Source of the DNA: Elusimicrobiota bacterium
GTDB lineage: Bacteria; Elusimicrobiota; Elusimicrobia; F11
Assembly (NCBI GenBank): GCA_044221725.1
Contig: JBGAON010000003.1
Coordinates: 384,001 to 448,000 of the forward strand
DNA length: 64,000 bases
Direction of reading: 5' to 3'
Part shown: positions 1 through 64,000 of the stretch, piece by piece
Layout of the letters: each line of letters opens with the position of its first letter
Position numbering within the stretch: the stretch's first letter is position 1
Position numbers and translations under genes: made by a program
The notes under the pieces: model-generated
Told to the model about the DNA's origin: nothing
Seen by the model: only the letters and a program-made list of their open reading frames with translations
Databases searched by the model: none

Positions 1-223
1 TCCCATAACTCTTAAGCGCTTGATAAATTTCGTCTTCACCCACATGATGATGCGCTGATAGCAGATAATCGAGAATGCGGCTGCGCTGCTGTGTCATGCG
101 CATTCCTCTTTCATGGTGGTATTTCTCAAAGAGCTCGCGAATGCGGTCGGCGTAGCCGTTCCGGCCGGCAACCCAGGACGGGAAATAAACCAGTTCTTCT
201 TTGTTCGTAATCGGGGCTGACAT
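1..223 (-). CDS. Fur family transcriptional regulator, N-terminal part (runs off the window edge)
   Basis: Not in the ORF track. Manual translation from ATG at 223: MSAPITNKEE...GMRMTQQRSRILDYLLSAHHHVGEDEIYQALKSYG, matching the Fur pattern RxTxQRxxIL..H..aeeIY. Confidence 0.8.
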   Translation of the reverse strand, partial: MSAPITNKEELVYFPSWVAGRNGYADRIRELFEKYHHERGMRMTQQRSRILDYLLSAHHHVGEDEIYQALKSYG

Positions 224-254
224 GGATCTTATTATACGCTAATGATGCAATTGC

Positions 255-1349
255 TTAATGAGACAGATTGTAAATTGATCGGCAAAGGTACCCCCCCGCA
301 ACTCCTAGATAGGTGCCCAAAACGGCTCCAAAAACGGCCATGAGCACGCCGATATGCGCGGTGCGTAGTCGGTAGGTCTCAGAAACAATTGGCGCAGAAA
401 CCGCTCCGCCAATGTTCGCTTGGCTGGCCGTGGCGAGCAGAAAAAAGGGTGTTTGAAAATATTTCCCCAACAGGACCGATAAGACGCCATGTATTCCGAG
501 CGTCAGAACGCCGTACAAAAGATAAATGGGGGCGCCCAGCGTCGCCGTCAGCGTTGTCTTTGCGCCGATGGTGATGAGAACCAAATAAAGCAGAAGCGTT
601 CCAATGTTTTGTGTTCCCCACCTTTTTATTTTTTTTAGCGGAGTGAGAGCCAAGAGAAGGGCCAACGTCGATGCGCAAAGCAATGTCCAACCGTTCGTCG
701 GAAAGAATTTTGCGAGGCTGCCGATCTGTTTGCCGAGCATCACGCACAATTCTCCAATCGCAAAACCGATAGCAATCACAAGAATTGTTGGCGCGGAAAA
801 CCAACGGAATTTATTCTCTTCGCGTGTTTGATGAAATTGGGACTCATTTTCTGTGGACGTCCACGACGGCTCGTCAAAGTTCTTTTGAAACTTGGCTCCC
901 GATAATAAAAACGCCATCCACGCGTACGAAAGCAGTGTGTCCACGATAACCAGAATACTGAGCCCACCGTCGGAAAGTCCGAGGATTTCTTTTACGGCCA
1001 CCATGTTCGCGCTGCCACCGATCCACGTACCCATCAGCGCGCCCACCGCTTTCCACGCTTCGCCTGGAAGGAAATTCATGAAGAGCACGTAGACAAATAT
1101 TTGCGCGAAGAAAATTGTTCCGGTGCCGATCGCCATCGCAACCATGGCCTTGGGGCCAATTTTCACCAGATCGGAAAGTGGCGCCCCCACGAGCATGAGA
1201 ACAATTGCGACGGGCAAAACGTGGCGCGTGGTCCAATCGTACGCAAAGGATTCGTGCGGCAAAATGCCAACGGTTCCGGCGACAATGGAAAGAAAATAAA
1301 CCCAAAACGGAATCGGCAGAATGTCGAGAATTTTCTCGACAACTTTCAA
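255..1349 (-). CDS. DUF819 family membrane protein
   Basis: Polytopic; motifs GTWIGGSANMVA and ASQANIGG..SAP. Probable TTG start at 1349 overlaps the upstream permease stop; the track start at 1652 lies inside the permease gene. Confidence 0.8.
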   Translation of the reverse strand: MKVVEKILDILPIPFWVYFLSIVAGTVGILPHESFAYDWTTRHVLPVAIVLMLVGAPLSDLVKIGPKAMVAMAIGTGTIFFAQIFVYVLFMNFLPGEAWKAVGALMGTWIGGSANMVAVKEILGLSDGGLSILVIVDTLLSYAWMAFLLSGAKFQKNFDEPSWTSTENESQFHQTREENKFRWFSAPTILVIAIGFAIGELCVMLGKQIGSLAKFFPTNGWTLLCASTLALLLALTPLKKIKRWGTQNIGTLLLYLVLITIGAKTTLTATLGAPIYLLYGVLTLGIHGVLSVLLGKYFQTPFFLLATASQANIGGAVSAPIVSETYRLRTAHIGVLMAVFGAVLGTYLGVAGGYLCRSIYNLSH

Positions 1350-2659
1350 ACGGCGTGTTTCCTTTTCCACGCGTAATACGCGGGAATGCCCAAGACAAAT
1401 ACAAGAATTCCGATGGGACCGTAAATGCCACGTTCGAGGATTTTTGCGTACAACATCAGGCACGAGATAACAACGAACACGGCCGGTGTTAGCGGATAAC
1501 CCCAGCATTTGTAGGGCCGCGGCAAATTCGGTTGCTTCTTTCGGAAAACAAAAATCGAAAGCACCGTCATCAAAGAGATTATGACGAGCGGCACCGACAA
1601 AACTTTCAAAATAATTTCGAAATTGCCGATGAGAATTAGTCCGCAGGCCCATACACCTTCAAACCAAATGGCGCCGTTTGGTGTGTTGTATGTCGGATGA
1701 ACAAACGATCCGAAATCAAAAAAGTAACCATCGCGACTCAGCGCAAACAACGTGCGTGGGTTTGATAACAATGTCGCCGACAGGCAACCGAGCACCGATG
1801 TTGCGACGAGAATTGTAATGAGATTGGAAGCAAACGGACCGAAGAGATTTGTGGCCGCCGTGTGCGCAACTTTTACTTCTCCGACGAGTGTCGGCAGTGG
1901 AATCGCGTACAAGTAAACGGCGTTCATTGCGAGATAAATGATTGTCGTGGCGAGCGTGCCAATCACGAGCGACATCGGAATAAGCCGTCCCGGATTTTTT
2001 ACTTCTTCGGCGACAAAGACGGCGGAATTCCAACCGGAATACGTGAATGCCATTGGTACAAGCGCCGCAGCGATCGCCATCGCAGCGTGGGATGTCGATC
2101 CAGAGAAAAGCGGTTGGAAATGGGCGATGTTTCCATGTCCGATGAACCATCCCAGCACGGCCAGCGCAAACATCGCCACAACTTTTAATGATGTGATGCC
2201 ATCCATCACCGAAGCGCCAAGTTTAAGACCGCGCGTGTTTAAAAATGTGAACAACAAGACAATTGCCACGCAGAAAATTTTCGTCGAGAAAAGCGCCGTG
2301 TTCATGCCGGCGTATTCCGCGAATCCAATCGCCAGCAAAGCGATGGTTCCCGGCGTGGTCACAAGCGAATAAGCCCAGCCGTACAAAAATCCCCAAAGCG
2401 GTCCGTACGCTTCGCGCAAAAAAACGTAGTTCCCCCCCGCTTTCGGCATCATTGCGCCGAGTTCCCCATACGTCAGGGCTCCAACAAGCGCCATGAGTCC
2501 GCCGATCGTCCACGCGAGCAACACCCAACCCGCGGACGGTAGGTCGCGCGCGATTTCTCCGGGCGTTGTAAAAATGCCGACGCCGATGATGTTACCGATC
2601 ACCAGCAACACGCACGTAAAAAGCCCGAGCTCTCTTTTTAATTCGGGTGGATTGTTCAT
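1346..2659 (-). CDS. APC family amino acid/peptide permease
   Basis: LKRELGL, IIGVGIF, YGELGAMMPKAGG and FTYSGWN..EEVKNP motifs; about 12 hydrophobic segments. Confidence 0.9.
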   Translation of the reverse strand: MNNPPELKRELGLFTCVLLVIGNIIGVGIFTTPGEIARDLPSAGWVLLAWTIGGLMALVGALTYGELGAMMPKAGGNYVFLREAYGPLWGFLYGWAYSLVTTPGTIALLAIGFAEYAGMNTALFSTKIFCVAIVLLFTFLNTRGLKLGASVMDGITSLKVVAMFALAVLGWFIGHGNIAHFQPLFSGSTSHAAMAIAAALVPMAFTYSGWNSAVFVAEEVKNPGRLIPMSLVIGTLATTIIYLAMNAVYLYAIPLPTLVGEVKVAHTAATNLFGPFASNLITILVATSVLGCLSATLLSNPRTLFALSRDGYFFDFGSFVHPTYNTPNGAIWFEGVWACGLILIGNFEIILKVLSVPLVIISLMTVLSIFVFRKKQPNLPRPYKCWGYPLTPAVFVVISCLMLYAKILERGIYGPIGILVFVLGIPAYYAWKRKHAV

Positions 2660-3483
2660 TGTTCCTCCGGAAAGAAAGTGCCAAACGTTACAACGCGATC
2701 ACCGACGACAGTGCCATTCGATAGTTCAGAAAGCGATTTCCCAAATCTGTCCATGAACGAAATTTCGCGAACCTTTTCGCCGGTCTGTGGCGCTTCAATT
2801 AGTGTCTCGTTCCCTCCGTAAAGCGCGACGTGTACAATTTTTTCGGGGTTGTCCGCTTTCGCGAGAAAAATGAGATCGGCGGATTTAAGATTCTTTGGTT
2901 CCAACTTTCGCGCCTTCATCGACTGTTCGTGCGCGTCGCGTGGCACAAGCCATCCCACTTGTCGGTACGACCAATTTACGAGCCCCGAACAGTCGACGCC
3001 GGTCAGAACCTTTTTATTTTTTGGATTGTACAGCGAGCGTCCGCCCCAAAAATACGGAGCTCCCAAATGCCGCTTTGCTTCGTTGAGAATTTGCCAACGC
3101 AAATCCTTATCGAGTTCTTTCGGCTCCGTTATCGGCTTTTCGAGCGACGCGTTTTCCGACAAATATTTCCTCTCAATCCAACCGGGATAACCTTGCCACT
3201 CGTTTTTGTGAGTGAATTCCATTTGCTGCGGACATTCCACGCGCATCCAGTTGCCGTCGCGTTCGTAAACGAGCACCGGTTCTCCGTGCTCGACCTGCGT
3301 TTCTTGGAGTGCGTCGTACTTGTAAATATTTTTCGACGGTTTCATTTCACTTCTCACATCGGCGACATCGGCTTTCACAAAATATTTTTTTGGTGGATTA
3401 AACGTTTTTGGAGCGGCGACGGCTGCCGCGGCGATCATCATTCCGGTGGAAACACCAATCACGATTTTCAAATTATTTTTCAT
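2656..3483 (-). CDS. NlpC/P60 (C40) peptidase with SH3b-like N-terminus, YkfC-like
   Basis: Signal peptide, PYFWGG, GVDCSGLV (catalytic Cys), PRDAHEQ, HVALY. Confidence 0.88.
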   Translation of the reverse strand: MKNNLKIVIGVSTGMMIAAAAVAAPKTFNPPKKYFVKADVADVRSEMKPSKNIYKYDALQETQVEHGEPVLVYERDGNWMRVECPQQMEFTHKNEWQGYPGWIERKYLSENASLEKPITEPKELDKDLRWQILNEAKRHLGAPYFWGGRSLYNPKNKKVLTGVDCSGLVNWSYRQVGWLVPRDAHEQSMKARKLEPKNLKSADLIFLAKADNPEKIVHVALYGGNETLIEAPQTGEKVREISFMDRFGKSLSELSNGTVVGDRVVTFGTFFPEEQ

Positions 3484-5228
3484 TTGGGATGCATCTCCAT
3501 GAACTGCAAGATCCCGGTGATAAGGCTATCGGCAACGAGGTGCTGATGCCGCGGCGTCATCATCAGTTCTTCGTATTCGGGCAATATTAAAAACGCCTGC
3601 TCCAAAAGTATCGCTGGCATTTGCGTCATGCGACAGACGGCCAGGTTTGATCGCCAAAGTCCTTCGTCACGAATTCCGGTTTTTTGTCCGTACACTTCAT
3701 GAATGGATTCGGCGAACGCGTGACTTTGCGGATGATAGTAATGCACGCTGTATCCTTGGACTTCGCGCGGATCTTGACCGTCACCGCATGCGTCGGCATG
3801 GATCGAAACATAGAGATGGGCTTTCTCACGCCACGCAATATTCGTGCGTTCTTGCAGCGAAATTTCCTTTGTGCCGTCTTGAATCATCACGACGTCGGCT
3901 CCGCGCTTTTCCATTTCTTGCTTGACGACCTTCGCTACCGAAAGCGTGATCGACGCTTCGGTGTTTCCCCACGGCCCGATCGTGCCAAAACTTTGCGCCG
4001 AATGTCCGGCGTCAATGGCGACCTTTAAGCCCTTCATTGAATAACCTTTGCCGGCGTAAGGCGGGCGGTGCCGAATTTCCACAAACATTGTTGTTCCGTC
4101 GTATCGAACATCGTATCCCCACGGTTGATCCTGATGCGTGCGAATGTCGAACACGCACGTGGTGGGTTCGCTTTGGTACCACGTGATCTCTTCAATGACC
4201 GAATCTTTTGTTTTGTACCGGATCCGATCGGAGTCGGCGACAACTCCGAAGAGCGTCAGCTGAAGGCGGTGAGGATTCGTAAATTGTTCGATTCGGTGCG
4301 GATGTCGGAACTGCAGCGGAATTTCAATGATCGTGCTTGTTTCGTTTGCGGTGACGCGCAAGTTTCGTGTGACACTACGAGCGGGCAGTGTGCCCTTTGG
4401 TAATTCGACGGCCGCATTCTTTTTAACCCAGCCTTGATTTGTTTCACCGAGGCCAACGCGTAAAAAATCTCCCTGTTCCCCGGTGACTTCGAGTCGCGTT
4501 CCCTGAAGACTGAACAAATTGTACCCGTAGTCCGCCTCGGGACCCGTCAGTAAAACGCTATCTTCTTTTAGCTCAATCATGCGTGGCGTCTTTCGCCGTT
4601 GCACCGTGATATCCGCCTCGCCTTTGACGGTGATTTTTTTTCCATCGCGTCGCTTCAGTGTAAACGCAACATTTTCATTTTCGAATTTGTCTTCGGGGCG
4701 CACCGTGTAAATGGCTTTGTAGATTCCGGGAACCGCGCCTTGATTGTCTTCGAGCGCGAAAGTTTCGGTTTGATTTTTGAAATGGAAAGACGCTTTGCCG
4801 CCGGGCGCCGCCTGAATAGTGAAATTAATTGCATCGCCGGGCCGCACCACATATCGTCCTTTTGGAGAAAGAACATCAATCTTCCCGTACGTCGAAGGAT
4901 ACGTGGCCAACCCGCCAGCAACATTCACGGTGCGGACCACTGTCGCGGTGGACACGCCATCGAACGCGACCGCCTCGATCTTAAATTTCCCTTCTTGAAA
5001 CGGAATCATCACAAGAAACCCACCGTTCGCGTACGGTTTCACGGGCATGCCGTTGATCGTGAGCGTTGCGGACGCCGGAAGAACCGAACCAAACACAAAC
5101 GACTGTTTCACGTTTGCAATATTGGAGTTTTCGTAGGGTTGAATGATGCGAAGGAACGTTTCGGCTTGAGACGAGATCGGTGCGAGAAAAGACACGACGA
5201 TAAAAGCAAAAGCGCGTGATATTTTCAT
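3480..5228 (-). CDS. N-acetylmuramoyl-L-alanine amidase (Amidase_3) with large N-terminal extension
   Basis: C-terminal VAIDAGH, E, SIHAD and PAILLE zinc motifs. Signal peptide from ATG at 5228 (MKISRAF...). Confidence 0.88.
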   Translation of the reverse strand: MKISRAFAFIVVSFLAPISSQAETFLRIIQPYENSNIANVKQSFVFGSVLPASATLTINGMPVKPYANGGFLVMIPFQEGKFKIEAVAFDGVSTATVVRTVNVAGGLATYPSTYGKIDVLSPKGRYVVRPGDAINFTIQAAPGGKASFHFKNQTETFALEDNQGAVPGIYKAIYTVRPEDKFENENVAFTLKRRDGKKITVKGEADITVQRRKTPRMIELKEDSVLLTGPEADYGYNLFSLQGTRLEVTGEQGDFLRVGLGETNQGWVKKNAAVELPKGTLPARSVTRNLRVTANETSTIIEIPLQFRHPHRIEQFTNPHRLQLTLFGVVADSDRIRYKTKDSVIEEITWYQSEPTTCVFDIRTHQDQPWGYDVRYDGTTMFVEIRHRPPYAGKGYSMKGLKVAIDAGHSAQSFGTIGPWGNTEASITLSVAKVVKQEMEKRGADVVMIQDGTKEISLQERTNIAWREKAHLYVSIHADACGDGQDPREVQGYSVHYYHPQSHAFAESIHEVYGQKTGIRDEGLWRSNLAVCRMTQMPAILLEQAFLILPEYEELMMTPRHQHLVADSLITGILQFMEMHPK

Positions 5229-5248
5229 AGGGGATTTCCGGATCATAA

Positions 5249-8095
5249 CTAAAACGAAGGCGCGACGCTGATGTACCACACATCGCCCCCGGTGTCGGTT
5301 CGGTGCGCCCACTGCACCGTGAGATTGAGTTGAAACGATTGCAAAATGAACGTGGGCCACGAAACGCCAAGGCCGGCGGAATTATCAAGCTTCGTTGCAT
5401 CGAACGCGTTTCTTTCTTCGGTGCTGTCCCAACCATAACCAGCATCTTCGAAAACGATGAGATACGCCGCCTTAAAGAAAAAATCCGGAAAAAGAAAAGA
5501 TGTTCGCGTGTTCAAATATTTGATTCGCAATCGCAGCTCCGCACTGCCGAGAGCGACATTGGATTTTTTATTGGCGTCGGATCCGGACGACACGCCGCGA
5601 ATTTTGTCGATGCCGCCCAGCCGAAACACTTGTTTTTCTTCGCCGATGCTGCGTCCATAAAAAAGCCTCGTGGCGAGCGTGCTTTCGCCCGGAATTGGAA
5701 AATATTGCACGCCCTCGATAAGCCCGGTCTTGTACGACTGATCGCCGCCGAGTTTGCTGGCCCCCTGCTGATACGTGACGCCGAGCCGCTGTCCTTTCGT
5801 GGGAATGAGATACCGACCTGTCACGGTATCGTACTGATAACCGGCGAGCCCAAAACGATCGTGAAAGTTTGTATCGGGTTCGGAACCATCAAAGAAAACA
5901 TCTTCACGATCCGTGACACCGACTCCTGCAATAACGGACGATACGCGGTCCAACGGATAGGTAACGAGTCCAAACCCCGAAACCTCTCGCCGCTGCGAAT
6001 CTTGAGTAAAGTCGCGATAGTACCGAAGACTATGCACCCCGATAGAAAAGCTTGGTCGGAAGCGCGCGTACGTGTAGAGCACACTCAGGTCCATTGTGTT
6101 TCCACCCGACGCGTATTGCGCTTGCTGTTGAAACACATGATTGCCGAGCAGGTCTGAGTATTGCCAAACGTCCATCACCACAAAACCATCGACCGACGAA
6201 TAAAAGAAAAACGGAATGAACAAATCGGTGGATCCTTTAAAACGGTACGGTCGACCCACGGTGGAAAACAAGGGTTCATCTTTCCCCGGAGGCCAAGCGA
6301 GTATCGGTCGACTCTTTTGTTTTCGAGCTTCTCCCTCTCCCAATAAACCAGCGTCGATAATTTTTTCGTTTTGAGATGGTTTTTCGAGATCCCATGTTCC
6401 TTTGTAAATGTGTTTCTCTCCGGCATCGAAGCCGACATAATAAAGCGCGTGATTGGCAGCGGAATAGCGCGGCGAGAACCCACCGCCAATGAAATTCGTG
6501 AGACGCGTCTCATGGCCCGCCGTGTCGCGGTGGTACAAATTAAATCCGAACGTCTCTTTATCGTCGCGATCTCTCACGTAAACGATCGATCCATCGGGAA
6601 GAACCTCGGGCTCCAATTCGGATCCGACATGATCGGTGATCTGCCGCAACTGCTTCGTCTGGATGTCGAGCAGAAACAGATTGCGGTACCGTGGTTCGGA
6701 CAAATCCTCGGACATTACCTCGCCGGAAAAGACGATCGATTTCCCGTCCGGTGTGAACGTGGGATTCCGTTCGTCTTGCGGTGTGTTGGTCAAGCGTTCG
6801 ATGAGCCGCGCTTTGCGGTCGATGAGGTAGAGATCGTTAACGCCGCGCGTCATGCCGGTGCACACGAGCCGATCGTTGTCCACCGGAGAAAAAACCGGAA
6901 AGCGAATTTCGTCGAAGGGAATTGCGTAACGCTTCGCTTTATGTTTTTTAAGATCGTAGATGTAAAGATAATCGCGTTGCTCTTTTTCCGCAGAAAATGC
7001 GAGCCAGCGTCCGTCCGGTGAAATCGAAAGACCGCGGCCGCCCGAATGCAAATATTCGTACAGGTTGTATTTGAGTGGCAGGATCGGTTTTGTCTTCGAT
7101 GTGTCGAGATTCAACTCCATCAATTGCTCGGGCCCGCCGCGGTCGCTAAAGAAATAAATTTTCTTCCCGTCCGGGGAGACGACGGGATTCTGATTGAATT
7201 GCGGAATGAGATCGGACGGCGTGAGTTTTTGTCCGTACGCTGACGGTGACGCCGCGTCTTTGTAAAGCGCGGCGTATTTTTCCCCCACCCATTCGCGAAA
7301 CCGGAAATCAAACCAATTGAGGTCGCAACCGATCACGGCCTGAAGGGCGCTTGAAACATCGAAAAAATCTTTCATTGCGAACATAAACTCATGCAGTTTC
7401 TCTTCGCCGTATTCTTCTTTGAGAAAGGTGATTGCTGCGTCTCCCGTTTTGTATCCGAGCGTGACTTGATTCGGCTTTAAGTGCGCGAAGCCCTGCAGTT
7501 CGGCGAGCGGTGGCAATTGGTTGTGCGCGTACGCGTCGCGCACGACCATGTCGCCCGTCGCATCATCAATATCTCCCGATCCAAATTCAGCGGAGCCTTC
7601 CATCATCCAGAGCGGATAAAAAGGAGATTTTAAAAGCCGAATGGATTTCCACCAGCCACCGTAAAGAATGTTGAATTGCATCACGTGAGTGAATTCGTGG
7701 TAAATCACGTGGCGCAGCCACTCTTCGGATCCGTCGTTGAAAATTACGAGACGATTTTTAAAAGCTTCGGTGACACCGCCCGTTCCTTCGCCAATTGGAA
7801 CAATATTCGTTTGCTCGAACTGATTGTGATTGGAATAAAAGAAAAACGGAGTCCGATCGGGAACGTAGTAGTTGTACGCTTTTCCCACGTCGGCCCACGC
7901 CGCTTCGAGATAATGCGCCATGCGCGGCACAATCGCCTCGGTGTCTTTATCGTAATAGATGTCGAAGTGCGGCGTGCGGATCGTCATCCATTTGAAATGG
8001 TCCCGTCGGACGTTGTTTTCAACCGCGAAGGTGGGAAGTGTACAGAGGAAGGTTAAAACGAAAAACGGGACGTGTTTACGACGTAAAAACGACAT
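5249..8095 (-). CDS. Secreted gluzincin-like peptidase + PD40/TolB propeller + Omp85/BamA-type barrel protein
   Basis: Signal peptide; HEFTH plus downstream MEGSAE; repeated SPDG/TPDG; FRLGG..IRG loop; terminal Phe. Confidence 0.75.
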   Translation of the reverse strand: MSFLRRKHVPFFVLTFLCTLPTFAVENNVRRDHFKWMTIRTPHFDIYYDKDTEAIVPRMAHYLEAAWADVGKAYNYYVPDRTPFFFYSNHNQFEQTNIVPIGEGTGGVTEAFKNRLVIFNDGSEEWLRHVIYHEFTHVMQFNILYGGWWKSIRLLKSPFYPLWMMEGSAEFGSGDIDDATGDMVVRDAYAHNQLPPLAELQGFAHLKPNQVTLGYKTGDAAITFLKEEYGEEKLHEFMFAMKDFFDVSSALQAVIGCDLNWFDFRFREWVGEKYAALYKDAASPSAYGQKLTPSDLIPQFNQNPVVSPDGKKIYFFSDRGGPEQLMELNLDTSKTKPILPLKYNLYEYLHSGGRGLSISPDGRWLAFSAEKEQRDYLYIYDLKKHKAKRYAIPFDEIRFPVFSPVDNDRLVCTGMTRGVNDLYLIDRKARLIERLTNTPQDERNPTFTPDGKSIVFSGEVMSEDLSEPRYRNLFLLDIQTKQLRQITDHVGSELEPEVLPDGSIVYVRDRDDKETFGFNLYHRDTAGHETRLTNFIGGGFSPRYSAANHALYYVGFDAGEKHIYKGTWDLEKPSQNEKIIDAGLLGEGEARKQKSRPILAWPPGKDEPLFSTVGRPYRFKGSTDLFIPFFFYSSVDGFVVMDVWQYSDLLGNHVFQQQAQYASGGNTMDLSVLYTYARFRPSFSIGVHSLRYYRDFTQDSQRREVSGFGLVTYPLDRVSSVIAGVGVTDREDVFFDGSEPDTNFHDRFGLAGYQYDTVTGRYLIPTKGQRLGVTYQQGASKLGGDQSYKTGLIEGVQYFPIPGESTLATRLFYGRSIGEEKQVFRLGGIDKIRGVSSGSDANKKSNVALGSAELRLRIKYLNTRTSFLFPDFFFKAAYLIVFEDAGYGWDSTEERNAFDATKLDNSAGLGVSWPTFILQSFQLNLTVQWAHRTDTGGDVWYISVAPSF

Positions 8096-8140
8096 GCCCC
8101 AAGTCTAACAGGGGTTCCCGTTTCGAAAAAGGGTTTTGAA

Positions 8141-9820
8141 TTATTTGTCGTCGGTCCAGCCGGTCGTTTCGCCGAGCGAAAACGTTTCGTTTTTGCCGCT
8201 GTATTTCTTCAGAAGTTCTTTCTCTTGTGTCTTTTCGTATTTGCGAATGGAAAGTTCGATCTTGCGTTCTTTCTTCTGAATTTTGATGACGCTGGCCGTA
8301 ACTTTGTCGCCTTCTTTGTACGCCGGAATTTGCGCTGCAGACTTGTCGCGCGACGACCGGTCGTCGAACATCGAGCGTTCGTTCTGCATTTCCGAATGAC
8401 GAACAATGCCCTCGACGCCGGACTCGAGCTTCACAATCATTCCGAACTCGCCCACTTTTGAAACCGTGCCGTCCACATCTTGGCCAACTTTGAGATTCTT
8501 CATCGGGTCCGGCGTTAGCTGCTTGAGGCCCAATGACATTTTTTCTTCTTGTGGGTTAACTTCCAAAACAATCGCCGTGACTTTGTCGCCCACTTTTAAA
8601 ACTTGCGAAGGATTCTGATACCGTTCGGTCCAGGAAATATCCTGCGTTTTCAGCAACGCTTCGACGCCGGCCGGAATTTTAATGAACGCGCCAAAATTCG
8701 CGAGGTGGCTCACGACGCCTTCGATTTTCGATCCGATCGGATGATCGGCGAGCGTTTTTTCCCACGGGCTTTGACCAAGACGTTTCAAGCTCAACGAAAT
8801 TTTTTCTTTCTCGCGATCGATCGCAATAAGCTTCGCTTCAATCTGTTGTCCGACTTTAAGAACCGCGCTGGGCTTCTTGACTTTTTCGGTCCACGAAAAT
8901 TCGGAAACGTGAATCATTCCTTCGACGCCCGGCTCAATTTCCACGAACGCTCCGAAATCCGCGAGTCCCGTCACCTTTCCAGAAACCGTCGATCCCACCG
9001 GATGTCGCGACTCGATGCCATCCCACGGATGTTGAAGAAGCTGTTTTCGTCCGAGCGAAATGCGGTTCGATGTCGTGTCGTATTTCAAAACTTTAACATC
9101 GAGCTCGTCGCCCACCTTCAAGACTTTGGCTGGATTATCAACGCGGTTCCAGGCGATGTCCGAAACATGAAGCAACCCTTCGATGCCGCCAATATCGACA
9201 AACGCTCCGAACTGTGTGAGTCCGGTGACGCGGCCTTTAAAAACTTGTCCCACCTGCAAGGTTTGAAGCGTTTCTGCGCGCTTCACGGCTTTTTCTTGCG
9301 CGATCACGCGGCGGCGCGACACGAGAACATTTCCCTTTGCTTTGTCCATCTCAAGAATCAAAACTTGTACGGATTTTCCGACCCACTGTTCCGGATTTGC
9401 GATTTGCTTGTCATCGAGCTGCGAGGCTGGCATGAAGGCATCGAGACCAATATCAACGATGAAGCCACCTTTTATTTTTTGCGTAATCTTTCCGTCGACC
9501 GGTTGTTGGCTCTTCTGAATTTCGGCGAGTTTGTCCCAGTTCTGACGTTCCCGCGCTTGGCGCCACGAAACAAGCGGGCGACCTTCGGGACCATTTTCAC
9601 GGATAAGCAGAAGTTGAAGTTGCGTGCCAACGGCGGGCGGAGTGCCACCAAATTCTTTGTTCAAAAGAGCCGCTTCTTGTTTAAGACCGACGTTAATTAG
9701 CACGTGTGTGTCGGTATGTCCGACCACCGTTCCTTCGACAATGGCTCCGGGCGTCGCGCCAGCGGTTTGTGCGAGGATTTCGTCCATGCTGAATTCTTCG
9801 GTCATAACAGTGCTCTCCAT
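8141..9820 (-). CDS. rpsA: 30S ribosomal protein S1
   Basis: Tandem S1 domains (FGAFVDIGGIEGLLHVSDI, FGAFVEIEPGVEGMIHVSE). Confidence 0.95.
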   Translation of the reverse strand: MESTVMTEEFSMDEILAQTAGATPGAIVEGTVVGHTDTHVLINVGLKQEAALLNKEFGGTPPAVGTQLQLLLIRENGPEGRPLVSWRQARERQNWDKLAEIQKSQQPVDGKITQKIKGGFIVDIGLDAFMPASQLDDKQIANPEQWVGKSVQVLILEMDKAKGNVLVSRRRVIAQEKAVKRAETLQTLQVGQVFKGRVTGLTQFGAFVDIGGIEGLLHVSDIAWNRVDNPAKVLKVGDELDVKVLKYDTTSNRISLGRKQLLQHPWDGIESRHPVGSTVSGKVTGLADFGAFVEIEPGVEGMIHVSEFSWTEKVKKPSAVLKVGQQIEAKLIAIDREKEKISLSLKRLGQSPWEKTLADHPIGSKIEGVVSHLANFGAFIKIPAGVEALLKTQDISWTERYQNPSQVLKVGDKVTAIVLEVNPQEEKMSLGLKQLTPDPMKNLKVGQDVDGTVSKVGEFGMIVKLESGVEGIVRHSEMQNERSMFDDRSSRDKSAAQIPAYKEGDKVTASVIKIQKKERKIELSIRKYEKTQEKELLKKYSGKNETFSLGETTGWTDDK

Positions 9821-9918
9821 GATAATTTTCCTTTTCTAGATTTCGAACCAACACAATCAACTTGTTTTGACCGGCAGGTAGGCAATCGGAATGATTTACT
9901 GAGGGTGCGTGTAGAGTA

Positions 9919-10536
9919 TCATATTTTCCCGTCAACAATCCTTGTTTTGATCTTGGCCATTTCTACCATGACTTGATCGGCAAGTTCTTGGTAGGAGCCG
10001 TAATCTTTCGGCGACAACGGTGTGCCGAAGGCCACCGTTACCGGCCGGAAATATTTGAGATATCCCGAGTTATGAATGTACGTTGGGATAACGGGGCAAT
10101 TGGCAAGCGTCGCCAGCATGCCCACGCCCGCTTTGGCGGGAGCGAAAGCGTCTTCATCAATGCGGCGGCCTTCTGGAAAAAGAATAAGGATGTTTCCATT
10201 ATCCAAGATCTCTTTGGCCGCTTTAAAGCCGGCGATGTCTTGCCTTCCTCTCTTAATGGGATGCGCGTTTAAATTCTTTATGAGCCACCCAAAAGGCCTA
10301 AATTCAAACAACTCCGATTTTGCAAGAAAATGCACCATCCGAGGAGACGAAGAACCCATGAGCGGTGGATCGGTGTACGATCGGTGATTCGCTGCGATAA
10401 TCGCTGTTCCCTGTCGAGGAATATTTTCTTGCCCGATCACCCGCAACCGCCAAATTAGTTTAAAAAGAACAAGGCAGGTGTTTCTAGCGAACCAATACAA
10501 CAACGGCTGATAAAACGGATTTTTTACTTTTGACAC
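9919..10536 (-). CDS. plsC: 1-acyl-sn-glycerol-3-phosphate acyltransferase
   Basis: NHRSYTD and FPEGRR motifs. Probable GTG start at 10536 overlaps the aroA end. Confidence 0.88.
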   Translation of the reverse strand: MSKVKNPFYQPLLYWFARNTCLVLFKLIWRLRVIGQENIPRQGTAIIAANHRSYTDPPLMGSSSPRMVHFLAKSELFEFRPFGWLIKNLNAHPIKRGRQDIAGFKAAKEILDNGNILILFPEGRRIDEDAFAPAKAGVGMLATLANCPVIPTYIHNSGYLKYFRPVTVAFGTPLSPKDYGSYQELADQVMVEMAKIKTRIVDGKI

Positions 10537-11813
10537 AGATGGTTTAACAGGTCCCAGAATGTTGGAAACGATATTGCGACGCACTCGCTATTCTGGATCG
10601 TCGTGTCTCCTTCGGCGATGAGTCCCGCAATCGCAAACGTCATCGCAACGCGGTGATCATGAAAGGAGTCGACTTTGGCGCCGCGCAATTTGGTCGGGCC
10701 GGTAATTTTTAATCCGTCGGATATTTCTTCTATGCGCGCGCCCATCGCACGGAAATTCTTGGTGAGCGCCTTGAGTCGATCCGTTTCTTTGACGCGCAAT
10801 TCTTCAAGCCCCGAAAAGTTGGATGTGCCGTGCGCTTGCGTCGCTGCGAGTGCCAAGATCGGGATTTCATCAATGAGTCGGGGCGAAATCTTTTTGTCGA
10901 TGTCGAACGCTTTTAATTCCTTCTGCGAATTCACAACGATGTCGGCAATTTGTTCCCCTCCAATCGTACGTTCGTGTTCCAGTTGAACGGCGCCTCCGGC
11001 CGATTTCAAAATGTCCAAGAGACCCGTCCGTGTCGGGTTTGTATTAACGGCGAGCAATCGAACATTCGCGTTTGGAAAAAGACTCGCCGCGATCACGAAA
11101 AAGGCCGCGCTCGAAATATCCGAGGGCACAACCCAATTCTGCGGCGTTGGAGTTTGTGGTCCCTCGATTCGAATCGTTGTCCCCTCGCGTTGGAATCGAA
11201 TTCCGGCGCCGGTGAACATGCGTTCCGTGTGATCGCGCGACACGGTCGGCTCGTCGTAAACGGTTTCCCCTTTTGTGTGCAGCGCCGCGAGCAAAACGGA
11301 AGACTTCACTTGCGCGCTCGCCACGTTGTTCTTCCATTGGAGCGGCTTTAAGTTTTTTGTTCCGGTAATAGTGATGGGGGCGTATTTATCGTCTGTAAGC
11401 GAGAAGGTGGCGCCCATTTTCGAAAGCGGCTGCGAAATGCGTGTCATGGGACGTTTGGACAGCGACGCATCCCCCACGAGGCGACACGAAAAATTCTGAG
11501 CCGATAATACGCCCGAAAGCAATCTCATTGTTGTTCCCGAATTGCCGCAATCAAGATCGTTGCGCGGCGCTACAAAACTCCAGAGGCCTTTTCCATGGAT
11601 AGTCCATTTGTCTTTTGAGCGTTCAATTTTTACGCCAAGCTCTTCCATGCAACGAGCGGTCGATAAGCAATCGTCGGCCAACAAAGGGTTTTCGATGGTG
11701 GACGTTCCATTCGCGAGACTCGATAGAAGAATGGCGCGGTGCGTGATGGATTTATCCGCCGGTACGCTGATGGTTCCGCGCAAAGCAGACGGTTTCCGAA
11801 TTACTTTTTCCAT
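10524..11813 (-). CDS. aroA: 3-phosphoshikimate 1-carboxyvinyltransferase
   Basis: DKSITHR, DCGNSGTTMRL, ASAQVKS, LRVKETDR, DHRVAM. Confidence 0.97.
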   Translation of the reverse strand: MEKVIRKPSALRGTISVPADKSITHRAILLSSLANGTSTIENPLLADDCLSTARCMEELGVKIERSKDKWTIHGKGLWSFVAPRNDLDCGNSGTTMRLLSGVLSAQNFSCRLVGDASLSKRPMTRISQPLSKMGATFSLTDDKYAPITITGTKNLKPLQWKNNVASAQVKSSVLLAALHTKGETVYDEPTVSRDHTERMFTGAGIRFQREGTTIRIEGPQTPTPQNWVVPSDISSAAFFVIAASLFPNANVRLLAVNTNPTRTGLLDILKSAGGAVQLEHERTIGGEQIADIVVNSQKELKAFDIDKKISPRLIDEIPILALAATQAHGTSNFSGLEELRVKETDRLKALTKNFRAMGARIEEISDGLKITGPTKLRGAKVDSFHDHRVAMTFAIAGLIAEGDTTIQNSECVAISFPTFWDLLNHLCQK

Positions 11814-11814
11814 T

Positions 11815-12663
11815 TCAAAAAGAGGCTTTGGCGCGAGCGAGTGTCTTTAGATGTTGTCGGAGGTTGCTGGCCGGAAAAGACGAATAGTGTCGCAGCTGTT
11901 TCACGAACCGAGCGCTCACCTTTTGAATTTCTTTTCGATTGCTGCTGACAATTCCGGTCCAAAGTTCAGGATCGGCGCCCGCAATTCGGGTCATGTCTCG
12001 GAAGGATCCTCCGACCAGCGATTTAACGATTGGTGATTTTTTCGAGACCATTTCCACTTCGGAAAAGAGCGCAAAAGCGAGCAAGTGTGGCAGATGGCTT
12101 GTTAATGCAAGGAAATGATCGTGGTCGCTTGCGTTCATAAGGAAGCAGCGCGCGCCGACGTCTTTCCACATCGATCGAACAACATCGAGCGCTTTGAAAG
12201 ACGCGGCATCGCGGGTTAGAACGCAAGCTGCCCGTTTGAAAAGATCCGGTTTCGCAAATTCCACTCCGGTCCGCTCCGAACCGGCAATCGGGTGTCCGCC
12301 TACAAAAGACACGTCCGTTCGCTTTTTTGCGGCGATCCGCATTGCATCCGCGACAATACCCTTCACGCTTCCGACATCCGTCACAATCGATCCGGATTTG
12401 AAAAATGTGAGATTCTTGTGCAGGAAATTGGGAATTTGGTGAACCGGAATACAAACGACGACAACGTCCGCATTTTCAAGCGCTTGTGAAGTGCTCGTCG
12501 AGAACTGATCAACAGCACCAAGCCGCTTGGCCCGCGTGAGGGATTTTCTGTCGCGGCCGAGTCCAATAACCGCGTAACGTCGTCGGCCCGATTTGCGGAC
12601 ACGCCGAAGCGCCTGCCCCAGCGATCCACCAATTAGTCCGACGCCAATGATGCAGACGCGCAT
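11815..12663 (-). CDS. tyrA: Prephenate/arogenate dehydrogenase
   Basis: GVGLIGGS, DVGSVK, HPIAGSE, SHLPH, FRDMTRIA. Confidence 0.93.
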   Translation of the reverse strand: MRVCIIGVGLIGGSLGQALRRVRKSGRRRYAVIGLGRDRKSLTRAKRLGAVDQFSTSTSQALENADVVVVCIPVHQIPNFLHKNLTFFKSGSIVTDVGSVKGIVADAMRIAAKKRTDVSFVGGHPIAGSERTGVEFAKPDLFKRAACVLTRDAASFKALDVVRSMWKDVGARCFLMNASDHDHFLALTSHLPHLLAFALFSEVEMVSKKSPIVKSLVGGSFRDMTRIAGADPELWTGIVSSNRKEIQKVSARFVKQLRHYSSFPASNLRQHLKTLARAKASF

Positions 12664-12668
12664 GGGGG

Positions 12669-13685
12669 TTACAGCGTTCGTCCCACCGCTTCGGCCACCG
12701 CCCGCATTTCTTTTACAAGATGCGCGAATTGCGCAGGCAAAAGCGCTTGATGGCCGTCGGATAGCGCTTCGGCCGGCTTGGGATGCGTTTCGAGCATGAT
12801 TCCGTCGGCGCCGGCTGCAATCGCGGCCTTGGCCATCGGGCCGATGAAATCTCGAACACCAACGCCGTGGGATGGATCGATAAAGATAGGTAAGTGCGTC
12901 AGATGCTTTATGACGGGCACCGCACTAATGTCGAGCGTGTTTCGCGTAGCGGTTTCGAACGTCCGGATGCCGCGTTCACAGAGAATCACGTTGTGATTTC
13001 CCTTTGCAATAATGTACTCGGCGCACATGAGCCACTCTTCGATTGTAAGGGCCATCCCTCGTTTAAGCACAACGGGTTTTTTCGCAAGCCCCACTTCCTT
13101 CAGTAGATCAAAATTCTGCGCGTTCCTCGCTCCGATTTGAAAAACGTCGGCGTATCGAGCGACGACGTCCACTTGGCGTGGATCCATCACTTCGGTGACC
13201 ACCGGAAGTCCCGTGATTTTTCGTGCTTCGGCAAGAAGTTCAAGCCCTTTTTCTCCAAGACCTTGAAACGCGTATGGCGATGACCGCGGCTTAAACGCAC
13301 CACCGCGCAGGAGCGTGGCGCCCGCTTTTTTCATCTCGCGTGCATTGATGGATAAATTTTCCCAGGTGTCGACCGAACACGGGCCCCCCACAACAACCAC
13401 TTGCTTGCCACCCACTTTGACGGTTTTGCCAATGGAGACAATCGTGTTTTCTTTTTTGAATTCACGGGAGACCAGTTTGTATGGTTTTGAAATGGGCGTA
13501 ATAAAGTCGACCGCTTCAAAAACACTGAACGTGTCTTTATGAACGATCGCTTTCTCACCGATGACGCCGATGACGACACGTTCGGCGCCGCGTGAAATTG
13601 AAGGCTGGAATCCCAGCTCCTTAATTTTCGCGATGATTTTATCGATGTCCTTTTTTGGAGCACCGGTTTTTAACGTCAAGATCAT
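12669..13685 (-). CDS. aroF: DAHP synthase type I-beta with N-terminal regulatory domain
   Basis: [40 protein letters not shown]. Confidence 0.95.
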
Positions 13686-14797
13686 GATTTTTGTGTGACC
13701 TCCCTTAAAGCTTCAAGAAATTTTTTGTTTTCGGAGCGCGTTCCAATCGTCACGCGCAGATAGTCGGGCAAACCGTATTCGTCGACCGACCGCACGATCA
13801 TGCCGTGTTGCAGCAACGCATCGAACAATGCATGCCCTTTGCGCGGGCTCACTTTGAATAGCAGAAAGTTTGCGATGGAGGGTACGACTTCGAATCCCAT
13901 TTTCGTCAGTTCCTCGCCCACAAATTTCTTTTCGACGTCGTTCAACGCCACCGACTTGCGGATATGTTTGTTATCTTCAAGCGCCGCCAGTGCCGCGGCT
14001 TGCGCTGGCTTGGACACATTGAACGGTGGACGGATCTTGTCCATCTCGCGCACGCACTCTTCTGGCGCCACGCCGTAACCGACGCGCAGGCCGGCCAAAC
14101 CATAGATCTTTGAGAAGGTGCGGAGCACAATAATCGGACGCTTGTGAAAATAGTCTTCAATCATAGACGGATAATCTTCGTGGCCGGCCGCGTATTCAAA
14201 GTACGCCTCGTCGAACACTGGTAACACGCGCGGCGGAAGCGCATTTAAGAATCGGTCCACTTCGAGGCGTGTGTTGTACGTTCCTGTCGGATTGTTCGGG
14301 TTCGCGATGAAAACAAGTTTCGTGTGCGTCGTTGCCGCATTCGCCATCGCGACGAGATCGTGTTTCAAATCTCTCATCGGAACGGTCGTTACGCCAGCGC
14401 CCATCAATTGCGCCGCCAAACGGTACTGCATGAATGCCGACGCTGACACGACGATGTCGTTTTGTGGGGTCAAGTAGGTTTTCGCGAGCAGCTCAATAAT
14501 TTCGTCGGAGCCAGCACCAATAATCACTTGGCCGATGTCCAGCTTGTGACGGAGCGCGAGCGTGCTTCGCAAGTCTGTGCTGCGCGTTTCTGGATAGCGC
14601 GCGAGAGTCTCCGCTATGCTCTTGTACGCTTTCAGCGCGCGCGGCGAGGGACCGAGCGAATTTTCGTTTGACGCCAGTTTGATCACCGCGCGCAAACCGT
14701 ATTGACGGCGTATTTGATCCGACGACAAACCGGGTTTGTACGGTTGAAACCGTTCCAATTCGGGACGGGGCGATATAGGTGACGATATTTCCTTCAT
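13682..14797 (-). CDS. hisC: Histidinol-phosphate/aromatic aminotransferase
   Basis: [37 protein letters not shown]. Confidence 0.95.
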
Positions 14798-14821
14798 GTG
14801 TGGTTTCTCAAAAAAGGCGGG

Positions 14822-15895
14822 TTAAGCGCCGTAGGGATACGAACCGAGAATTTTTAGCGTCTTGCACTGTGCTTCCAAACCTTTCAGTGCTTGTTGCACA
14901 TTTTTTTCGGATTGGTGTCCGATGAAATCAACGAAGAAGATATATTCCCACGCTTTTTTCTTTGTCGGACGAGATTCGATCTTCGTTAGATTTACGCCAG
15001 CGAGACGAAACGGTTGCAAGATATCATAAAGCGCACCCACCCGGTCTTTTACCGAGAACAAGATGGACGTTTTGTCTTTGCCAGTGGGCTTTTCCGAGTG
15101 ATCACCGATAACGAGAAAGCGTGTTGCGTTCTCAGGCGAATCTTCGATGTTCATTGCCACCGGTTTCAAGTGATAAATCTGTGCGGCCAACAACGATGCG
15201 ATTGCCGCGGATGAGCCGTCCAACGTCGCGTGCACAGCCGCATCGGCCGTCGATGCCGCCGAATGAATCGCGACGCCCGGCAGATGGGAATCGAGCCACT
15301 TGCGGCATTGCGCCAGAGCTTGCGGGTGCGAATAAACCGTTTTGATGCTTTTGAGTTTTCCCGAAATGGACATAAGCGTTTGCGAAATCGCTTCTTCGCG
15401 CTCGGCCACGATGGACAAATCCGACTCCATGAACATGTCGAGCGTATGATTGACGACGCCCTCCGTGGAATTCTCGATCGGCACAACGCCGAAATCCACT
15501 CTCTTGCGTTCCACTTCAAAGAACACGTCGGAGATGGACGGAACCGGTACGAAATCGCAGTCCCGTCCGAAATGTTTGATGGCCACTTGGTGCGTGAACG
15601 TCGCTTCGGGACCAAAGTAGGCCACCGTGAGCCGTTTCTGCAAAGCGCGGCACGTAGCGAAAATTGATTGGAAAATATCCCCCACCGCTTCGTTCGACAA
15701 CGGGCCCTTGTTTCGGGAAGAGAGCCGGTTCAAAATGTCGCTTTCGCGAGATGCCGCCAGCACGGAATCTCCACTTTTCGCTTTTGCGCGACCGATGTCT
15801 TTCGCAACGCGACCGCGTTCGTTCAGTAGTTTTAATAGTTGGTCGTCCAGCGCATCAATACGCCGACGATAACGAGCCAACGGGTTGTTTTCCAT
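14822..15895 (-). CDS. pheA: Chorismate mutase/prephenate dehydratase
   Basis: N-terminal CM (RRRIDALD), PIENSTEG, NATRF, ACT domain with IESRP. Confidence 0.95.
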   Translation of the reverse strand: MENNPLARYRRRIDALDDQLLKLLNERGRVAKDIGRAKAKSGDSVLAASRESDILNRLSSRNKGPLSNEAVGDIFQSIFATCRALQKRLTVAYFGPEATFTHQVAIKHFGRDCDFVPVPSISDVFFEVERKRVDFGVVPIENSTEGVVNHTLDMFMESDLSIVAEREEAISQTLMSISGKLKSIKTVYSHPQALAQCRKWLDSHLPGVAIHSAASTADAAVHATLDGSSAAIASLLAAQIYHLKPVAMNIEDSPENATRFLVIGDHSEKPTGKDKTSILFSVKDRVGALYDILQPFRLAGVNLTKIESRPTKKKAWEYIFFVDFIGHQSEKNVQQALKGLEAQCKTLKILGSYPYGA

Positions 15896-15974
15896 AGGGG
15901 CCGGATTCTAACCTATTTATCGGAAAATCGCCGAAGGGCGTGTGATTTTGAGGCGTTTGCGGAAGGTTGGACGG

Positions 15975-17234
15975 TTAAGCGGCGTCGGTGCCGGAGGTAA
16001 TGCCGCGCACGGCCATCATGAGCTCTTCGGGGTTCGAAGCGGCTTCGAGCGCATCTTCAAGCTTAATCAGGCCGTCGCGATAAAGTTTGAGCAGCGATTG
16101 GTGAAAGGACTCCATTCCGTAGTAAGTACCCTGGCGTATGGCTTCCTGAACGTCGTGCATTTGGTTTTCGGCGATCGCTTTACGGACAAGAGCCGTAACC
16201 ACAAGGACCTCCACGGCCGGAACGCGGCCGCTCCCGGCCGCACGCGGAATGAGCCGCTGACAAATGACGCCTTTTAATACGTCGGCCAATTGATAACGCA
16301 CTTGCATTTGTTGGTGCGGCGGATAGAGATCGATGATGCGGTTTATGGTTTGCACCGCATCCGTTGTGTGCAGTGTCGAAAGAACGAGATGGCCGGTTTG
16401 TGCGGCCGTGATCGCCGTTGATGTCGTTTCCAAATCCCGCATTTCGCCGAGCAAAATTACATCGGGATCTTGCCGCAGAACGTGTTTCAGTGCTTCACCA
16501 AAATTGGGTGTGTCGGAACCGAGCTCGCGTTGGCTAAGGATCGATTTTTTATCCTTGTAGAGAAATTCGATTGGATCTTCCACCGTCACAATGTGTTCGG
16601 CCCGCTCCGAATTTATGTTGTCGATCATCGCGGCCAGTGTCGTTGATTTGCCGCTTCCGGTCACGCCGCAAACGAGCACAAGACCGCGCGACAATTGGCA
16701 AAATTTCGGCATCACCTTTGGCAAGTAGAGATCCGTAAAATTTGGAATATGCGTTGGGATTTGACGAAGCACAATCGCTACCGAGCCCCGTTGGCGAAAC
16801 GCGTTCCCGCGAAAGCGGCCATACGCTGGAAGCGCGTACGAAAAATCGATGTCGTTGCGAGCTTCAAAAATTTTCAATTGGGTGGGCGTGAGCATTTGAC
16901 CCAGCGCTTGATGCGCCATTTCGGGCGTGATCACCAATTTCATGGCCGACGACAAATTCCCATCGATACGGTAGATCGGAACGGTCCCCGATCGTAGATG
17001 CATGTCGGATGCTTTTCGTTCCACCATTCCTTTCAAAAGTTCGTGGAGCAACTCTGATGCGTTTGTGGGTGTCGCAAACGCTGGTGTCGCTGCGGCTGGC
17101 GCGGATGTCGGTGCTGCGGTTACCGGTGGATTGTGACCGGAATACGAAGGTTGTGGTGTTGGTGCCGAAGGAATCTGAGGGGTGTCGCGCTCTTTTTCTT
17201 CGCTCAGTTTCTTTGGTTCGTAGGGGCTTTCCAT
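15975..17234 (-). CDS. PilT/PilU family type IV pilus retraction ATPase
   Basis: ASDMHL, GVTGSGKSTT, TVEDPIE, LRQDPDVILLGEMRD, TGHLVLSTLHT. Confidence 0.92.
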   Translation of the reverse strand: MESPYEPKKLSEEKERDTPQIPSAPTPQPSYSGHNPPVTAAPTSAPAAATPAFATPTNASELLHELLKGMVERKASDMHLRSGTVPIYRIDGNLSSAMKLVITPEMAHQALGQMLTPTQLKIFEARNDIDFSYALPAYGRFRGNAFRQRGSVAIVLRQIPTHIPNFTDLYLPKVMPKFCQLSRGLVLVCGVTGSGKSTTLAAMIDNINSERAEHIVTVEDPIEFLYKDKKSILSQRELGSDTPNFGEALKHVLRQDPDVILLGEMRDLETTSTAITAAQTGHLVLSTLHTTDAVQTINRIIDLYPPHQQMQVRYQLADVLKGVICQRLIPRAAGSGRVPAVEVLVVTALVRKAIAENQMHDVQEAIRQGTYYGMESFHQSLLKLYRDGLIKLEDALEAASNPEELMMAVRGITSGTDAA

Positions 17235-17279
17235 GTCAATCGAAGCTTAAACTCCGATTGGTTTTCGTTCAACCCCTTT

Positions 17280-18404
17280 TTATTTCAGCTTGCGGTTACG
17301 AAGACGCAAATAGGCCGGACGACGCAAATCGTCTTCAGAAGCGCCGACGTGAACCGGGGCTGCCGGAATTCCGGCGCTCGCGATCGGTGGCGTTGCCGCG
17401 CGTTTTGGCGTCGCGGGTCGATCTTTATAGGAGCGCGCTGGGAAGCCTGTCGCGATCACGGTCACTTTTAATTTATCTTCGATGCCTTCATCGAAAACTT
17501 GGCCATAAAATACGTGCGAGGTTGTCGCCGTCGCGGAACTTACAAAGTCCATTACTTCACGCACTTCGAACATGCTGACGTTTTTATTTCCGGTAATGTT
17601 CACGAGGACACCTTTTGCGCCTTCGATTGAAATATTTTCAAGAAGCGGAGACTGCACCGCTTGCCGCGCGGCGGTCACGGCGCGATCGGGTCCTACCGAG
17701 GTTCCAATGCCCATCAACGCTTCGCCAGAACCGGACATAATCGTTTTCACGTCGGCAAAGTCAACGTTCACGAGACCGTGGGTGGTGATGACGTCGGCGA
17801 TGGCTTGCATCGCCTGACGCAGCACGTCATCGGCGACCCGAAACGCTTCGAGGCTTGGCGTTTTTTCATCGATAATCTCAAAAAGCTTGTCGTTCGGAAT
17901 GACGAGAAGCGTGTCGACGAACGGCCGCAGTTCTTCGATGCCGGCGCTGGCCTGGTTAGCGCGCACGAGGCCTTCAAATTGAAACGGGCGTGTGACGACC
18001 GCGATGACGAGCGGAGCCGGATTAAGAGACTTTGCAATGCGCGCCACCACAGGGGCGCAACCGGTTCCTGTTCCCCCACCCATACCGGCGGTGATGAACA
18101 ACATGTCGGCGCCTTGGATCACTTCTTTCAGACGATCTTCGGATTCGAGCGCGGCTTGTCCACCGAGTTGAGGATTCCCTCCGACGCCCAGTCCTTTGGT
18201 TAGGCGTTCTCCGACTTGAATTCGTACGGGCGCCAAATTGCGACGGAGCGCTTGCGCGTCGGTGTTGGCCGCAATGAATTCAACATGTTCGACTTCCGCT
18301 TGGATCATTCGATTCACGGCGTTTCCGCCGGCGCCCCCCAATCCAATAACGCGGATGATGGCCGGTTGTTCTTTAAAGTCTTCGGTGAATTTTATTCTCG
18401 TCAT
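17280..18404 (-). CDS. ftsZ: Cell division protein FtsZ
   Basis: [26 protein letters not shown]-terminal PAYLR peptide. Confidence 0.98.
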
Positions 18405-18413
18405 GTCCGATCC

Positions 18414-19697
18414 TTAAAATAAGTCCGATATAAAGTTTTTTACGTTCCCGAGCAGGTTGCCGGCAGCGCGCCGCGAGCCTTTTCGTCCGCCGCGCGGCCA
18501 ATCGCTCATGGAATGAAATGTGAGCAGCCCCGCCGCTGTGGCGTAGCTTGGGTGGGAAATAATTTCTGGAAGGCCCGTGATGTTTTGCGGTAACCCTTGG
18601 CGCGCTGGCAGTTCGAGAATTTTTTCAGCAGCGTTCACCATTCCGGTCATCATCGAACCACCACCGGTGACAATCACGCCGCCGGCAACCACTTGTTCGG
18701 ACAGTCCGGAGTTTTCAATTTCCGCGCGCACCAGCGAGTAAATTTCTTCGACGCGCGGAGCGATGAATTCGAATAACGTGTTGCGTTGAATTTGGCGTTC
18801 GGTGCGGCCGTCGACGGATGTGTAGGTCACTTCTTCGTCCATGTCGACGGGTTCGTCGTGCCCGTTGCCGCTCACGAGAACTTGTTTGCGCGCGTTCGAG
18901 CGCACGGCGGTTCCGTAACGCTCTTTGACCATTTTCGCTTGCGAGAAGGATGTTCGTAGTCCGTGCGCAAGATCGTTGGTGATGGCGTCGGTGCCGATGG
19001 CCAATTCCTTTGTGAAACGAACACCGCCGTCGGAATAAACCGCGAGGCCCGTTGTGGCGCCACCAAGATCAATCAACAAACATCCCAAATCTTTTTCTTC
19101 CTGCGTAACGACAACATCGCCGAGCGCCAATAATCCATACACCGGCTCACGAATTCCAAACCCGGCGTTGTTGATCGAACGCCAGATGTTGTTTAGGTGA
19201 GAGGATCCGGCGGTCACAATGTGAACTTCTACTTCGAGCAGAGATCCTTCCATCCCAACGGGGTTCGGGACGCCTTGCTGACGGTCAAGCACAAAGTCTT
19301 GAGGAATCACATGGATGATTTCGCGATCGGTGGAGATTGGAACGGCTTTTGTGGATTCAATGACTTGCGCAACGTCGTCGGTGGTAATTTCTTTGTCGGT
19401 GCGCGCAATGTTGATGGCCCCGTGATGGTTGAACGTTTGGATGTGCGCGCCGCGAATTCCGACGATCAGATCTCGAACGGATTCTTTGGCCATCTCTTCG
19501 GCGGCTTCAACAACGTGGGTGATGGAGAGGGCTGTTTCATCGATATTAATAACGACGCCGCCTTTCAGGCCCCGGCAGTTTTGACGCGTTGCAGCGATGA
19601 CTTCGACATGATCCTGATCGGGCATTCGGCGGCCGATTGTGCACACCAGCTGGCCGCTTCCGATATCAAGTCCCGCTAAAATTTCCGGTTTCGACAT
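18414..19697 (-). CDS. ftsA: Cell division protein FtsA
   Basis: GLDIGS, IDLGGATT, VTGGGS. Start set at ATG 19697 behind a GGAGG. Confidence 0.96.
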   Translation of the reverse strand: MSKPEILAGLDIGSGQLVCTIGRRMPDQDHVEVIAATRQNCRGLKGGVVINIDETALSITHVVEAAEEMAKESVRDLIVGIRGAHIQTFNHHGAINIARTDKEITTDDVAQVIESTKAVPISTDREIIHVIPQDFVLDRQQGVPNPVGMEGSLLEVEVHIVTAGSSHLNNIWRSINNAGFGIREPVYGLLALGDVVVTQEEKDLGCLLIDLGGATTGLAVYSDGGVRFTKELAIGTDAITNDLAHGLRTSFSQAKMVKERYGTAVRSNARKQVLVSGNGHDEPVDMDEEVTYTSVDGRTERQIQRNTLFEFIAPRVEEIYSLVRAEIENSGLSEQVVAGGVIVTGGGSMMTGMVNAAEKILELPARQGLPQNITGLPEIISHPSYATAAGLLTFHSMSDWPRGGRKGSRRAAGNLLGNVKNFISDLF

Positions 19698-19713
19698 GGC
19701 ACCTCCCCGAGTG

Positions 19714-20577
19714 TCAGTTTTTGCTTTTCCAATTCGCATCCATCACGATGCGGTCCGTTGTGACAAGTATTAGTTTCGCCGGCGTCTTCTGTGGCGTAAA
19801 CTTTTCGCGCAACGTGAGCACGCGTTGCGACTGTTGAACGATGTTCGCGTCTGAAATATTTCCCCATTCGATCGTTACGCCGTCGGTGAGCTCGACGTAC
19901 AGTTCGCGCATTCTATCAGTTTCTACTTTTTTGACGAGAGAATAAAAATTCGGCACGTCTTTTTGCCAACGGTCCAGAATTCCAAGGACTGTTGTGCGAT
20001 CCGACGGGTACGCGCATTCGATGACCGGCAGGTTCGCCGGCAAGTCGAGCAGTTCGCCAAGCGCAAAAACAATTCCGTCGTTGTCGATACCCAGTTCCTT
20101 GCCGGGCGATTCAAGCTTCGCGATCGGTCGACGGAATGTTCCATTCACGATCAGAGACCGGTCCAGCGTTCGACGTATCGAGATTCGTTTTAGTTCCGGA
20201 AATTTTTCGAGAGATTCTTTCTCGAGCAAAAGCGGATGGATTTTTAATAAGTGATCGTGCGCGCCGACTTTGAATGAACCTTTGAGGCTCGCCGGTAACT
20301 CGCCGCTGAACACCACTTGCTTCACGCGCAGTCGTTCGCTTTGTTTCCAATATTGCGCGCCTTTGACGGTGGTCCATCCAATGGCGAGCATTGCACCGGC
20401 ACCGAGCGTCAACAGCGCAAACGATTTTCCCATCTTTTTTACGACGGAGCCGGCGTAGCGCGGCCGAAATTTTACGCGCTGCTTTCGTTTGTAAAAAAGG
20501 GAAGGGCTTCGTTTTTTTGGTTCGCGAAATATCCGCGGACGTTTGGATCCGAATAGCGATTTTTTAGTGGATCTCAT
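19714..20577 (-). CDS. ftsQ: FtsQ/DivIB-like cell division protein (divergent)
   Basis: Basic N-terminus, single TM, POTRA-like region; lies between ddl and ftsA. ATG overlaps the ddl stop. Confidence 0.72.
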   Translation of the reverse strand: MRSTKKSLFGSKRPRIFREPKKRSPSLFYKRKQRVKFRPRYAGSVVKKMGKSFALLTLGAGAMLAIGWTTVKGAQYWKQSERLRVKQVVFSGELPASLKGSFKVGAHDHLLKIHPLLLEKESLEKFPELKRISIRRTLDRSLIVNGTFRRPIAKLESPGKELGIDNDGIVFALGELLDLPANLPVIECAYPSDRTTVLGILDRWQKDVPNFYSLVKKVETDRMRELYVELTDGVTIEWGNISDANIVQQSQRVLTLREKFTPQKTPAKLILVTTDRIVMDANWKSKN

Positions 20578-21518
20578 TGTTTGCCTCGCGCTCGCAGAGA
20601 CAATTCGCAAATGCGTAGCACCAAATCATCGAACGACATCGTAATTGCGCGCGCTGCGTCAGGCAACAAAGACGTGTTTGTCATGCCGGGAATCGTGTTC
20701 ACCTCCAGCACGAACATCTCGCCCTTTTTGTCGAGCATGATGTCGACGCGCCCATAAACGGTGCAGCCGAGCGAATTGAATGCGCGGATCGCAACGCGCT
20801 GCATCCTCGTTGAAACTTTTCTCGGCAGTGGCGCTGGCACGAGATGACGAGACCCGCCCGGTGCGTATTTCGAGTGAAAATCATAGAAAGAATGTTCGGG
20901 AAGAATTTCAACGACCGGTAAAGCGCGCGACCCAAGAATTCCCACGGTTAGCTCACGACCGGAAATGAATTTTTCGACGAGCGCTGTTTTTGAAATGCGG
21001 AAGCATTGTTTTAACGCTTTCGGTAACTGACGTTTTGTGTCGACCCGGGAGGCACCGATGGCGGATCCTTGATCCACCGGCTTTACGAAGACAGCGCTCG
21101 CGCTCAACCATTTATCCAAGGATTTCTTTGATCCGTTCTTCGAAATTCGGATCCATGGTGCGGTTGGTACGCCGGCCTTTTTGAAGCGGCGTTTCGACAA
21201 ATGTTTGTCCATTGCCAAGCGGCTCGCGCTCGCGCTCGAGCCGGTGTAAGGAATTTTTAATTTCTCGAGAACGGACTGAATTCCACCGTCCTCGCCGAAG
21301 GTACCATGCAACGCGATGAACGCAAATTCGATTTTTTTTTCTTTGAGAATCTGCGCGATGTCTTTTTTTACATCAATCACCGCAACGGGCACGCGCAACC
21401 GTTTGAATGCTTCGACCACGGCTTTTCCGGTTTTTAAAGAGATGGCGCGTTCGCGGGACCATCCTCCCATCAACACGGCCACGCGACGCTGACGCAGCCA
21501 GTTAAGCGTGGATGGCAT
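20574..21518 (-). CDS. ddl: D-alanine--D-alanine ligase
   Basis: GGWSRERAISL, LHGTFGEDG, YDFHSKY, EVNTIPGMT. Confidence 0.96.
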   Translation of the reverse strand: MPSTLNWLRQRRVAVLMGGWSRERAISLKTGKAVVEAFKRLRVPVAVIDVKKDIAQILKEKKIEFAFIALHGTFGEDGGIQSVLEKLKIPYTGSSASASRLAMDKHLSKRRFKKAGVPTAPWIRISKNGSKKSLDKWLSASAVFVKPVDQGSAIGASRVDTKRQLPKALKQCFRISKTALVEKFISGRELTVGILGSRALPVVEILPEHSFYDFHSKYAPGGSRHLVPAPLPRKVSTRMQRVAIRAFNSLGCTVYGRVDIMLDKKGEMFVLEVNTIPGMTNTSLLPDAARAITMSFDDLVLRICELSLRARGKQ

Positions 21519-23775
21519 CGGGTTGTTGAACGACGATCACTTCGGGGTGCAGTTCAATCTGAAATTGTTCTTTGACTCGCGCTTGCGCCATGTGGATCAG
21601 TTCGAGCGCATTTTTCGCTGTGGCGCCGCCGAGGTTTTCGATGAAGTTTGCATGTTTCGGCGAGAAGCGCATGCGACCAAACGTTTTCCCTTTCAGGCCC
21701 GCGGCTTCGATGAGTCGCGCGGCAAAATCACCCTCGGGATTACGAAAAACCGATCCCACATTTTTTGTGCCGAGCGGCTGTGTTTTTTCGCGCGATAGCA
21801 ATTCCTGTTTCATTCGTTCTTTGGCGGCCCCGTTTTCGGATGGCTTGAGTTGCAGTGTCGCGCCAACGATCCATTTCCCAATGAGATTTGAGCGTCGGTA
21901 TCCGAGCTCGATTTTTTTTCGATCCAGCACCGACAAGGAGCCATCCATGTTAATAATCCGCACCTTTTCAATCACATCACCGATGACGCCGCGCGGGGTG
22001 CCCGCGTTTGTCATGAGCGCACCGCCGACCGTTCCGGGAACGCCCGCCAAGGCTTCCACGCCGGCCAGGCCGCGTTCCACACAGGCTTTCGCAAGTTTTG
22101 GTAAATGCACGCCGGCACCGACATCCACGGTGTTGCCACTGAATTCAATGGCCTCGAGTTCGCCTCGCAACCGCACGACAATGCCACGAAGTCCTTCGTC
22201 CGGTAACAACACGTTTGAACCCCAGCCAAGGAAGAAAATTGGAAATCGTTGTTGCACGGACCATCGAAGCAGCATCTGGAGTTCCGCGATCGTTTGAATC
22301 TCGATGTACACCTCGGCGGGACCGCCGATGCCCCAGGTGCAGTGACGGCTCAAGGGCTCTTCTGCTTTGATGCGGGGCGCTAAATTTGGAAACGCGCTTT
22401 TTATCTGCGGTGCGAGCGCATTTGTTCCTTTGAGAATTTGTTCGCCAACTTTCCAAACATCGCCAGCCCCCAGCGTGAGCAAAAGATCGCCGGGTTTAAG
22501 TTCGCTTCTCAGCTCATCGATAGAATTTTCCCAGCCCCAGAAATTCAGGTTCTTCTTCTTCAAAAATTTTGAAATGGATTTTGTCGATACCCCGGCAATC
22601 GGTTTTTCTCCGGCGGCATAGATCGGCATCAAAAACAATTTGTCGGCGTGCTCAAGCGCCTTTGCAAAATTTTTGGCCAGAATTTTCGTGCGCGTGTAAC
22701 GATGGGGTTGGAACAATACCACGAGTCGTCGATGGGGCCAGCGCGCTTTGACCGCCGTGAGCGTGGCGTTAATCTCGGTTGGATGGTGCCCATAATCATC
22801 CACGACGAGCACATCGTCGGCTTCTCCTTTAATTTCAATGCGCCGTCCCACACCCTCAAATTTGTTTAGCGCATCGGCAATAACCGCAAACGGAATATCG
22901 ATATGAAGGCCAACAGCGATGGCCGCGAGCGCGTTCAACACGTTGTGTTTGCCGGATAGTGGAAGAAGCACCGTCCCAAGTTTTTTCCCTTTCTGAAGCA
23001 CGTCAAAACGGGAACCGCTTTCGTTTAGTTCAATATTCGTGGCGCTCAGATCGTACTTGCGATCGAAACCGTACAGCACGCAGCGACGATTCAATTTTGA
23101 GAGCACGCGTTTTACGCCGGGATCTTCGCCGCAAAGATACGTGGCCCCATAAAACGGAATGTGATTCGCAAATTGTGCGAACGCGGACTCCAAATTTTCC
23201 ATCGACTTGTAGTAGTCCAGGTGATCATCATCGATGTTGGTGACGATTGCGATTGTGGGCGTGAGTTTTAAGAAGGATCCGTCGGATTCGTCGGCTTCGG
23301 CCACCAAGTAATCGCCGGCTCCCAGCACGCCCCCCGTCCCGACAGCTTTCAGTCGTCCACCAACGATCACGGTTGGATCCAATTTTGCATGCTTGAAAAT
23401 TTCACCGACCAGCGATGTGGTCGTGGTTTTTCCGTGGGTTCCGCCAACGGCCACTGTGTATTTTAGCCGCGCAATTTCGGCGAGCATTTCGATGCGAGGG
23501 ATTACGGGGATTCCGATGTTGTGTGCCGCTTTTACTTCGGGATTTGTTTGGGAAATCGCCGTCGAGGTTACAACGACATCGGCACCTTCAACATTTTTGG
23601 CGGCGTGGCCAACAAAGACGGTGGCTCCCAAATTTTCAAGCCGAGAAGTCACCGCGTTTTTTGCGGCGTCGCTCCCCGTGACGCGGTACCGGAGTTTCAA
23701 CAGCACCTCGGCAATTCCGCTCATTCCGCTGCCACCGATGCCAACGAAATGGATGTGTTTGAATTTTTTGAACAT
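21502..23775 (-). CDS. murC-murB: Fused MurC (UDP-MurNAc-L-Ala ligase) / MurB (UDP-N-acetylenolpyruvoylglucosamine reductase)
   Basis: N-terminal ~450 aa: GIGGSGMSG, GTHGKTTT, EADESDGSF, DDYGHHPTE, FQPHRYTRT. C-terminal ~300 aa: GIGGPA, GWGSNVL, PGTVGGA..NAG, GSVFRNP, KHANF. Single uninterrupted ORF. Confidence 0.93.
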   Translation of the reverse strand: MFKKFKHIHFVGIGGSGMSGIAEVLLKLRYRVTGSDAAKNAVTSRLENLGATVFVGHAAKNVEGADVVVTSTAISQTNPEVKAAHNIGIPVIPRIEMLAEIARLKYTVAVGGTHGKTTTTSLVGEIFKHAKLDPTVIVGGRLKAVGTGGVLGAGDYLVAEADESDGSFLKLTPTIAIVTNIDDDHLDYYKSMENLESAFAQFANHIPFYGATYLCGEDPGVKRVLSKLNRRCVLYGFDRKYDLSATNIELNESGSRFDVLQKGKKLGTVLLPLSGKHNVLNALAAIAVGLHIDIPFAVIADALNKFEGVGRRIEIKGEADDVLVVDDYGHHPTEINATLTAVKARWPHRRLVVLFQPHRYTRTKILAKNFAKALEHADKLFLMPIYAAGEKPIAGVSTKSISKFLKKKNLNFWGWENSIDELRSELKPGDLLLTLGAGDVWKVGEQILKGTNALAPQIKSAFPNLAPRIKAEEPLSRHCTWGIGGPAEVYIEIQTIAELQMLLRWSVQQRFPIFFLGWGSNVLLPDEGLRGIVVRLRGELEAIEFSGNTVDVGAGVHLPKLAKACVERGLAGVEALAGVPGTVGGALMTNAGTPRGVIGDVIEKVRIINMDGSLSVLDRKKIELGYRRSNLIGKWIVGATLQLKPSENGAAKERMKQELLSREKTQPLGTKNVGSVFRNPEGDFAARLIEAAGLKGKTFGRMRFSPKHANFIENLGGATAKNALELIHMAQARVKEQFQIELHPEVIVVQQPDAIHA

Positions 23776-23974
23776 CGCGCGGACGCAACATATAAAAACA
23801 AGGCGGGACCGTCTAATTCGAGTTGACCGAAATCATGTTGCGCCTTCCCGCGGCCGGGACTAGGGTATTAATATGAAGGGGACGAACGGGCGGGACTGTT
23901 GCATTAAACCGGACATGGACAAAAATCGAAAAGTCCGGTTGTTCCTAAAAGGCACTGTTTGCGACCTGTTTATC

Positions 23975-24559
23975 ATGATTTTGCAAATCAACGGGATTCC
24001 CCCGACCTACGCAGGCCCGTTCCGAACGCTGATTGATTCGGTTCAGAGAGCCCCCCAGAAACAGTACGAAAATTCAATAACAAACCAGGACATCTTAAAG
24101 GAATCGCAAATTTCATACCGCGCCGATGGCGGGTTTTCCACGGTGGAATCCTATGGCGTAATTCTCAGCTGCGTGAACGGCAAGGTTTCCGTTTTAAAAA
24201 GTATCAACGATCCGCGCTTGCCGGCCAGTAAATCGCACAGCCGTGAAGTCGAAGCCATGGATCCTGATAAGTATTTGGAGCTTTGGGACAATCTCGATCG
24301 TCAAGCAATGTTTCGAATGGAAAATGGGCCGCGGCCGAAGGAAGACATTCGCGATGAATTTACGGTTCATTTTTACGCTAAGGTCGGAGAAAAACTGCAT
24401 GAATTTAACGTGTACGGAATATCGCGGCCCGAAGCGGCCCGTTATTTTGCGGTTCGCAAGATAATAGACAATTCGGTCAACATGGCGGGATTTTGGAACA
24501 CCCACCACGATGTGGCCCAGCACATGACCTCCCCGCTTGCTTCCGAAAAAGCGAATTAA
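23975..24559 (+). CDS. Hypothetical protein
   Basis: Only long ORF in the gap between divergent murC and the Rrf2 gene; start uncertain (23873-23975). Confidence 0.65.
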   Translation: MILQINGIPPTYAGPFRTLIDSVQRAPQKQYENSITNQDILKESQISYRADGGFSTVESYGVILSCVNGKVSVLKSINDPRLPASKSHSREVEAMDPDKYLELWDNLDRQAMFRMENGPRPKEDIRDEFTVHFYAKVGEKLHEFNVYGISRPEAARYFAVRKIIDNSVNMAGFWNTHHDVAQHMTSPLASEKAN

Positions 24560-24609
24560 TACCTGCTTCAAAAACAGCATTTAATCAACCGTTTCCGTCG
24601 CAGAATCGG

Positions 24610-24642
24610 CTATTTCTATTGTTGATAGAAATAGTCAACTAT
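24610..24642 (+). promoter_or_regulatory. IscR type-1-like operator and overlapping inverted repeat upstream of the Rrf2 gene
   Basis: 24618-24642 ATTGTTGATAGAAATAGTCAACTAT matches ATASYYGACTRWWWYAGTCRRSTAT at 22/25 by hand. Overlapping CTATTTCTAT-N5-ATAGAAATAG at 24610-24634. Confidence 0.7.
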
Positions 24643-24657
24643 GTTAGGATGCGGTAT

Positions 24658-25107
24658 ATGATGAAAGTGTCAACCAAATCGACGTACGCGATTCGCGCGC
24701 TGCTCCAGTTGGGGCGCGAGCCGCAGGATTCTCCGGTTCGCCTCGCGAGAATTGCGGAGCGGCAGAAGATTCCGCTGCCGTACCTCGAGCAAATATTTTC
24801 TAAACTTCGTCGCGCTGGTTTGGTCACGTCTATTCGTGGCCCACAGGGCGGATACAGACTTGCGAAGAAACCGGCCGATATTTCGATGCGCGATATTATC
24901 GCAGCGCTCGAAGGTCCGATGGTCCCGGTGCTCTGCAGCATGCCAGAAAATCATTCCTCCGACTGCCATGAAACCGAAGGTTGTTTGAGTCGATTCCTTT
25001 GCAATGAGTTGGACGGCGAGCTTTCACGAATTTTGTCACGCAACACACTGAGCAGTTTGCTCGGGAAAGCAACATCCCGAGAGAAAACGAGCGCCGTGGG
25101 CATTTAA
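24658..25107 (+). CDS. Rrf2 family (IscR-like) transcriptional regulator
   Basis: MKVSTKSTYA, YLEQIFSKLRRAGLVTSIRGPQGGY, three C-terminal Cys; heads the Fe-S operon. Confidence 0.92.
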   Translation: MMKVSTKSTYAIRALLQLGREPQDSPVRLARIAERQKIPLPYLEQIFSKLRRAGLVTSIRGPQGGYRLAKKPADISMRDIIAALEGPMVPVLCSMPENHSSDCHETEGCLSRFLCNELDGELSRILSRNTLSSLLGKATSREKTSAVGI

Positions 25108-25128
25108 TAATAGGAGCTGTTAAGAATT

Positions 25129-25881
25129 ATGGACGAGAACAATCTCATCAAAATCGAAGACTTGCACGCGTCGGTGGAAAATAAGCCGATTTTAAAAGGA
25201 GTCAACCTTACCATCAAACGCGGCGAAGTCCACGCGATTATGGGCCCGAACGGATCCGGCAAATCGACACTTTCCAATGTGTTAATGGGGCACCCGAAAT
25301 ACAAGGTGACGCGAGGCAAAGTCGAGTTTAAAGGCGACGATCTATTGGCTCTTTCGGTTGATGAGCGTGCGCGCAAAGGTTTATTTTTGGGTTTTCAATA
25401 TCCGCTTTCGATTCCCGGCGTTCCGGTCTCCAAATTTTTACGCATGAGCATGCAAGCGGTACGCGGCAAAGAAATCCCGATTATTGAGTTTCGGAATGCG
25501 TTCAAGCAAAAAATGGAATTGTTAGGCATTAGCGACAGTTTTTCGGGTCGGTATATTAACGAAGGATTTTCCGGTGGTGAAAAGAAGCGCCATGAGATTC
25601 TTCAGCTCGCGTTGCTTGAACCCGATATGGCCATCCTTGATGAGACCGATTCCGGTCTCGATATCGATGCGCTGAAAGTCGTATCGAACGGCATTGAGAA
25701 AACGCGCAGCCCGCAACGAGGGATTCTTCTGATCACGCACTACCAAAGAATTCTCAATTACGTGCAACCCGATTTTATTCACGTGTTGGCCGAAGGTCGC
25801 ATTGTGAAATCCGGCGGAAAGGAGCTCGCGGCCGAGTTGGAGACGAAAGGGTACGACTGGCTGTTGTCAGCCGCGAAGTAA
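25129..25881 (+). CDS. sufC: Fe-S assembly ATPase SufC
   Basis: [43 protein letters not shown]. Confidence 0.97.
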
Positions 25882-25900
25882 GGTTCAAGGAGAAAAATTT

Positions 25901-27307
25901 ATGGCACAGAAAGCACATCTCGCACCGAAAGATTATAAGTACGGTTTCCGGGACAACGTCGATAATGTTTTTGATTCCGGTAAAGGCCTTACGAAGCAAA
26001 TCGTTGAGGAAATGTCGGCGATGAAAAACGAGCCGGATTGGATGCGAAAGTTTAGACTCAAAGCACTCGAGGTTTATAACAAGAAGCCGATGCCGACGTG
26101 GGGCAACGTGGAGCTCATGCGCGAACTCGATTTTCAAAACATTCACTACTACGTGAAGCCGAGCGAAAAAACCGAGCGCAATTGGGACGAAGTACCGGAG
26201 GGCGTGAAGAAGACATTCGATCGTCTGGGAATACCCGAAGCGGAGCGTAAGTTTTTGGCGGGCGTTACCGCCCAGTATGAATCCGAGGTCGTCTACCATT
26301 CAATTCGAGAAGATCTCGAAAAACAAGGCGTGATTTTCCTTGGAATGGATGATGCGGTGAAGAAGGTCCCGGATATCGTAAAAAAATATTTCAGTCGCGT
26401 GATTCCGACCGAAGATAACAAGTTCGCGGCGTTAAACTCCGCTGTGTGGTCGGGAGGAAGTTTTATCTACGTTCCCAAAAACACGCACGTCGAAATTCCC
26501 CTGCAGGCGTATTTCCGTATCAATTCCGAGAATATGGGACAGTTTGAGCGCACACTGATCATCACCGACGAAGGTTCGGACGTGCACTACATTGAAGGTT
26601 GCACGGCCCCCACCTACTCGAGCGACTCGCTGCACTCGGCTGTTGTCGAACTGGTGGCGTTGCCCGGCTCGAAGATTCGGTACACGACGATCCAAAACTG
26701 GTCGAACAATGTTTACAACCTGGTCACGAAACGCGCGGTCGCCTACGAAGACGCGGCCGTCGAGTGGATTGATGGAAACATTGGTTCGAAACTCACGATG
26801 AAATATCCGGCCGTTTACTTGATGGGCAAAGGCGCGCGCGGCGAAGTGTTGTCGATTGCGTACGCTGGCAAAGGCCAGCATCAAGATGCGGGTGCAAAAA
26901 TGGTGCACGTGGCGCCGCACACAACGTCAACGATTCTGTCAAAATCAATTTCGCGCGACGGTGGCCGCACCTCTTATCGGGGTTTGCTCAAAGTGGAGAA
27001 AGGCGCCGAAGGTTGCAAGGCGAACGTTCGTTGCGACGCTCTTTTGATGGACGAAGCGTCGCGCTCGGACACGTATCCCACGATGGAAATCAACGAAAAG
27101 AACGTTTCGGTTGGACACGAGGCCACGGTTTCGAAGATTGGCGACGAACAGATGTTTTATTTGAGAAGTCGCGGACTTAAAGAACAGGAAGCGCAGTCGA
27201 TGATAGTGAATGGATTTATTGAGCCGTTTGTGCGCGAACTTCCCATGGAATACGCGGTCGAACTAAATCGACTCATGCAACTTGAGATGGAAGGTTCGAT
27301 CGGTTAA
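25901..27307 (+). CDS. sufB: Fe-S assembly protein SufB
   Basis: [39 protein letters not shown]. Confidence 0.97.
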
Positions 27308-27328
27308 CGAATCTCACCGAAAAAAACC

Positions 27329-28573
27329 ATGAAAACTTCGCTTAAACCTTTGCCCCTTGCGGGCTTAACAGCGTCTCATATCGCGACTCTTTCGAACGAG
27401 TGGAACGAACCGTCGTGGGTGCTCGACCTGCGTCAGAAAGCGTTCGAGGCTTACAACGCGCTCCCCTGGCCCAACGAAAAAGATGAGAAATGGCGCCGCG
27501 CTCGACTCGAAATGTTGGAGTGGAACACATTGGAGGTTTCCCCTTCGTTTCTTTCGATCACGGGCGCAGAGATTCCAGAAGAGTGCCGCGAACGCGGTGT
27601 GCAATGGATTTCACTGGAAGAAGCGTTTCGATCCGAGCAGGCGCGTCTGCAGCCGGCGTGGGCCGATGCAATTAAGCGCGCCAGCAACAACAAATTCCTT
27701 TTGCTGACGCTCGCCCTCGCAAACGGTGGCGGTTGTTTGATGGTGCCCAAAGGTCAGGTTGTTAAAGCACCGATTTACGTGCCAACAAAATGGACCGAAA
27801 TCCCTGGCGCAAAGTTTCCGCTCTCTTTTGTTTTCGTGGACGAAGCGGCCGAGGTTCATGTGTGGGAAGATTTGCACAAAGAAAGTTCGAGCGCCGACTT
27901 CATTTCAAGCTACACACTGCTCGCGCTTAAAGAAAATGCAAAAGCATCGTGTTATTACCTTCAGCATTGGAACGACAAAACCTGGCATTTCCAGTTTCAG
28001 GAAATTTTGCAGGCACGGTTCAGCCGTTTGAACGCGATCGCCGTTTCGATGGGCGGGCACACGTTCCATAGCGAGACCGTCATGCATCTCCAAGGGCAGG
28101 GTGCCGAAAACAAATTGCTCGGCGTCGTGTTTGGAGACACGCATCAGAATTTTGAAAATTGGATTACCCAAAATCACACGGCGATTAAGACCACCAGCGA
28201 TATTCAGTACCGCGGAGCACTAAAAGGATCATCGCAGTCCTTTTTCTCGGGGCTCGTATCCATCACGAAAGACGCGCAGCAGTCGGATGCGTACCAATCG
28301 GCGAAGAGTTTGCTGTTGTCGCAAGACGCGCGTGCCGATGCGATTCCAAATCTGGAAATTCTGGCCGATGATGTGAAGTGTTCGCACGGCGCGGCGGTTG
28401 GCCCCGTGGATGAAGACCAAAAGTTTTATCTCGAAACACGCGGGATTCCCCCGGCCGAGGCCGAAGAAATTATTATTCAGGGATTCTTTGAGCCTGTGAT
28501 TGCGGAGGTTCCCTCGTCCTCGGTGCAGGACCAATTGCGAAACTTTGTTGAGGAAAAATTGCGGAAGTCATGA
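27329..28573 (+). CDS. sufD: Fe-S assembly protein SufD
   Basis: PNLEILADDVKCSHGAAVG; follows sufB. Confidence 0.93.
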   Translation: MKTSLKPLPLAGLTASHIATLSNEWNEPSWVLDLRQKAFEAYNALPWPNEKDEKWRRARLEMLEWNTLEVSPSFLSITGAEIPEECRERGVQWISLEEAFRSEQARLQPAWADAIKRASNNKFLLLTLALANGGGCLMVPKGQVVKAPIYVPTKWTEIPGAKFPLSFVFVDEAAEVHVWEDLHKESSSADFISSYTLLALKENAKASCYYLQHWNDKTWHFQFQEILQARFSRLNAIAVSMGGHTFHSETVMHLQGQGAENKLLGVVFGDTHQNFENWITQNHTAIKTTSDIQYRGALKGSSQSFFSGLVSITKDAQQSDAYQSAKSLLLSQDARADAIPNLEILADDVKCSHGAAVGPVDEDQKFYLETRGIPPAEAEEIIIQGFFEPVIAEVPSSSVQDQLRNFVEEKLRKS

Positions 28574-28884
28574 GCACATTGGAATCGGTTGGCAAAAAAG
28601 GTGATTTCAAAGACGGCACGCTTACGGGCGTTCAGGTGAATGGCGAGGCGCTTTGCGTCGCGCGCGCCGGCGAAACGTTTTACGCGTTTGACGACCGTTG
28701 CACGCACGCGCACGTGATGTTGTCGCGCGGCGATTTGGAAGAAAATGAAGTTGTGTGTCCGTTGCACGGGGCTCGCTTTTCGATCAAAACCGGTGAAGCG
28801 CTCACGCCGCCGGCGGTGCGTCCGGTGCGCACGTACGAGGTCGTCGTTCAAGGGGACGACGTCTTCGTTAAATTCGGCTCGTAA
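28570..28884 (+). CDS. Rieske-type ferredoxin
   Basis: CTH...CPLHG Rieske motifs. Confidence 0.92.
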   Translation: MSTLESVGKKGDFKDGTLTGVQVNGEALCVARAGETFYAFDDRCTHAHVMLSRGDLEENEVVCPLHGARFSIKTGEALTPPAVRPVRTYEVVVQGDDVFVKFGS

Positions 28885-28894
28885 ACAGGTCGTT

Positions 28895-30142
28895 ATGAAA
28901 TTTGACCCTCAACTTATCCGAAAAGATTTCCCAATCCTTTCTCGAAAAATTGACGGCAAGCCGCTCGTCTATCTTGATAGTGCCGCGACCACTCAAAAAC
29001 CGACGTCCGTGATTGAAGCGCTCGCCGATTTTTATCGGCATACAAACGCGAACATTCACCGCGGCGTCTACACGCTCGCCGAAGAATCGACGGCACGATA
29101 CGAAGACGCGCGAGCACGCGTGGCCAACTTTGTTAACGCGCCCGACAAAGATACGATTATCTTTACGCGAAACACCACCGAGTCGATAAATTTGGTTGCG
29201 CATTCGTGGGCGCGCAAGCACATGAAGCCGGGCGATGAAATTTTGTTGACGGCGCTCGAACATCACGCGAATTTTGTTCCTTGGTACATGCTGGCCAAAG
29301 AAAGGCAGATGGGGCTTAAGATCGTTCCGCTTTTACCGGACACGACCCTCGATATGGCGGCTTTCAAGAAAATGCTCACGCCCAAAGTGAAACTCGTGGC
29401 TGTTACCGCGATGTCGAACGTGCTTGGAACGCTGACACCGGTTGAGGAAATCAGCGCGCTCGCACACGCGAACAATTCGGTGGTGCTTGTGGACGGCGCC
29501 CAATCGGTGCCGCACATGGCGACCGATGTTCAAAAGCTGGGCTGCGATTTCTTTGCTTTCTCCGCGCACAAAATGCTGGGGCCGACCGGCGTCGGCGTGC
29601 TGTGGGTTCGTAAAAATATTCTCGACGCAATGGATCCGTTCATGGGTGGCGGAGAAATGATTAGCGTCGTTTCGGCTGAGAAAACAACGTGGGCGGAAGT
29701 CCCTTTAAAATTTGAAGCGGGCACACCGAATTACGCGGACACGGCGGCGTTCACGGCGTCGCTCGATTACTTGGAAAAGATTGGCATGAACGCTATTCGC
29801 GAGCATGAGAAAGAGCTCGTGGCGTACGCGTTGGAAAAATTGTCCGCTTTGCCGGAGCTCACGATTTATGGGTCCAAAAATCCCGAGCAACAAGGCGGCG
29901 CGATCTCGTTCAATCACAACGTCGTGCACGCGCACGACGTTGGCACTATCCTTGGCGAGCAAGGCGTGGCGATTCGGGTTGGACACCATTGCGCGCAGCC
30001 ACTCATGAAAGTACTCGGTACTTCGTCAACCGCGCGCGCGAGCTTCTATATTTACTCAACAAAAGACGATGTGGATGCGTTGGTTCGCGCTCTTCAGCGC
30101 GTGGACGAAGTTTTCGGCTTGAAAGGATCGGCCCACAAATGA
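28895..30142 (+). CDS. sufS: Cysteine desulfurase, SufS class
   Basis: YLDSAATTQKP, ANIHRG, SAHKMLGPTG, RVGHHCAQP. Confidence 0.96.
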   Translation: MKFDPQLIRKDFPILSRKIDGKPLVYLDSAATTQKPTSVIEALADFYRHTNANIHRGVYTLAEESTARYEDARARVANFVNAPDKDTIIFTRNTTESINLVAHSWARKHMKPGDEILLTALEHHANFVPWYMLAKERQMGLKIVPLLPDTTLDMAAFKKMLTPKVKLVAVTAMSNVLGTLTPVEEISALAHANNSVVLVDGAQSVPHMATDVQKLGCDFFAFSAHKMLGPTGVGVLWVRKNILDAMDPFMGGGEMISVVSAEKTTWAEVPLKFEAGTPNYADTAAFTASLDYLEKIGMNAIREHEKELVAYALEKLSALPELTIYGSKNPEQQGGAISFNHNVVHAHDVGTILGEQGVAIRVGHHCAQPLMKVLGTSSTARASFYIYSTKDDVDALVRALQRVDEVFGLKGSAHK

Positions 30143-30621
30143 GCCAAGAAAAGATGCAAGGCGGAGCCATGGGCGGTGTAGAAGAACTTTACCGCGAAGT
30201 TATTCTTGATCACTTTAAGTCACCGAAAAACCGCGGTGTGTTGGCGGATCCGAACGCGCATGCCGATGGAATGAATCCGCTTTGCGGAGATCAAATTTCG
30301 ATGACGGCGCGCGTGGAAAATGGTGTGATCAAGGAATTGAAATACGACGGGCACGGCTGCGCAATTTCCCAGTCGGCGGCATCGATGCTCACGGAACTGG
30401 TCAAAGGAAAATCCGTTGACGATGTGCAGGGTTTGACGCACGTTTATAAGCGGATGTTTGGTGTTGAGGAAAAAGATCAGAAAACGAGCTCGTTTGTGAC
30501 CGATGATCTCGGTGATCTGGTGTCTTTGGAAGGTGTGAAGAAATACCCGGTCCGGATTAAGTGTGCGCTGCTATCGGCGAACACATTGCTCGAAAGTTTG
30601 AAAAATTTTTTTACGAAGTGA
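30139..30621 (+). CDS. sufU: SufU/NifU-type sulfur-transfer protein
   Basis: LYREVILDH, NPLCGD, GCAISQS, YPVRIKCA with the SufU insertion. Confidence 0.92.
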   Translation: MSQEKMQGGAMGGVEELYREVILDHFKSPKNRGVLADPNAHADGMNPLCGDQISMTARVENGVIKELKYDGHGCAISQSAASMLTELVKGKSVDDVQGLTHVYKRMFGVEEKDQKTSSFVTDDLGDLVSLEGVKKYPVRIKCALLSANTLLESLKNFFTK

Positions 30622-30629
30622 GGAGTCCT

Positions 30630-31001
30630 ATGAGTGACACAGAGAAACAATTGGAAGAGGCAATCATCGCACGAAAAACAAATCCCGAAGGTTTACCGAC
30701 GCTGCAGGAAATTACCAACGTGTTAATGGCCGTCGAAGATCCCGAGCTTCATATCAATATTGTTGATTTGGGTTTGGTGTACAAAGTTGACCGCGACGAG
30801 AAAATTGGAAAAATCACCGTCGATATGACGCTGACGTCCCCCGCCTGTCCGTATGGTCCGCAATTGCTCGGTCAAACGCATGCAATTCTCGGCCGTTTGC
30901 CGAACGTGAAAGAAGTGAAAATTAATACGGTTTGGTCCCCGAAGTGGGATCCACGCCAACATGCGTCGGAAGTGGCGCAGATGCTATTGGGCTTGATCTA
31001 A
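30630..31001 (+). CDS. DUF59 / SufT metal-sulfur cluster protein
   Basis: DPELHINIVDLGLVY, MTLTSPACP. Confidence 0.92.
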   Translation: MSDTEKQLEEAIIARKTNPEGLPTLQEITNVLMAVEDPELHINIVDLGLVYKVDRDEKIGKITVDMTLTSPACPYGPQLLGQTHAILGRLPNVKEVKINTVWSPKWDPRQHASEVAQMLLGLI

Positions 31002-31007
31002 CCTTCC

Positions 31008-32186
31008 GTGGACATGATTTACCTCGATCATAACGCGACGACGCCGGTGCGCGCCGAAGCATTTGAGGCAATGCTGCCGTACCTAAGTGAATTTTATGGG
31101 AACGCGTCGAGCATTCATCAATTGGGGCAGAAAGCGCGCAAGGGCATTGAAGATGCACGCGCGCAGATCGCAAAGTTTATTCATGCCGACAGCCCCGATG
31201 AAATTATTTTTACATCCGGCGGTACCGAGTCAAACGCAACCGTGTTGCGCGGCGTGCTGGAGCAGTTCAAGAACAAAGGACGCCGGATCGTTTCAAGTTC
31301 GATTGAGCACTCCTCAATACGAACGCCACTGCGCGATATGGGCGATAGCGGCGAGATTGATTACGTGGTTGTTCCGGTGCAATCGAACGGGATCACGCGC
31401 GTGGCCGACGTCGTCGATGCGTTGTCTCCCGACACGATTCTCGTTTCCATCATGACGGCCAACAACGAGGTCGGCACATTTCAGCCCATCAAAGAGATTT
31501 CGGAGATTTGCAAGAAGAAAGGCGTGTTGTTGCACACCGACGCGGTGCAGTTGGCTGGCAAGCACGACGTGAACGTGAACGAGTTGGGCGTGGATATGCT
31601 GTCGTTGTCCGGACACAAGTTTGGTTCGCCAAAAGGAACGGGCGTGCTGTATGTTCGCAAGGGAACGCGAATGTCGGCTCTCATTCGAGGCGGCAAACAA
31701 GAGAAGAATCGTCGTGGTGGAACCGAAAACGTCCCGGGAATCGTGGCGATGGCAGCCGCCGCGCAAATGGCGATGGTGGATCTCGTTGCCGAGCAAGCGC
31801 GCATCAAAAAATTGCGCGATCTTTTTGAAGAGCTGGTTTTAGCGAGTCTTACGCATGTGACCGTGAACGGAGATCGTGAACGCCGCACCTGCAACACGTC
31901 GAACCTTTGTTTCGAATTTACCGATAGTTCGGAAATGCTCATGGCGCTGGATCTGAAAGGCGTCGCCTGCTCAACTGGAAGTGCATGCCAAGCAGGAAGT
32001 GCCGAAGCATCGCATGTTCTTTTGGCGATGGGCCTGCCGCAACAAAAGGCGCACGCATCGCTGCGATTTTCTCTGGGACACTCGACCACCGAACCGGAGA
32101 TTCGTTCGGCCGCAAAGATCATCGCTGAGACGGCGGCGCGAATCCGCGAAAAGAATCCGCTTTGGCAAGAGATAGGAAGAAAATAA
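31008..32186 (+). CDS. iscS: Cysteine desulfurase, IscS/NifS class
   Basis: YLDHNATTP, FTSGGTES, SGHKFGSPKG, STGSAC. Confidence 0.92.
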   Translation: MDMIYLDHNATTPVRAEAFEAMLPYLSEFYGNASSIHQLGQKARKGIEDARAQIAKFIHADSPDEIIFTSGGTESNATVLRGVLEQFKNKGRRIVSSSIEHSSIRTPLRDMGDSGEIDYVVVPVQSNGITRVADVVDALSPDTILVSIMTANNEVGTFQPIKEISEICKKKGVLLHTDAVQLAGKHDVNVNELGVDMLSLSGHKFGSPKGTGVLYVRKGTRMSALIRGGKQEKNRRGGTENVPGIVAMAAAAQMAMVDLVAEQARIKKLRDLFEELVLASLTHVTVNGDRERRTCNTSNLCFEFTDSSEMLMALDLKGVACSTGSACQAGSAEASHVLLAMGLPQQKAHASLRFSLGHSTTEPEIRSAAKIIAETAARIREKNPLWQEIGRK

Positions 32187-32188
32187 GC

Positions 32189-32554
32189 ATGTACAACCCG
32201 GTTGTTCTCGATCACTTCCAGAATCCACGAAATTTGCATGAACTCAAAAGTCCGTCCGCGACCGGAATGGGAGCCAACCCCGTTTGTGGCGACGTAATGA
32301 CCTTGTATTTGGAAACCAAAGACAAAAAGATTTCGGCGGCCACCTACAAAACAATGGGATGCGGTGCGGCGATTGCTTCGGGTTCGATTCTTACCGAAAT
32401 GCTGAAAGGAAAAAATTTTGACGAAGCCAAGGCGATTACTCCGCAAATCTTGCTCGAGAAAATGGGCGGTCTGCCGAACATTAAGTTGCACTGTCCCGAG
32501 CTTGCGATCGAAGCGTTGAAGTCGGCATTGAAAGATTGGGAACGCAAGCAATGA
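32189..32554 (+). CDS. iscU: IscU/NifU-type Fe-S scaffold
   Basis: YNPVVLDHFQNPRN, NPVCGD, GCGAAIAS, LPNIKLHC. Confidence 0.9.
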   Translation: MYNPVVLDHFQNPRNLHELKSPSATGMGANPVCGDVMTLYLETKDKKISAATYKTMGCGAAIASGSILTEMLKGKNFDEAKAITPQILLEKMGGLPNIKLHCPELAIEALKSALKDWERKQ

Positions 32555-33666
32555 CCGAAAAGAAAAAGATTATCGTCGCGATGTCGGGCGGCGTTGATTC
32601 CTCCGTTGCCGCCGCTTTGCTCGCAAGAGAAGGTCACGAGGTCATTGGCGTTACGCTGCGTCTTTTGCCGAACGGCGGTGAAGGATTTGGCTGCTGCGGC
32701 GCTCCGGACGATCTGTTGATCGCGAAGCGCAGTGCCGAGAAAGCCGGAATTCCACATTATATTCTCGACTATTCCCCCGAATTTCAGGAAAAGGTGGTCG
32801 ATTATTTTGTGAATTCTTATGTGATCGGTGAAACGCCCAACCCATGCCTCGCGTGCAACCGCTACATCAAGTTCGATAAGTTGAAAAAGTTCGCCGATTC
32901 GCTCGGCGCAAGTTTTCTCGCTACCGGTCATTATGCGCGCATTACGAAGGACGACGCTGGTTACCATTTGTTCGAATCCATGGATCCCAACAAAGATCAA
33001 TCGTACGTGCTTTACAATTTTAATCAGGCGGGCTTGGCGCAAACGCTTTTCCCGGTTGGCGAAAAACCCAAGCCCGAAATTCGCGCGATCGCGCGCGAGA
33101 TCGGTTTGCCAAACGCCGATAAAGAAGACAGCCAAGAAATTTGTTTTGTGCCGCGGAAAGACTATCGTGCGTTTATCGACAGCAAGTTTAAAAAAACACC
33201 GGAGCGAATTCCGATAACGCTTCAGCCGGGTCCCATTAGGAATCAACAGGGTGAGGTGGTTGGCGAACACAAGGGTGTTGCCTATTACACCGTTGGTCAA
33301 AAGAGCGGTCTTAACCTCAAAACAATTGATCGGACCTACGTTACGAATTTGAACGCAAGCACGAACACTGTTGTCGTCGGCAGCGACCGACAAAGTTTGT
33401 CGTCGGGTCTGTTGGCCAACGATATGAGTTGGATCCACGGCGCCACTCCGTCATCGCCATTCGACGCGCTGGTCAAGATTCGTTACAAGCACGAACCAGC
33501 GGCCGCTACCGTGTTCGTTGAAAATGGCGGCATCCGCGTTCGGTTCAATGAGCCGCAACGCGCCGTAAGTCCGGGCCAAGCCGCGGTCGTTTACCGCTGG
33601 GACCCTCGTCTCCATGCGCGCGAAGTATTGGGCGGCGGCAAAATCATCTCTGCGCTAACCGAATAA
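32551..33666 (+). CDS. mnmA: tRNA 2-thiouridylase MnmA
   Basis: AMSGGVDSS, TPNPCLACN, ATGHYAR, KDQSY, SQEICF, PGQAAV. Confidence 0.97.
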   Translation: MTEKKKIIVAMSGGVDSSVAAALLAREGHEVIGVTLRLLPNGGEGFGCCGAPDDLLIAKRSAEKAGIPHYILDYSPEFQEKVVDYFVNSYVIGETPNPCLACNRYIKFDKLKKFADSLGASFLATGHYARITKDDAGYHLFESMDPNKDQSYVLYNFNQAGLAQTLFPVGEKPKPEIRAIAREIGLPNADKEDSQEICFVPRKDYRAFIDSKFKKTPERIPITLQPGPIRNQQGEVVGEHKGVAYYTVGQKSGLNLKTIDRTYVTNLNASTNTVVVGSDRQSLSSGLLANDMSWIHGATPSSPFDALVKIRYKHEPAAATVFVENGGIRVRFNEPQRAVSPGQAAVVYRWDPRLHAREVLGGGKIISALTE

Positions 33667-34754
33667 TGGTAAAGACACCCGACGTCGTCGTTCTGGGTGG
33701 TGGAATAATCGGTGCGCTTTCGGCCTACGAGCTCGCAAAAAGCGGCGCGCACGTGCTGTTGCACGAGAAATACAAATTCGGCGTCGGTGCCTCCGGCAAT
33801 TCGGCCGCCATGCTCGAGCTCCAGTTGGACGCGTACCGCGGTGCTCCGTTTGTTCCGCTGGCCCGCCGAAGTCATGAGCTGTTCCCCGACACCAGCAGCG
33901 AACTTCGCCGCCAGACCGGAATCGATATCCAGTTTCGCCGCTGTTCCATTTTGCAGTTGGCGTTGAATCAAGCCGAACAAGAATCGCTCACACGCGAATG
34001 CGAGCGGCAGCAAAGAGACGATTTAAATGCAAAGTGGCTTTCCTCCGCTGAAATAAAAAAACAGTTTCCTTCTCTGACCGAGCAGCAGTGCGGCGGCGCT
34101 CTTTACGTTGACGATGGAATGGTGAATGGCGGTCGATTCCTCGAAGCGGCAATCGCCGCTGCGAAAGGAGCGGGCGCGATTGTTAAGGAACAAGCCGGTG
34201 GTTTTTCGCTTCGTTCCGCGCTCGCTAAAGGAATTAAAGTGGTGGTGGCAGCCGGTGCATGGACCGATGACGTTCTTTCAGAAATCGATGTGAAACTCGG
34301 TGTTTCGCCGGTGCGCGGTCAACTCATTGTGTACGAGACCCCGCAACCCGTGCTCCCGTTTCCGGTGTACACAAAGACCGGCGGGTACATCACACCACGC
34401 GAAGATGGAACAACGCTTGCTGGTACAACGATTGAAAATGTCGGATTCGATTTGAACACAACGACCGCTGGTCGTACACATATTCAGGCGCTGATCAAAA
34501 CGTTGATGCCGTCTCTGCTCGAGAAACGAGAATTAAAAATGACGTCCGGATTGCGCCCGAAATCGCCGGATGATTTGCCTCTGATTGGTCCACTGCCGCA
34601 ACATCCCAACGTAATTGTGGCAACCGGACACTACCGAAATGGAATATTATTGGCTCCGATAACGTCAAAAATTGTTTCGGCCATGATTCAAAATAAACCC
34701 CTAACCATATCGGTGGATTCTTTTCTACCGACGCGTCTGTTGTCCCAGAGATGA
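33666..34754 (+). CDS. thiO: Glycine oxidase ThiO / DAO family FAD oxidoreductase
   Basis: GGGIIG, ASGNSAAML, PVRGQ, GLRP, TGHYRNGILLAP. Confidence 0.8.
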   Translation: MVKTPDVVVLGGGIIGALSAYELAKSGAHVLLHEKYKFGVGASGNSAAMLELQLDAYRGAPFVPLARRSHELFPDTSSELRRQTGIDIQFRRCSILQLALNQAEQESLTRECERQQRDDLNAKWLSSAEIKKQFPSLTEQQCGGALYVDDGMVNGGRFLEAAIAAAKGAGAIVKEQAGGFSLRSALAKGIKVVVAAGAWTDDVLSEIDVKLGVSPVRGQLIVYETPQPVLPFPVYTKTGGYITPREDGTTLAGTTIENVGFDLNTTTAGRTHIQALIKTLMPSLLEKRELKMTSGLRPKSPDDLPLIGPLPQHPNVIVATGHYRNGILLAPITSKIVSAMIQNKPLTISVDSFLPTRLLSQR

Positions 34755-35725
34755 ACTCTCCGTTTGGGTTGCTGGCGTTTTTGCATTGGAACCACGACTG
34801 GAATAACGCCCATTTCCCCGAGCCACTCGTTAAACAAGCCGCGAAACAGATAAAAGATCTTGGCGTCGACATGGTTCGTCTCGATGTCGTTTGGTCGGAC
34901 GTTCACACCGGTTTTCACAAATACGATTTTTCTCGATACGACCGCCTGATGAATTTGTTGGCGGAGCATGAGGTAAAGCCGCTCGTTCTGTTGCATTACA
35001 ACAAAGAACGGCTTGATGCGTCGGGCAAAGAAGTGTGGAGCGATCCGCCAGAATCATTCGATGAATACGCCGATTACGTGCATGCTACGGTGTCGCGTTA
35101 CAAAACCACGGTTCATCATTGGGAAATTTGGAACGAGCCCAATCATCCGGTTTATTGGTCAAAGCCAAAAGATCAACTAAAAACCTACGTCAACCTTTTG
35201 CGCAAAGCCTACAGGGCGGCAAAAAGCGCCGACCCGTCTTGCCTTGTGTTGAACGGTGGTATCACGGAGCCGGTTGTCGAAGATGTTGAAAATCTTTACA
35301 CGTCGGGCGGTGGTTTGTTCTTCGATATTCTTGCGATTCACACGTTCTTAAATCCCTGGGAAAATGATCATCAACAAAAATTTGAAGCGATCGTCGAAGG
35401 CGTGCGAAACGTGATGCTAAAACACGGCGATGAGCAAAAAAGAATTTGGATTACCGAGATGGGGTGCCCCGGTGTTCCGCAGCCAAAGCAAGTGAAAAAC
35501 TGGTGGGCGGGCGACAATCTTTCCGAGCAACAGCAGGCCGATTGGCTTGAAAAGCAATTTGAGATGATTAAAAAATATCCGTACGTGGAGAAATTGTTCT
35601 GGGCTTTTTACCGCGACACGAACGGATTTTTCAACGACGGTACCGACTACTTTGGCCTTGTTCGCTTCGATTTGTCTCCGAAACCGGCGTTTGAGCGGTA
35701 TCAAAAATTGATTCGCGCCCGATGA
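34751..35725 (+). CDS. Clan GH-A glycoside hydrolase (GH5/GH39-like)
   Basis: WEIWNEPN (acid/base) and IWITEMG (nucleophile); no signal peptide visible. Confidence 0.82.
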   Translation: MNSPFGLLAFLHWNHDWNNAHFPEPLVKQAAKQIKDLGVDMVRLDVVWSDVHTGFHKYDFSRYDRLMNLLAEHEVKPLVLLHYNKERLDASGKEVWSDPPESFDEYADYVHATVSRYKTTVHHWEIWNEPNHPVYWSKPKDQLKTYVNLLRKAYRAAKSADPSCLVLNGGITEPVVEDVENLYTSGGGLFFDILAIHTFLNPWENDHQQKFEAIVEGVRNVMLKHGDEQKRIWITEMGCPGVPQPKQVKNWWAGDNLSEQQQADWLEKQFEMIKKYPYVEKLFWAFYRDTNGFFNDGTDYFGLVRFDLSPKPAFERYQKLIRAR

Positions 35726-37770
35726 CCCGGAATCGGTGGATTCCGATTTATCTTGTGGTATTTGGCCTCTTGGCCGCGTCGCGATTTGTTTCGCTTTCCG
35801 AGCGGCCGCTGCACAACGATGAAGGCGTGAACGGGTTCTTCACATTAAATCTCGTTCGATCGAACACCTACCGCTACGATCCCACCAATTACCATGGTCC
35901 TTCGCTCTATTACGCGCAGCTCGTGACGTCGCGAATTTTTCAATTCATTGAAGATCCCCTCCATTTTCGGTGGAGCGATACGCGCGGCGTCACGGTTTTT
36001 TCGATGCGCTTCACAATCGCGGCGGTCAGTCTTCTTTTGTTTGTTGTCTTTCTTCTGAATCGCAATTTTCTGGGAGCCTGGGGCACGTTCGTCGCGGTGT
36101 TATTCCTCGGTGTCTCCCCCAACATCCTTTATTACTCGCGCTACTTTATTCACGAAATATTCGTTGTGTTGTTTTCGCTGGGTGTCGTGTTGTGGGGATG
36201 GCGTTTTGGGCTGGAGCGCCGCGCAAAAGATTTTTTTGTGTGCGGGCTTTGCGCGGTACTGCTTCTTTGCACAAAAGAGACCGGCGTCTTGCATTTGGTG
36301 GTCACGAGCGCCGCCTACGTGGGAGCGATCGCAATTTCCAATCGCCTGTCGGGTCGATCCCTCGCTGAAACGGGCCGCGCTCTTCGGGACGATGGCGCTA
36401 CGTATGTTGATTCTGTTCCCAAAGCTCTGCCGCTCATCGTTGTGGCGCTGGTCGCCGTGTGGTTTTTGCTTTTTTCCTCGTTTTTCACAAACTTCGCTGG
36501 CCTTAAAGATTTCTTTTTGGCGTACGCACCGTGGTTAAAACAGGGTCTCAAATCCGGTCATGAAAAGGTGTGGCATTACTTTTTCACAAAAATTCTCGGC
36601 CCGTACGAATATGGATTGCTGTTCGCCGCGCTCCTCAGCATCGTGCCGGTCATCGGTGAGAACAGCCCGAAAGGATGGTTTTTGTTGCTCTGGTCCTTCG
36701 GCACCTTCGCTCTTTATTCGGCTATTCCGTATAAAACACCCTGGTGTGTGGTGAATATTGTGATGCCGCTTGCGGTTTTTTCCGGCTACGGATTTCAGCA
36801 ATGGCTCGAATGGATGCATTCGCAACAACGCTACTCGGTTCGCAAGCGGTTTGGCGGAGCGGCACTGGCCGCTATGATGGTCGCGGTATTTTCTCAAGTC
36901 CCGCGCGCTTGGACACTCAATTTCATTGAGCCCGCAAACGCGCGGCATCCTCAAGTCTACGTTCACACGTCCCCGGACATTTTTAATCTCATCCGTCGAA
37001 TTGGAGTCATTGCCAACACCGCGAACGAGCCGAAAAAAATTCTTGTGAATGTGTTTGCCAAGGAATATTGGCCAATTCCGTTCTATCTCAAAGATTATTC
37101 GGAAGTAAAATTTTGGGGCCAACTCGCAAAAGTTTCGCCGATGGATGCACCACTGATCATCGCGAATCAGGATCAACATTCGCAGTTGCGCGCGCTGCTT
37201 CAGCAGACGTACACGATTGAAACCTACCGGCTGCGCGATGGTTATTCGTTGGATTTGTGGATAAACAACAAAAATCTCGAGCAACTTGATCCGGCGCAAG
37301 CGGTGCCGGATTTGTTGCGATCGTCTTTGAAAACAGCGCTCAAGCCGGGCGTAATTGAAACCGTATTTCCCCGTGCTTCGTGCAATGGTGGGCCGCTTTC
37401 ATCAAAGTCCGTAAGGCCCCAGTTCTCGTTTTTTTATAACGACAATTTGCGCAAGCCGTTTCCGTCGCCCGGTTGCGTGCAGTGGGACGGGTACGTGAAA
37501 ATACCGGAAACCGGGGTCACTCGGTTTATTTTGGAGTCGGATGACGGATCCAAATTATCAATTGACGGCGTGCTCGTCGTTGACAATTGGGGAAGCCATT
37601 CCAATCGTCGCGCTTCGCGCAACGTGAATATTTCGGCTGGCTACCACAAATTCGAGTTGCAGTACAATGATGTCGGCGGATTTGCCGAATTAAATTTGTT
37701 GTGGAGAGAACCGTCGGCTGCGGGGCTGAAACAAGAGCGGCCGATCCCCGAAACACTTTTTTCCCATTAG
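35722..37770 (+). CDS. TIGR03663/Agl23-like GT-C membrane glycosyltransferase with C-terminal PA14 domain
   Basis: RPLHNDEG, YDPTNYHGP, YYSRYFIHE, KET, YKTPW. C-terminal WDGYVKIP..ESDDGSKLSIDG..VDNWG is PA14. Confidence 0.8.
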   Translation: MTRNRWIPIYLVVFGLLAASRFVSLSERPLHNDEGVNGFFTLNLVRSNTYRYDPTNYHGPSLYYAQLVTSRIFQFIEDPLHFRWSDTRGVTVFSMRFTIAAVSLLLFVVFLLNRNFLGAWGTFVAVLFLGVSPNILYYSRYFIHEIFVVLFSLGVVLWGWRFGLERRAKDFFVCGLCAVLLLCTKETGVLHLVVTSAAYVGAIAISNRLSGRSLAETGRALRDDGATYVDSVPKALPLIVVALVAVWFLLFSSFFTNFAGLKDFFLAYAPWLKQGLKSGHEKVWHYFFTKILGPYEYGLLFAALLSIVPVIGENSPKGWFLLLWSFGTFALYSAIPYKTPWCVVNIVMPLAVFSGYGFQQWLEWMHSQQRYSVRKRFGGAALAAMMVAVFSQVPRAWTLNFIEPANARHPQVYVHTSPDIFNLIRRIGVIANTANEPKKILVNVFAKEYWPIPFYLKDYSEVKFWGQLAKVSPMDAPLIIANQDQHSQLRALLQQTYTIETYRLRDGYSLDLWINNKNLEQLDPAQAVPDLLRSSLKTALKPGVIETVFPRASCNGGPLSSKSVRPQFSFFYNDNLRKPFPSPGCVQWDGYVKIPETGVTRFILESDDGSKLSIDGVLVVDNWGSHSNRRASRNVNISAGYHKFELQYNDVGGFAELNLLWREPSAAGLKQERPIPETLFSH

Positions 37771-37839
37771 CGAAATCCTTCCTAACAATTTCCATCCGCT
37801 TTAAATAAAATTATTTAAATTTCCTTTTGGAGAGCACAT

Positions 37840-39849
37840 ATGCTGAAGCAAAGTTCGCCGATGTTGCGCTGGGCCATGGTATTTTCGTCCTGCCTGAACG
37901 TCGTTACATTAAAAGCCGCCGTATCATTATCTTCCAGTCCTGCGACCACATCGATCATTGGAATGGATTTCACGGACCTCGCGAAAATTCAAATTACATC
38001 GGTCGCTAAAAAAGAACAAGCTCTTATGCAGACCGCTGCGGACATTACGGTCTTAACCGGCGAAGAAATTCGGCGGTCCGGCGTGCGAAGTGTGCCGGAA
38101 GCGCTTCGCCTCGTTCCCGGACTTGAAGTAGCACGCACGGGCTCGGCCTCTTGGGCGATTTCCGCGCGCGGTTTCAATGGCGCGCTCGCGAACAAGTTGC
38201 TGGTGCTCATCGATGGGCGCTCTGTGTATACGCCGCTTTACGGCGGCGTTTTCTGGGACGTTCAAAATGTCCAGCTCGACAACATTGATCGCATCGAAGT
38301 GATTCGAGGGCCGGGCGCCGCCGTGTGGGGCGCAAACGCCGTGAATGGCGTGATCAACATTATTACCAAACACACGGCCGAGACGCAGGGTGGGCGCGTG
38401 AGCGGGGGCGGTGGCACCGAAGAGCGCGGTTTCGTGGACACCCGTTACGGCGGACATCTCGGCGAGACGGGGCAATACCGTGTGTACGGAAGTTACTTTG
38501 AACGCGATGGCATGAAGAGAGTGGGTGCTGGGGATGCGGGCGACGGTTCAAAAATGGGCTACGGCGGTTTTCGCGGTGATTGGTGTTATTCCGATCGTGA
38601 CTTGTTCACTCTTTCCACGGATATTTATTCGGGAACGGATACCTCGGACGAACCTTTCAACACGTTAACACCCCCATTTTCCACGGTGAAACCGACGGAC
38701 ACCGACTTGAACGGCGGAAACGTCAAAATGAATTGGGAGCGTAAGTTCTCCCCCCGATCGGGCCTCGAAATGCAAATGTATTACGACCGCACGCAACGAA
38801 AAATTCCGCTGCTTTTTTCCGAGCAAAGAAACACGTACGACATTGATGTTCGTCACCATTTTTCATTCCTGCAGCGGCAAAACATAATTTGGGGATTTGG
38901 GTATCGTGCGTCCCAAGATTCCGTTAGCAACGATACGTTTGGCCTCGACTTTCTCCCCGATGCGCACACGATGCAAAACGCGAATATTTTTTTCCAAGAC
39001 GAATTCCGGCCGTGGCGGCCACTGATTTTTACGATCGGATCGAAATTCGAATACAACGATTACTCCGGATTTGAATTTGAACCGAACGGTCGGGTTTCCT
39101 GGTTGATCAACAAACGCAACACGCTTTGGGGCTCTGTCTCTCGAGCCGTTCGAACGCCAACCCGATTTGATCGCGACGTTCGCGTATCGGCCGTTGTGAA
39201 TCCGACGCCGCTCACGGCGATTTCGTACCGCGGTGATCCATCGTTCGATTCCGAGGACTTGGTGGCCTACGAGATGGGATACCGCACGCAGCCAACGCGC
39301 CGTTTTTATTTGACGACCGCCGGCTTTTACAACGTGTACAACAATTTACAGAGCATTGAACCCGGTCCGATTTTTGTCGAAACCGATCCGATGCCAGCGC
39401 ACACCGTGGTTCCCGCGTATCTTCAAAATAAGTTGAACGGAGAGACCTATGGTTTTCAAATAAGTCCGGAACTGCAAGTTACGGATTGGTGCAAATTTCA
39501 AGCGGGGTATTCGTATTTTCATATGAAGCTTCACTTGGATAACGATAGTTTGGACACCGTTTCAATTGCTTCCGAACGAAACAATCCATCGAATCAATTT
39601 ATTTTTCGAGGCTCGTTTAATTTGCCCTACAAGTTTGAGTTTGATGGCACCTTTCGCTACGTCGATAATTTGCCAAACCTGGACATAGCGAGTTACGCCG
39701 TCGCCGACGCGCGGGTCGGTTGGCGTGGAATCCGTCACGTGAATCTTGAATTGATTGGGCAGAATCTATTTGAAACGCATCACGCGGAATTTCGCCCCGG
39801 AAACGAAGTCGAGCGCGGCGTGTATGGGCGGGCGACATGGGACTTTTAG
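37840..39849 (+). CDS. TonB-dependent outer membrane receptor
   Basis: Plug motifs LVLIDGRSVY and IDRIEVIRGPGAAVWGANAVNGVINIITK; terminal WDF. Confidence 0.92.
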   Translation: MLKQSSPMLRWAMVFSSCLNVVTLKAAVSLSSSPATTSIIGMDFTDLAKIQITSVAKKEQALMQTAADITVLTGEEIRRSGVRSVPEALRLVPGLEVARTGSASWAISARGFNGALANKLLVLIDGRSVYTPLYGGVFWDVQNVQLDNIDRIEVIRGPGAAVWGANAVNGVINIITKHTAETQGGRVSGGGGTEERGFVDTRYGGHLGETGQYRVYGSYFERDGMKRVGAGDAGDGSKMGYGGFRGDWCYSDRDLFTLSTDIYSGTDTSDEPFNTLTPPFSTVKPTDTDLNGGNVKMNWERKFSPRSGLEMQMYYDRTQRKIPLLFSEQRNTYDIDVRHHFSFLQRQNIIWGFGYRASQDSVSNDTFGLDFLPDAHTMQNANIFFQDEFRPWRPLIFTIGSKFEYNDYSGFEFEPNGRVSWLINKRNTLWGSVSRAVRTPTRFDRDVRVSAVVNPTPLTAISYRGDPSFDSEDLVAYEMGYRTQPTRRFYLTTAGFYNVYNNLQSIEPGPIFVETDPMPAHTVVPAYLQNKLNGETYGFQISPELQVTDWCKFQAGYSYFHMKLHLDNDSLDTVSIASERNNPSNQFIFRGSFNLPYKFEFDGTFRYVDNLPNLDIASYAVADARVGWRGIRHVNLELIGQNLFETHHAEFRPGNEVERGVYGRATWDF

Positions 39850-39857
39850 GCTGACGC

Positions 39858-40457
39858 GTGAGATACCCTAACCAAAAAAAATATAGAGCTGTGGGTTTGG
39901 CTGTATTAACGCAGGTCCTGCTCGGGCCGGGCGCGCTTCGGATATTGAAAGCGGAGCCCTCGACCATGAACAGCGACCAGATTTTGCCGATGGAATTCCG
40001 CGTAAAAGCGGCTTACCTTTTTAACTTTGCGCGTTTCGTCGAATGGCCGTCCGCGGACATGGCGCCGGTGGCCACTGAGAACGTAAAGCCGCTTTTGATT
40101 GGGATTGTTGGGACGGATTTGTTTTCGTCGGTTCTCGGAAGCCTATTGGACGGCAAGGTCGTGTCGGGACGGACGATACAGGTTGTGTCGGTACGATCTC
40201 CGTCGCAGATTCATGCGCTCGATATCCTTTACTTCGCGCGGTCCGCAGAAGATGAGATGGCGGCGATTTTTGAAAATATTCGTGGGCGTCCCATATTGAC
40301 GGTCAGCGAAAATCGACGCTTCCTCGAAAAGGGAGGCATGGTAAAGCTCATTGTTGGCGACGATAATGTGCAGTTTGCGGTCAATCTCAAAACTGTTAAG
40401 GAAAGCAATTTGAAAATAAGCGCGCAGATGCTGCAATGCGCGAAGGAAATTGAATGA
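39858..40457 (+). CDS. YfiR family (DUF4154) periplasmic protein
   Basis: EFRVKAAYLFNFARFVEWP, ILTVSE, LKISAQML. Confidence 0.88.
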   Translation: MRYPNQKKYRAVGLAVLTQVLLGPGALRILKAEPSTMNSDQILPMEFRVKAAYLFNFARFVEWPSADMAPVATENVKPLLIGIVGTDLFSSVLGSLLDGKVVSGRTIQVVSVRSPSQIHALDILYFARSAEDEMAAIFENIRGRPILTVSENRRFLEKGGMVKLIVGDDNVQFAVNLKTVKESNLKISAQMLQCAKEIE

Positions 40458-41959
40458 TTGGTCTTAAAAAATTTCGCGATTTAACGATTAATGAAAAAAT
40501 TGGTCGCGCTATTCTTTACACGAGTCTGTTGGCGCTGTTGATTTCATCGGGCAGTATCATTGTGTTTGAATATTTTGCGTTTCGTCGCGCGGCGCTCGAT
40601 AATCTTGTCTTCACCGGCGAAATCATTGGTAGCGGAATAACCGGGGCCGTTGCTTTTGGCGACGCCGCGGCGGCCGATCTCGTTCTTTCCCGCTTGAGCG
40701 ATCAACCATCGATCATCGCGGCGCAGGTGTACGACAATCAAGGCAAGCCGTTCGCGACGTACGTGCGATCGAACGACAATTTCGGTTTCCCCTCGGTTCC
40801 CTTTGGGGACAAAAAGTTCATCGCCGGCGGACATTTAAAATCGTTTCAGGGTATTTACTACCGAAAAGATCGGATTGGAACAATTTATTTGGAATCCGAT
40901 ATGCGGCGTGTTCACCGGCGGCTCACGCGCTACAGCGTGATTGTGTTAACCGTGCTTTTGCTTCTTTTGCCGTTCGTCTATCTTGTGTCGAAACTAATGG
41001 AGAAATTAATTTCCGATCCGTTGCGCGATTTGGCGGTCGTGGCCGAACAAATCGCAACGAAAAAGACGTACACGCTTCGGGCGACTTACAACGCGCGCGA
41101 TGACATTGGGCGATTGATCCAAGCATTTAATTACATGTTGGATTCCGTCGACACGCGCGACAAAAAACTTGTGCAACAAGCCGAGGAATTGTGGCGATCG
41201 AACAAGGAATTGGAGCAGTTCGCGTACATCAGTTCCCATGACTTGCAAGAACCTTTGCGAAAGATCACGACGTACTCCCAACTCTTGGAGATGGAATACA
41301 AAGACAAGATACAGGGTAACGGTCAGCGTTTCATTAACAATATTTGCACCTGTGTCGATCGCATGAGAAATCTTATCGATGATTTGTTGGCCTACTCGCG
41401 CGCAACCCGCGCGGAACAAAGAATTGAAAAGATTGATCTGCGCCAGGTTTTGGCCGAAATCATCAATGATTTGGAATTTTCAATTAAAGAAAACAACGCA
41501 CGCGTTGTTTTCGACACGTTGCCCATCGTTCAAGGCAATGTGTTTCAGATGAAGCAATTGTTTCAAAATCTCATTTCAAACGCGATTAAATTTCATGGCG
41601 CCGAACCACCGCTGGTTCGTGTGACAGGCCGGCAAGAAGACCACAAATGGGTGTTTGGCGTGCACGACAATGGGATCGGAATTGAGTCACGTTACTTCGA
41701 GCAGATTTTTAAAGTCTTCCAGCGGTTGCACCGACGCGAAATCTATCCGGGAACGGGCATCGGCCTCGCGATTTGCAAAAAAATCGTCGAGCAATACGGT
41801 GGAACGATTTGGATTGAATCAACCCCCGGAAAAGGGTCGACCTTTTACTTTACGTGGCCGCTCGAAGTGACTCCGTCTTTACTCGTTCCGAGCGCGACGG
41901 CACCAAAAGTGATCGATGGAAATGCATCCGGATCCGTGCACGATCAAGTACAAAAGTAG
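40454..41959 (+). CDS. Membrane sensor histidine kinase (periplasmic sensor, HAMP, HisKA, HATPase)
   Basis: Two TMs, HAMP, SHDLQEPLR, QNLISNAIKF, DNGIGI, GTGIGL. Confidence 0.93.
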   Translation: MIGLKKFRDLTINEKIGRAILYTSLLALLISSGSIIVFEYFAFRRAALDNLVFTGEIIGSGITGAVAFGDAAAADLVLSRLSDQPSIIAAQVYDNQGKPFATYVRSNDNFGFPSVPFGDKKFIAGGHLKSFQGIYYRKDRIGTIYLESDMRRVHRRLTRYSVIVLTVLLLLLPFVYLVSKLMEKLISDPLRDLAVVAEQIATKKTYTLRATYNARDDIGRLIQAFNYMLDSVDTRDKKLVQQAEELWRSNKELEQFAYISSHDLQEPLRKITTYSQLLEMEYKDKIQGNGQRFINNICTCVDRMRNLIDDLLAYSRATRAEQRIEKIDLRQVLAEIINDLEFSIKENNARVVFDTLPIVQGNVFQMKQLFQNLISNAIKFHGAEPPLVRVTGRQEDHKWVFGVHDNGIGIESRYFEQIFKVFQRLHRREIYPGTGIGLAICKKIVEQYGGTIWIESTPGKGSTFYFTWPLEVTPSLLVPSATAPKVIDGNASGSVHDQVQK

Positions 41960-42325
41960 AACAATATAAAGGTACTCGGACATCGCAAAAAGGTCTCCGA
42001 GTTCACTGATGTCTTTCATTTTGGCCGTGAAGATCGCAACCACCATCGTTCCAATCAGCGGAATGGACGCGAAACGCGTGAAAAGTCCCAACAACACCAA
42101 CAATCCGCAACCAAATTCGACGCAGGCGACGAATGGAGCTTGAATGTTTGCCGCCGGAATGCCGAGCTCGGTAAAAAACTCGACGACTTTATCCAGGTGA
42201 TGAAGTTTTCCCCATCCCGACTGGATGAAAATGTAACCAATCGTTACACGGGCCAACACGGCCGGCAACCAACCTAATTTGCTGCAAATGTTTCGAAAAC
42301 GACTTGCGATGCCATTATTATCCAT
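41879..42325 (-). CDS. DoxX family membrane protein
   Basis: RVTIGYIFIQSGWGK, EFGCGLLVLLGLFTR, G.ISID; AGGAGG upstream. Confidence 0.9.
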   Translation of the reverse strand: MDNNGIASRFRNICSKLGWLPAVLARVTIGYIFIQSGWGKLHHLDKVVEFFTELGIPAANIQAPFVACVEFGCGLLVLLGLFTRFASIPLIGTMVVAIFTAKMKDISELGDLFAMSEYLYIVLLLYLIVHGSGCISIDHFWCRRARNE

Positions 42326-42394
42326 TCCGATCCTCCTGCTTCAATCACACTGCGCTGTATGTTAGCGAGGCGGGCCCTTCTTATCAAATTAATT

Positions 42395-43681
42395 CTATTG
42401 CGAACGTTCGCGAGCGGCCAAATCCTTTAATGACATGCCTTCCTCATTTTGCCGCGAGCGGTGTTTGCTGCTACCAATTCTTTGCGAATGATAAATGCCG
42501 GCGTGCCCGGAAAACAAATAGGCTGATACGCAGGCGACCGCCATATAGATGGCGGATTCATGCCCGAAGAGTTCGATTCCCATGAGCGTGCAAGCGAGCG
42601 GTACGTTGGCGGCGCCCGCAAAAATTGCTGAAAAGCCCATGCCCGCCAAGAGTGGCATTGGTAGCGGAATTAATCGTGACAGCGCGTTTCCGAGCGTCGC
42701 ACCGATGAAAAATAGAGGCGTGACTTCCCCTCCCTTGAAACCGGATCCGAGCGTCAACACGGTCGTGAAAAATTTCCCCGCGAAATCCCAGGGCGGCAAG
42801 CGTTCGTCAAATGCACCGTGAATCACCGGAAGGCCAAGCCCAATGTAGCGTGTTGACTGCGTTAGAAAAACAAGAAGCGCCACAACGATTCCGCCAATGA
42901 ACGGCCGCAGCGGTGGGTAGCTCACATTTTTCTTGAAGGCCGCATCAACACCGTGCGCCGCTTTTGCAAAGAGCATTCCAACAATTCCAAACAGAATGCC
43001 AGCGACGACCGCCCAGCAAAGCCCGACCGGAGTCACGTTTGGACTTAACGGAATTTTGTACATGGTGTGCTGAACGCCGAGCAGTGCTGCGATCCAATGT
43101 CCGACGATGGAAGCGACCAAGCACGGAAACAATGCCTCGTACCGAAGCCGACCAATCGCAAGCACTTCAAGTCCAAAGACCGTCCCCGCCAAAGGGGTGC
43201 CAAACACGGAGGCAAATCCGCCGCTCAAACCGGCCATGAGAACAATTCGCCGATCTTCTTTTGATAATCCCAGCGGTCGACAAAGCTGATCGGCTAACGA
43301 ACCGCCCATTTGAACGGCTGTCCCTTCGCGGCCCGCCGATCCGCCGAACAAATGCGTAACAATGCTGCTGACGAGGATGAGCGGCGCCATGAGCAGTGGA
43401 ATTGTGTGCTGCGGATCGTGCACTTCGTCCAAAATGAGGTTGTTGCCGGCTTCGACGTCTTTGCCGATTTTGTGATACGTCCAGCCAACGACGAGTCCAG
43501 CGACGGGCAAACATGCGATGATCCAAACATGTTGCTCGCGCCAATGCGTGACCCGATCAAGTGATTTAAGAAACAGCGCGGAGGCGAGACCAGCAAAAAT
43601 ACCGATCACGGATGCGATCAGCAACCACTTAATCACATCGGGAAATACATCAAACTGTTCGTAGCGGTGAGGGATCTTCAT
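42395..43681 (-). CDS. CLC-F type fluoride/proton antiporter (EriC family)
   Basis: CLC-F signatures GNNLI, GREGT and GEVTP. Confidence 0.88.
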   Translation of the reverse strand: MKIPHRYEQFDVFPDVIKWLLIASVIGIFAGLASALFLKSLDRVTHWREQHVWIIACLPVAGLVVGWTYHKIGKDVEAGNNLILDEVHDPQHTIPLLMAPLILVSSIVTHLFGGSAGREGTAVQMGGSLADQLCRPLGLSKEDRRIVLMAGLSGGFASVFGTPLAGTVFGLEVLAIGRLRYEALFPCLVASIVGHWIAALLGVQHTMYKIPLSPNVTPVGLCWAVVAGILFGIVGMLFAKAAHGVDAAFKKNVSYPPLRPFIGGIVVALLVFLTQSTRYIGLGLPVIHGAFDERLPPWDFAGKFFTTVLTLGSGFKGGEVTPLFFIGATLGNALSRLIPLPMPLLAGMGFSAIFAGAANVPLACTLMGIELFGHESAIYMAVACVSAYLFSGHAGIYHSQRIGSSKHRSRQNEEGMSLKDLAARERSQ

Positions 43682-43714
43682 TCCGGACTTAAATAAGATA
43701 TTCGTCCGCTGATT

Positions 43715-45859
43715 TCAATTCGTCTTAGCTTCTTCGCGGATGGGAAGCGTGAAGTAAAATGTTGAACCTTTGCCGAGATAGGAATTAGCCCAAATTTTCC
43801 CACCCTCTTTTTCAATAATTTTTTTGCAAATAGCCAAGCCGATTCCGCTTCCCGGCTTACCGGCGGTGTGGTCTCTGTGGAAGATGTTGAAAATCTGTTT
43901 TGCCTGTTTTGGGTCAAAACCAATTCCATTGTCTTTAATTCGAAAAACCCAAAAGCCGCCGTCCCGTCTGGCGGAAATATTAATTGTTGCCTGTTCCTTC
44001 CAACAGTATTTTATGGCGTTCCCGATTAGATTCGTCATGAGTTGAATCATGTGAACTTTGCGGGCATTGATCGTTGGAAGCTCCGTCGTGCTGATGTTCA
44101 GGCGAACTCCCTGGCTTTGAACGCCAAGGTCCTCAAGAGTCTCGCGCACAACGTCGCGCATCTCAACCGGTCCGAATCCTTCCGAAGTTCGCGTGGCCTT
44201 CGAATATTCCAGTAGATCGGCAATGAGGCGACTCATTTTCAAAGCGGAATTTTGCATCCGACCTAGGTGTTCCAGCGCATTGGTGGCGTTTGATTGGAAA
44301 TTTGTCGCAACCAAATCGCCGAACGAGATAATCTTTCTCAACGGCGATTGCAGGTCATGAGAAACCATATGAGCGAAATCTTCGAGATCTTTATTTGATT
44401 TGGCCAGTGTGTCCGCGTGTGTCCTCAAAATTTCGTCCATGCGAAAACGTTCAATGAAATCGACCGCCTGCCGCACGTACAGGTTCAGTCGACGCAAATC
44501 CTGTTCGTTCGAGCGGTGCGGAGATCGCCAGTGCGTCGACAGAATTCCGATGAGTTTGCCATTTGATCCCACGAGCGGGGTCGATTGGACGCCACGGTAT
44601 CCGGCTGCCCGAGCAACTGACCGCAGCGGCTCGTACTCAGCATCCGTCTCCACATCCTCAATGACGACCCGTTGACCGCCACGCAATGCTCGTCCACAGG
44701 CCGATGTGTCCTCTGAGCTCACTTCCCTAAAAAAATCGAGAAAATCCTGCTTACTGTCTTGGTGCGACGCAATTCGAAGCACTCGACCGTCGGAATTAAG
44801 TAACTGAATGTTGCCCATGTCAGCCCCGAGTATTTCAATGCCCGCTGCGAGAATTTCATCGAGTCCCTTTTGGAAATCACGTATCTGCCACAATCGTGAT
44901 CCAAGCGTATTAAGCTTGGCGAGGGCTTCCGTTTCCATTTTCAAGTGATCCTCGCTCGCGAGAAGCGCCTGTTCGGCATTTTTGCGGCCAATTAAATTGG
45001 CCGTTTGGCGAACGAGCATATCCAGTAACCAAAGTTCGTGTTCGTCCGGAAAGTGAAGTTCTGTCCACTGGGTTGTGAGAACACCAAGAAGGGCGCCCGT
45101 GTGGCTAATCATCGGAGTCGACTGAATCGACCGTATCCCGGCTTTGCGCAAAATCTCGAGAGAACGCGTGCTGCGAAACATGTCGCTCTTTTCTATGTCG
45201 GCAATGACCACTCTTTGAGATTTCTTTAAAGCTTCTCCGCAGACAGACGCGACTTTTTCGGCTTCTGCGAAATACTCAAGAAAATATGGATCATGCGCAT
45301 GGTGAGCCACAATCCGCAGAGAATCCCCCTCCACTATCTGCAATGTGCCCTTGGGGGCTTTCATGAGCAAAACGGCGGTATCCATGACGTCCTGATACAT
45401 GGACTGCGATTCTTGGGCGTTCAGGAGTTTTTCGCTAAGAGTGTGTAGCTCAGTCAGAGCAGTTAAGTCCGCCGCTTTCCGATCTGCGGCCGCCTGCAAG
45501 CGTTGGTTGGACCGGCGGACCATCTCGCCCAGGCAGATAACAATGCCCGAGGAGATCACATAACCACTTAGCAGACGCCATAAGACCGGGAAGGGCACAT
45601 GGAAAGAATTTCTCGGGAAGATTAAAAAATAGTCCGCGACCAGGAATCCGATAATCGCTGCAAGAGTTGCGGGTTTCCAGCCGCCAATCAAGACAGACAA
45701 CCCCAGTCCACCAAAGAGAAAGACAAATACGAAATGCTCTTCCAGAAATGGATCGTTTAGCCACCGGAAGAGGAGCGCTAGTCCAACCATCGCGAGTGCA
45801 GCGCAATAACGCAAAATGGGATGCTTTTTCAGAACTTCGTTAGGGTTCGTTGTGGCCAC
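43715..45859 (-). CDS. Histidine kinase with DUF4118-like membrane domain and two GAF domains
   Basis: N-terminal TMs; two similar GAF units (CG.AL...RVVI.D, QSTP...G.L.THW); SHDLQSPLR; DNGIG; GSGIGL. Confidence 0.9.
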   Translation of the reverse strand: MATTNPNEVLKKHPILRYCAALAMVGLALLFRWLNDPFLEEHFVFVFLFGGLGLSVLIGGWKPATLAAIIGFLVADYFLIFPRNSFHVPFPVLWRLLSGYVISSGIVICLGEMVRRSNQRLQAAADRKAADLTALTELHTLSEKLLNAQESQSMYQDVMDTAVLLMKAPKGTLQIVEGDSLRIVAHHAHDPYFLEYFAEAEKVASVCGEALKKSQRVVIADIEKSDMFRSTRSLEILRKAGIRSIQSTPMISHTGALLGVLTTQWTELHFPDEHELWLLDMLVRQTANLIGRKNAEQALLASEDHLKMETEALAKLNTLGSRLWQIRDFQKGLDEILAAGIEILGADMGNIQLLNSDGRVLRIASHQDSKQDFLDFFREVSSEDTSACGRALRGGQRVVIEDVETDAEYEPLRSVARAAGYRGVQSTPLVGSNGKLIGILSTHWRSPHRSNEQDLRRLNLYVRQAVDFIERFRMDEILRTHADTLAKSNKDLEDFAHMVSHDLQSPLRKIISFGDLVATNFQSNATNALEHLGRMQNSALKMSRLIADLLEYSKATRTSEGFGPVEMRDVVRETLEDLGVQSQGVRLNISTTELPTINARKVHMIQLMTNLIGNAIKYCWKEQATINISARRDGGFWVFRIKDNGIGFDPKQAKQIFNIFHRDHTAGKPGSGIGLAICKKIIEKEGGKIWANSYLGKGSTFYFTLPIREEAKTN

Positions 45860-46144
45860 CTCGCCGCCGCAAATTTACCTGCCCAGCGCGCAACGCATGA
45901 ATGCCAAGGCAGGACAGCTAAATTTTATCACACGCACAAGAGGCACAGACTTGGACTTGTCGGATTATTATTCCGATCGCACGGGTGCGAAGGGTAACTA
46001 TGTGCCAGGAATGATCAATCCGTCCCCATTCGACGCTTATGTCGAGTTCGTCAAAGCGTTGTTTTATGCCTTCTACGTCAATTGTCTTCTAAATCTTCTA
46101 GCCCGAGAGCAATGGAGTCAACCGCGTTTTTTAACAGCTCATGG

Positions 46145-46786
46145 TCAACGCTCGCCATTGCCTTCCCGCTCATTGGAGCACTCTTTGATGAATTGAATTA
46201 GTTCACGATAATTTTCTTGATCCGCACTCTTCATCGACTTGATGTATCGCTTGCGGACGTCGTCCCCTCGTTCCATGCGTTGAATTTGTGGCCATTGTGG
46301 CAGAGGATTTTTTCTCGAACGGAAAAAGATATCGGTCATTAGTCTGGCATGACGGCCGTTCCCGTTCTTGAAAGGGTGAACCTTCGTCAGTCGATTTTGA
46401 AGACGCGCAGCGATTTCCAAAATCGGCATCGAAGCTTTCGGAGAATTCCAAAACACAAAGTCGCCGCAGAGCACCTTCACCTGTTCGGGCACTTTGTGCC
46501 AGTCGACGCCCATGTTCACGTTTCCCGTGCGATATTTGCCCGCCCAATCCCAAATCTCACCGAACATATCCAAGTGAACACGACGGATAAATTCTTCTGT
46601 AAGCCATGTGCCGTCGGCAGCTTTTCGTCGAGCGCGATGGACGTGCTTCTCATAGGCACGGTCAATTGCTTCTAACTCCGCAGCATCACGAGCGCGTTTA
46701 TCTGCGAGTTGTGGCTGAATAAGGCCGGATTCGTCGTCGCCGGCCGTTGCGCCAGCTGTCTTTGAATCGTCAGTCATTTTTGTCAC
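46145..46786 (-). CDS. Mobile mystery protein B (Fic domain)
   Basis: MFGEIWDWAGKYR and Fic motif HPFKNGNGRHAR; overlaps the upstream HTH gene. Confidence 0.88.
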   Translation of the reverse strand: MTKMTDDSKTAGATAGDDESGLIQPQLADKRARDAAELEAIDRAYEKHVHRARRKAADGTWLTEEFIRRVHLDMFGEIWDWAGKYRTGNVNMGVDWHKVPEQVKVLCGDFVFWNSPKASMPILEIAARLQNRLTKVHPFKNGNGRHARLMTDIFFRSRKNPLPQWPQIQRMERGDDVRKRYIKSMKSADQENYRELIQFIKECSNEREGNGER

Positions 46787-47237
46787 GCCACAAACGTTCG
46801 CGTTTGTCTTGGATTATCTCGTCCGTTCGTTTCTCTAGGAGACTCTTAAATATCTCGGAATCCGGCGCCTGCTCTTCAAGAGCCATTGTTCCCATGGACT
46901 GTTTGAGTCGTCGTAAGGCCACGGCACGCGCACGATCGCGCAACAAGTCTTCGAGCGGCTTGATTGGGCGTGGCTGTACAACGAGGTCAGACGATAGCGC
47001 CTTGAATACTTTTTTTAGGGTGCTGATTTGCGGATCGATCTTTCCGGCTTCGATACTTGCGATATGCGACTGTGGCATCTTCGCTCGTTTTGCGAGTTCG
47101 GCTTGAGTCATTCGAAGGGAGGTTCGAAGTATGCGAACCCAATCGGAAAAAGACGGGGCCCATGTCGGCTGCTCATTTTGAGTCGCCAAGTGGGAAAGAG
47201 AAAGGTCCTCCACGATGTTTAATTTTTTTCGTCTCAT
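46770..47237 (-). CDS. Mobile mystery protein A (XRE HTH)
   Basis: WVRILRTSLRMTQAELAKR HTH; TMALEEQ and terminal LW; paired with the Fic gene. Confidence 0.85.
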   Translation of the reverse strand: MRRKKLNIVEDLSLSHLATQNEQPTWAPSFSDWVRILRTSLRMTQAELAKRAKMPQSHIASIEAGKIDPQISTLKKVFKALSSDLVVQPRPIKPLEDLLRDRARAVALRRLKQSMGTMALEEQAPDSEIFKSLLEKRTDEIIQDKRERLWRDKND

Positions 47238-47248
47238 AATACGAATTT

Positions 47249-47330
47249 ATATGTTTAAATAGATTATATCAACACATAAAAATATATTTAAGTAGATAAA
47301 ATATAGCGTAAAAATAGCAGTTAAATAGAT
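47249..47330. promoter_or_regulatory. Three operator-like repeats at 33-bp period
   Basis: TTAARTAGAT starts at 47255, 47288 and 47321. The first two lie in 14/16 matches to the palindrome ATCTATTTAAATAGAT. Confidence 0.6.
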
Positions 47331-47551
47331 CATAAGCCGCGGAAATGCCTGAAAACCAATCGAAAATGTGGGTATGAGAGCACATGCGAGATTGTGAAGA
47401 GGTCGATTCCCTTCATAGTTGTTCCACTTCAAACGGCGTTTGATTGGGATGCTTGTGAGGGGCGCGGCGTAATCTGATATGCCATGAAGTGTAAACTACG
47501 TGCCGGGTATGAAGTGTTACCCATGTCTTCGGTATTGACAAAGTACAAAGG

Positions 47552-47598
47552 TTTCGGAGCGGCGGGAATTGAACCCGCGACCTCACCCACCCCAAGGG
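47552..47598 (-). repeat. att site: displaced 3' half of tRNA-Pro(GGG)
   Basis: tttcggagcggcgggaattgaacccgcgacctcacccaccccaaggg; 45/47 identical to 59354-59400. Confidence 0.95.
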
Positions 47599-47639
47599 CG
47601 ATAGAGGTGCTTCCGACGAGTTGTGATTCAAGCATTTTC

Positions 47640-47667
47640 ATTCTACCGGTTCCATATTGGTTCCAGT
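47640..47667. repeat. Arm-type repeat, copy 1
   Basis: ATTCTACCGGTTCCATATTGGTTCCAGT; 24/28 identical to 59239-59266; contains two tandem 11-mers. Confidence 0.75.
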
Positions 47668-47680
47668 AATGTTCAAAAAA

Positions 47681-49828
47681 TCAGTCTAAAAACGTCAGCT
47701 GTTTTGACGTGCTAATGACCTTTGGAAGTCTCCACCTTGAACACATTCGACATCCAGCCTTGGCCCTATTGAGTACGGTGGCTTCCCACTCATGTCCATT
47801 CTTACATTGCCACCAAACTTTATTACTGGAATATGGCTTTACATCCCCGGGTGTTAGTTTCCCATTCATTGTTGGATGCCACTCTTGGGCAAGATGTGGT
47901 TTCTTGGCGGCTAATGATGTCTCGCTGGTAGCACGTCGCCCTGAACAAAACGGGCAACCAGTACCGTTAAACCTATCAACAACCTTTGCGTTCCACTCAT
48001 GGCCCTTATTGCATTGCCACCAAACTCTTCTATGCGATCCGGCGAGTAAGTTTTCAGGAGTTAAGTCGCCATTTATCGTTAGATGCAACTCTTTTGCTAA
48101 TTTTGGATTCTTAATGGCCAAGCAATTATCCGCACAAACTTTCTTGTTACCGCAATACGGACATCCCCTCCCTGCTGATCTATTGCCTATTGATGAGACC
48201 CATTCATGGCCTTTTTGGCATTGCCACCAAACTTTTTTATTGGATCGGAACGTCACATCGCCAGAGGTTAGCGTACCGTTTTTAGATGGATGCCACTCTT
48301 GAGCTAACAGAGGTTTTTTAGTTGCAAGCGATGTCTCTTTTGTTGCTCTCAACCCCGAACAATATGGACAATTATGACCCGCTGACCTATTGTTGGATGC
48401 GGCTTCCCACTCATGTCCCTTCTCACACATCCACCAAACTTTTTTATTTGAAAAAGGTACGACGTCGTGGGCCGTCAGTACTCCATTCCTTGTTGGATGC
48501 CACTCGTTCGCTAATTTTGGATTGATTGCGGCTAAGCTGTTATCGCCGCAAACTTTCTTATTGCCACAATACGGACATTTCGTTTTACTCGCCGTCCTAT
48601 CACTGATTTTTGCTTCCCACTCATGTCCCTTTTGGCATTGCCACCATACCCGCGAATTTGACATTGGAGTTACGTCACTTGGTGTTAGCTTGCCGTTTTT
48701 GGACGAATGCCACTCTCGGGCGAGTTTGGTATTTAGATCGGCCACAGAAGTACCGGGGAAAGGCGAAGGAAGCATGTCTAACAAGTTTTTGAATGCTTCA
48801 TCATTCGCTAACCCAGATTTTTTCAAGTACGCATCTACTCTTAATTGATCGGGTTCGGAGAGAGTGCAAATCTCTTTAATGCCTTTAAGCAGAGAATCTA
48901 TCAACGGTTTTTCTTTCTTCTTTGTGAAATCGAAGGTAACATCATAGTTGGAGATTGTGTCTAATCCTTTTTCTCGCACTCGAATAAGTTTTACACCCTT
49001 TTTTTCAAGGAATAGATTTTTGGCGTGATCCTTCTTGTGCTTATCTTTATGCCAATACACCCCGTCATATTCCAATCCCACCATTAGCGAAGGTATGTAA
49101 ATATCACACTCAACTTTATTGATTTTTTCTCTATGTCTGGTGTCAGGAAAAATATGGCTAAGCTCCGTGTAAATTCTTAACTCCATTAGTGATGTCTTAT
49201 TGGTACAGAAGGAACAACCTGTTCCGCGTCCCGATCTGCTACATACACTTGCTATGTATTCGTGGCCTTTCTTGCATATCCACCATATTTTCCTACCAGA
49301 GGCCGATGTCGCATCATTAGGTGTCAAAATTCCGTTTTTGGATGGATGCCATTCCTTCGCTAATTTCGGGTGCTTATTGGCCAAGCAATTATCCACACAA
49401 ACTTTTTTACTGGCACAAAAGGGACAGCCAATTCCATTTGATCTACTTTTAACAATCGCTTCCCAAGCATGACCTTTATGACATAGCCACCAAATCATTT
49501 TCTTTGATCCAGTCGTTATATGGTCAGGCGTCAAGAATTCGTTCTTAGTGGGATGCCATTCTTTGGACAAGGTAGGATTGAGTGTGGCCAAAGAGTTACC
49601 TTCATACACTTTCTGATTTACACAATAGGGACAGCCCCGGCCATGCTGACTTCTATTGCTAATAATACTCTCCCACTCATGCCCTTTTTTGCAATGCCAC
49701 CAAACCCGTTTATGTGACATTGGGCCGACATCCGTAGGCGACAAGGTGCCATTTTTGGATGGATGCCATTCTTGGGATAGCAAGGGGTGAACTACGAATA
49801 AATTATGCTGACTCGTGACTTTGGACAT
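47681..49828 (-). CDS. Zinc-ribbon (DUF4379-like) repeat protein with central Vsr/DUF559-like endonuclease domain
   Basis: Eight ~68-aa repeats (EWHPxKN...WWxCxKGHEW...CPxC), 3 before and 5 after a domain with S..E...DIYIP...EYDGVYWH...D..K......G..LIRVRE. Confidence 0.85.
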   Translation of the reverse strand: MSKVTSQHNLFVVHPLLSQEWHPSKNGTLSPTDVGPMSHKRVWWHCKKGHEWESIISNRSQHGRGCPYCVNQKVYEGNSLATLNPTLSKEWHPTKNEFLTPDHITTGSKKMIWWLCHKGHAWEAIVKSRSNGIGCPFCASKKVCVDNCLANKHPKLAKEWHPSKNGILTPNDATSASGRKIWWICKKGHEYIASVCSRSGRGTGCSFCTNKTSLMELRIYTELSHIFPDTRHREKINKVECDIYIPSLMVGLEYDGVYWHKDKHKKDHAKNLFLEKKGVKLIRVREKGLDTISNYDVTFDFTKKKEKPLIDSLLKGIKEICTLSEPDQLRVDAYLKKSGLANDEAFKNLLDMLPSPFPGTSVADLNTKLAREWHSSKNGKLTPSDVTPMSNSRVWWQCQKGHEWEAKISDRTASKTKCPYCGNKKVCGDNSLAAINPKLANEWHPTRNGVLTAHDVVPFSNKKVWWMCEKGHEWEAASNNRSAGHNCPYCSGLRATKETSLATKKPLLAQEWHPSKNGTLTSGDVTFRSNKKVWWQCQKGHEWVSSIGNRSAGRGCPYCGNKKVCADNCLAIKNPKLAKELHLTINGDLTPENLLAGSHRRVWWQCNKGHEWNAKVVDRFNGTGCPFCSGRRATSETSLAAKKPHLAQEWHPTMNGKLTPGDVKPYSSNKVWWQCKNGHEWEATVLNRAKAGCRMCSRWRLPKVISTSKQLTFLD

Positions 49829-49840
49829 AAAAAATTTACC

Positions 49841-49865
49841 ACCGGTTCTATATCGGTATTAGTGA
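49841..49865. repeat. Arm-type repeat, degenerate internal copy
   Basis: ACCGGTTCTATATCGGTATTAGTGA; 20/25 identical to 59244-59268. Confidence 0.6.
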
Positions 49866-49872
49866 TTTGGGC

Positions 49873-50964
49873 TTATTTCCCTCTTTCGAGATCAATTTGG
49901 AACTGAATAGCTTCATCAATTCGGTTTTCAGCGTGGGAGGCTAAGATTTCAATTTCGATCAACTTTTTATCTATTTCTAAATACTGATTTATTGCGGAAT
50001 CCAGTGTTGTTGCTTTCTCAAGCAGCTGCATTTCGTTTTTGACTGACGAGAGCATCTCAGAATTATTTTTTGGTTTAAATGATTTATAGGCCTTTTCAAT
50101 CATATTTGTAACCCGTTGTTCAACAAGTCGATATTCTTCGCGCTCTGGTTTGATACCCTCAACTTGGCCGGTTATTCGATAGTTCATTTGTTTTAGATCA
50201 TTTGACAAATCATCTTCGATACCTTGAAGCTCAAAAGCGGCTTTTTTGAAAAGCTCGTCAAGTTCTTGTTCTGTTTTGCAGAAGAGCGAGTTCTCCTTCA
50301 TAAATTCAAATTTTGATATTCGATCCTTAATATCTGCTACAAAAGAGCGCCGCATTTTATCGGTGTCTGCTTCGATACATTTCTCAAAAAATTGGGCAGC
50401 TTCTCTTGCGGCCTTCCCATAATCAATAAAGTTATTTGTCTTAACGAATTTACTTATTGATTTTGATTGGTCTACTGAAATGCCCTCCATGCTGACTTTC
50501 ATTCCTGATCCGCCATTACCAGAAGTGTTTTCAAATAAACGAAGCGTCGAGAGGAAAGCAATACGTGCAATCGTCGAAATGACATTCTGGTTGTGAGTGT
50601 CTCGATGGTATGCTGCATTTCGATAGAAGTTTAAGACTTTAAAAATAATTGCATCTGATTGGGTAAGCAAGCCACTTTTGGACAAACAAAAATCGACTTT
50701 TTCATCAAAAAATCGAAAAACCTTTTGTCGATATTGAGATGAGTATTTTGGAACGGATACTCGTGAAAAATAAATATCTTGATCAAAACTTGAGATAGCT
50801 TCGATAAACATTAAGCCTTCAGCCAGGCTGTGGATCAAAATAATAGCCATGCGAGACTTTTCATGATCATCGGCTTGTATGAGATTACTTACAACATCAA
50901 AATGATCAAGCGATGCTTTGAATCGCTCGAACGTTGGCCTAAAGAGCAAAGCATGTCGTTTCAT
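49873..50964 (-). CDS. Hypothetical protein with HEPN-like N-terminal domain
   Basis: RMAIILIHSLAE helix and R-X4-H motif RNAAYH; helical, charged C-terminal half. Confidence 0.6.
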   Translation of the reverse strand: MKRHALLFRPTFERFKASLDHFDVVSNLIQADDHEKSRMAIILIHSLAEGLMFIEAISSFDQDIYFSRVSVPKYSSQYRQKVFRFFDEKVDFCLSKSGLLTQSDAIIFKVLNFYRNAAYHRDTHNQNVISTIARIAFLSTLRLFENTSGNGGSGMKVSMEGISVDQSKSISKFVKTNNFIDYGKAAREAAQFFEKCIEADTDKMRRSFVADIKDRISKFEFMKENSLFCKTEQELDELFKKAAFELQGIEDDLSNDLKQMNYRITGQVEGIKPEREEYRLVEQRVTNMIEKAYKSFKPKNNSEMLSSVKNEMQLLEKATTLDSAINQYLEIDKKLIEIEILASHAENRIDEAIQFQIDLERGK

Positions 50965-50967
50965 GTT

Positions 50968-52020
50968 TCAATTATTTGAAAAAACCAAATTTGTATCCGT
51001 GGCATTCTTAAGATTGAATTTTTCTTGGCTGTCAGAAAAATTGATCATATTTGCGGCTATTTTTTTGAAATTCGGTGCCAGGTGTGAATATCTTGCTGTC
51101 ATCTTTATATCCGAATGGCCCATGAGTTTCATCAACGTAAATTGATCGACGCCTTTCATAGTCATATGGCTGGCATAGGAATGACGGAGTGTGTGGATAT
51201 CTGCTTCATTGATTCCAGATTTTTGAATTGCCGATGACCATTCCCGTTTCAGGTTCGTGGTGTCCAGAACTCTTCCGGTTGTTCCTTTAACTGACAATCG
51301 TTGAAGTAGATTCAAAACGGATTCGTTCATCGGAACCTCATAGGATTTGCCTGATTTTGTTTTCAACACATGGATTACCCCAGCCTTCGTATCAATGTCA
51401 TCCCATTGAAGGCCGATGAGGTTGGCTTTCCTCATGCCGGTATTGACGGCCATTACAATGAAATCACGAAGTCGTGGGGTCGAACAATCCATCAATGCAT
51501 AAATTTCGCTTTCGGTGAGGTAGCGCGTTCGCTGATTATCTTCTCGGAGTTTTTTTATTCGGCTGGTAGGATTGTCACGAATTTTCCCATCTACAACCGC
51601 CTGATTAAAAATGCTTCGCAGGCACGTTAAGGCGCGGTTGATGGTAGATTTTTTCTTGCCCGCGTTGATCATTTCCGATTTCCACTCTTCGATGTCTCTT
51701 TGCTTGATATAGCAGAGCGGTTTTCCGGTGAAATAACGTTTGAAATCTTTGATTCGATAAAACTCGTTTAGCCTGGGGTTGACCATGTCAACCGACGCAT
51801 AAAGGCGGTAATACTCGTCAGCATAGGTATCGAAAGGGGTTCGGTCGTTTTTTTGAAGCGGCAGGAATCCACCACTATTAAATTTGGCTTTTTCTTGGAT
51901 TTCAAAATTCTCGGCTTCTGCGTACGTTATGAATTTTTTCTTTACGCGTCGGCTTCCTAAATAAAAGTTGGCTTCCCACCTCTCGGCTTTTCGTTCACCC
52001 CGTTTAATTTTTTTGATCAT
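50968..52020 (-). CDS. Tyrosine recombinase / phage integrase
   Basis: TGMRKANL (R), KTKSGK (K), HTLRHSYAS (HxxR), LMGHSDIKMTARY (H, Y); STINR in the core-binding domain. Confidence 0.96.
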   Translation of the reverse strand: MIKKIKRGERKAERWEANFYLGSRRVKKKFITYAEAENFEIQEKAKFNSGGFLPLQKNDRTPFDTYADEYYRLYASVDMVNPRLNEFYRIKDFKRYFTGKPLCYIKQRDIEEWKSEMINAGKKKSTINRALTCLRSIFNQAVVDGKIRDNPTSRIKKLREDNQRTRYLTESEIYALMDCSTPRLRDFIVMAVNTGMRKANLIGLQWDDIDTKAGVIHVLKTKSGKSYEVPMNESVLNLLQRLSVKGTTGRVLDTTNLKREWSSAIQKSGINEADIHTLRHSYASHMTMKGVDQFTLMKLMGHSDIKMTARYSHLAPNFKKIAANMINFSDSQEKFNLKNATDTNLVFSNN

Positions 52021-52026
52021 GCGGCA

Positions 52027-52263
52027 TCATCTCCATTCGTCTCCATTTCTATTTTGGTACGACCAAGGTGATTTTACGGCTTCATCAACCGATGCGGCAA
52101 TTTTTTTATCAACCCACTTGTCTAACTCGATGCGGTCAAAACGAACGGCCCTGCCGACTTTGACAGTTGGAATCGTTCCTCTTCTGGCCAATTCGTAAAT
52201 GGTTTCCTCATGTAAATTCAGGTATTTAGCCGCCTCCTCGGCTTTTAGTAAACGGGGTTCCAT
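52027..52263 (-). CDS. Excisionase-like HTH (HTH_17/MerR-like)
   Basis: MEPRLLKAEEAAKYLNLHEETIYELARRGTIPTVKVGRAVRF; probable start ATG at 52263. Confidence 0.88.
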   Translation of the reverse strand: MEPRLLKAEEAAKYLNLHEETIYELARRGTIPTVKVGRAVRFDRIELDKWVDKKIAASVDEAVKSPWSYQNRNGDEWR

Positions 52264-52306
52264 GTTTATTCTGGCCCTAACCAAATGTATGCCCATTTGG
52301 AGAAAC

Positions 52307-52960
52307 TCATCGGGCCAACCGCCGAACTGCTTCAATAAATCCCAACCCCTCGACATCTGACATCCAACGGATTGCATCGCAATGTGCGCCACAAGAAAAA
52401 CAAAATCCAAATCCGTTCTTGATCCACATCGAGGGGCGTTGGTCTGGATGAAACGGGCATACAATCCGGCCAGTCTTGTCTGGTTCAACCAAAGTAGCAA
52501 GGTCAACAGTGCGGGCACGTTCAATATCGCTGTCGTTGATTCGTCCTGTTGTTTCTGTTTTTGGAAAGGTGAGGAGAATATTGCCGCGATATTTTTTTCT
52601 CAATTTTTCCAACTGATCAACGTTGGAAAGAGTGAGAGATACGAACCTGTCCGCATACGGTTCATCTCTCTCATAGCTTTCGTTATAGGAGTTGTAGGCC
52701 TCGGCAATGCGCTTGGATAGGATAGAAACGCGCTCTTCGTCGCTATCGGCGAAAGCGATTTCGTGGCCGCCTTGAAGTTTAAGAGTGGCTTCCCATTTTT
52801 TGATTTCGGAGTCAGGGTCATAGTCCATAAGTTCGTTGTCGAGCTTTTCCAAGTATTCGACTTCGTCAGGAGCAAAACCGGCTTCTATTCAATCGCGGAG
52901 CCAGCCCGTTTTTTTGCGAATGAACATATAGAAGTCAAGGAAGGCCCGTTCGTCGATCAC
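52307..52960 (-). CDS. CHC2 (DnaG-type) zinc-finger protein, with an in-frame TGA near the 5' end
   Basis: CPFHPDQRPS...CFSCG...F.EAV. GTG at 52960 overlaps the helicase stop and is in frame, but there is a TGA at 52889-52891; downstream TTG start at 52852. Confidence 0.75.
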
Positions 52961-53850
52961 AAAAAAGCCTCTTCGAGCCAATGGCCTTGTTTTTGGTAGG
53001 CGATTTTCCTTCGGTAGACTCCGGAGCGTCTCGCCTTTTCGATTTTGACGAAAGCGCGACCTTCGGTGTAGGAACGTTCGTAGCCTTTGATGTCGGCGTT
53101 AGCTTTGAGGACAGAGGGTAACGGATCGGGTTCTCTGTAAACGACGAACACCATGTCGGCTTCTTGAGCGATGAAGGAGGAGTCGCGAATGTTTTCCAAG
53201 GAGGGCTCGCCTTCTTTTTTCTGGCCTTGGTGAGCGAGGATAAAGACCAAGAGGTTCATATCGACCGCGATTTCTCGTTTGAATTTGCGCATGACCGCGC
53301 CGATGTTTAAGGACATGTTATGCTGGGTCTGCATATCGACCAGGAAGTGAAGGTGGTCGACAATGACCGCCGAGATATTGTGCTTGAGCTTGGCTTCCAG
53401 GCAGCGGGCCTTGATCCACTCGAACTGCCCAGCGACAAGGATATAAGGCACAAAGAGGCCGAGCCGATCTTTGTCTTGGGCGGTGACATATTTGTCGATC
53501 ATTTTGAGCGTAGGGACTTCGTAAGAAAACCAGGCGATGGCTTGTTTCTGGTGGCGCATGAGGCGCATGCCGATGGTGTCTGCGCAAAGCGTCTTGCCGT
53601 TGCCGGTGGGGCCGGTGATGACGACCACCTCACCTGTTTGAAAGCCTTCTACCAGAGCGTCGAGTTGAGTGAGGCCGGTGTGGAAGGTTTTGATTTTTTC
53701 GTCTTGTTTGAAGTGGTCTTGGTGATAGTCCAAAAAGTGAACCATCCGGTCAGAGCCAGCGTAGTTAGTCGCTTTGGCCTCTTCTTCGGCTCGCCTCTTC
53801 CCGTTTAGTTCTTCTTGGATTTGTTCGCTTCCTGCGCCGTGCGTTTCCAT
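52957..53850 (-). CDS. DnaB-like (SF4) helicase, C-terminal domain only
   Basis: GPTGNGKT, FSYE, VIVDHL, IRDSSFIAQEAD, KAR. Confidence 0.88.
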   Translation of the reverse strand: METHGAGSEQIQEELNGKRRAEEEAKATNYAGSDRMVHFLDYHQDHFKQDEKIKTFHTGLTQLDALVEGFQTGEVVVITGPTGNGKTLCADTIGMRLMRHQKQAIAWFSYEVPTLKMIDKYVTAQDKDRLGLFVPYILVAGQFEWIKARCLEAKLKHNISAVIVDHLHFLVDMQTQHNMSLNIGAVMRKFKREIAVDMNLLVFILAHQGQKKEGEPSLENIRDSSFIAQEADMVFVVYREPDPLPSVLKANADIKGYERSYTEGRAFVKIEKARRSGVYRRKIAYQKQGHWLEEAFL

Positions 53851-54596
53851 GAATCCTCCTCCTGTTCCGTGGGTTGCTTTGACATCTCATCATTCCAGCG
53901 TTCCTGGTTGAGCCAAGTGGCAGGGTTGGGTATGAACTGACCATCATCTTTTTTCCATTGGATAGATTGGCTTTGGATGCGAATGGCTTCCAAGATGATT
54001 TGCAGGAGAGTTCCATCCGGCTTGAGCTTATCCCAGGATTTTTTTGCCAATTTCTTGCCAGATTTTTTTGGATAGGAGTTCCAAAATAACAAGAATTCTT
54101 TTTCTGCTTGGATGGGATCGGTTTTGATCGGTTTGGATGGGTTCGGTTTGGTTCCATCCGTTTTACATGTGTCTGACACTAAACTTTCATCTGTATTTTT
54201 TCGTTTCCTGTTTTTATTGTATTTGCGTTGGTAAATAAGATAGCTGGCGTATTCTTTCCAATCATGGACTATATACTCATCGAGCCATCCAGATTCTTGA
54301 AGAGCTTTAATCAACGCTTGGGGGGCACCAGCCCATTTGGCTCCCTTGGCGATTGCGGCGTCACCAAATTTTTTCAAATCCCCATCTTGCCAAGCGTATT
54401 TCAGGGTAAAGTGCCAAAGGCAATGGAGGTGCCCGACGGCCTCAATTTGGCTGATTCCCAAACTATCCATGAGCTTGAATAGCTTCGGGTGTTCTGACAT
54501 TTCGTCGTGTGATTCAATCCATGCCATTGGAGTGATCTCGATAGCTCTGCAGAATCTGGTATACGCGGGAGTTTGATGGTGGTGGAATGTGGCCAT
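53805..54596 (-). CDS. Phage-type replication initiator / replisome organizer
   Basis: MAWIESH...HPKL...AVGHLHCLW N-terminal domain (alternative start 54527); C-terminal FWNSYPKK...FIPNPATWLNQERWNDE. Confidence 0.8.
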   Translation of the reverse strand: MATFHHHQTPAYTRFCRAIEITPMAWIESHDEMSEHPKLFKLMDSLGISQIEAVGHLHCLWHFTLKYAWQDGDLKKFGDAAIAKGAKWAGAPQALIKALQESGWLDEYIVHDWKEYASYLIYQRKYNKNRKRKNTDESLVSDTCKTDGTKPNPSKPIKTDPIQAEKEFLLFWNSYPKKSGKKLAKKSWDKLKPDGTLLQIILEAIRIQSQSIQWKKDDGQFIPNPATWLNQERWNDEMSKQPTEQEEDSWKRTAQEANKSKKN

Positions 54597-54629
54597 TTTC
54601 CCTTGTGGACGGTTTTATGGTGGCCGCAC

Positions 54630-54902
54630 TCATCGGACTTCCTCTGCGGAGTGTCTATGGCCGTTACGCTCCGCTTCAAAGAGGACATCTTTGGTATGCC
54701 GTAATGAATCCGCATACAGACGAGCATTGATTGTCACTCTGCCTGCGACAAAATCCATGGCCAATCGCTCTGCACGTTTCTGCGGTGTAAAAAGAAAATA
54801 AAGTGATCGAGGGTTTTCTCCGGAAAGTCCGTGAAATTGAATTTCTGGGCAGGTAAACAAAAGAGCGGCTGTGGGCAAATCTCTTGTCTGAAAATAACTC
54901 AT
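54630..54902 (-). CDS. Small protein, DUF5659-like
   Basis: FQTRDLPTAALL...YFLF pattern; GAGGAG upstream. Confidence 0.6.
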   Translation of the reverse strand: MSYFQTRDLPTAALLFTCPEIQFHGLSGENPRSLYFLFTPQKRAERLAMDFVAGRVTINARLYADSLRHTKDVLFEAERNGHRHSAEEVR

Positions 54903-55022
54903 ACTTCATCTCCTCATTGCATCCATTTTTAAAGTTAGGAGATGGTATCCAGGGTCAAAAGGCGTTCCTATCCCTGTGTCTTATTGACACTTAAGGCGAA
55001 GGGATGATTTTGGATGGATTTG

Positions 55023-55709
55023 CTATTCGAGAATAGGCTTCTGTATGGTCAGTAGAAAATAAGCAAAACTTAGACGAGCATTGATGTATTGCTCGAATAA
55101 ATTCTCTGGTGGAGTTTGGCCAAGCATCTTTCTATAAACCGACCTCGACATCTTATTCTTAGAAGGAATATATTCGTCTTGCATTGACGATTCAAAAGCT
55201 GTGACAAATCTTTTGGCTCTTTTCATCATGCTTGCATGAATTCTCTTCAAAACCTGATATTTGTCCCCGCCTTCCAGGCCACCATCTTTTGCTTTGTTTT
55301 TGGCAAGGCGATACAGCTCGTTCTCTGCCCAAGCAATAGAAAGCGCATAGTCCTCTTCGATAGTTTTAATGGACAAAGGTGTTGGTGGTTTTACTCTTTT
55401 TTTTCTGAGATTTTTTTGGGGTGAGGTCAATAGGGGTAAGGTTAGGGTTCCTCTTTTATTTAATCTATGAATTAGATCGCGGTGGAAAAATGCATCGCCT
55501 TTACCGTCAAATAAAATAAATTTATTTTGGTTTTTTACAACCAATGATTTGAAATCGTCACTTTTCAGATAATCATCCATGACAGGCATTCGGTGCCGAT
55601 ATTGAAAAACAATATCCCACAACAAAGATTTATAGGGATCATTGATGTTGTCTCGAAGTGGCTGCTTCGGTAATAATTTAAGAAGTATTTCTTCACTTTT
55701 TTTCTTCAT
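55023..55709 (-). CDS. Hypothetical basic protein
   Basis: 228-aa ORF with GGAG upstream; no motif recognised. Confidence 0.65.
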   Translation of the reverse strand: MKKKSEEILLKLLPKQPLRDNINDPYKSLLWDIVFQYRHRMPVMDDYLKSDDFKSLVVKNQNKFILFDGKGDAFFHRDLIHRLNKRGTLTLPLLTSPQKNLRKKRVKPPTPLSIKTIEEDYALSIAWAENELYRLAKNKAKDGGLEGGDKYQVLKRIHASMMKRAKRFVTAFESSMQDEYIPSKNKMSRSVYRKMLGQTPPENLFEQYINARLSFAYFLLTIQKPILE

Positions 55710-55776
55710 CCCATCTCCATCTCAAAACAAAGGCTGCTACCCTTATGTCATTAAAAATTTCCAAACGAACCCAATT

Positions 55777-56445
55777 TTAAGGACTTGTCACCTGTTCGCT
55801 GGTGTGTAGCGCCAAGTCCATAACTACGGGTGCTGGTACTGCATCTCCTTTCCGCAACCGTTGTAATCGTTCCAGCTCGTGAATGGCACGAAAAAGTTGT
55901 CGTTCCACAGTGGTGGAATATCTGTTCAGGCGATCAATGGAGTCGCTCGATGCCAATGATGCCGCTGCTTCGATGATTTCTTGTTCTCGTCGTTCGATTG
56001 GCGCGAAATGTTTCTGAACTGTCCACCAATCTGCTTCCATGGGGGAGGTGTCGCGGTCTTTTTCATAACACTCGGCGCAAAGTGTTTCGGGCTCAAATTC
56101 CTTGCTGACCGATTTGTATCGTTTATTTTCTGCGTCGATTAGATGCATGAAACTTAAATTTTCAATGCGTTGAACCCTTTTTGACTTCCAATAGAGAATA
56201 GCGATTCGTTCCACAAGCATCTCTTCCAAAACCCCGACTGGTTTCAAATCCGTGTGGAGTTGAGACAACATAAAATCGAACTCGGCTTTGTTTTCTTTGC
56301 CAAGAGCGCCTTCAATAACAGCTTCCTTTGAAAGGAGTCCGTGCTGTATGGCGTTCCAACGTGATTTCGCCTTGCCATCTTGTGTGCGAACACCACCAAG
56401 TTGCCCATTCTGCCTGTTGGCTACGATTTGTCTTTGTGAAGCCAT
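55777..56445 (-). CDS. Conserved hypothetical protein
   Basis: N-terminal SQRQIVANRQN..G.RT..GK..S.WNA..HGL and C-terminal L.RY...ERQ..RAI.ELERLQ, a pattern I recall from mobile-element hypotheticals; AGGAG upstream. Confidence 0.75.
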   Translation of the reverse strand: MASQRQIVANRQNGQLGGVRTQDGKAKSRWNAIQHGLLSKEAVIEGALGKENKAEFDFMLSQLHTDLKPVGVLEEMLVERIAILYWKSKRVQRIENLSFMHLIDAENKRYKSVSKEFEPETLCAECYEKDRDTSPMEADWWTVQKHFAPIERREQEIIEAAASLASSDSIDRLNRYSTTVERQLFRAIHELERLQRLRKGDAVPAPVVMDLALHTSEQVTSP

Positions 56446-56475
56446 GTTTCTCCTTGCCTGGCTAAAAAAGGGATG

Positions 56476-57138
56476 TTAAATCGCCACCTTGTTACGCATT
56501 GTGTTCTCCAATGAAATTCTTGTCGCTTTTGGCTGGGGATTTTTCGCCACCCCCAGAAGATTTCTTACGGTGTCCTTTGAAATACCCAGCATTCGGCCAA
56601 TAGCGCGGTGGCTTTGCCCGTCAGAAATCAATTTTACGATCTTTTCTCGATCCACGGGCAGTTTGGGGCGACCAAGCACTTTTCCGGCCTTCCTGGCCTT
56701 GTTTAAGCCCAATAGAACCCGTTCTCGTATCAACTCACGTTCAAATTCAGCAAGCGACGCAAAAATTCCAAACATGAGCCGGCCGTTTGCGGTGGTTGTA
56801 TCCACGCCCTCTCGCAACGAGATGAATGCCACATTCCAAGTGTGAAATTTGTCCAGTGCCTCCACCAGTTGGCGCATAGAACGGGCGAACCGTGAAAAAT
56901 CCCAAACCAATACGCCATCAATTTTTCTTTTGCGGGCGGCATCCAGCAAAGCATTTAGTGCTGGACGCTTGTTCTCATCCAACGATCCGCTCAATCCTTT
57001 ATCCACAAATTCTATTGCCTGCCACGCCCGTGCCTCACTGAAACGCCGTAATTCAATCAACTGGTTTTCACAATCTTGTTGATTGGTACTGACGCGTGCG
57101 TAAATACCAACTTTCCTCATCTCCATTTTAATTTCCAT
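56476..57138 (-). CDS. Serine recombinase (resolvase/invertase) with C-terminal HTH
   Basis: YARVST, RPAL, SRFARS, AEFERELIRER, GRP, HTH. Confidence 0.95.
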   Translation of the reverse strand: MEIKMEMRKVGIYARVSTNQQDCENQLIELRRFSEARAWQAIEFVDKGLSGSLDENKRPALNALLDAARKRKIDGVLVWDFSRFARSMRQLVEALDKFHTWNVAFISLREGVDTTTANGRLMFGIFASLAEFERELIRERVLLGLNKARKAGKVLGRPKLPVDREKIVKLISDGQSHRAIGRMLGISKDTVRNLLGVAKNPQPKATRISLENTMRNKVAI

Positions 57139-57185
57139 CCTTTCTGCATATCGGTCAGATATGCAAATTAAGCCAAAAAAAGGGG

Positions 57186-57353
57186 TTACTTCTTTTCGTC
57201 ATCTACAAAGTAGCGAGCTAACAAATATCGAAAAAGCTCGGCCTTATCCATGTGTCGTTTGCGCGCTTCTTCTGAAAATTCATCATACTCTGATTCAGAA
57301 ACTCGGAATATGAGAGTTTTACTTCGGGATTCTTTTTTGGTTTTAGTGGGCAT
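57186..57353 (-). CDS. 55-aa ribbon-helix-helix (CopG/MobC-like) protein
   Basis: Below the ORF-track cutoff. MPTKTKKESRSKTLIFRVSESEYDEFSEEARKRHMDKAELFRYLLARYFVDDEKK: alternating beta strand (TLIFRV) then two helices. Confidence 0.72.
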   Translation of the reverse strand: MPTKTKKESRSKTLIFRVSESEYDEFSEEARKRHMDKAELFRYLLARYFVDDEKK

Positions 57354-57410
57354 GTGATAAGTATATCACTTAGATATACATTCAATGGTGGGCTCTATCT
57401 TAGATGCGGT

Positions 57411-57794
57411 CTATTTACAGATTGTTTCCAGGTTGATGTAGGCTGATTTATGACGAAAGGTTAAAGTGTTTTCTCCATTGTCCATTTTAATGCCGGTTCT
57501 ATCAGACTGAAAAAAGGTTTGTTCCATGTCGGGTTTATAAGCACATGAAATCATGGTGCCAATTTTTTTATCAAAAAACGCCAAAGTGCAGCTGTAATCT
57601 TGCCCAGGCAAATCAAAATGCTTCCTTTGACCCGCGCCGCCCTCCTTAAAAGTGAATTTCTCATTCAAGGTGTATACAGTACCTTTGTTGATGTCATTGA
57701 TTCTTATTTCACAACTTGCAGTTTCAGCCCAACTAGCGCCTGAATAGATAGCGGGTATTCCTACCAATAAAGATAAAGCCATAAATTTTTTCAT
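57411..57794 (-). CDS. Small secreted hypothetical protein
   Basis: AGGAGG then MKKFMALSLLVG...SWA signal peptide; four Cys in the mature part. Confidence 0.72.
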   Translation of the reverse strand: MKKFMALSLLVGIPAIYSGASWAETASCEIRINDINKGTVYTLNEKFTFKEGGAGQRKHFDLPGQDYSCTLAFFDKKIGTMISCAYKPDMEQTFFQSDRTGIKMDNGENTLTFRHKSAYINLETICK

Positions 57795-57845
57795 GAGGCC
57801 TCCTTGAACGTGATTTTGAGGGCAATTAGCGTTCATGTACCAGGT

Positions 57846-57901
57846 TATCCCAAAAGCCCTCATTTTCAATATCCCATTTTGGGATATCCCAAAGTCGGAT
57901 A
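57846..57901. promoter_or_regulatory. Overlapping operator-like palindromes upstream of the XRE gene
   Basis: ATATCCCA-TTT-TGGGATAT (57869-57887), an imperfect second copy at 57884-57901, and a half site TATCCCAAAA at 57846. Confidence 0.6.
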
Positions 57902-57920
57902 GTAGCCTGCCTTTTAGGTT

Positions 57921-58142
57921 ATGGCTAAATCGGTATTTACAAAAGACTACGGGGTGTTTCTTGAGCGGCTTCGGAAGGCACGAATTGACGCTGGTTTAAC
58001 GCAGGTTGACGTGGCAAAGAGGCTCAAAAAGCCTCAATCCTTCGTGAGCAAAGCTGAATCGGGTGAGCGTCGAATTGACGTGGTGGAATTAAAAATTTTC
58101 GCAAAACTGTATAGGCGGACAGTGCCCTACTTCGTAGATTAA
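57921..58142 (+). CDS. Small XRE family HTH regulator
   Basis: LRKARIDAGLTQVDVAKRLKKPQSFVSKAESGERRIDVVEL. Confidence 0.92.
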   Translation: MAKSVFTKDYGVFLERLRKARIDAGLTQVDVAKRLKKPQSFVSKAESGERRIDVVELKIFAKLYRRTVPYFVD

Positions 58143-58216
58143 AGTATAAAAATCCTTTTACACTGGATTTTCACCGACTAACCTGCATAATTACCTTATC
58201 CGATAAAAGGATAATT

Positions 58217-58777
58217 ATGGGAACCCTTTGCAAATCTCTTTCTTGTGTTCTCGGTCTATTGTTAAGCGGCTGTGCACCGTTGTGGCAGTATTCCTGGAAT
58301 ACACCTAAATCCCCCATCAATACAGCGCTTGTTCAACTGCTCGAATCAACAGATAAACAAATCACTGTGGCCCCAATCGTCACATCGGTTGAAACCACGT
58401 TTTCGGCCTATACTTTCGCACAGCAAGGAGTGGACCAGCAACAATGGAAGTCAGCTATAAGAAGTGAACTTCTGACAATGGCCGAATCAGAACTTTTCCG
58501 AACAGTGGGGCAGTACAAGAATTTTAAGGTTGTGGACAGAACAACAATCGACAGGGTCATGGCTGACCTCAAACTTTCTATGGCAGTGTCCAATGACGAA
58601 AGGCTTAATGTCGGAAAAACTTTGGGGGCTACCCATCTTGTTTTTTGCGAATTGATGCGTACTCCAAATCCCAATCCGTGGAACGGTCGAAAAATTGTTG
58701 ACACGATTACCGCCCGCTTAATTGATGTTCCTACCGGCACTGTCCTCGCCTCACAAATCATGACGAAATACCAATGA
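58217..58777 (+). CDS. Lipoprotein, CsgG/HfaB-like
   Basis: Lipobox LLLSGC; FKVVDR, GKTLGA, ARLIDVPTG.VLA motifs. Confidence 0.72.
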   Translation: MGTLCKSLSCVLGLLLSGCAPLWQYSWNTPKSPINTALVQLLESTDKQITVAPIVTSVETTFSAYTFAQQGVDQQQWKSAIRSELLTMAESELFRTVGQYKNFKVVDRTTIDRVMADLKLSMAVSNDERLNVGKTLGATHLVFCELMRTPNPNPWNGRKIVDTITARLIDVPTGTVLASQIMTKYQ

Positions 58778-59235
58778 AGATATCCATAGACCCATTGGTC
58801 GGGATTGGGACTTTGTTGATTGGTATTAGTAGTTGCATCGCCGTCAAGGATGGGAAGGAATTGATACGGGAGATTTTGGAAATCAAGGGAATGGCAACAG
58901 ATATAAATCGAGGCGTAAAGAAAATAGATGAAGCGGTAATGCTCATGCAGAGCCAGATAAAAACTGTTCAGCTTGCTTTGGTTGCCGATTCCAAAGCACT
59001 CAAAGATGAAAAAATTACGAAGAAAGATGTGCAGGATGTGTTAAGTTTTTTCCCGACCAACGTTTCAGGGGACGTTCACTATCCGGTTTACATTCCTCCC
59101 AAAGATCGTGAAAAAATTGCGGATGCCCTCTTCAAGGCAGACGATCCTCAAACAAGGAAAGCAATTCTTTACAACGCCATCCAAGTAAGCCCCATTGATT
59201 GGCAGTATCCAGCGCAACCGCATAAACAACCTTGA
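58774..59235 (+). CDS. Hypothetical membrane-anchored protein
   Basis: ATGA overlap with the previous gene; hydrophobic N-terminus, then a coiled-coil-like segment. Confidence 0.65.
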   Translation: MKISIDPLVGIGTLLIGISSCIAVKDGKELIREILEIKGMATDINRGVKKIDEAVMLMQSQIKTVQLALVADSKALKDEKITKKDVQDVLSFFPTNVSGDVHYPVYIPPKDREKIADALFKADDPQTRKAILYNAIQVSPIDWQYPAQPHKQP

Positions 59236-59238
59236 AGG

Positions 59239-59297
59239 ATTCTATCGGTACCATATCGGTACCAGTGACCGGCTGGAAGTGACTGTCAGGGACTGTC
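59239..59297. repeat. Arm-type repeat (tRNA-proximal) plus short direct repeats
   Basis: Perfect tandem TATCGGTACCA x2 (59243-59264); GACTGTC at 59281 and 59291 (10-bp period). Confidence 0.75.
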
Positions 59298-59355
59298 TCG
59301 AAACGGCCTTTTTCTTGAAATTCCTACTTAAAACGAATCTATTGCTTAAAAAATT

Positions 59356-59427
59356 TCGGAGCGGTGGGAATTGAACCCACGACCTCACCCACCCCAAGGG
59401 TGCGCGCTACCACTACGCTACGCTCCG
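59356..59427 (-). tRNA. tRNA-Pro (anticodon GGG), CCA not encoded
   Basis: CGGAGCG acceptor stem, D loop with TGG, anticodon arm CACCC-TTGGGGT-GGGTG, T arm GTGGG-TTCAATT-CCCAC. Confidence 0.96.
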
Positions 59428-59568
59428 ATCTTCGCTCCTCGCATGAGACAGACGCGAACGGAGCTACGAACGTGCAGGATTGTACGATTCTCCTGAGCAT
59501 CATTCCAGTTTCAAAAGAACCTCCGCAACGCGTTCGTGGAAGAAACAGAGGCGAAACTGACAACAAAT

Positions 59569-59775
59569 TTAATTTAACGGAGAAACTGGCCCCGCGCAGC
59601 ATGCTTTGATCAAAATCTTCTCCATCAAGCACCATTTTGTGAACGCGGATTGAACCAAGTTTGCGCCCACGAAAGCGGTAAACCAATACCAGTTGGGGCT
59701 AAACCAATGGCCAAGTGCGAGACTCAGCAAAACGAAGCTTCCGGCGATGAGGCGTATGCGATGTTCGAGAATCAT
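59569..59775 (-). CDS. DUF2892 (YgaP-like) small membrane protein
   Basis: MILEHRIRLIAGSF...FVGANLVQSAFTKWC; ATGA overlap with the RND stop. Confidence 0.88.
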   Translation of the reverse strand: MILEHRIRLIAGSFVLLSLALGHWFSPNWYWFTAFVGANLVQSAFTKWCLMEKILIKACCAGPVSPLN

Positions 59776-62700
59776 AATCCCTCCCCCTGCGATGGCGTTT
59801 TGAATCGGCGAGCGAGCATATAGTAAAGAATCGGAACCGCAACGCGCGATAAAAATGTGGAGGCCACCTCGCCGGCCATCAAAGCCACAGCGAGTCCTTG
59901 AAAAATAGGGTCGAACAAAATTACACCGGCCCCCACAACGACCGCCGCGGCTGTGAGAAGCATCGGACGAAAACGAATGGCCCCGGCGTCGATTACCGCG
60001 TCTTTCAGTGGCATTCCCTCGCGCATCCGAAGGTGAATGAAATCCACCAAAATAATCGAATTGCGGACGACGATGCCGGCGCCAGCGATAAATCCAATCA
60101 TCGACGTTGCCGTGAAGTATGCGTGAAAAAGCCAATGGCCCGGCAGAATGCCCACAAGCGTGAGTGGAATCGGCACCATGATCACGAGCGGAATCAAGAA
60201 CGACTCAAACCACGCGACCACCAAAATGTAAATAAGAATCAGCACCAAGCCAAAAGCAATTCCCAAATCACGGAACACTTCGACAGTGATATGCCACTCT
60301 CCGTCCCATTTGAGTGCCGTTTCTTCGGAGCTCCGCGGTTGTTGCGCGTAATATTGTTTGAGGTCGACGCCGTGGTCGCGTGCAAGTTGCTTAATTTTTG
60401 GGCCGAGATCGAGTACCGCGTACACCGGACTTTCTTGATGTCCGGCCACGTCGGCGATCACGTAGGTGACCGGCAAAAGATTCTTGTGATAAATCGGTTG
60501 GTCTTGAACGACGCGCTGTTCGCTCGTTAACGCACGAAGTGGAATCGGCGTTCCGTTTCGTGAAAGAAGAGTAATCGACTGGGCCGCGGAAAGATTGTGC
60601 CGCGCACTCGCCGGCAATCTCACCCGGATTTCAACGGGTTCAATATCGTTGCCGGTGTGTGCGAGGTCGATCGTCTGGCCGTCCAACGCCAGATTCAATG
60701 TCTGTGCCACAAGAACCGATGGCACACCGTTTAGTGTTGCTTTTTCTTTGTCGACAACCAGCCGGTTGAGCGGTTGTTGGTCGGGCACGTAAGTGTCCAC
60801 ATCCACGATGCCGTCGGTTTTCTCAAGCAACGAACGTAGATTCTTCGATAACGCGAGTTGCTGGGCCGCATCGGGTCCATAGAGTTCAAATACGAGCGTT
60901 GATAGAACCGGTGGACCCGGAGGCACTTCCGCTACTTGAACGCGCGCGTGGTACCGTTGTGCAATTGTGCGAATGTTTTCACGCGCGTCCTTGGCGATCG
61001 CGTGACTCGACCGTTCGCGTTCGTGACGACCGGTGAGGTTCACGATGATGTCCGCTTGGCTTGGTTGTTCGCGAAAGAAATAGTGCCGCACGAGACCGTT
61101 AAAATTGTATGGCGCCGCGATTCCCACATAGCTTGTCACTTGTCGCACCTCGGGCAGTTTTCGAAGCGCTTGCGCGATTTCGAGCGTGGCCTGCCGCGTG
61201 AAATCCAGTGAAGACGACTCGGGCATGTTGAGGATCACTTCAAACTCGTCTTTGTTATCGAACGGCAACATTTTAACGGTAACCGCTTTAAAATACAGCA
61301 GCGAAACAGCGATGAGAAACAACGCGAACATGAACCCCAAGTAAGTCCAACGTGCCACGGAATTCTCCAACAGAAAACGCATGGCGTGCCGATACATCTT
61401 ATCCAATCGGCCTTCCTGCGCGTGGTTGCTTGACGTTGGTTTCCACCATTCAAGGACGTGCGCAAACGCCCACGGTGAAATTGCAAAGGCAATGAACAGC
61501 GAAAATATCATCGCGAACGATGCGCCGACCGGAATCGGCCGCATGTAGGGACCCATCAATCCGCCAACGAACGCCATCGGAAGAATCGCCGCGATGACGG
61601 TCCATGTTGCAAGGATTGTTGGATTCCCGACTTCAGCAACCGCATCAACGGAAAGCGTCCAGAGCGATCGCCCATCTTTCATCATGAAATGCCGATGAAT
61701 GTTTTCTACGACCACAATTGCATCGTCCACCAAAATACCGATGGAAAAAATAAGTGCAAAGAGCGTAATGCGGTTTAGCGTGTAACCGAGCAGGAAGTAA
61801 ATCACGAGCGTGAGTGCCAGTGTCACCGGAATCGCAATTAGAACCACCAGTGCCTCGCGTATGCCGAGCGCAAGCGCGATCAAGAGGGTGACGGAAAGTG
61901 TTGCTAATAGCACATGAAACAAAAGTTCGTCTGATTTTTGCTTCGCGGTTTCGCCGTAATTGCGTGTAAGGGAAATCTGGAGATTTGCCGGCAACAGCGT
62001 TGGCCGAACTCTTTCTATGCGGGTCAGCACGTCGTTCACCAACGCGGTGGCGTTGGCGCCGCGCCGCTTCGAAACGGAAATCGTCACGGCTGGCACGGCC
62101 GCCTTTGCCGTGGCGTCGCTTGCGGCGCCGTTCTGAGTCCATACCTCCCGTTCGTCTTCATCGGGTCCGTCGGTCACGGTCGCGATATCTTTTACTTGTA
62201 TCGGATGACCCGCCGAGACGCCGACGATGACCCCCTCCAATTCTTTCGATGTGCGGATCAGCGCATCGGTTTCCACAAGCACGTTGTTGTTGTCCGACAT
62301 TGTCCGACCGCTTGGTAAGCGTTTGTTGGATGTTTGTAATATGCCGACGATTTCCATCGGCGTGATTCGGTAGCGATTCAGTTTCTCAGGAATAATATGA
62401 ATGAGGAATTGGCGCCGACGTCCTCCAATAATGTCGGTTTCCGAAACGTTGTTGACGGCACTGATCTCCTGTCGAAGATTGGCCGCTGCTTTTCGCAGCG
62501 CGAAGCCATCCAGTCCAGGGCCCGCCAGCGTGAGCGCGAGAACGGGCACATCATCAATTGAACGTGGCTTGATGAGCGGCTGGCCGCTACCCATCGCGAG
62601 CGAGTCGAGATGCGCAGCCGTTTTCGTATAAATTCGCGTCATCGCGTCTTCGGGGTTCGTGCCCACTTTGAAGCGCACAATGAACAACGCAAAATTTGGT

Positions 62701-62990
62701 TGCGACGTTGAATAAATATATTCGACGCCTGGAATTTCCCATAGCCGGCGTTCGCCCACGTTAATAATTCGCTGTTCAACTTCTTTTGCGCTTGCACCCG
62801 GAAAAGGAACCATGACGTCGAACATCGGCACATTGATCTGAGGCTCTTCTTCGCGCGGAAGTTTGAGGATCGCAAAAACGCCGGCCAAAAGAGCCGCGAA
62901 CGCGAGAAGCAAGGTAAGCTTCGAACGAATAAACGTGCGCGCCAAATAACCAGCAACGCCAAGCGAGTGTGGTGATGTCGCGGATTTCAA
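59772..62990 (-). CDS. RND efflux permease (AcrB/CusA family)
   Basis: PREEEPQI, GILVDDAIVVVENI, GIVVRNSIILVDF, RFRPMLLT; 1072 aa. Confidence 0.95.
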   Translation of the reverse strand: MKSATSPHSLGVAGYLARTFIRSKLTLLLAFAALLAGVFAILKLPREEEPQINVPMFDVMVPFPGASAKEVEQRIINVGERRLWEIPGVEYIYSTSQPNFALFIVRFKVGTNPEDAMTRIYTKTAAHLDSLAMGSGQPLIKPRSIDDVPVLALTLAGPGLDGFALRKAAANLRQEISAVNNVSETDIIGGRRRQFLIHIIPEKLNRYRITPMEIVGILQTSNKRLPSGRTMSDNNNVLVETDALIRTSKELEGVIVGVSAGHPIQVKDIATVTDGPDEDEREVWTQNGAASDATAKAAVPAVTISVSKRRGANATALVNDVLTRIERVRPTLLPANLQISLTRNYGETAKQKSDELLFHVLLATLSVTLLIALALGIREALVVLIAIPVTLALTLVIYFLLGYTLNRITLFALIFSIGILVDDAIVVVENIHRHFMMKDGRSLWTLSVDAVAEVGNPTILATWTVIAAILPMAFVGGLMGPYMRPIPVGASFAMIFSLFIAFAISPWAFAHVLEWWKPTSSNHAQEGRLDKMYRHAMRFLLENSVARWTYLGFMFALFLIAVSLLYFKAVTVKMLPFDNKDEFEVILNMPESSSLDFTRQATLEIAQALRKLPEVRQVTSYVGIAAPYNFNGLVRHYFFREQPSQADIIVNLTGRHERERSSHAIAKDARENIRTIAQRYHARVQVAEVPPGPPVLSTLVFELYGPDAAQQLALSKNLRSLLEKTDGIVDVDTYVPDQQPLNRLVVDKEKATLNGVPSVLVAQTLNLALDGQTIDLAHTGNDIEPVEIRVRLPASARHNLSAAQSITLLSRNGTPIPLRALTSEQRVVQDQPIYHKNLLPVTYVIADVAGHQESPVYAVLDLGPKIKQLARDHGVDLKQYYAQQPRSSEETALKWDGEWHITVEVFRDLGIAFGLVLILIYILVVAWFESFLIPLVIMVPIPLTLVGILPGHWLFHAYFTATSMIGFIAGAGIVVRNSIILVDFIHLRMREGMPLKDAVIDAGAIRFRPMLLTAAAVVVGAGVILFDPIFQGLAVALMAGEVASTFLSRVAVPILYYMLARRFKTPSQGEGL

Positions 62991-64000
62991 GGAACCCTCG
63001 CGACTGTGTCCGAGATTTGTTGAATGGACTTTGCATCGAGACGGCCTGCTCCGGCCATCAGCCGCAGATAACCAACATGAAGATCGAATAGCGTTTCTTC
63101 GCGAGCCGCTTTCGCGTGCGCCGTGGCTTCCTCGGCTCGCAGCACATCCAAAATGCTTTGCCGACCCGAACGGTAAAGAGGCCGAAACAATTCCAGCGAT
63201 CTCTCGGCTTGCGCGACGTTTTCCTCTATCTGAGAAAGCTTTTGCAGAAGGCCTTGGTACGCATAAAAATCCGCGGTTAGTTCCGATCGTATTTGGTCTT
63301 CAAGGGCCGTCCGCGAAAAACGTGCGGCGTCCAGGCCGGCGGCCGCGCGCTTCTTTCGCTGCGAATACGTAAGGTCTCCGAACGGAACGTGCGCCGAAAC
63401 GCCGTACAGTTGGTTGGTGGGATTTGAATGAAAATCTTCGGTATTTGATTCGATTGCCGCAAACGCCTGAACTTTCGGCAACCATGTTTGTCCTTCTCGG
63501 TCGCGCGCAACTTCCGCCATTGTTATTTGGGTTTGAGACCTTCGAATGGCGGGGCGCGATTCTATTGCAGAAGAGATCAAATCCTCCAGCGGTGGGACGC
63601 TGTACAGGGGGGCCGATAATTTCCCTGTCACGTTCGGGCTGATGTCGCCCGTAAGAATTGATAGATGTTTCAGCACCGTTTTTCGGTCGCTTTCGAGTTG
63701 AATCCGCCAGCTTTTCAAATTTCCACCGATGGCTTGTGCCGCAAAAAAATCGGAACCCAGAATGACGCCGCGATCCTTCAACCGAGAGGCCTCTTTTAAC
63801 TCTTGGTCCGCCAATTTTAAGTGCGCATCGAGCACCGCCAACACCGCATCATCGTACAACGCCTGAAGATAAACGCGTGCCGTTTCAAAACGAATTTGTT
63901 GAAGGGTTCCTTCGTGTTCGGTGAGCGCCGCTTCCTTTGTTAAACCGTTTAATCGAACTTCGTTACGAATTTCAAATCCAGTGAATAACGGAACGCCCAA
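62987..64000 (-). CDS. TolC family outer membrane efflux protein (5' end outside the window)
   Basis: OEP repeats (E..R.Y...L; Y..G..SILDVL.AE); abuts the RND gene. Confidence 0.85.
   Translation of the reverse strand: MGVPLFTGFEIRNEVRLNGLTKEAALTEHEGTLQQIRFETARVYLQALYDDAVLAVLDAHLKLADQELKEASRLKDRGVILGSDFFAAQAIGGNLKSWRIQLESDRKTVLKHLSILTGDISPNVTGKLSAPLYSVPPLEDLISSAIESRPAIRRSQTQITMAEVARDREGQTWLPKVQAFAAIESNTEDFHSNPTNQLYGVSAHVPFGDLTYSQRKKRAAAGLDAARFSRTALEDQIRSELTADFYAYQGLLQKLSQIEENVAQAERSLELFRPLYRSGRQSILDVLRAEEATAHAKAAREETLFDLHVGYLRLMAGAGRLDAKSIQQISDTVARVP

Follow-up and report, generated by a model that had tools for sequence, protein, structure and literature searches.

A putative stand-alone HEPN ribonuclease and a homing endonuclease-like DUF4379-repeat nuclease are probably independent neighbors in the cargo slot of a tRNA-Pro-integrated element

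HEPN proteins are defined by an Rx4-6H motif, located where a helix ends, with a polar residue following the arginine (PMC3710099, in part), and stand-alone HEPNs were listed as backup effectors of BREX/BR systems (PMC12839542, in part). Tail-tip activation, tetramer formation and tRNA cleavage were described for HepS (PMC13043305, in part). DUF4379-like repeats combined with an EDxHD/Vsr core form a homing-endonuclease outgroup, and free-standing homing endonucleases are common (PMC12350094, in part). The window analyzed here, 64,000 nucleotides of an Elusimicrobiota contig (JBGAON010000003.1, positions 384,001 to 448,000), harbors one gene of each kind side by side, and a sequence-only reading had proposed the pair as an undescribed two-gene defense system that joins an RNase effector to a multi-repeat DNase. 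The best explanation, to which we assign a probability of about 0.65, is that the two genes are independent neighbors in a cargo slot, one encoding a stand-alone HEPN RNase and the other a homing endonuclease-like passenger, rather than one system. The features of the locus are as follows.

47552–47598, minus strand, att repeat, a displaced copy of the tRNA-Pro(GGG) 3' part
47644–47671, minus strand, 28-bp end motif immediately inside the integrase-side att, kept in the sister element
47681–49828, minus strand, gene of the 715-aa nuclease (ORF; profile and fold matches)
49840–49867, minus strand, degenerate third copy of the 28-bp end motif, in the 44-bp intergenic gap
49873–50964, minus strand, gene of the 363-aa predicted HEPN protein (ORF; alignment; fold model)
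50968–52020, minus strand, tyrosine integrase, 350 aa
52027–52263, minus strand, HTH_17/AlpA excisionase-like gene
52307–54596, minus strand, replication module (CHC2 zinc-finger protein, DnaB-like helicase, phage-type replication initiator)
56476–57138, minus strand, serine resolvase/invertase of the element
59243–59270, minus strand, 28-bp end motif immediately inside the tRNA-side att
59355–59428, minus strand, tRNA-Pro(GGG), the integration target

The ORF coordinates bore out the two co-oriented genes and their gaps, 3 bp from integrase to HEPN gene and 44 bp from HEPN gene to nuclease gene. The att site was likewise confirmed; it differs from the tRNA 3' part by 2 mismatches, and two matches were obtained in 0 of 100 shuffles. 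The tRNA and its displaced copy delimit an element of ~11.8 kb. Both genes had been called AT-rich, a description that suits the HEPN gene (GC 0.372) better than the nuclease gene, whose GC of 0.438 is not below that of the integrase (0.422; genome about 0.52). Traits of PICI/P4-like phage satellites were present, namely the integrase, excisionase/AlpA, replication module and att repeats. No capsid or structural gene was found among the scanned ORFs of the element and no helper-hijack gene (small terminase, capsid modifier, psu) was matched, with ORFs of 90, 228, 222, 152 and 153 aa remaining without a family. A Terminase_3 search of the host genome gave a negative, and uninformative, result. 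Scanning for promoters and terminators gave no more than chance-level counts (10 versus 10.8 and 7 versus 5.7).

The motif copy in the intergenic gap matches each end copy at 21 of 28 positions, which was reached in 0 of 500 shuffles. The end motif is likely an arm-type site of the integrase, and its copy between the two genes points to a separate arrival of the nuclease gene. A single match of the end motif in viral contigs, inside an unrelated coding gene, was judged a chance hit. Contigs from four sequencing runs, a type of data blind to expression and to absence, contained this element in short fragments, with no joint among them.

The one sister element found, which shares the tRNA-Pro att and lies on a contig beginning near its excisionase, encodes an integrase 76% identical to that of the present element. 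It carries a single different cargo gene (199 aa) 2 bp behind the integrase, one copy of the end motif and no nuclease. The slot behind the integrase, as compared in these two elements, is best read as exchangeable, and it is a minable source of further candidates. The 199-aa protein has an R-H-x3-H motif, and an Atlas lead pointed to HEPN_Cthe2314 in a single cluster (12%, 0.89). A HEPN identity was not supported by other comparisons, with no Pfam, PADLOC or PHROGs match and an hhalign probability of 0.2% against the HEPN family; searches for its homologues returned none.

The 363-aa protein contains both motifs that had been noticed, RMAIILIHSLAE beginning at residue 38 and RNAAYH (R115-N-A-A-Y-H120) at residue 115. 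Its AlphaFold model (pLDDT 95.4) shows a predicted HEPN domain at residues ~8–150 and a C-terminal helical bundle at ~200–363, with the Rx4H motif at the end of helix 102–121. In the VIA structure comparison, the top 7 rows were all HEPN-fold chains aligned to residues ~8–150 with Z of 9.6–11.2, below the threshold of ~13 for helical bundles. The best row was 1wwp (Z 11.2, rmsd 2.2, 112 aligned), followed by 1ylm (11.1), Csm6 6tug (10.7), HepT 8xdj (10.6), 1jog (10.1), AbiV 9bj5 (9.7) and 5yep (9.6). Foldseek with the whole model returned nothing at E ≤ 0.001 and placed 5yep at rank 30 (probability 0.92). R115 and H120 were invariant in 116/116 homologues collected without motif selection, and N116 was present in 97%. 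The alignment was drawn from 170 proteins after exclusion of fragments, near-duplicates and a 603-aa protein (P0102). An R-x4-H by itself could be a chance occurrence; that R115 and H120 are the only fully conserved columns argues otherwise. The HEPN call thus stood, as a prediction from fold and intact motif.

Judged by alignment and model, the protein belongs to an unnamed HEPN family of ~350 aa (194 representatives at 50% identity) that has a distinctive C-terminal domain and that Pfam and PADLOC do not recognize. Neither the protein nor its alignment was matched in Pfam, NCBIfam, PHROGs, PADLOC or PDB-sequence searches. PF12358 was found in 0/116 members, and no PADLOC model matched more than one member. 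No member was found in 11 further genomes from the family of the host, all likewise without PF14311, nor in the plasmids, phages and viral contigs searched, unlike the prophage-borne HepS and Tha. No description of this family or of the pairing was found in the literature, where subscription journals and supplements (e.g. the tables of families in PMC3710099 and PMC12839542) could contain one.

Eighty-four loci of the HEPN family were gathered by one motif pattern; 60 have at least 500 bp downstream and represent 47 clusters at 90% identity, and 24 have less than 500 bp. The neighbor scan comprised 146 of 164 selected ORFs and 3 others (149 proteins), skipping 3 near-duplicate loci and all loci below 200 bits. 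A defense-type or mobile gene (AbiV, Shedu, type I restriction, DUF499/DUF1156, NYN, HNH or integrase) lay within 3.5 kb in 15/32 scanned loci, a raw count without background rate, and some of the closest relatives have housekeeping neighbors (L002, L033). No antitoxin-like or inhibitor gene recurred across the 84 loci, and no nucleotidyltransferase family was detected among the 149 neighbor proteins at E ≤ 1e-6 (ORFs of at least 100 aa).

The 715-aa protein was described by the sequence-only reading as eight zinc-ribbon repeats around a Vsr/DUF559-like nuclease, which was borne out by eight DUF4379 (PF14311) stretches (E 5.5e-154) arranged as three, core and five. The core gave a weak REase_MTES_1575 match (residues 232–287, E 0.011) and tied structure matches to I-Bth0305I (3r3p, Z 9.7), NGO0050 (3hrl, 9.4) and Vsr (1cw0, 9.1). 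The repeats, for which the sequence-only reading had suggested DNA sensing, matched mitoribosome proteins best in structure. The closest homologues of the nuclease are 60–68% identical to it. In an alignment of 77 sequences, including 76 of the 119 listed homologues, D242, E253, D255, H260 and K270 of this Vsr/EDxHD/DUF559-like core were invariant; the final Asp of the EDxHD motif is the majority residue only. PHROGs searches returned endonuclease families. PADLOC gave nothing of useful strength for this protein (PDC-S69, E 0.014) and weak mREase_II matches in 2/7 scanned homologues. The gene is intergenic rather than intron- or intein-encoded, and the Rfam scan of 45000–60000 returned only the tRNA.

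Relatives of the nuclease lay within 500 bp of tRNA ends in 8/12 cases, against a background of 37/1034, and at two loci (L135, L139) the nuclease gene is by itself, bounded by short repeats of tRNA 3' ends. The pattern amounts to a tRNA/att preference of DUF4379 nucleases. Other relatives are found by HipBA, type III R-M and Fic genes and large serine recombinase elements, and the HipBA, type III R-M and Fic neighborhoods are compatible with defense as well as selfishness. Relatives matched homing-endonuclease models and are also interspersed with structural and replication genes of phages, a scatter typical of free-standing homing endonucleases.

In the preset co-occurrence test, neither the DUF4379 repeat nor the nuclease core was found in any of the 84 HEPN loci, and the HEPN family was found in 0/27 nuclease loci, in 24 of which the same DUF4379 profile did detect repeats. 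Among 200 genomes of the phylum, PF14311 was present in 17 and the HEPN family in 0. Nine of 10 HEPN-carrying genomes lacked PF14311, the tenth having weak matches on a separate contig. The host's second DUF4379 nuclease (C4) is located in another tRNA element without a HEPN of the 363-aa type. Since the pair was never together in any other locus examined, it is probably not a new two-gene defense system, and the proposal was not upheld.

Under the preferred reading of two independent genes, the 363-aa protein would be a stand-alone HEPN ribonuclease, as predicted from its model and alignment, and its gene is likely transcribed with the integrase, given the 3-bp gap. It may dimerize through the HEPN domain and stay inactive until the helical C-terminal domain detects a phage cue, whereupon it would cleave host tRNA or rRNA and abort the infection, as HepS and Tha do. 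The free-standing DUF4379-repeat Vsr/EDxHD-like endonuclease likely entered the att-arm region separately, so that the end motif now flanks it, and is most likely maintained as a homing endonuclease-like selfish passenger.

That the nuclease, still independent of its neighbor, is instead a single-gene anti-phage or anti-plasmid DNase, with repeats recognizing foreign or modified DNA and stacked in the same defense slot, is unlikely. Its position between integrase and att, the restriction, HipBA, Fic and recombinase neighborhoods of its relatives, the weak PDC-S69 and mREase_II matches and the invariant catalytic residues favor such a role; the lack of a PADLOC match of useful strength, the homing-endonuclease matches of its relatives and their dispersal among phage genes argue against it. 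We consider it very unlikely that the HEPN protein is a backup effector requiring a restriction-like partner (PrrC-style or DUF499/BR), or a maintenance toxin, perhaps orphaned here. In one HEPN clade of 7 loci (76–100% identity) the gene directly follows that of a DUF499 ATPase, and at locus L052 it follows a type I restriction subunit, consistent with the BREX/BR precedent (PMC12839542, in part), but the 7 loci are a single lineage, no neighbor family exceeds 7/84, and no antitoxin-like gene recurs.

The least probable reading, which retains only a marginal chance, is that RNase effector and multi-repeat DNase do form one defense system, perhaps newly assembled. Co-orientation, a 44-bp gap free of terminator-like sites, and HEC-08, in which HEPN and zinc fingers function within one protein, would suit it. 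The adjacency was also repeated in a contig from another study (spanning 49634–50091), though this is the same element. Against it stand the co-occurrence counts in loci and genomes, the sister element without either gene and the motif copy between the genes; longer fused HEPN-nuclease forms were also missing among 7991 candidates of 724–2065 aa in a weak search.

Had the two-gene claim been true, it would have meant a new RNase-plus-DNase system, but the co-occurrence test failed; what is left has its uses and is of a known kind. The unnamed HEPN family is predicted to be a candidate single-gene anti-phage system. A speculative and rather improbable extension is that the Vsr-like nucleases with DUF4379 repeats are selfish genes in search of att sites, acting as free-standing homing endonucleases that parasitize tRNA-integrating elements, lodge at tRNA 3' ends or att arms and cut nuclease-free att sites. 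On this view the duplicated arm site, 11 bp ahead of the nuclease start codon, could place the nuclease under integrase control. Homing to att sites, if real, would make these enzymes a new level at which integrative elements are parasitized, as well as a source of nucleases that have long targets and modular repeats.

Compared with described systems, the 363-aa protein resembles HepS of the Salmonella Gifsy-1 prophage (PMC13043305, in part; PDB 9oik) as a single-gene Rx4H HEPN in an integrated mobile element without a co-occurring partner. The models align with a non-specific Z of 7.7 (rmsd 4.6, 140 aligned), and HepS has 218 aa in the PDB chain versus 363 aa here with an additional helical C-terminal domain. 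Tha-1/Tha-2 of S. aureus prophages (PMC11087260, in part) are HEPN RNases of comparable length (301 aa) that likewise carry a single extra domain and lie on a mobile element; their HEPN is C-terminal and has a cognate Ith inhibitor, whereas here it is N-terminal and no inhibitor gene recurs. HEC-08/DUF3644 (EC042_2821; 10.1101/2024.01.29.577857 and PMC3710099, in part) shares the N-terminal HEPN and the DUF499 (Hma/BR) association, and an ESM Atlas search gave a DUF3644 cluster as a lead only (score 0.85, 61% of members). It differs in PF12358, absent from all 116 members, in the lack of a consistent PADLOC model, and in the C-terminus, a helical bundle here instead of zinc fingers. HepT/MntA, a toxin-antitoxin of type VII, differs as well, the neighbors here being integrase and nuclease, with no adjacent minimal nucleotidyltransferase gene.

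The element resembles the P4-like satellite hotspot (PMC9122126, in part) in its variable cargo slot beside the integrase, with different genes in sister elements, of which two were compared; it differs in lacking psu, in its DnaB and phage-type initiator, and in a slot that separates the 3' end of the integrase from att. The nuclease is similar to the prototype I-Bth0305I (PMC3239194, in part; PDB 3r3p) with rmsd 3.0 over 96 aligned residues, a match tied with DUF559-like NGO0050 and Vsr. With the CapR/DUF4379/DUF723-repeat and EDxHD/Vsr outgroup (PMC12350094, in part), it shares tandem zinc repeats of ~60–70 aa, a Vsr-like core and invariant D-x-E-x-D-x-H-type residues, and it is distinguished as a free-standing protein at tRNA/att ends with a central core flanked by repeats on both sides (3 + 5).

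The integrase, HEPN and nuclease genes lie in an element of about 11.8 kb bounded by tRNA-Pro(GGG) and its 47-bp att copy, with the following features.

47552–47598, att repeat, 47-bp copy of the 3′ part of tRNA-Pro(GGG)
47681–49828, minus strand, nuclease gene (715 aa)
49873–50964, minus strand, HEPN gene (363 aa)
50968–52020, minus strand, integrase
59355–59428, tRNA-Pro(GGG), partner of the att repeat

The three ORFs and their spacing agreed with the sequence-only reading, with 3 bp between the integrase and the 363-aa gene and 44 bp between the latter and the 715-aa gene. GC content was 0.372 for the HEPN gene, 0.438 for the nuclease gene and 0.422 for the integrase, that of the genome being about 0.52. 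The element also carries an excisionase-like gene and genes for a CHC2 zinc finger, a DnaB helicase, a phage-type initiator and a resolvase; no virion gene was recognisable and no helper-hijack gene was identified among its genes. It looks like a satellite or a similar integrative element. Just beyond the att repeat, at 46145–47237, a mobile mystery protein A/B pair (HTH and Fic; TIGR02612/TIGR02613) with a match to PADLOC PDC-S04 (E 1.9e-22) is probably an older island at the same tRNA end.

The 363-aa protein matched no family in Pfam, NCBIfam, PHROGs or PADLOC. Its relatives comprised 20 close ones (47–58% identity) and 194 representatives at E ≤ 0.001; no Pfam or PADLOC family matched more than a single member among the 116 aligned, and the family was not found in the phage and plasmid collections searched. 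Both claimed motifs were found, starting at residues 38 and 115, and R115 and H120 were the only invariant columns of the 116-row alignment, with N116 conserved in 97%. Foldseek with the structure model (pLDDT 95.4, pTM 0.90) returned nothing significant. The top seven rows of the VIA structure comparison, HepT, Csm6 and AbiV among them, were all HEPN-fold chains over residues ~8–150, with Z of 9.6–11.2, each below the VIA bar for helical bundles. Because these rows agree and the R115–H120 motif sits at a helix end in the model, as an excerpt of PMC3710099 describes for HEPN motifs, the proposed HEPN fold stands as a sound, model-based assignment. RNase activity would follow by analogy with the family. 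Residues 200–363 were modelled as a helical bundle with generic structural matches only. By HMM, the family is neither HEC-08 nor DUF3644. Position 45 of the family is Asp in 89% and position 112 His in 91%, and in the clade of the 363-aa protein His45 and Asn112 go together; this pattern, from one lineage, suggests that the two positions are coupled near the active site. The sole fusion seen in the family, P0102 (603 aa), has ~236 additional N-terminal residues without a Pfam match.

The two genes had been proposed to form one defence system of a HEPN RNase and a zinc-ribbon-repeat DNase, and five tests of co-occurrence and context all went against this, within the limits set by incomplete MAGs and by kin that do not count independently. 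A DUF4379 repeat or the nuclease core was found at 0 of 84 HEPN-family loci (30 genome and 54 metagenome, collected with one motif pattern) by ORF search, six-frame HMM and tblastn; many of the contigs are short, with at least 500 bp downstream in 60 loci and at least 2.5 kb in 46, and the 60 form 47 clusters at 90% identity. For the nine closest relatives, ~1 kb or more lay downstream in seven. The repeat profile picked up the nuclease at 24 of 27 nuclease loci, one of which had gone into building it, and the HEPN family occurred at none of the 27. Among 200 genomes of the phylum, apparently the same draw for both families as their tallies indicate, the HEPN family was found in none and DUF4379 (PF14311) in 17. 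PF14311 was absent from 9 of 10 HEPN-carrying genomes, the tenth having weak matches on another contig, and the second DUF4379 nuclease of the host lies in a different tRNA element without the HEPN family. A sister element in another genome (G252), whose integrase is 76% identical and whose att is the same, carries a single unrelated 199-aa gene 2 bp past the integrase stop, followed by the att arm, and no nuclease. On these tests, a two-gene system is unsupported and highly improbable; the genes are probably independent and the nuclease is a likely passenger. The sister's 199-aa cargo (L215, 1533–2132) is an orphan that may be an unrelated HEPN and contains an R-H-x3-H motif. A second relative element in G252 (L216, contig C13) has Prim-Pol, a resolvase and an integrase that is 46% identical, with HipA-like, pRiA4b ORF3 and Fic genes next, outside its att.

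Just inside each att end of the 11.8-kb element is a 28-bp motif built from two 11-bp units in tandem. The 44-bp gap between the two genes is filled by a degenerate third copy that agrees with either end copy at 21 of 28 positions (equalled in 0 of 500 shuffles). A genome profile scan returned the three training sites only, and of 393 genomes of the class, two had the 20-base pattern of the end motif: the host genome and the one with the sister element, where it lies at the att end. The motif's position and tandem form point to a putative arm-type site of the integrase. Since the motif flanks the nuclease gene here (HEPN-motif-nuclease-motif-att) and the sister has the order cargo-motif-att, the simplest history would be separate entry of the nuclease gene into the arm region.

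The 715-aa protein has eight PF14311 repeats around a Vsr/DUF559-like core as claimed, three N-terminal and five C-terminal to it, and D242, E253, D255, H260 and K270 are invariant in 77 aligned sequences. In the repeat-core-repeat model (pLDDT 91.8), I-Bth0305I (Z 9.7), NGO0050 (9.4) and Vsr (9.1) were tied as structural matches. The repeats presumably bind DNA. In structure they most resemble mitoribosome proteins of trypanosomes (7pua_Fd, rmsd 1.2 over 67 columns, Foldseek E 7.4e-05; 6sga_Fd, Z 10.8), and because of this superposition of the modelled repeat RNA binding is conceivable. No intron was detected at the gene by Rfam, and it is free-standing.

Eight of 12 nuclease genes in related genomes had a tRNA 3′ end within 500 bp, compared with 37 of 1034 long ORFs of the host genome; four of the eight share one tRNA-Met site in one genus, leaving about four distinct tRNA sites, or five with the window. 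At two loci (L135 and L139), the nuclease gene is the only one between the tRNA and a 20–21-bp repeat of the tRNA 3′ end, and three others adjoin large serine recombinases, one of them beside type III R-M genes. Such placement fits a defence nuclease as cargo of small islands as well as it fits a selfish gene favouring att regions. The selfish reading was weighed higher because of homing-endonuclease kinship and scattered phage copies: an excerpt of PMC12350094 describes a large homing-endonuclease outgroup with DUF4379/CapR-like repeats and an EDxHD/Vsr-like core, as in the 715-aa protein. That the nuclease is att-homing is the boldest reading left, and an unlikely one.

L135 (5514–9057) and L139 (5702–9148) hold integrase-free cassettes after tRNA-Met, bounded by 20–41-bp tRNA 3′-end repeats; in L139, two cassettes stand in tandem and terminate in a hybrid tRNA-like copy. 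L137, L138 and L140 are small elements near tRNA-Pro, tRNA-His and tRNA-Val with large serine recombinase and DUF2924 genes, the DUF4379 nuclease adjoining the recombinase. In the host, L142 (contig C4, 26881–44831) is flanked by two tRNA-Met copies (80 bp, 98.75% identical), with a 1028-aa DUF4379/CapR nuclease 88 bp past the tRNA (core 40% identical to that of the 715-aa protein) and MT-A70 methylase, DnaB, integrase and metal-efflux genes.

Relatives of the HEPN protein have no fixed partner gene, the commonest neighbour being a DUF499 ATPase at 7 of 84 loci, all of one lineage. A defence-type or mobile gene (AbiV, Shedu, type I restriction subunit, NYN, HNH or integrase) lay within 3.5 kb at 15 of 32 scanned loci, a count without measured background, and some of the remaining loci lie among housekeeping genes. 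In an actinobacterial-type subgroup, six loci (L010, L071, L075, L076, L077 and L080) have a ~180–200-aa neighbour on either side without a Pfam match, which may form a genuine two-gene unit with the HEPN gene.

The lack of a fixed partner together with defence-type and mobile neighbours fits single-gene HEPN abortive-infection proteins. HepS, in the passages of PMC13043305 describing it, likewise lacks a co-occurring partner and depends on its catalytic histidine, its default state being inactive; Tha-1 is described as a tail-activated RNase of two domains (excerpt of PMC11087260), and HEC-08 as a DUF3644 HEPN within DUF499 loci (excerpt of 10.1101/2024.01.29.577857). By the same logic, the 363-aa protein would be a latent RNase whose C-terminal part acts as sensor and which, on infection, would cut host RNA. 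The family is new, though not its kind: the 363-aa protein is probably a HEPN effector that stands alone. The slot that holds it beside the integrase, earlier taken for a defence hotspot, is itself likened to the integrase-adjacent hotspot that P4 satellites carry, as an excerpt of PMC9122126 describes it.
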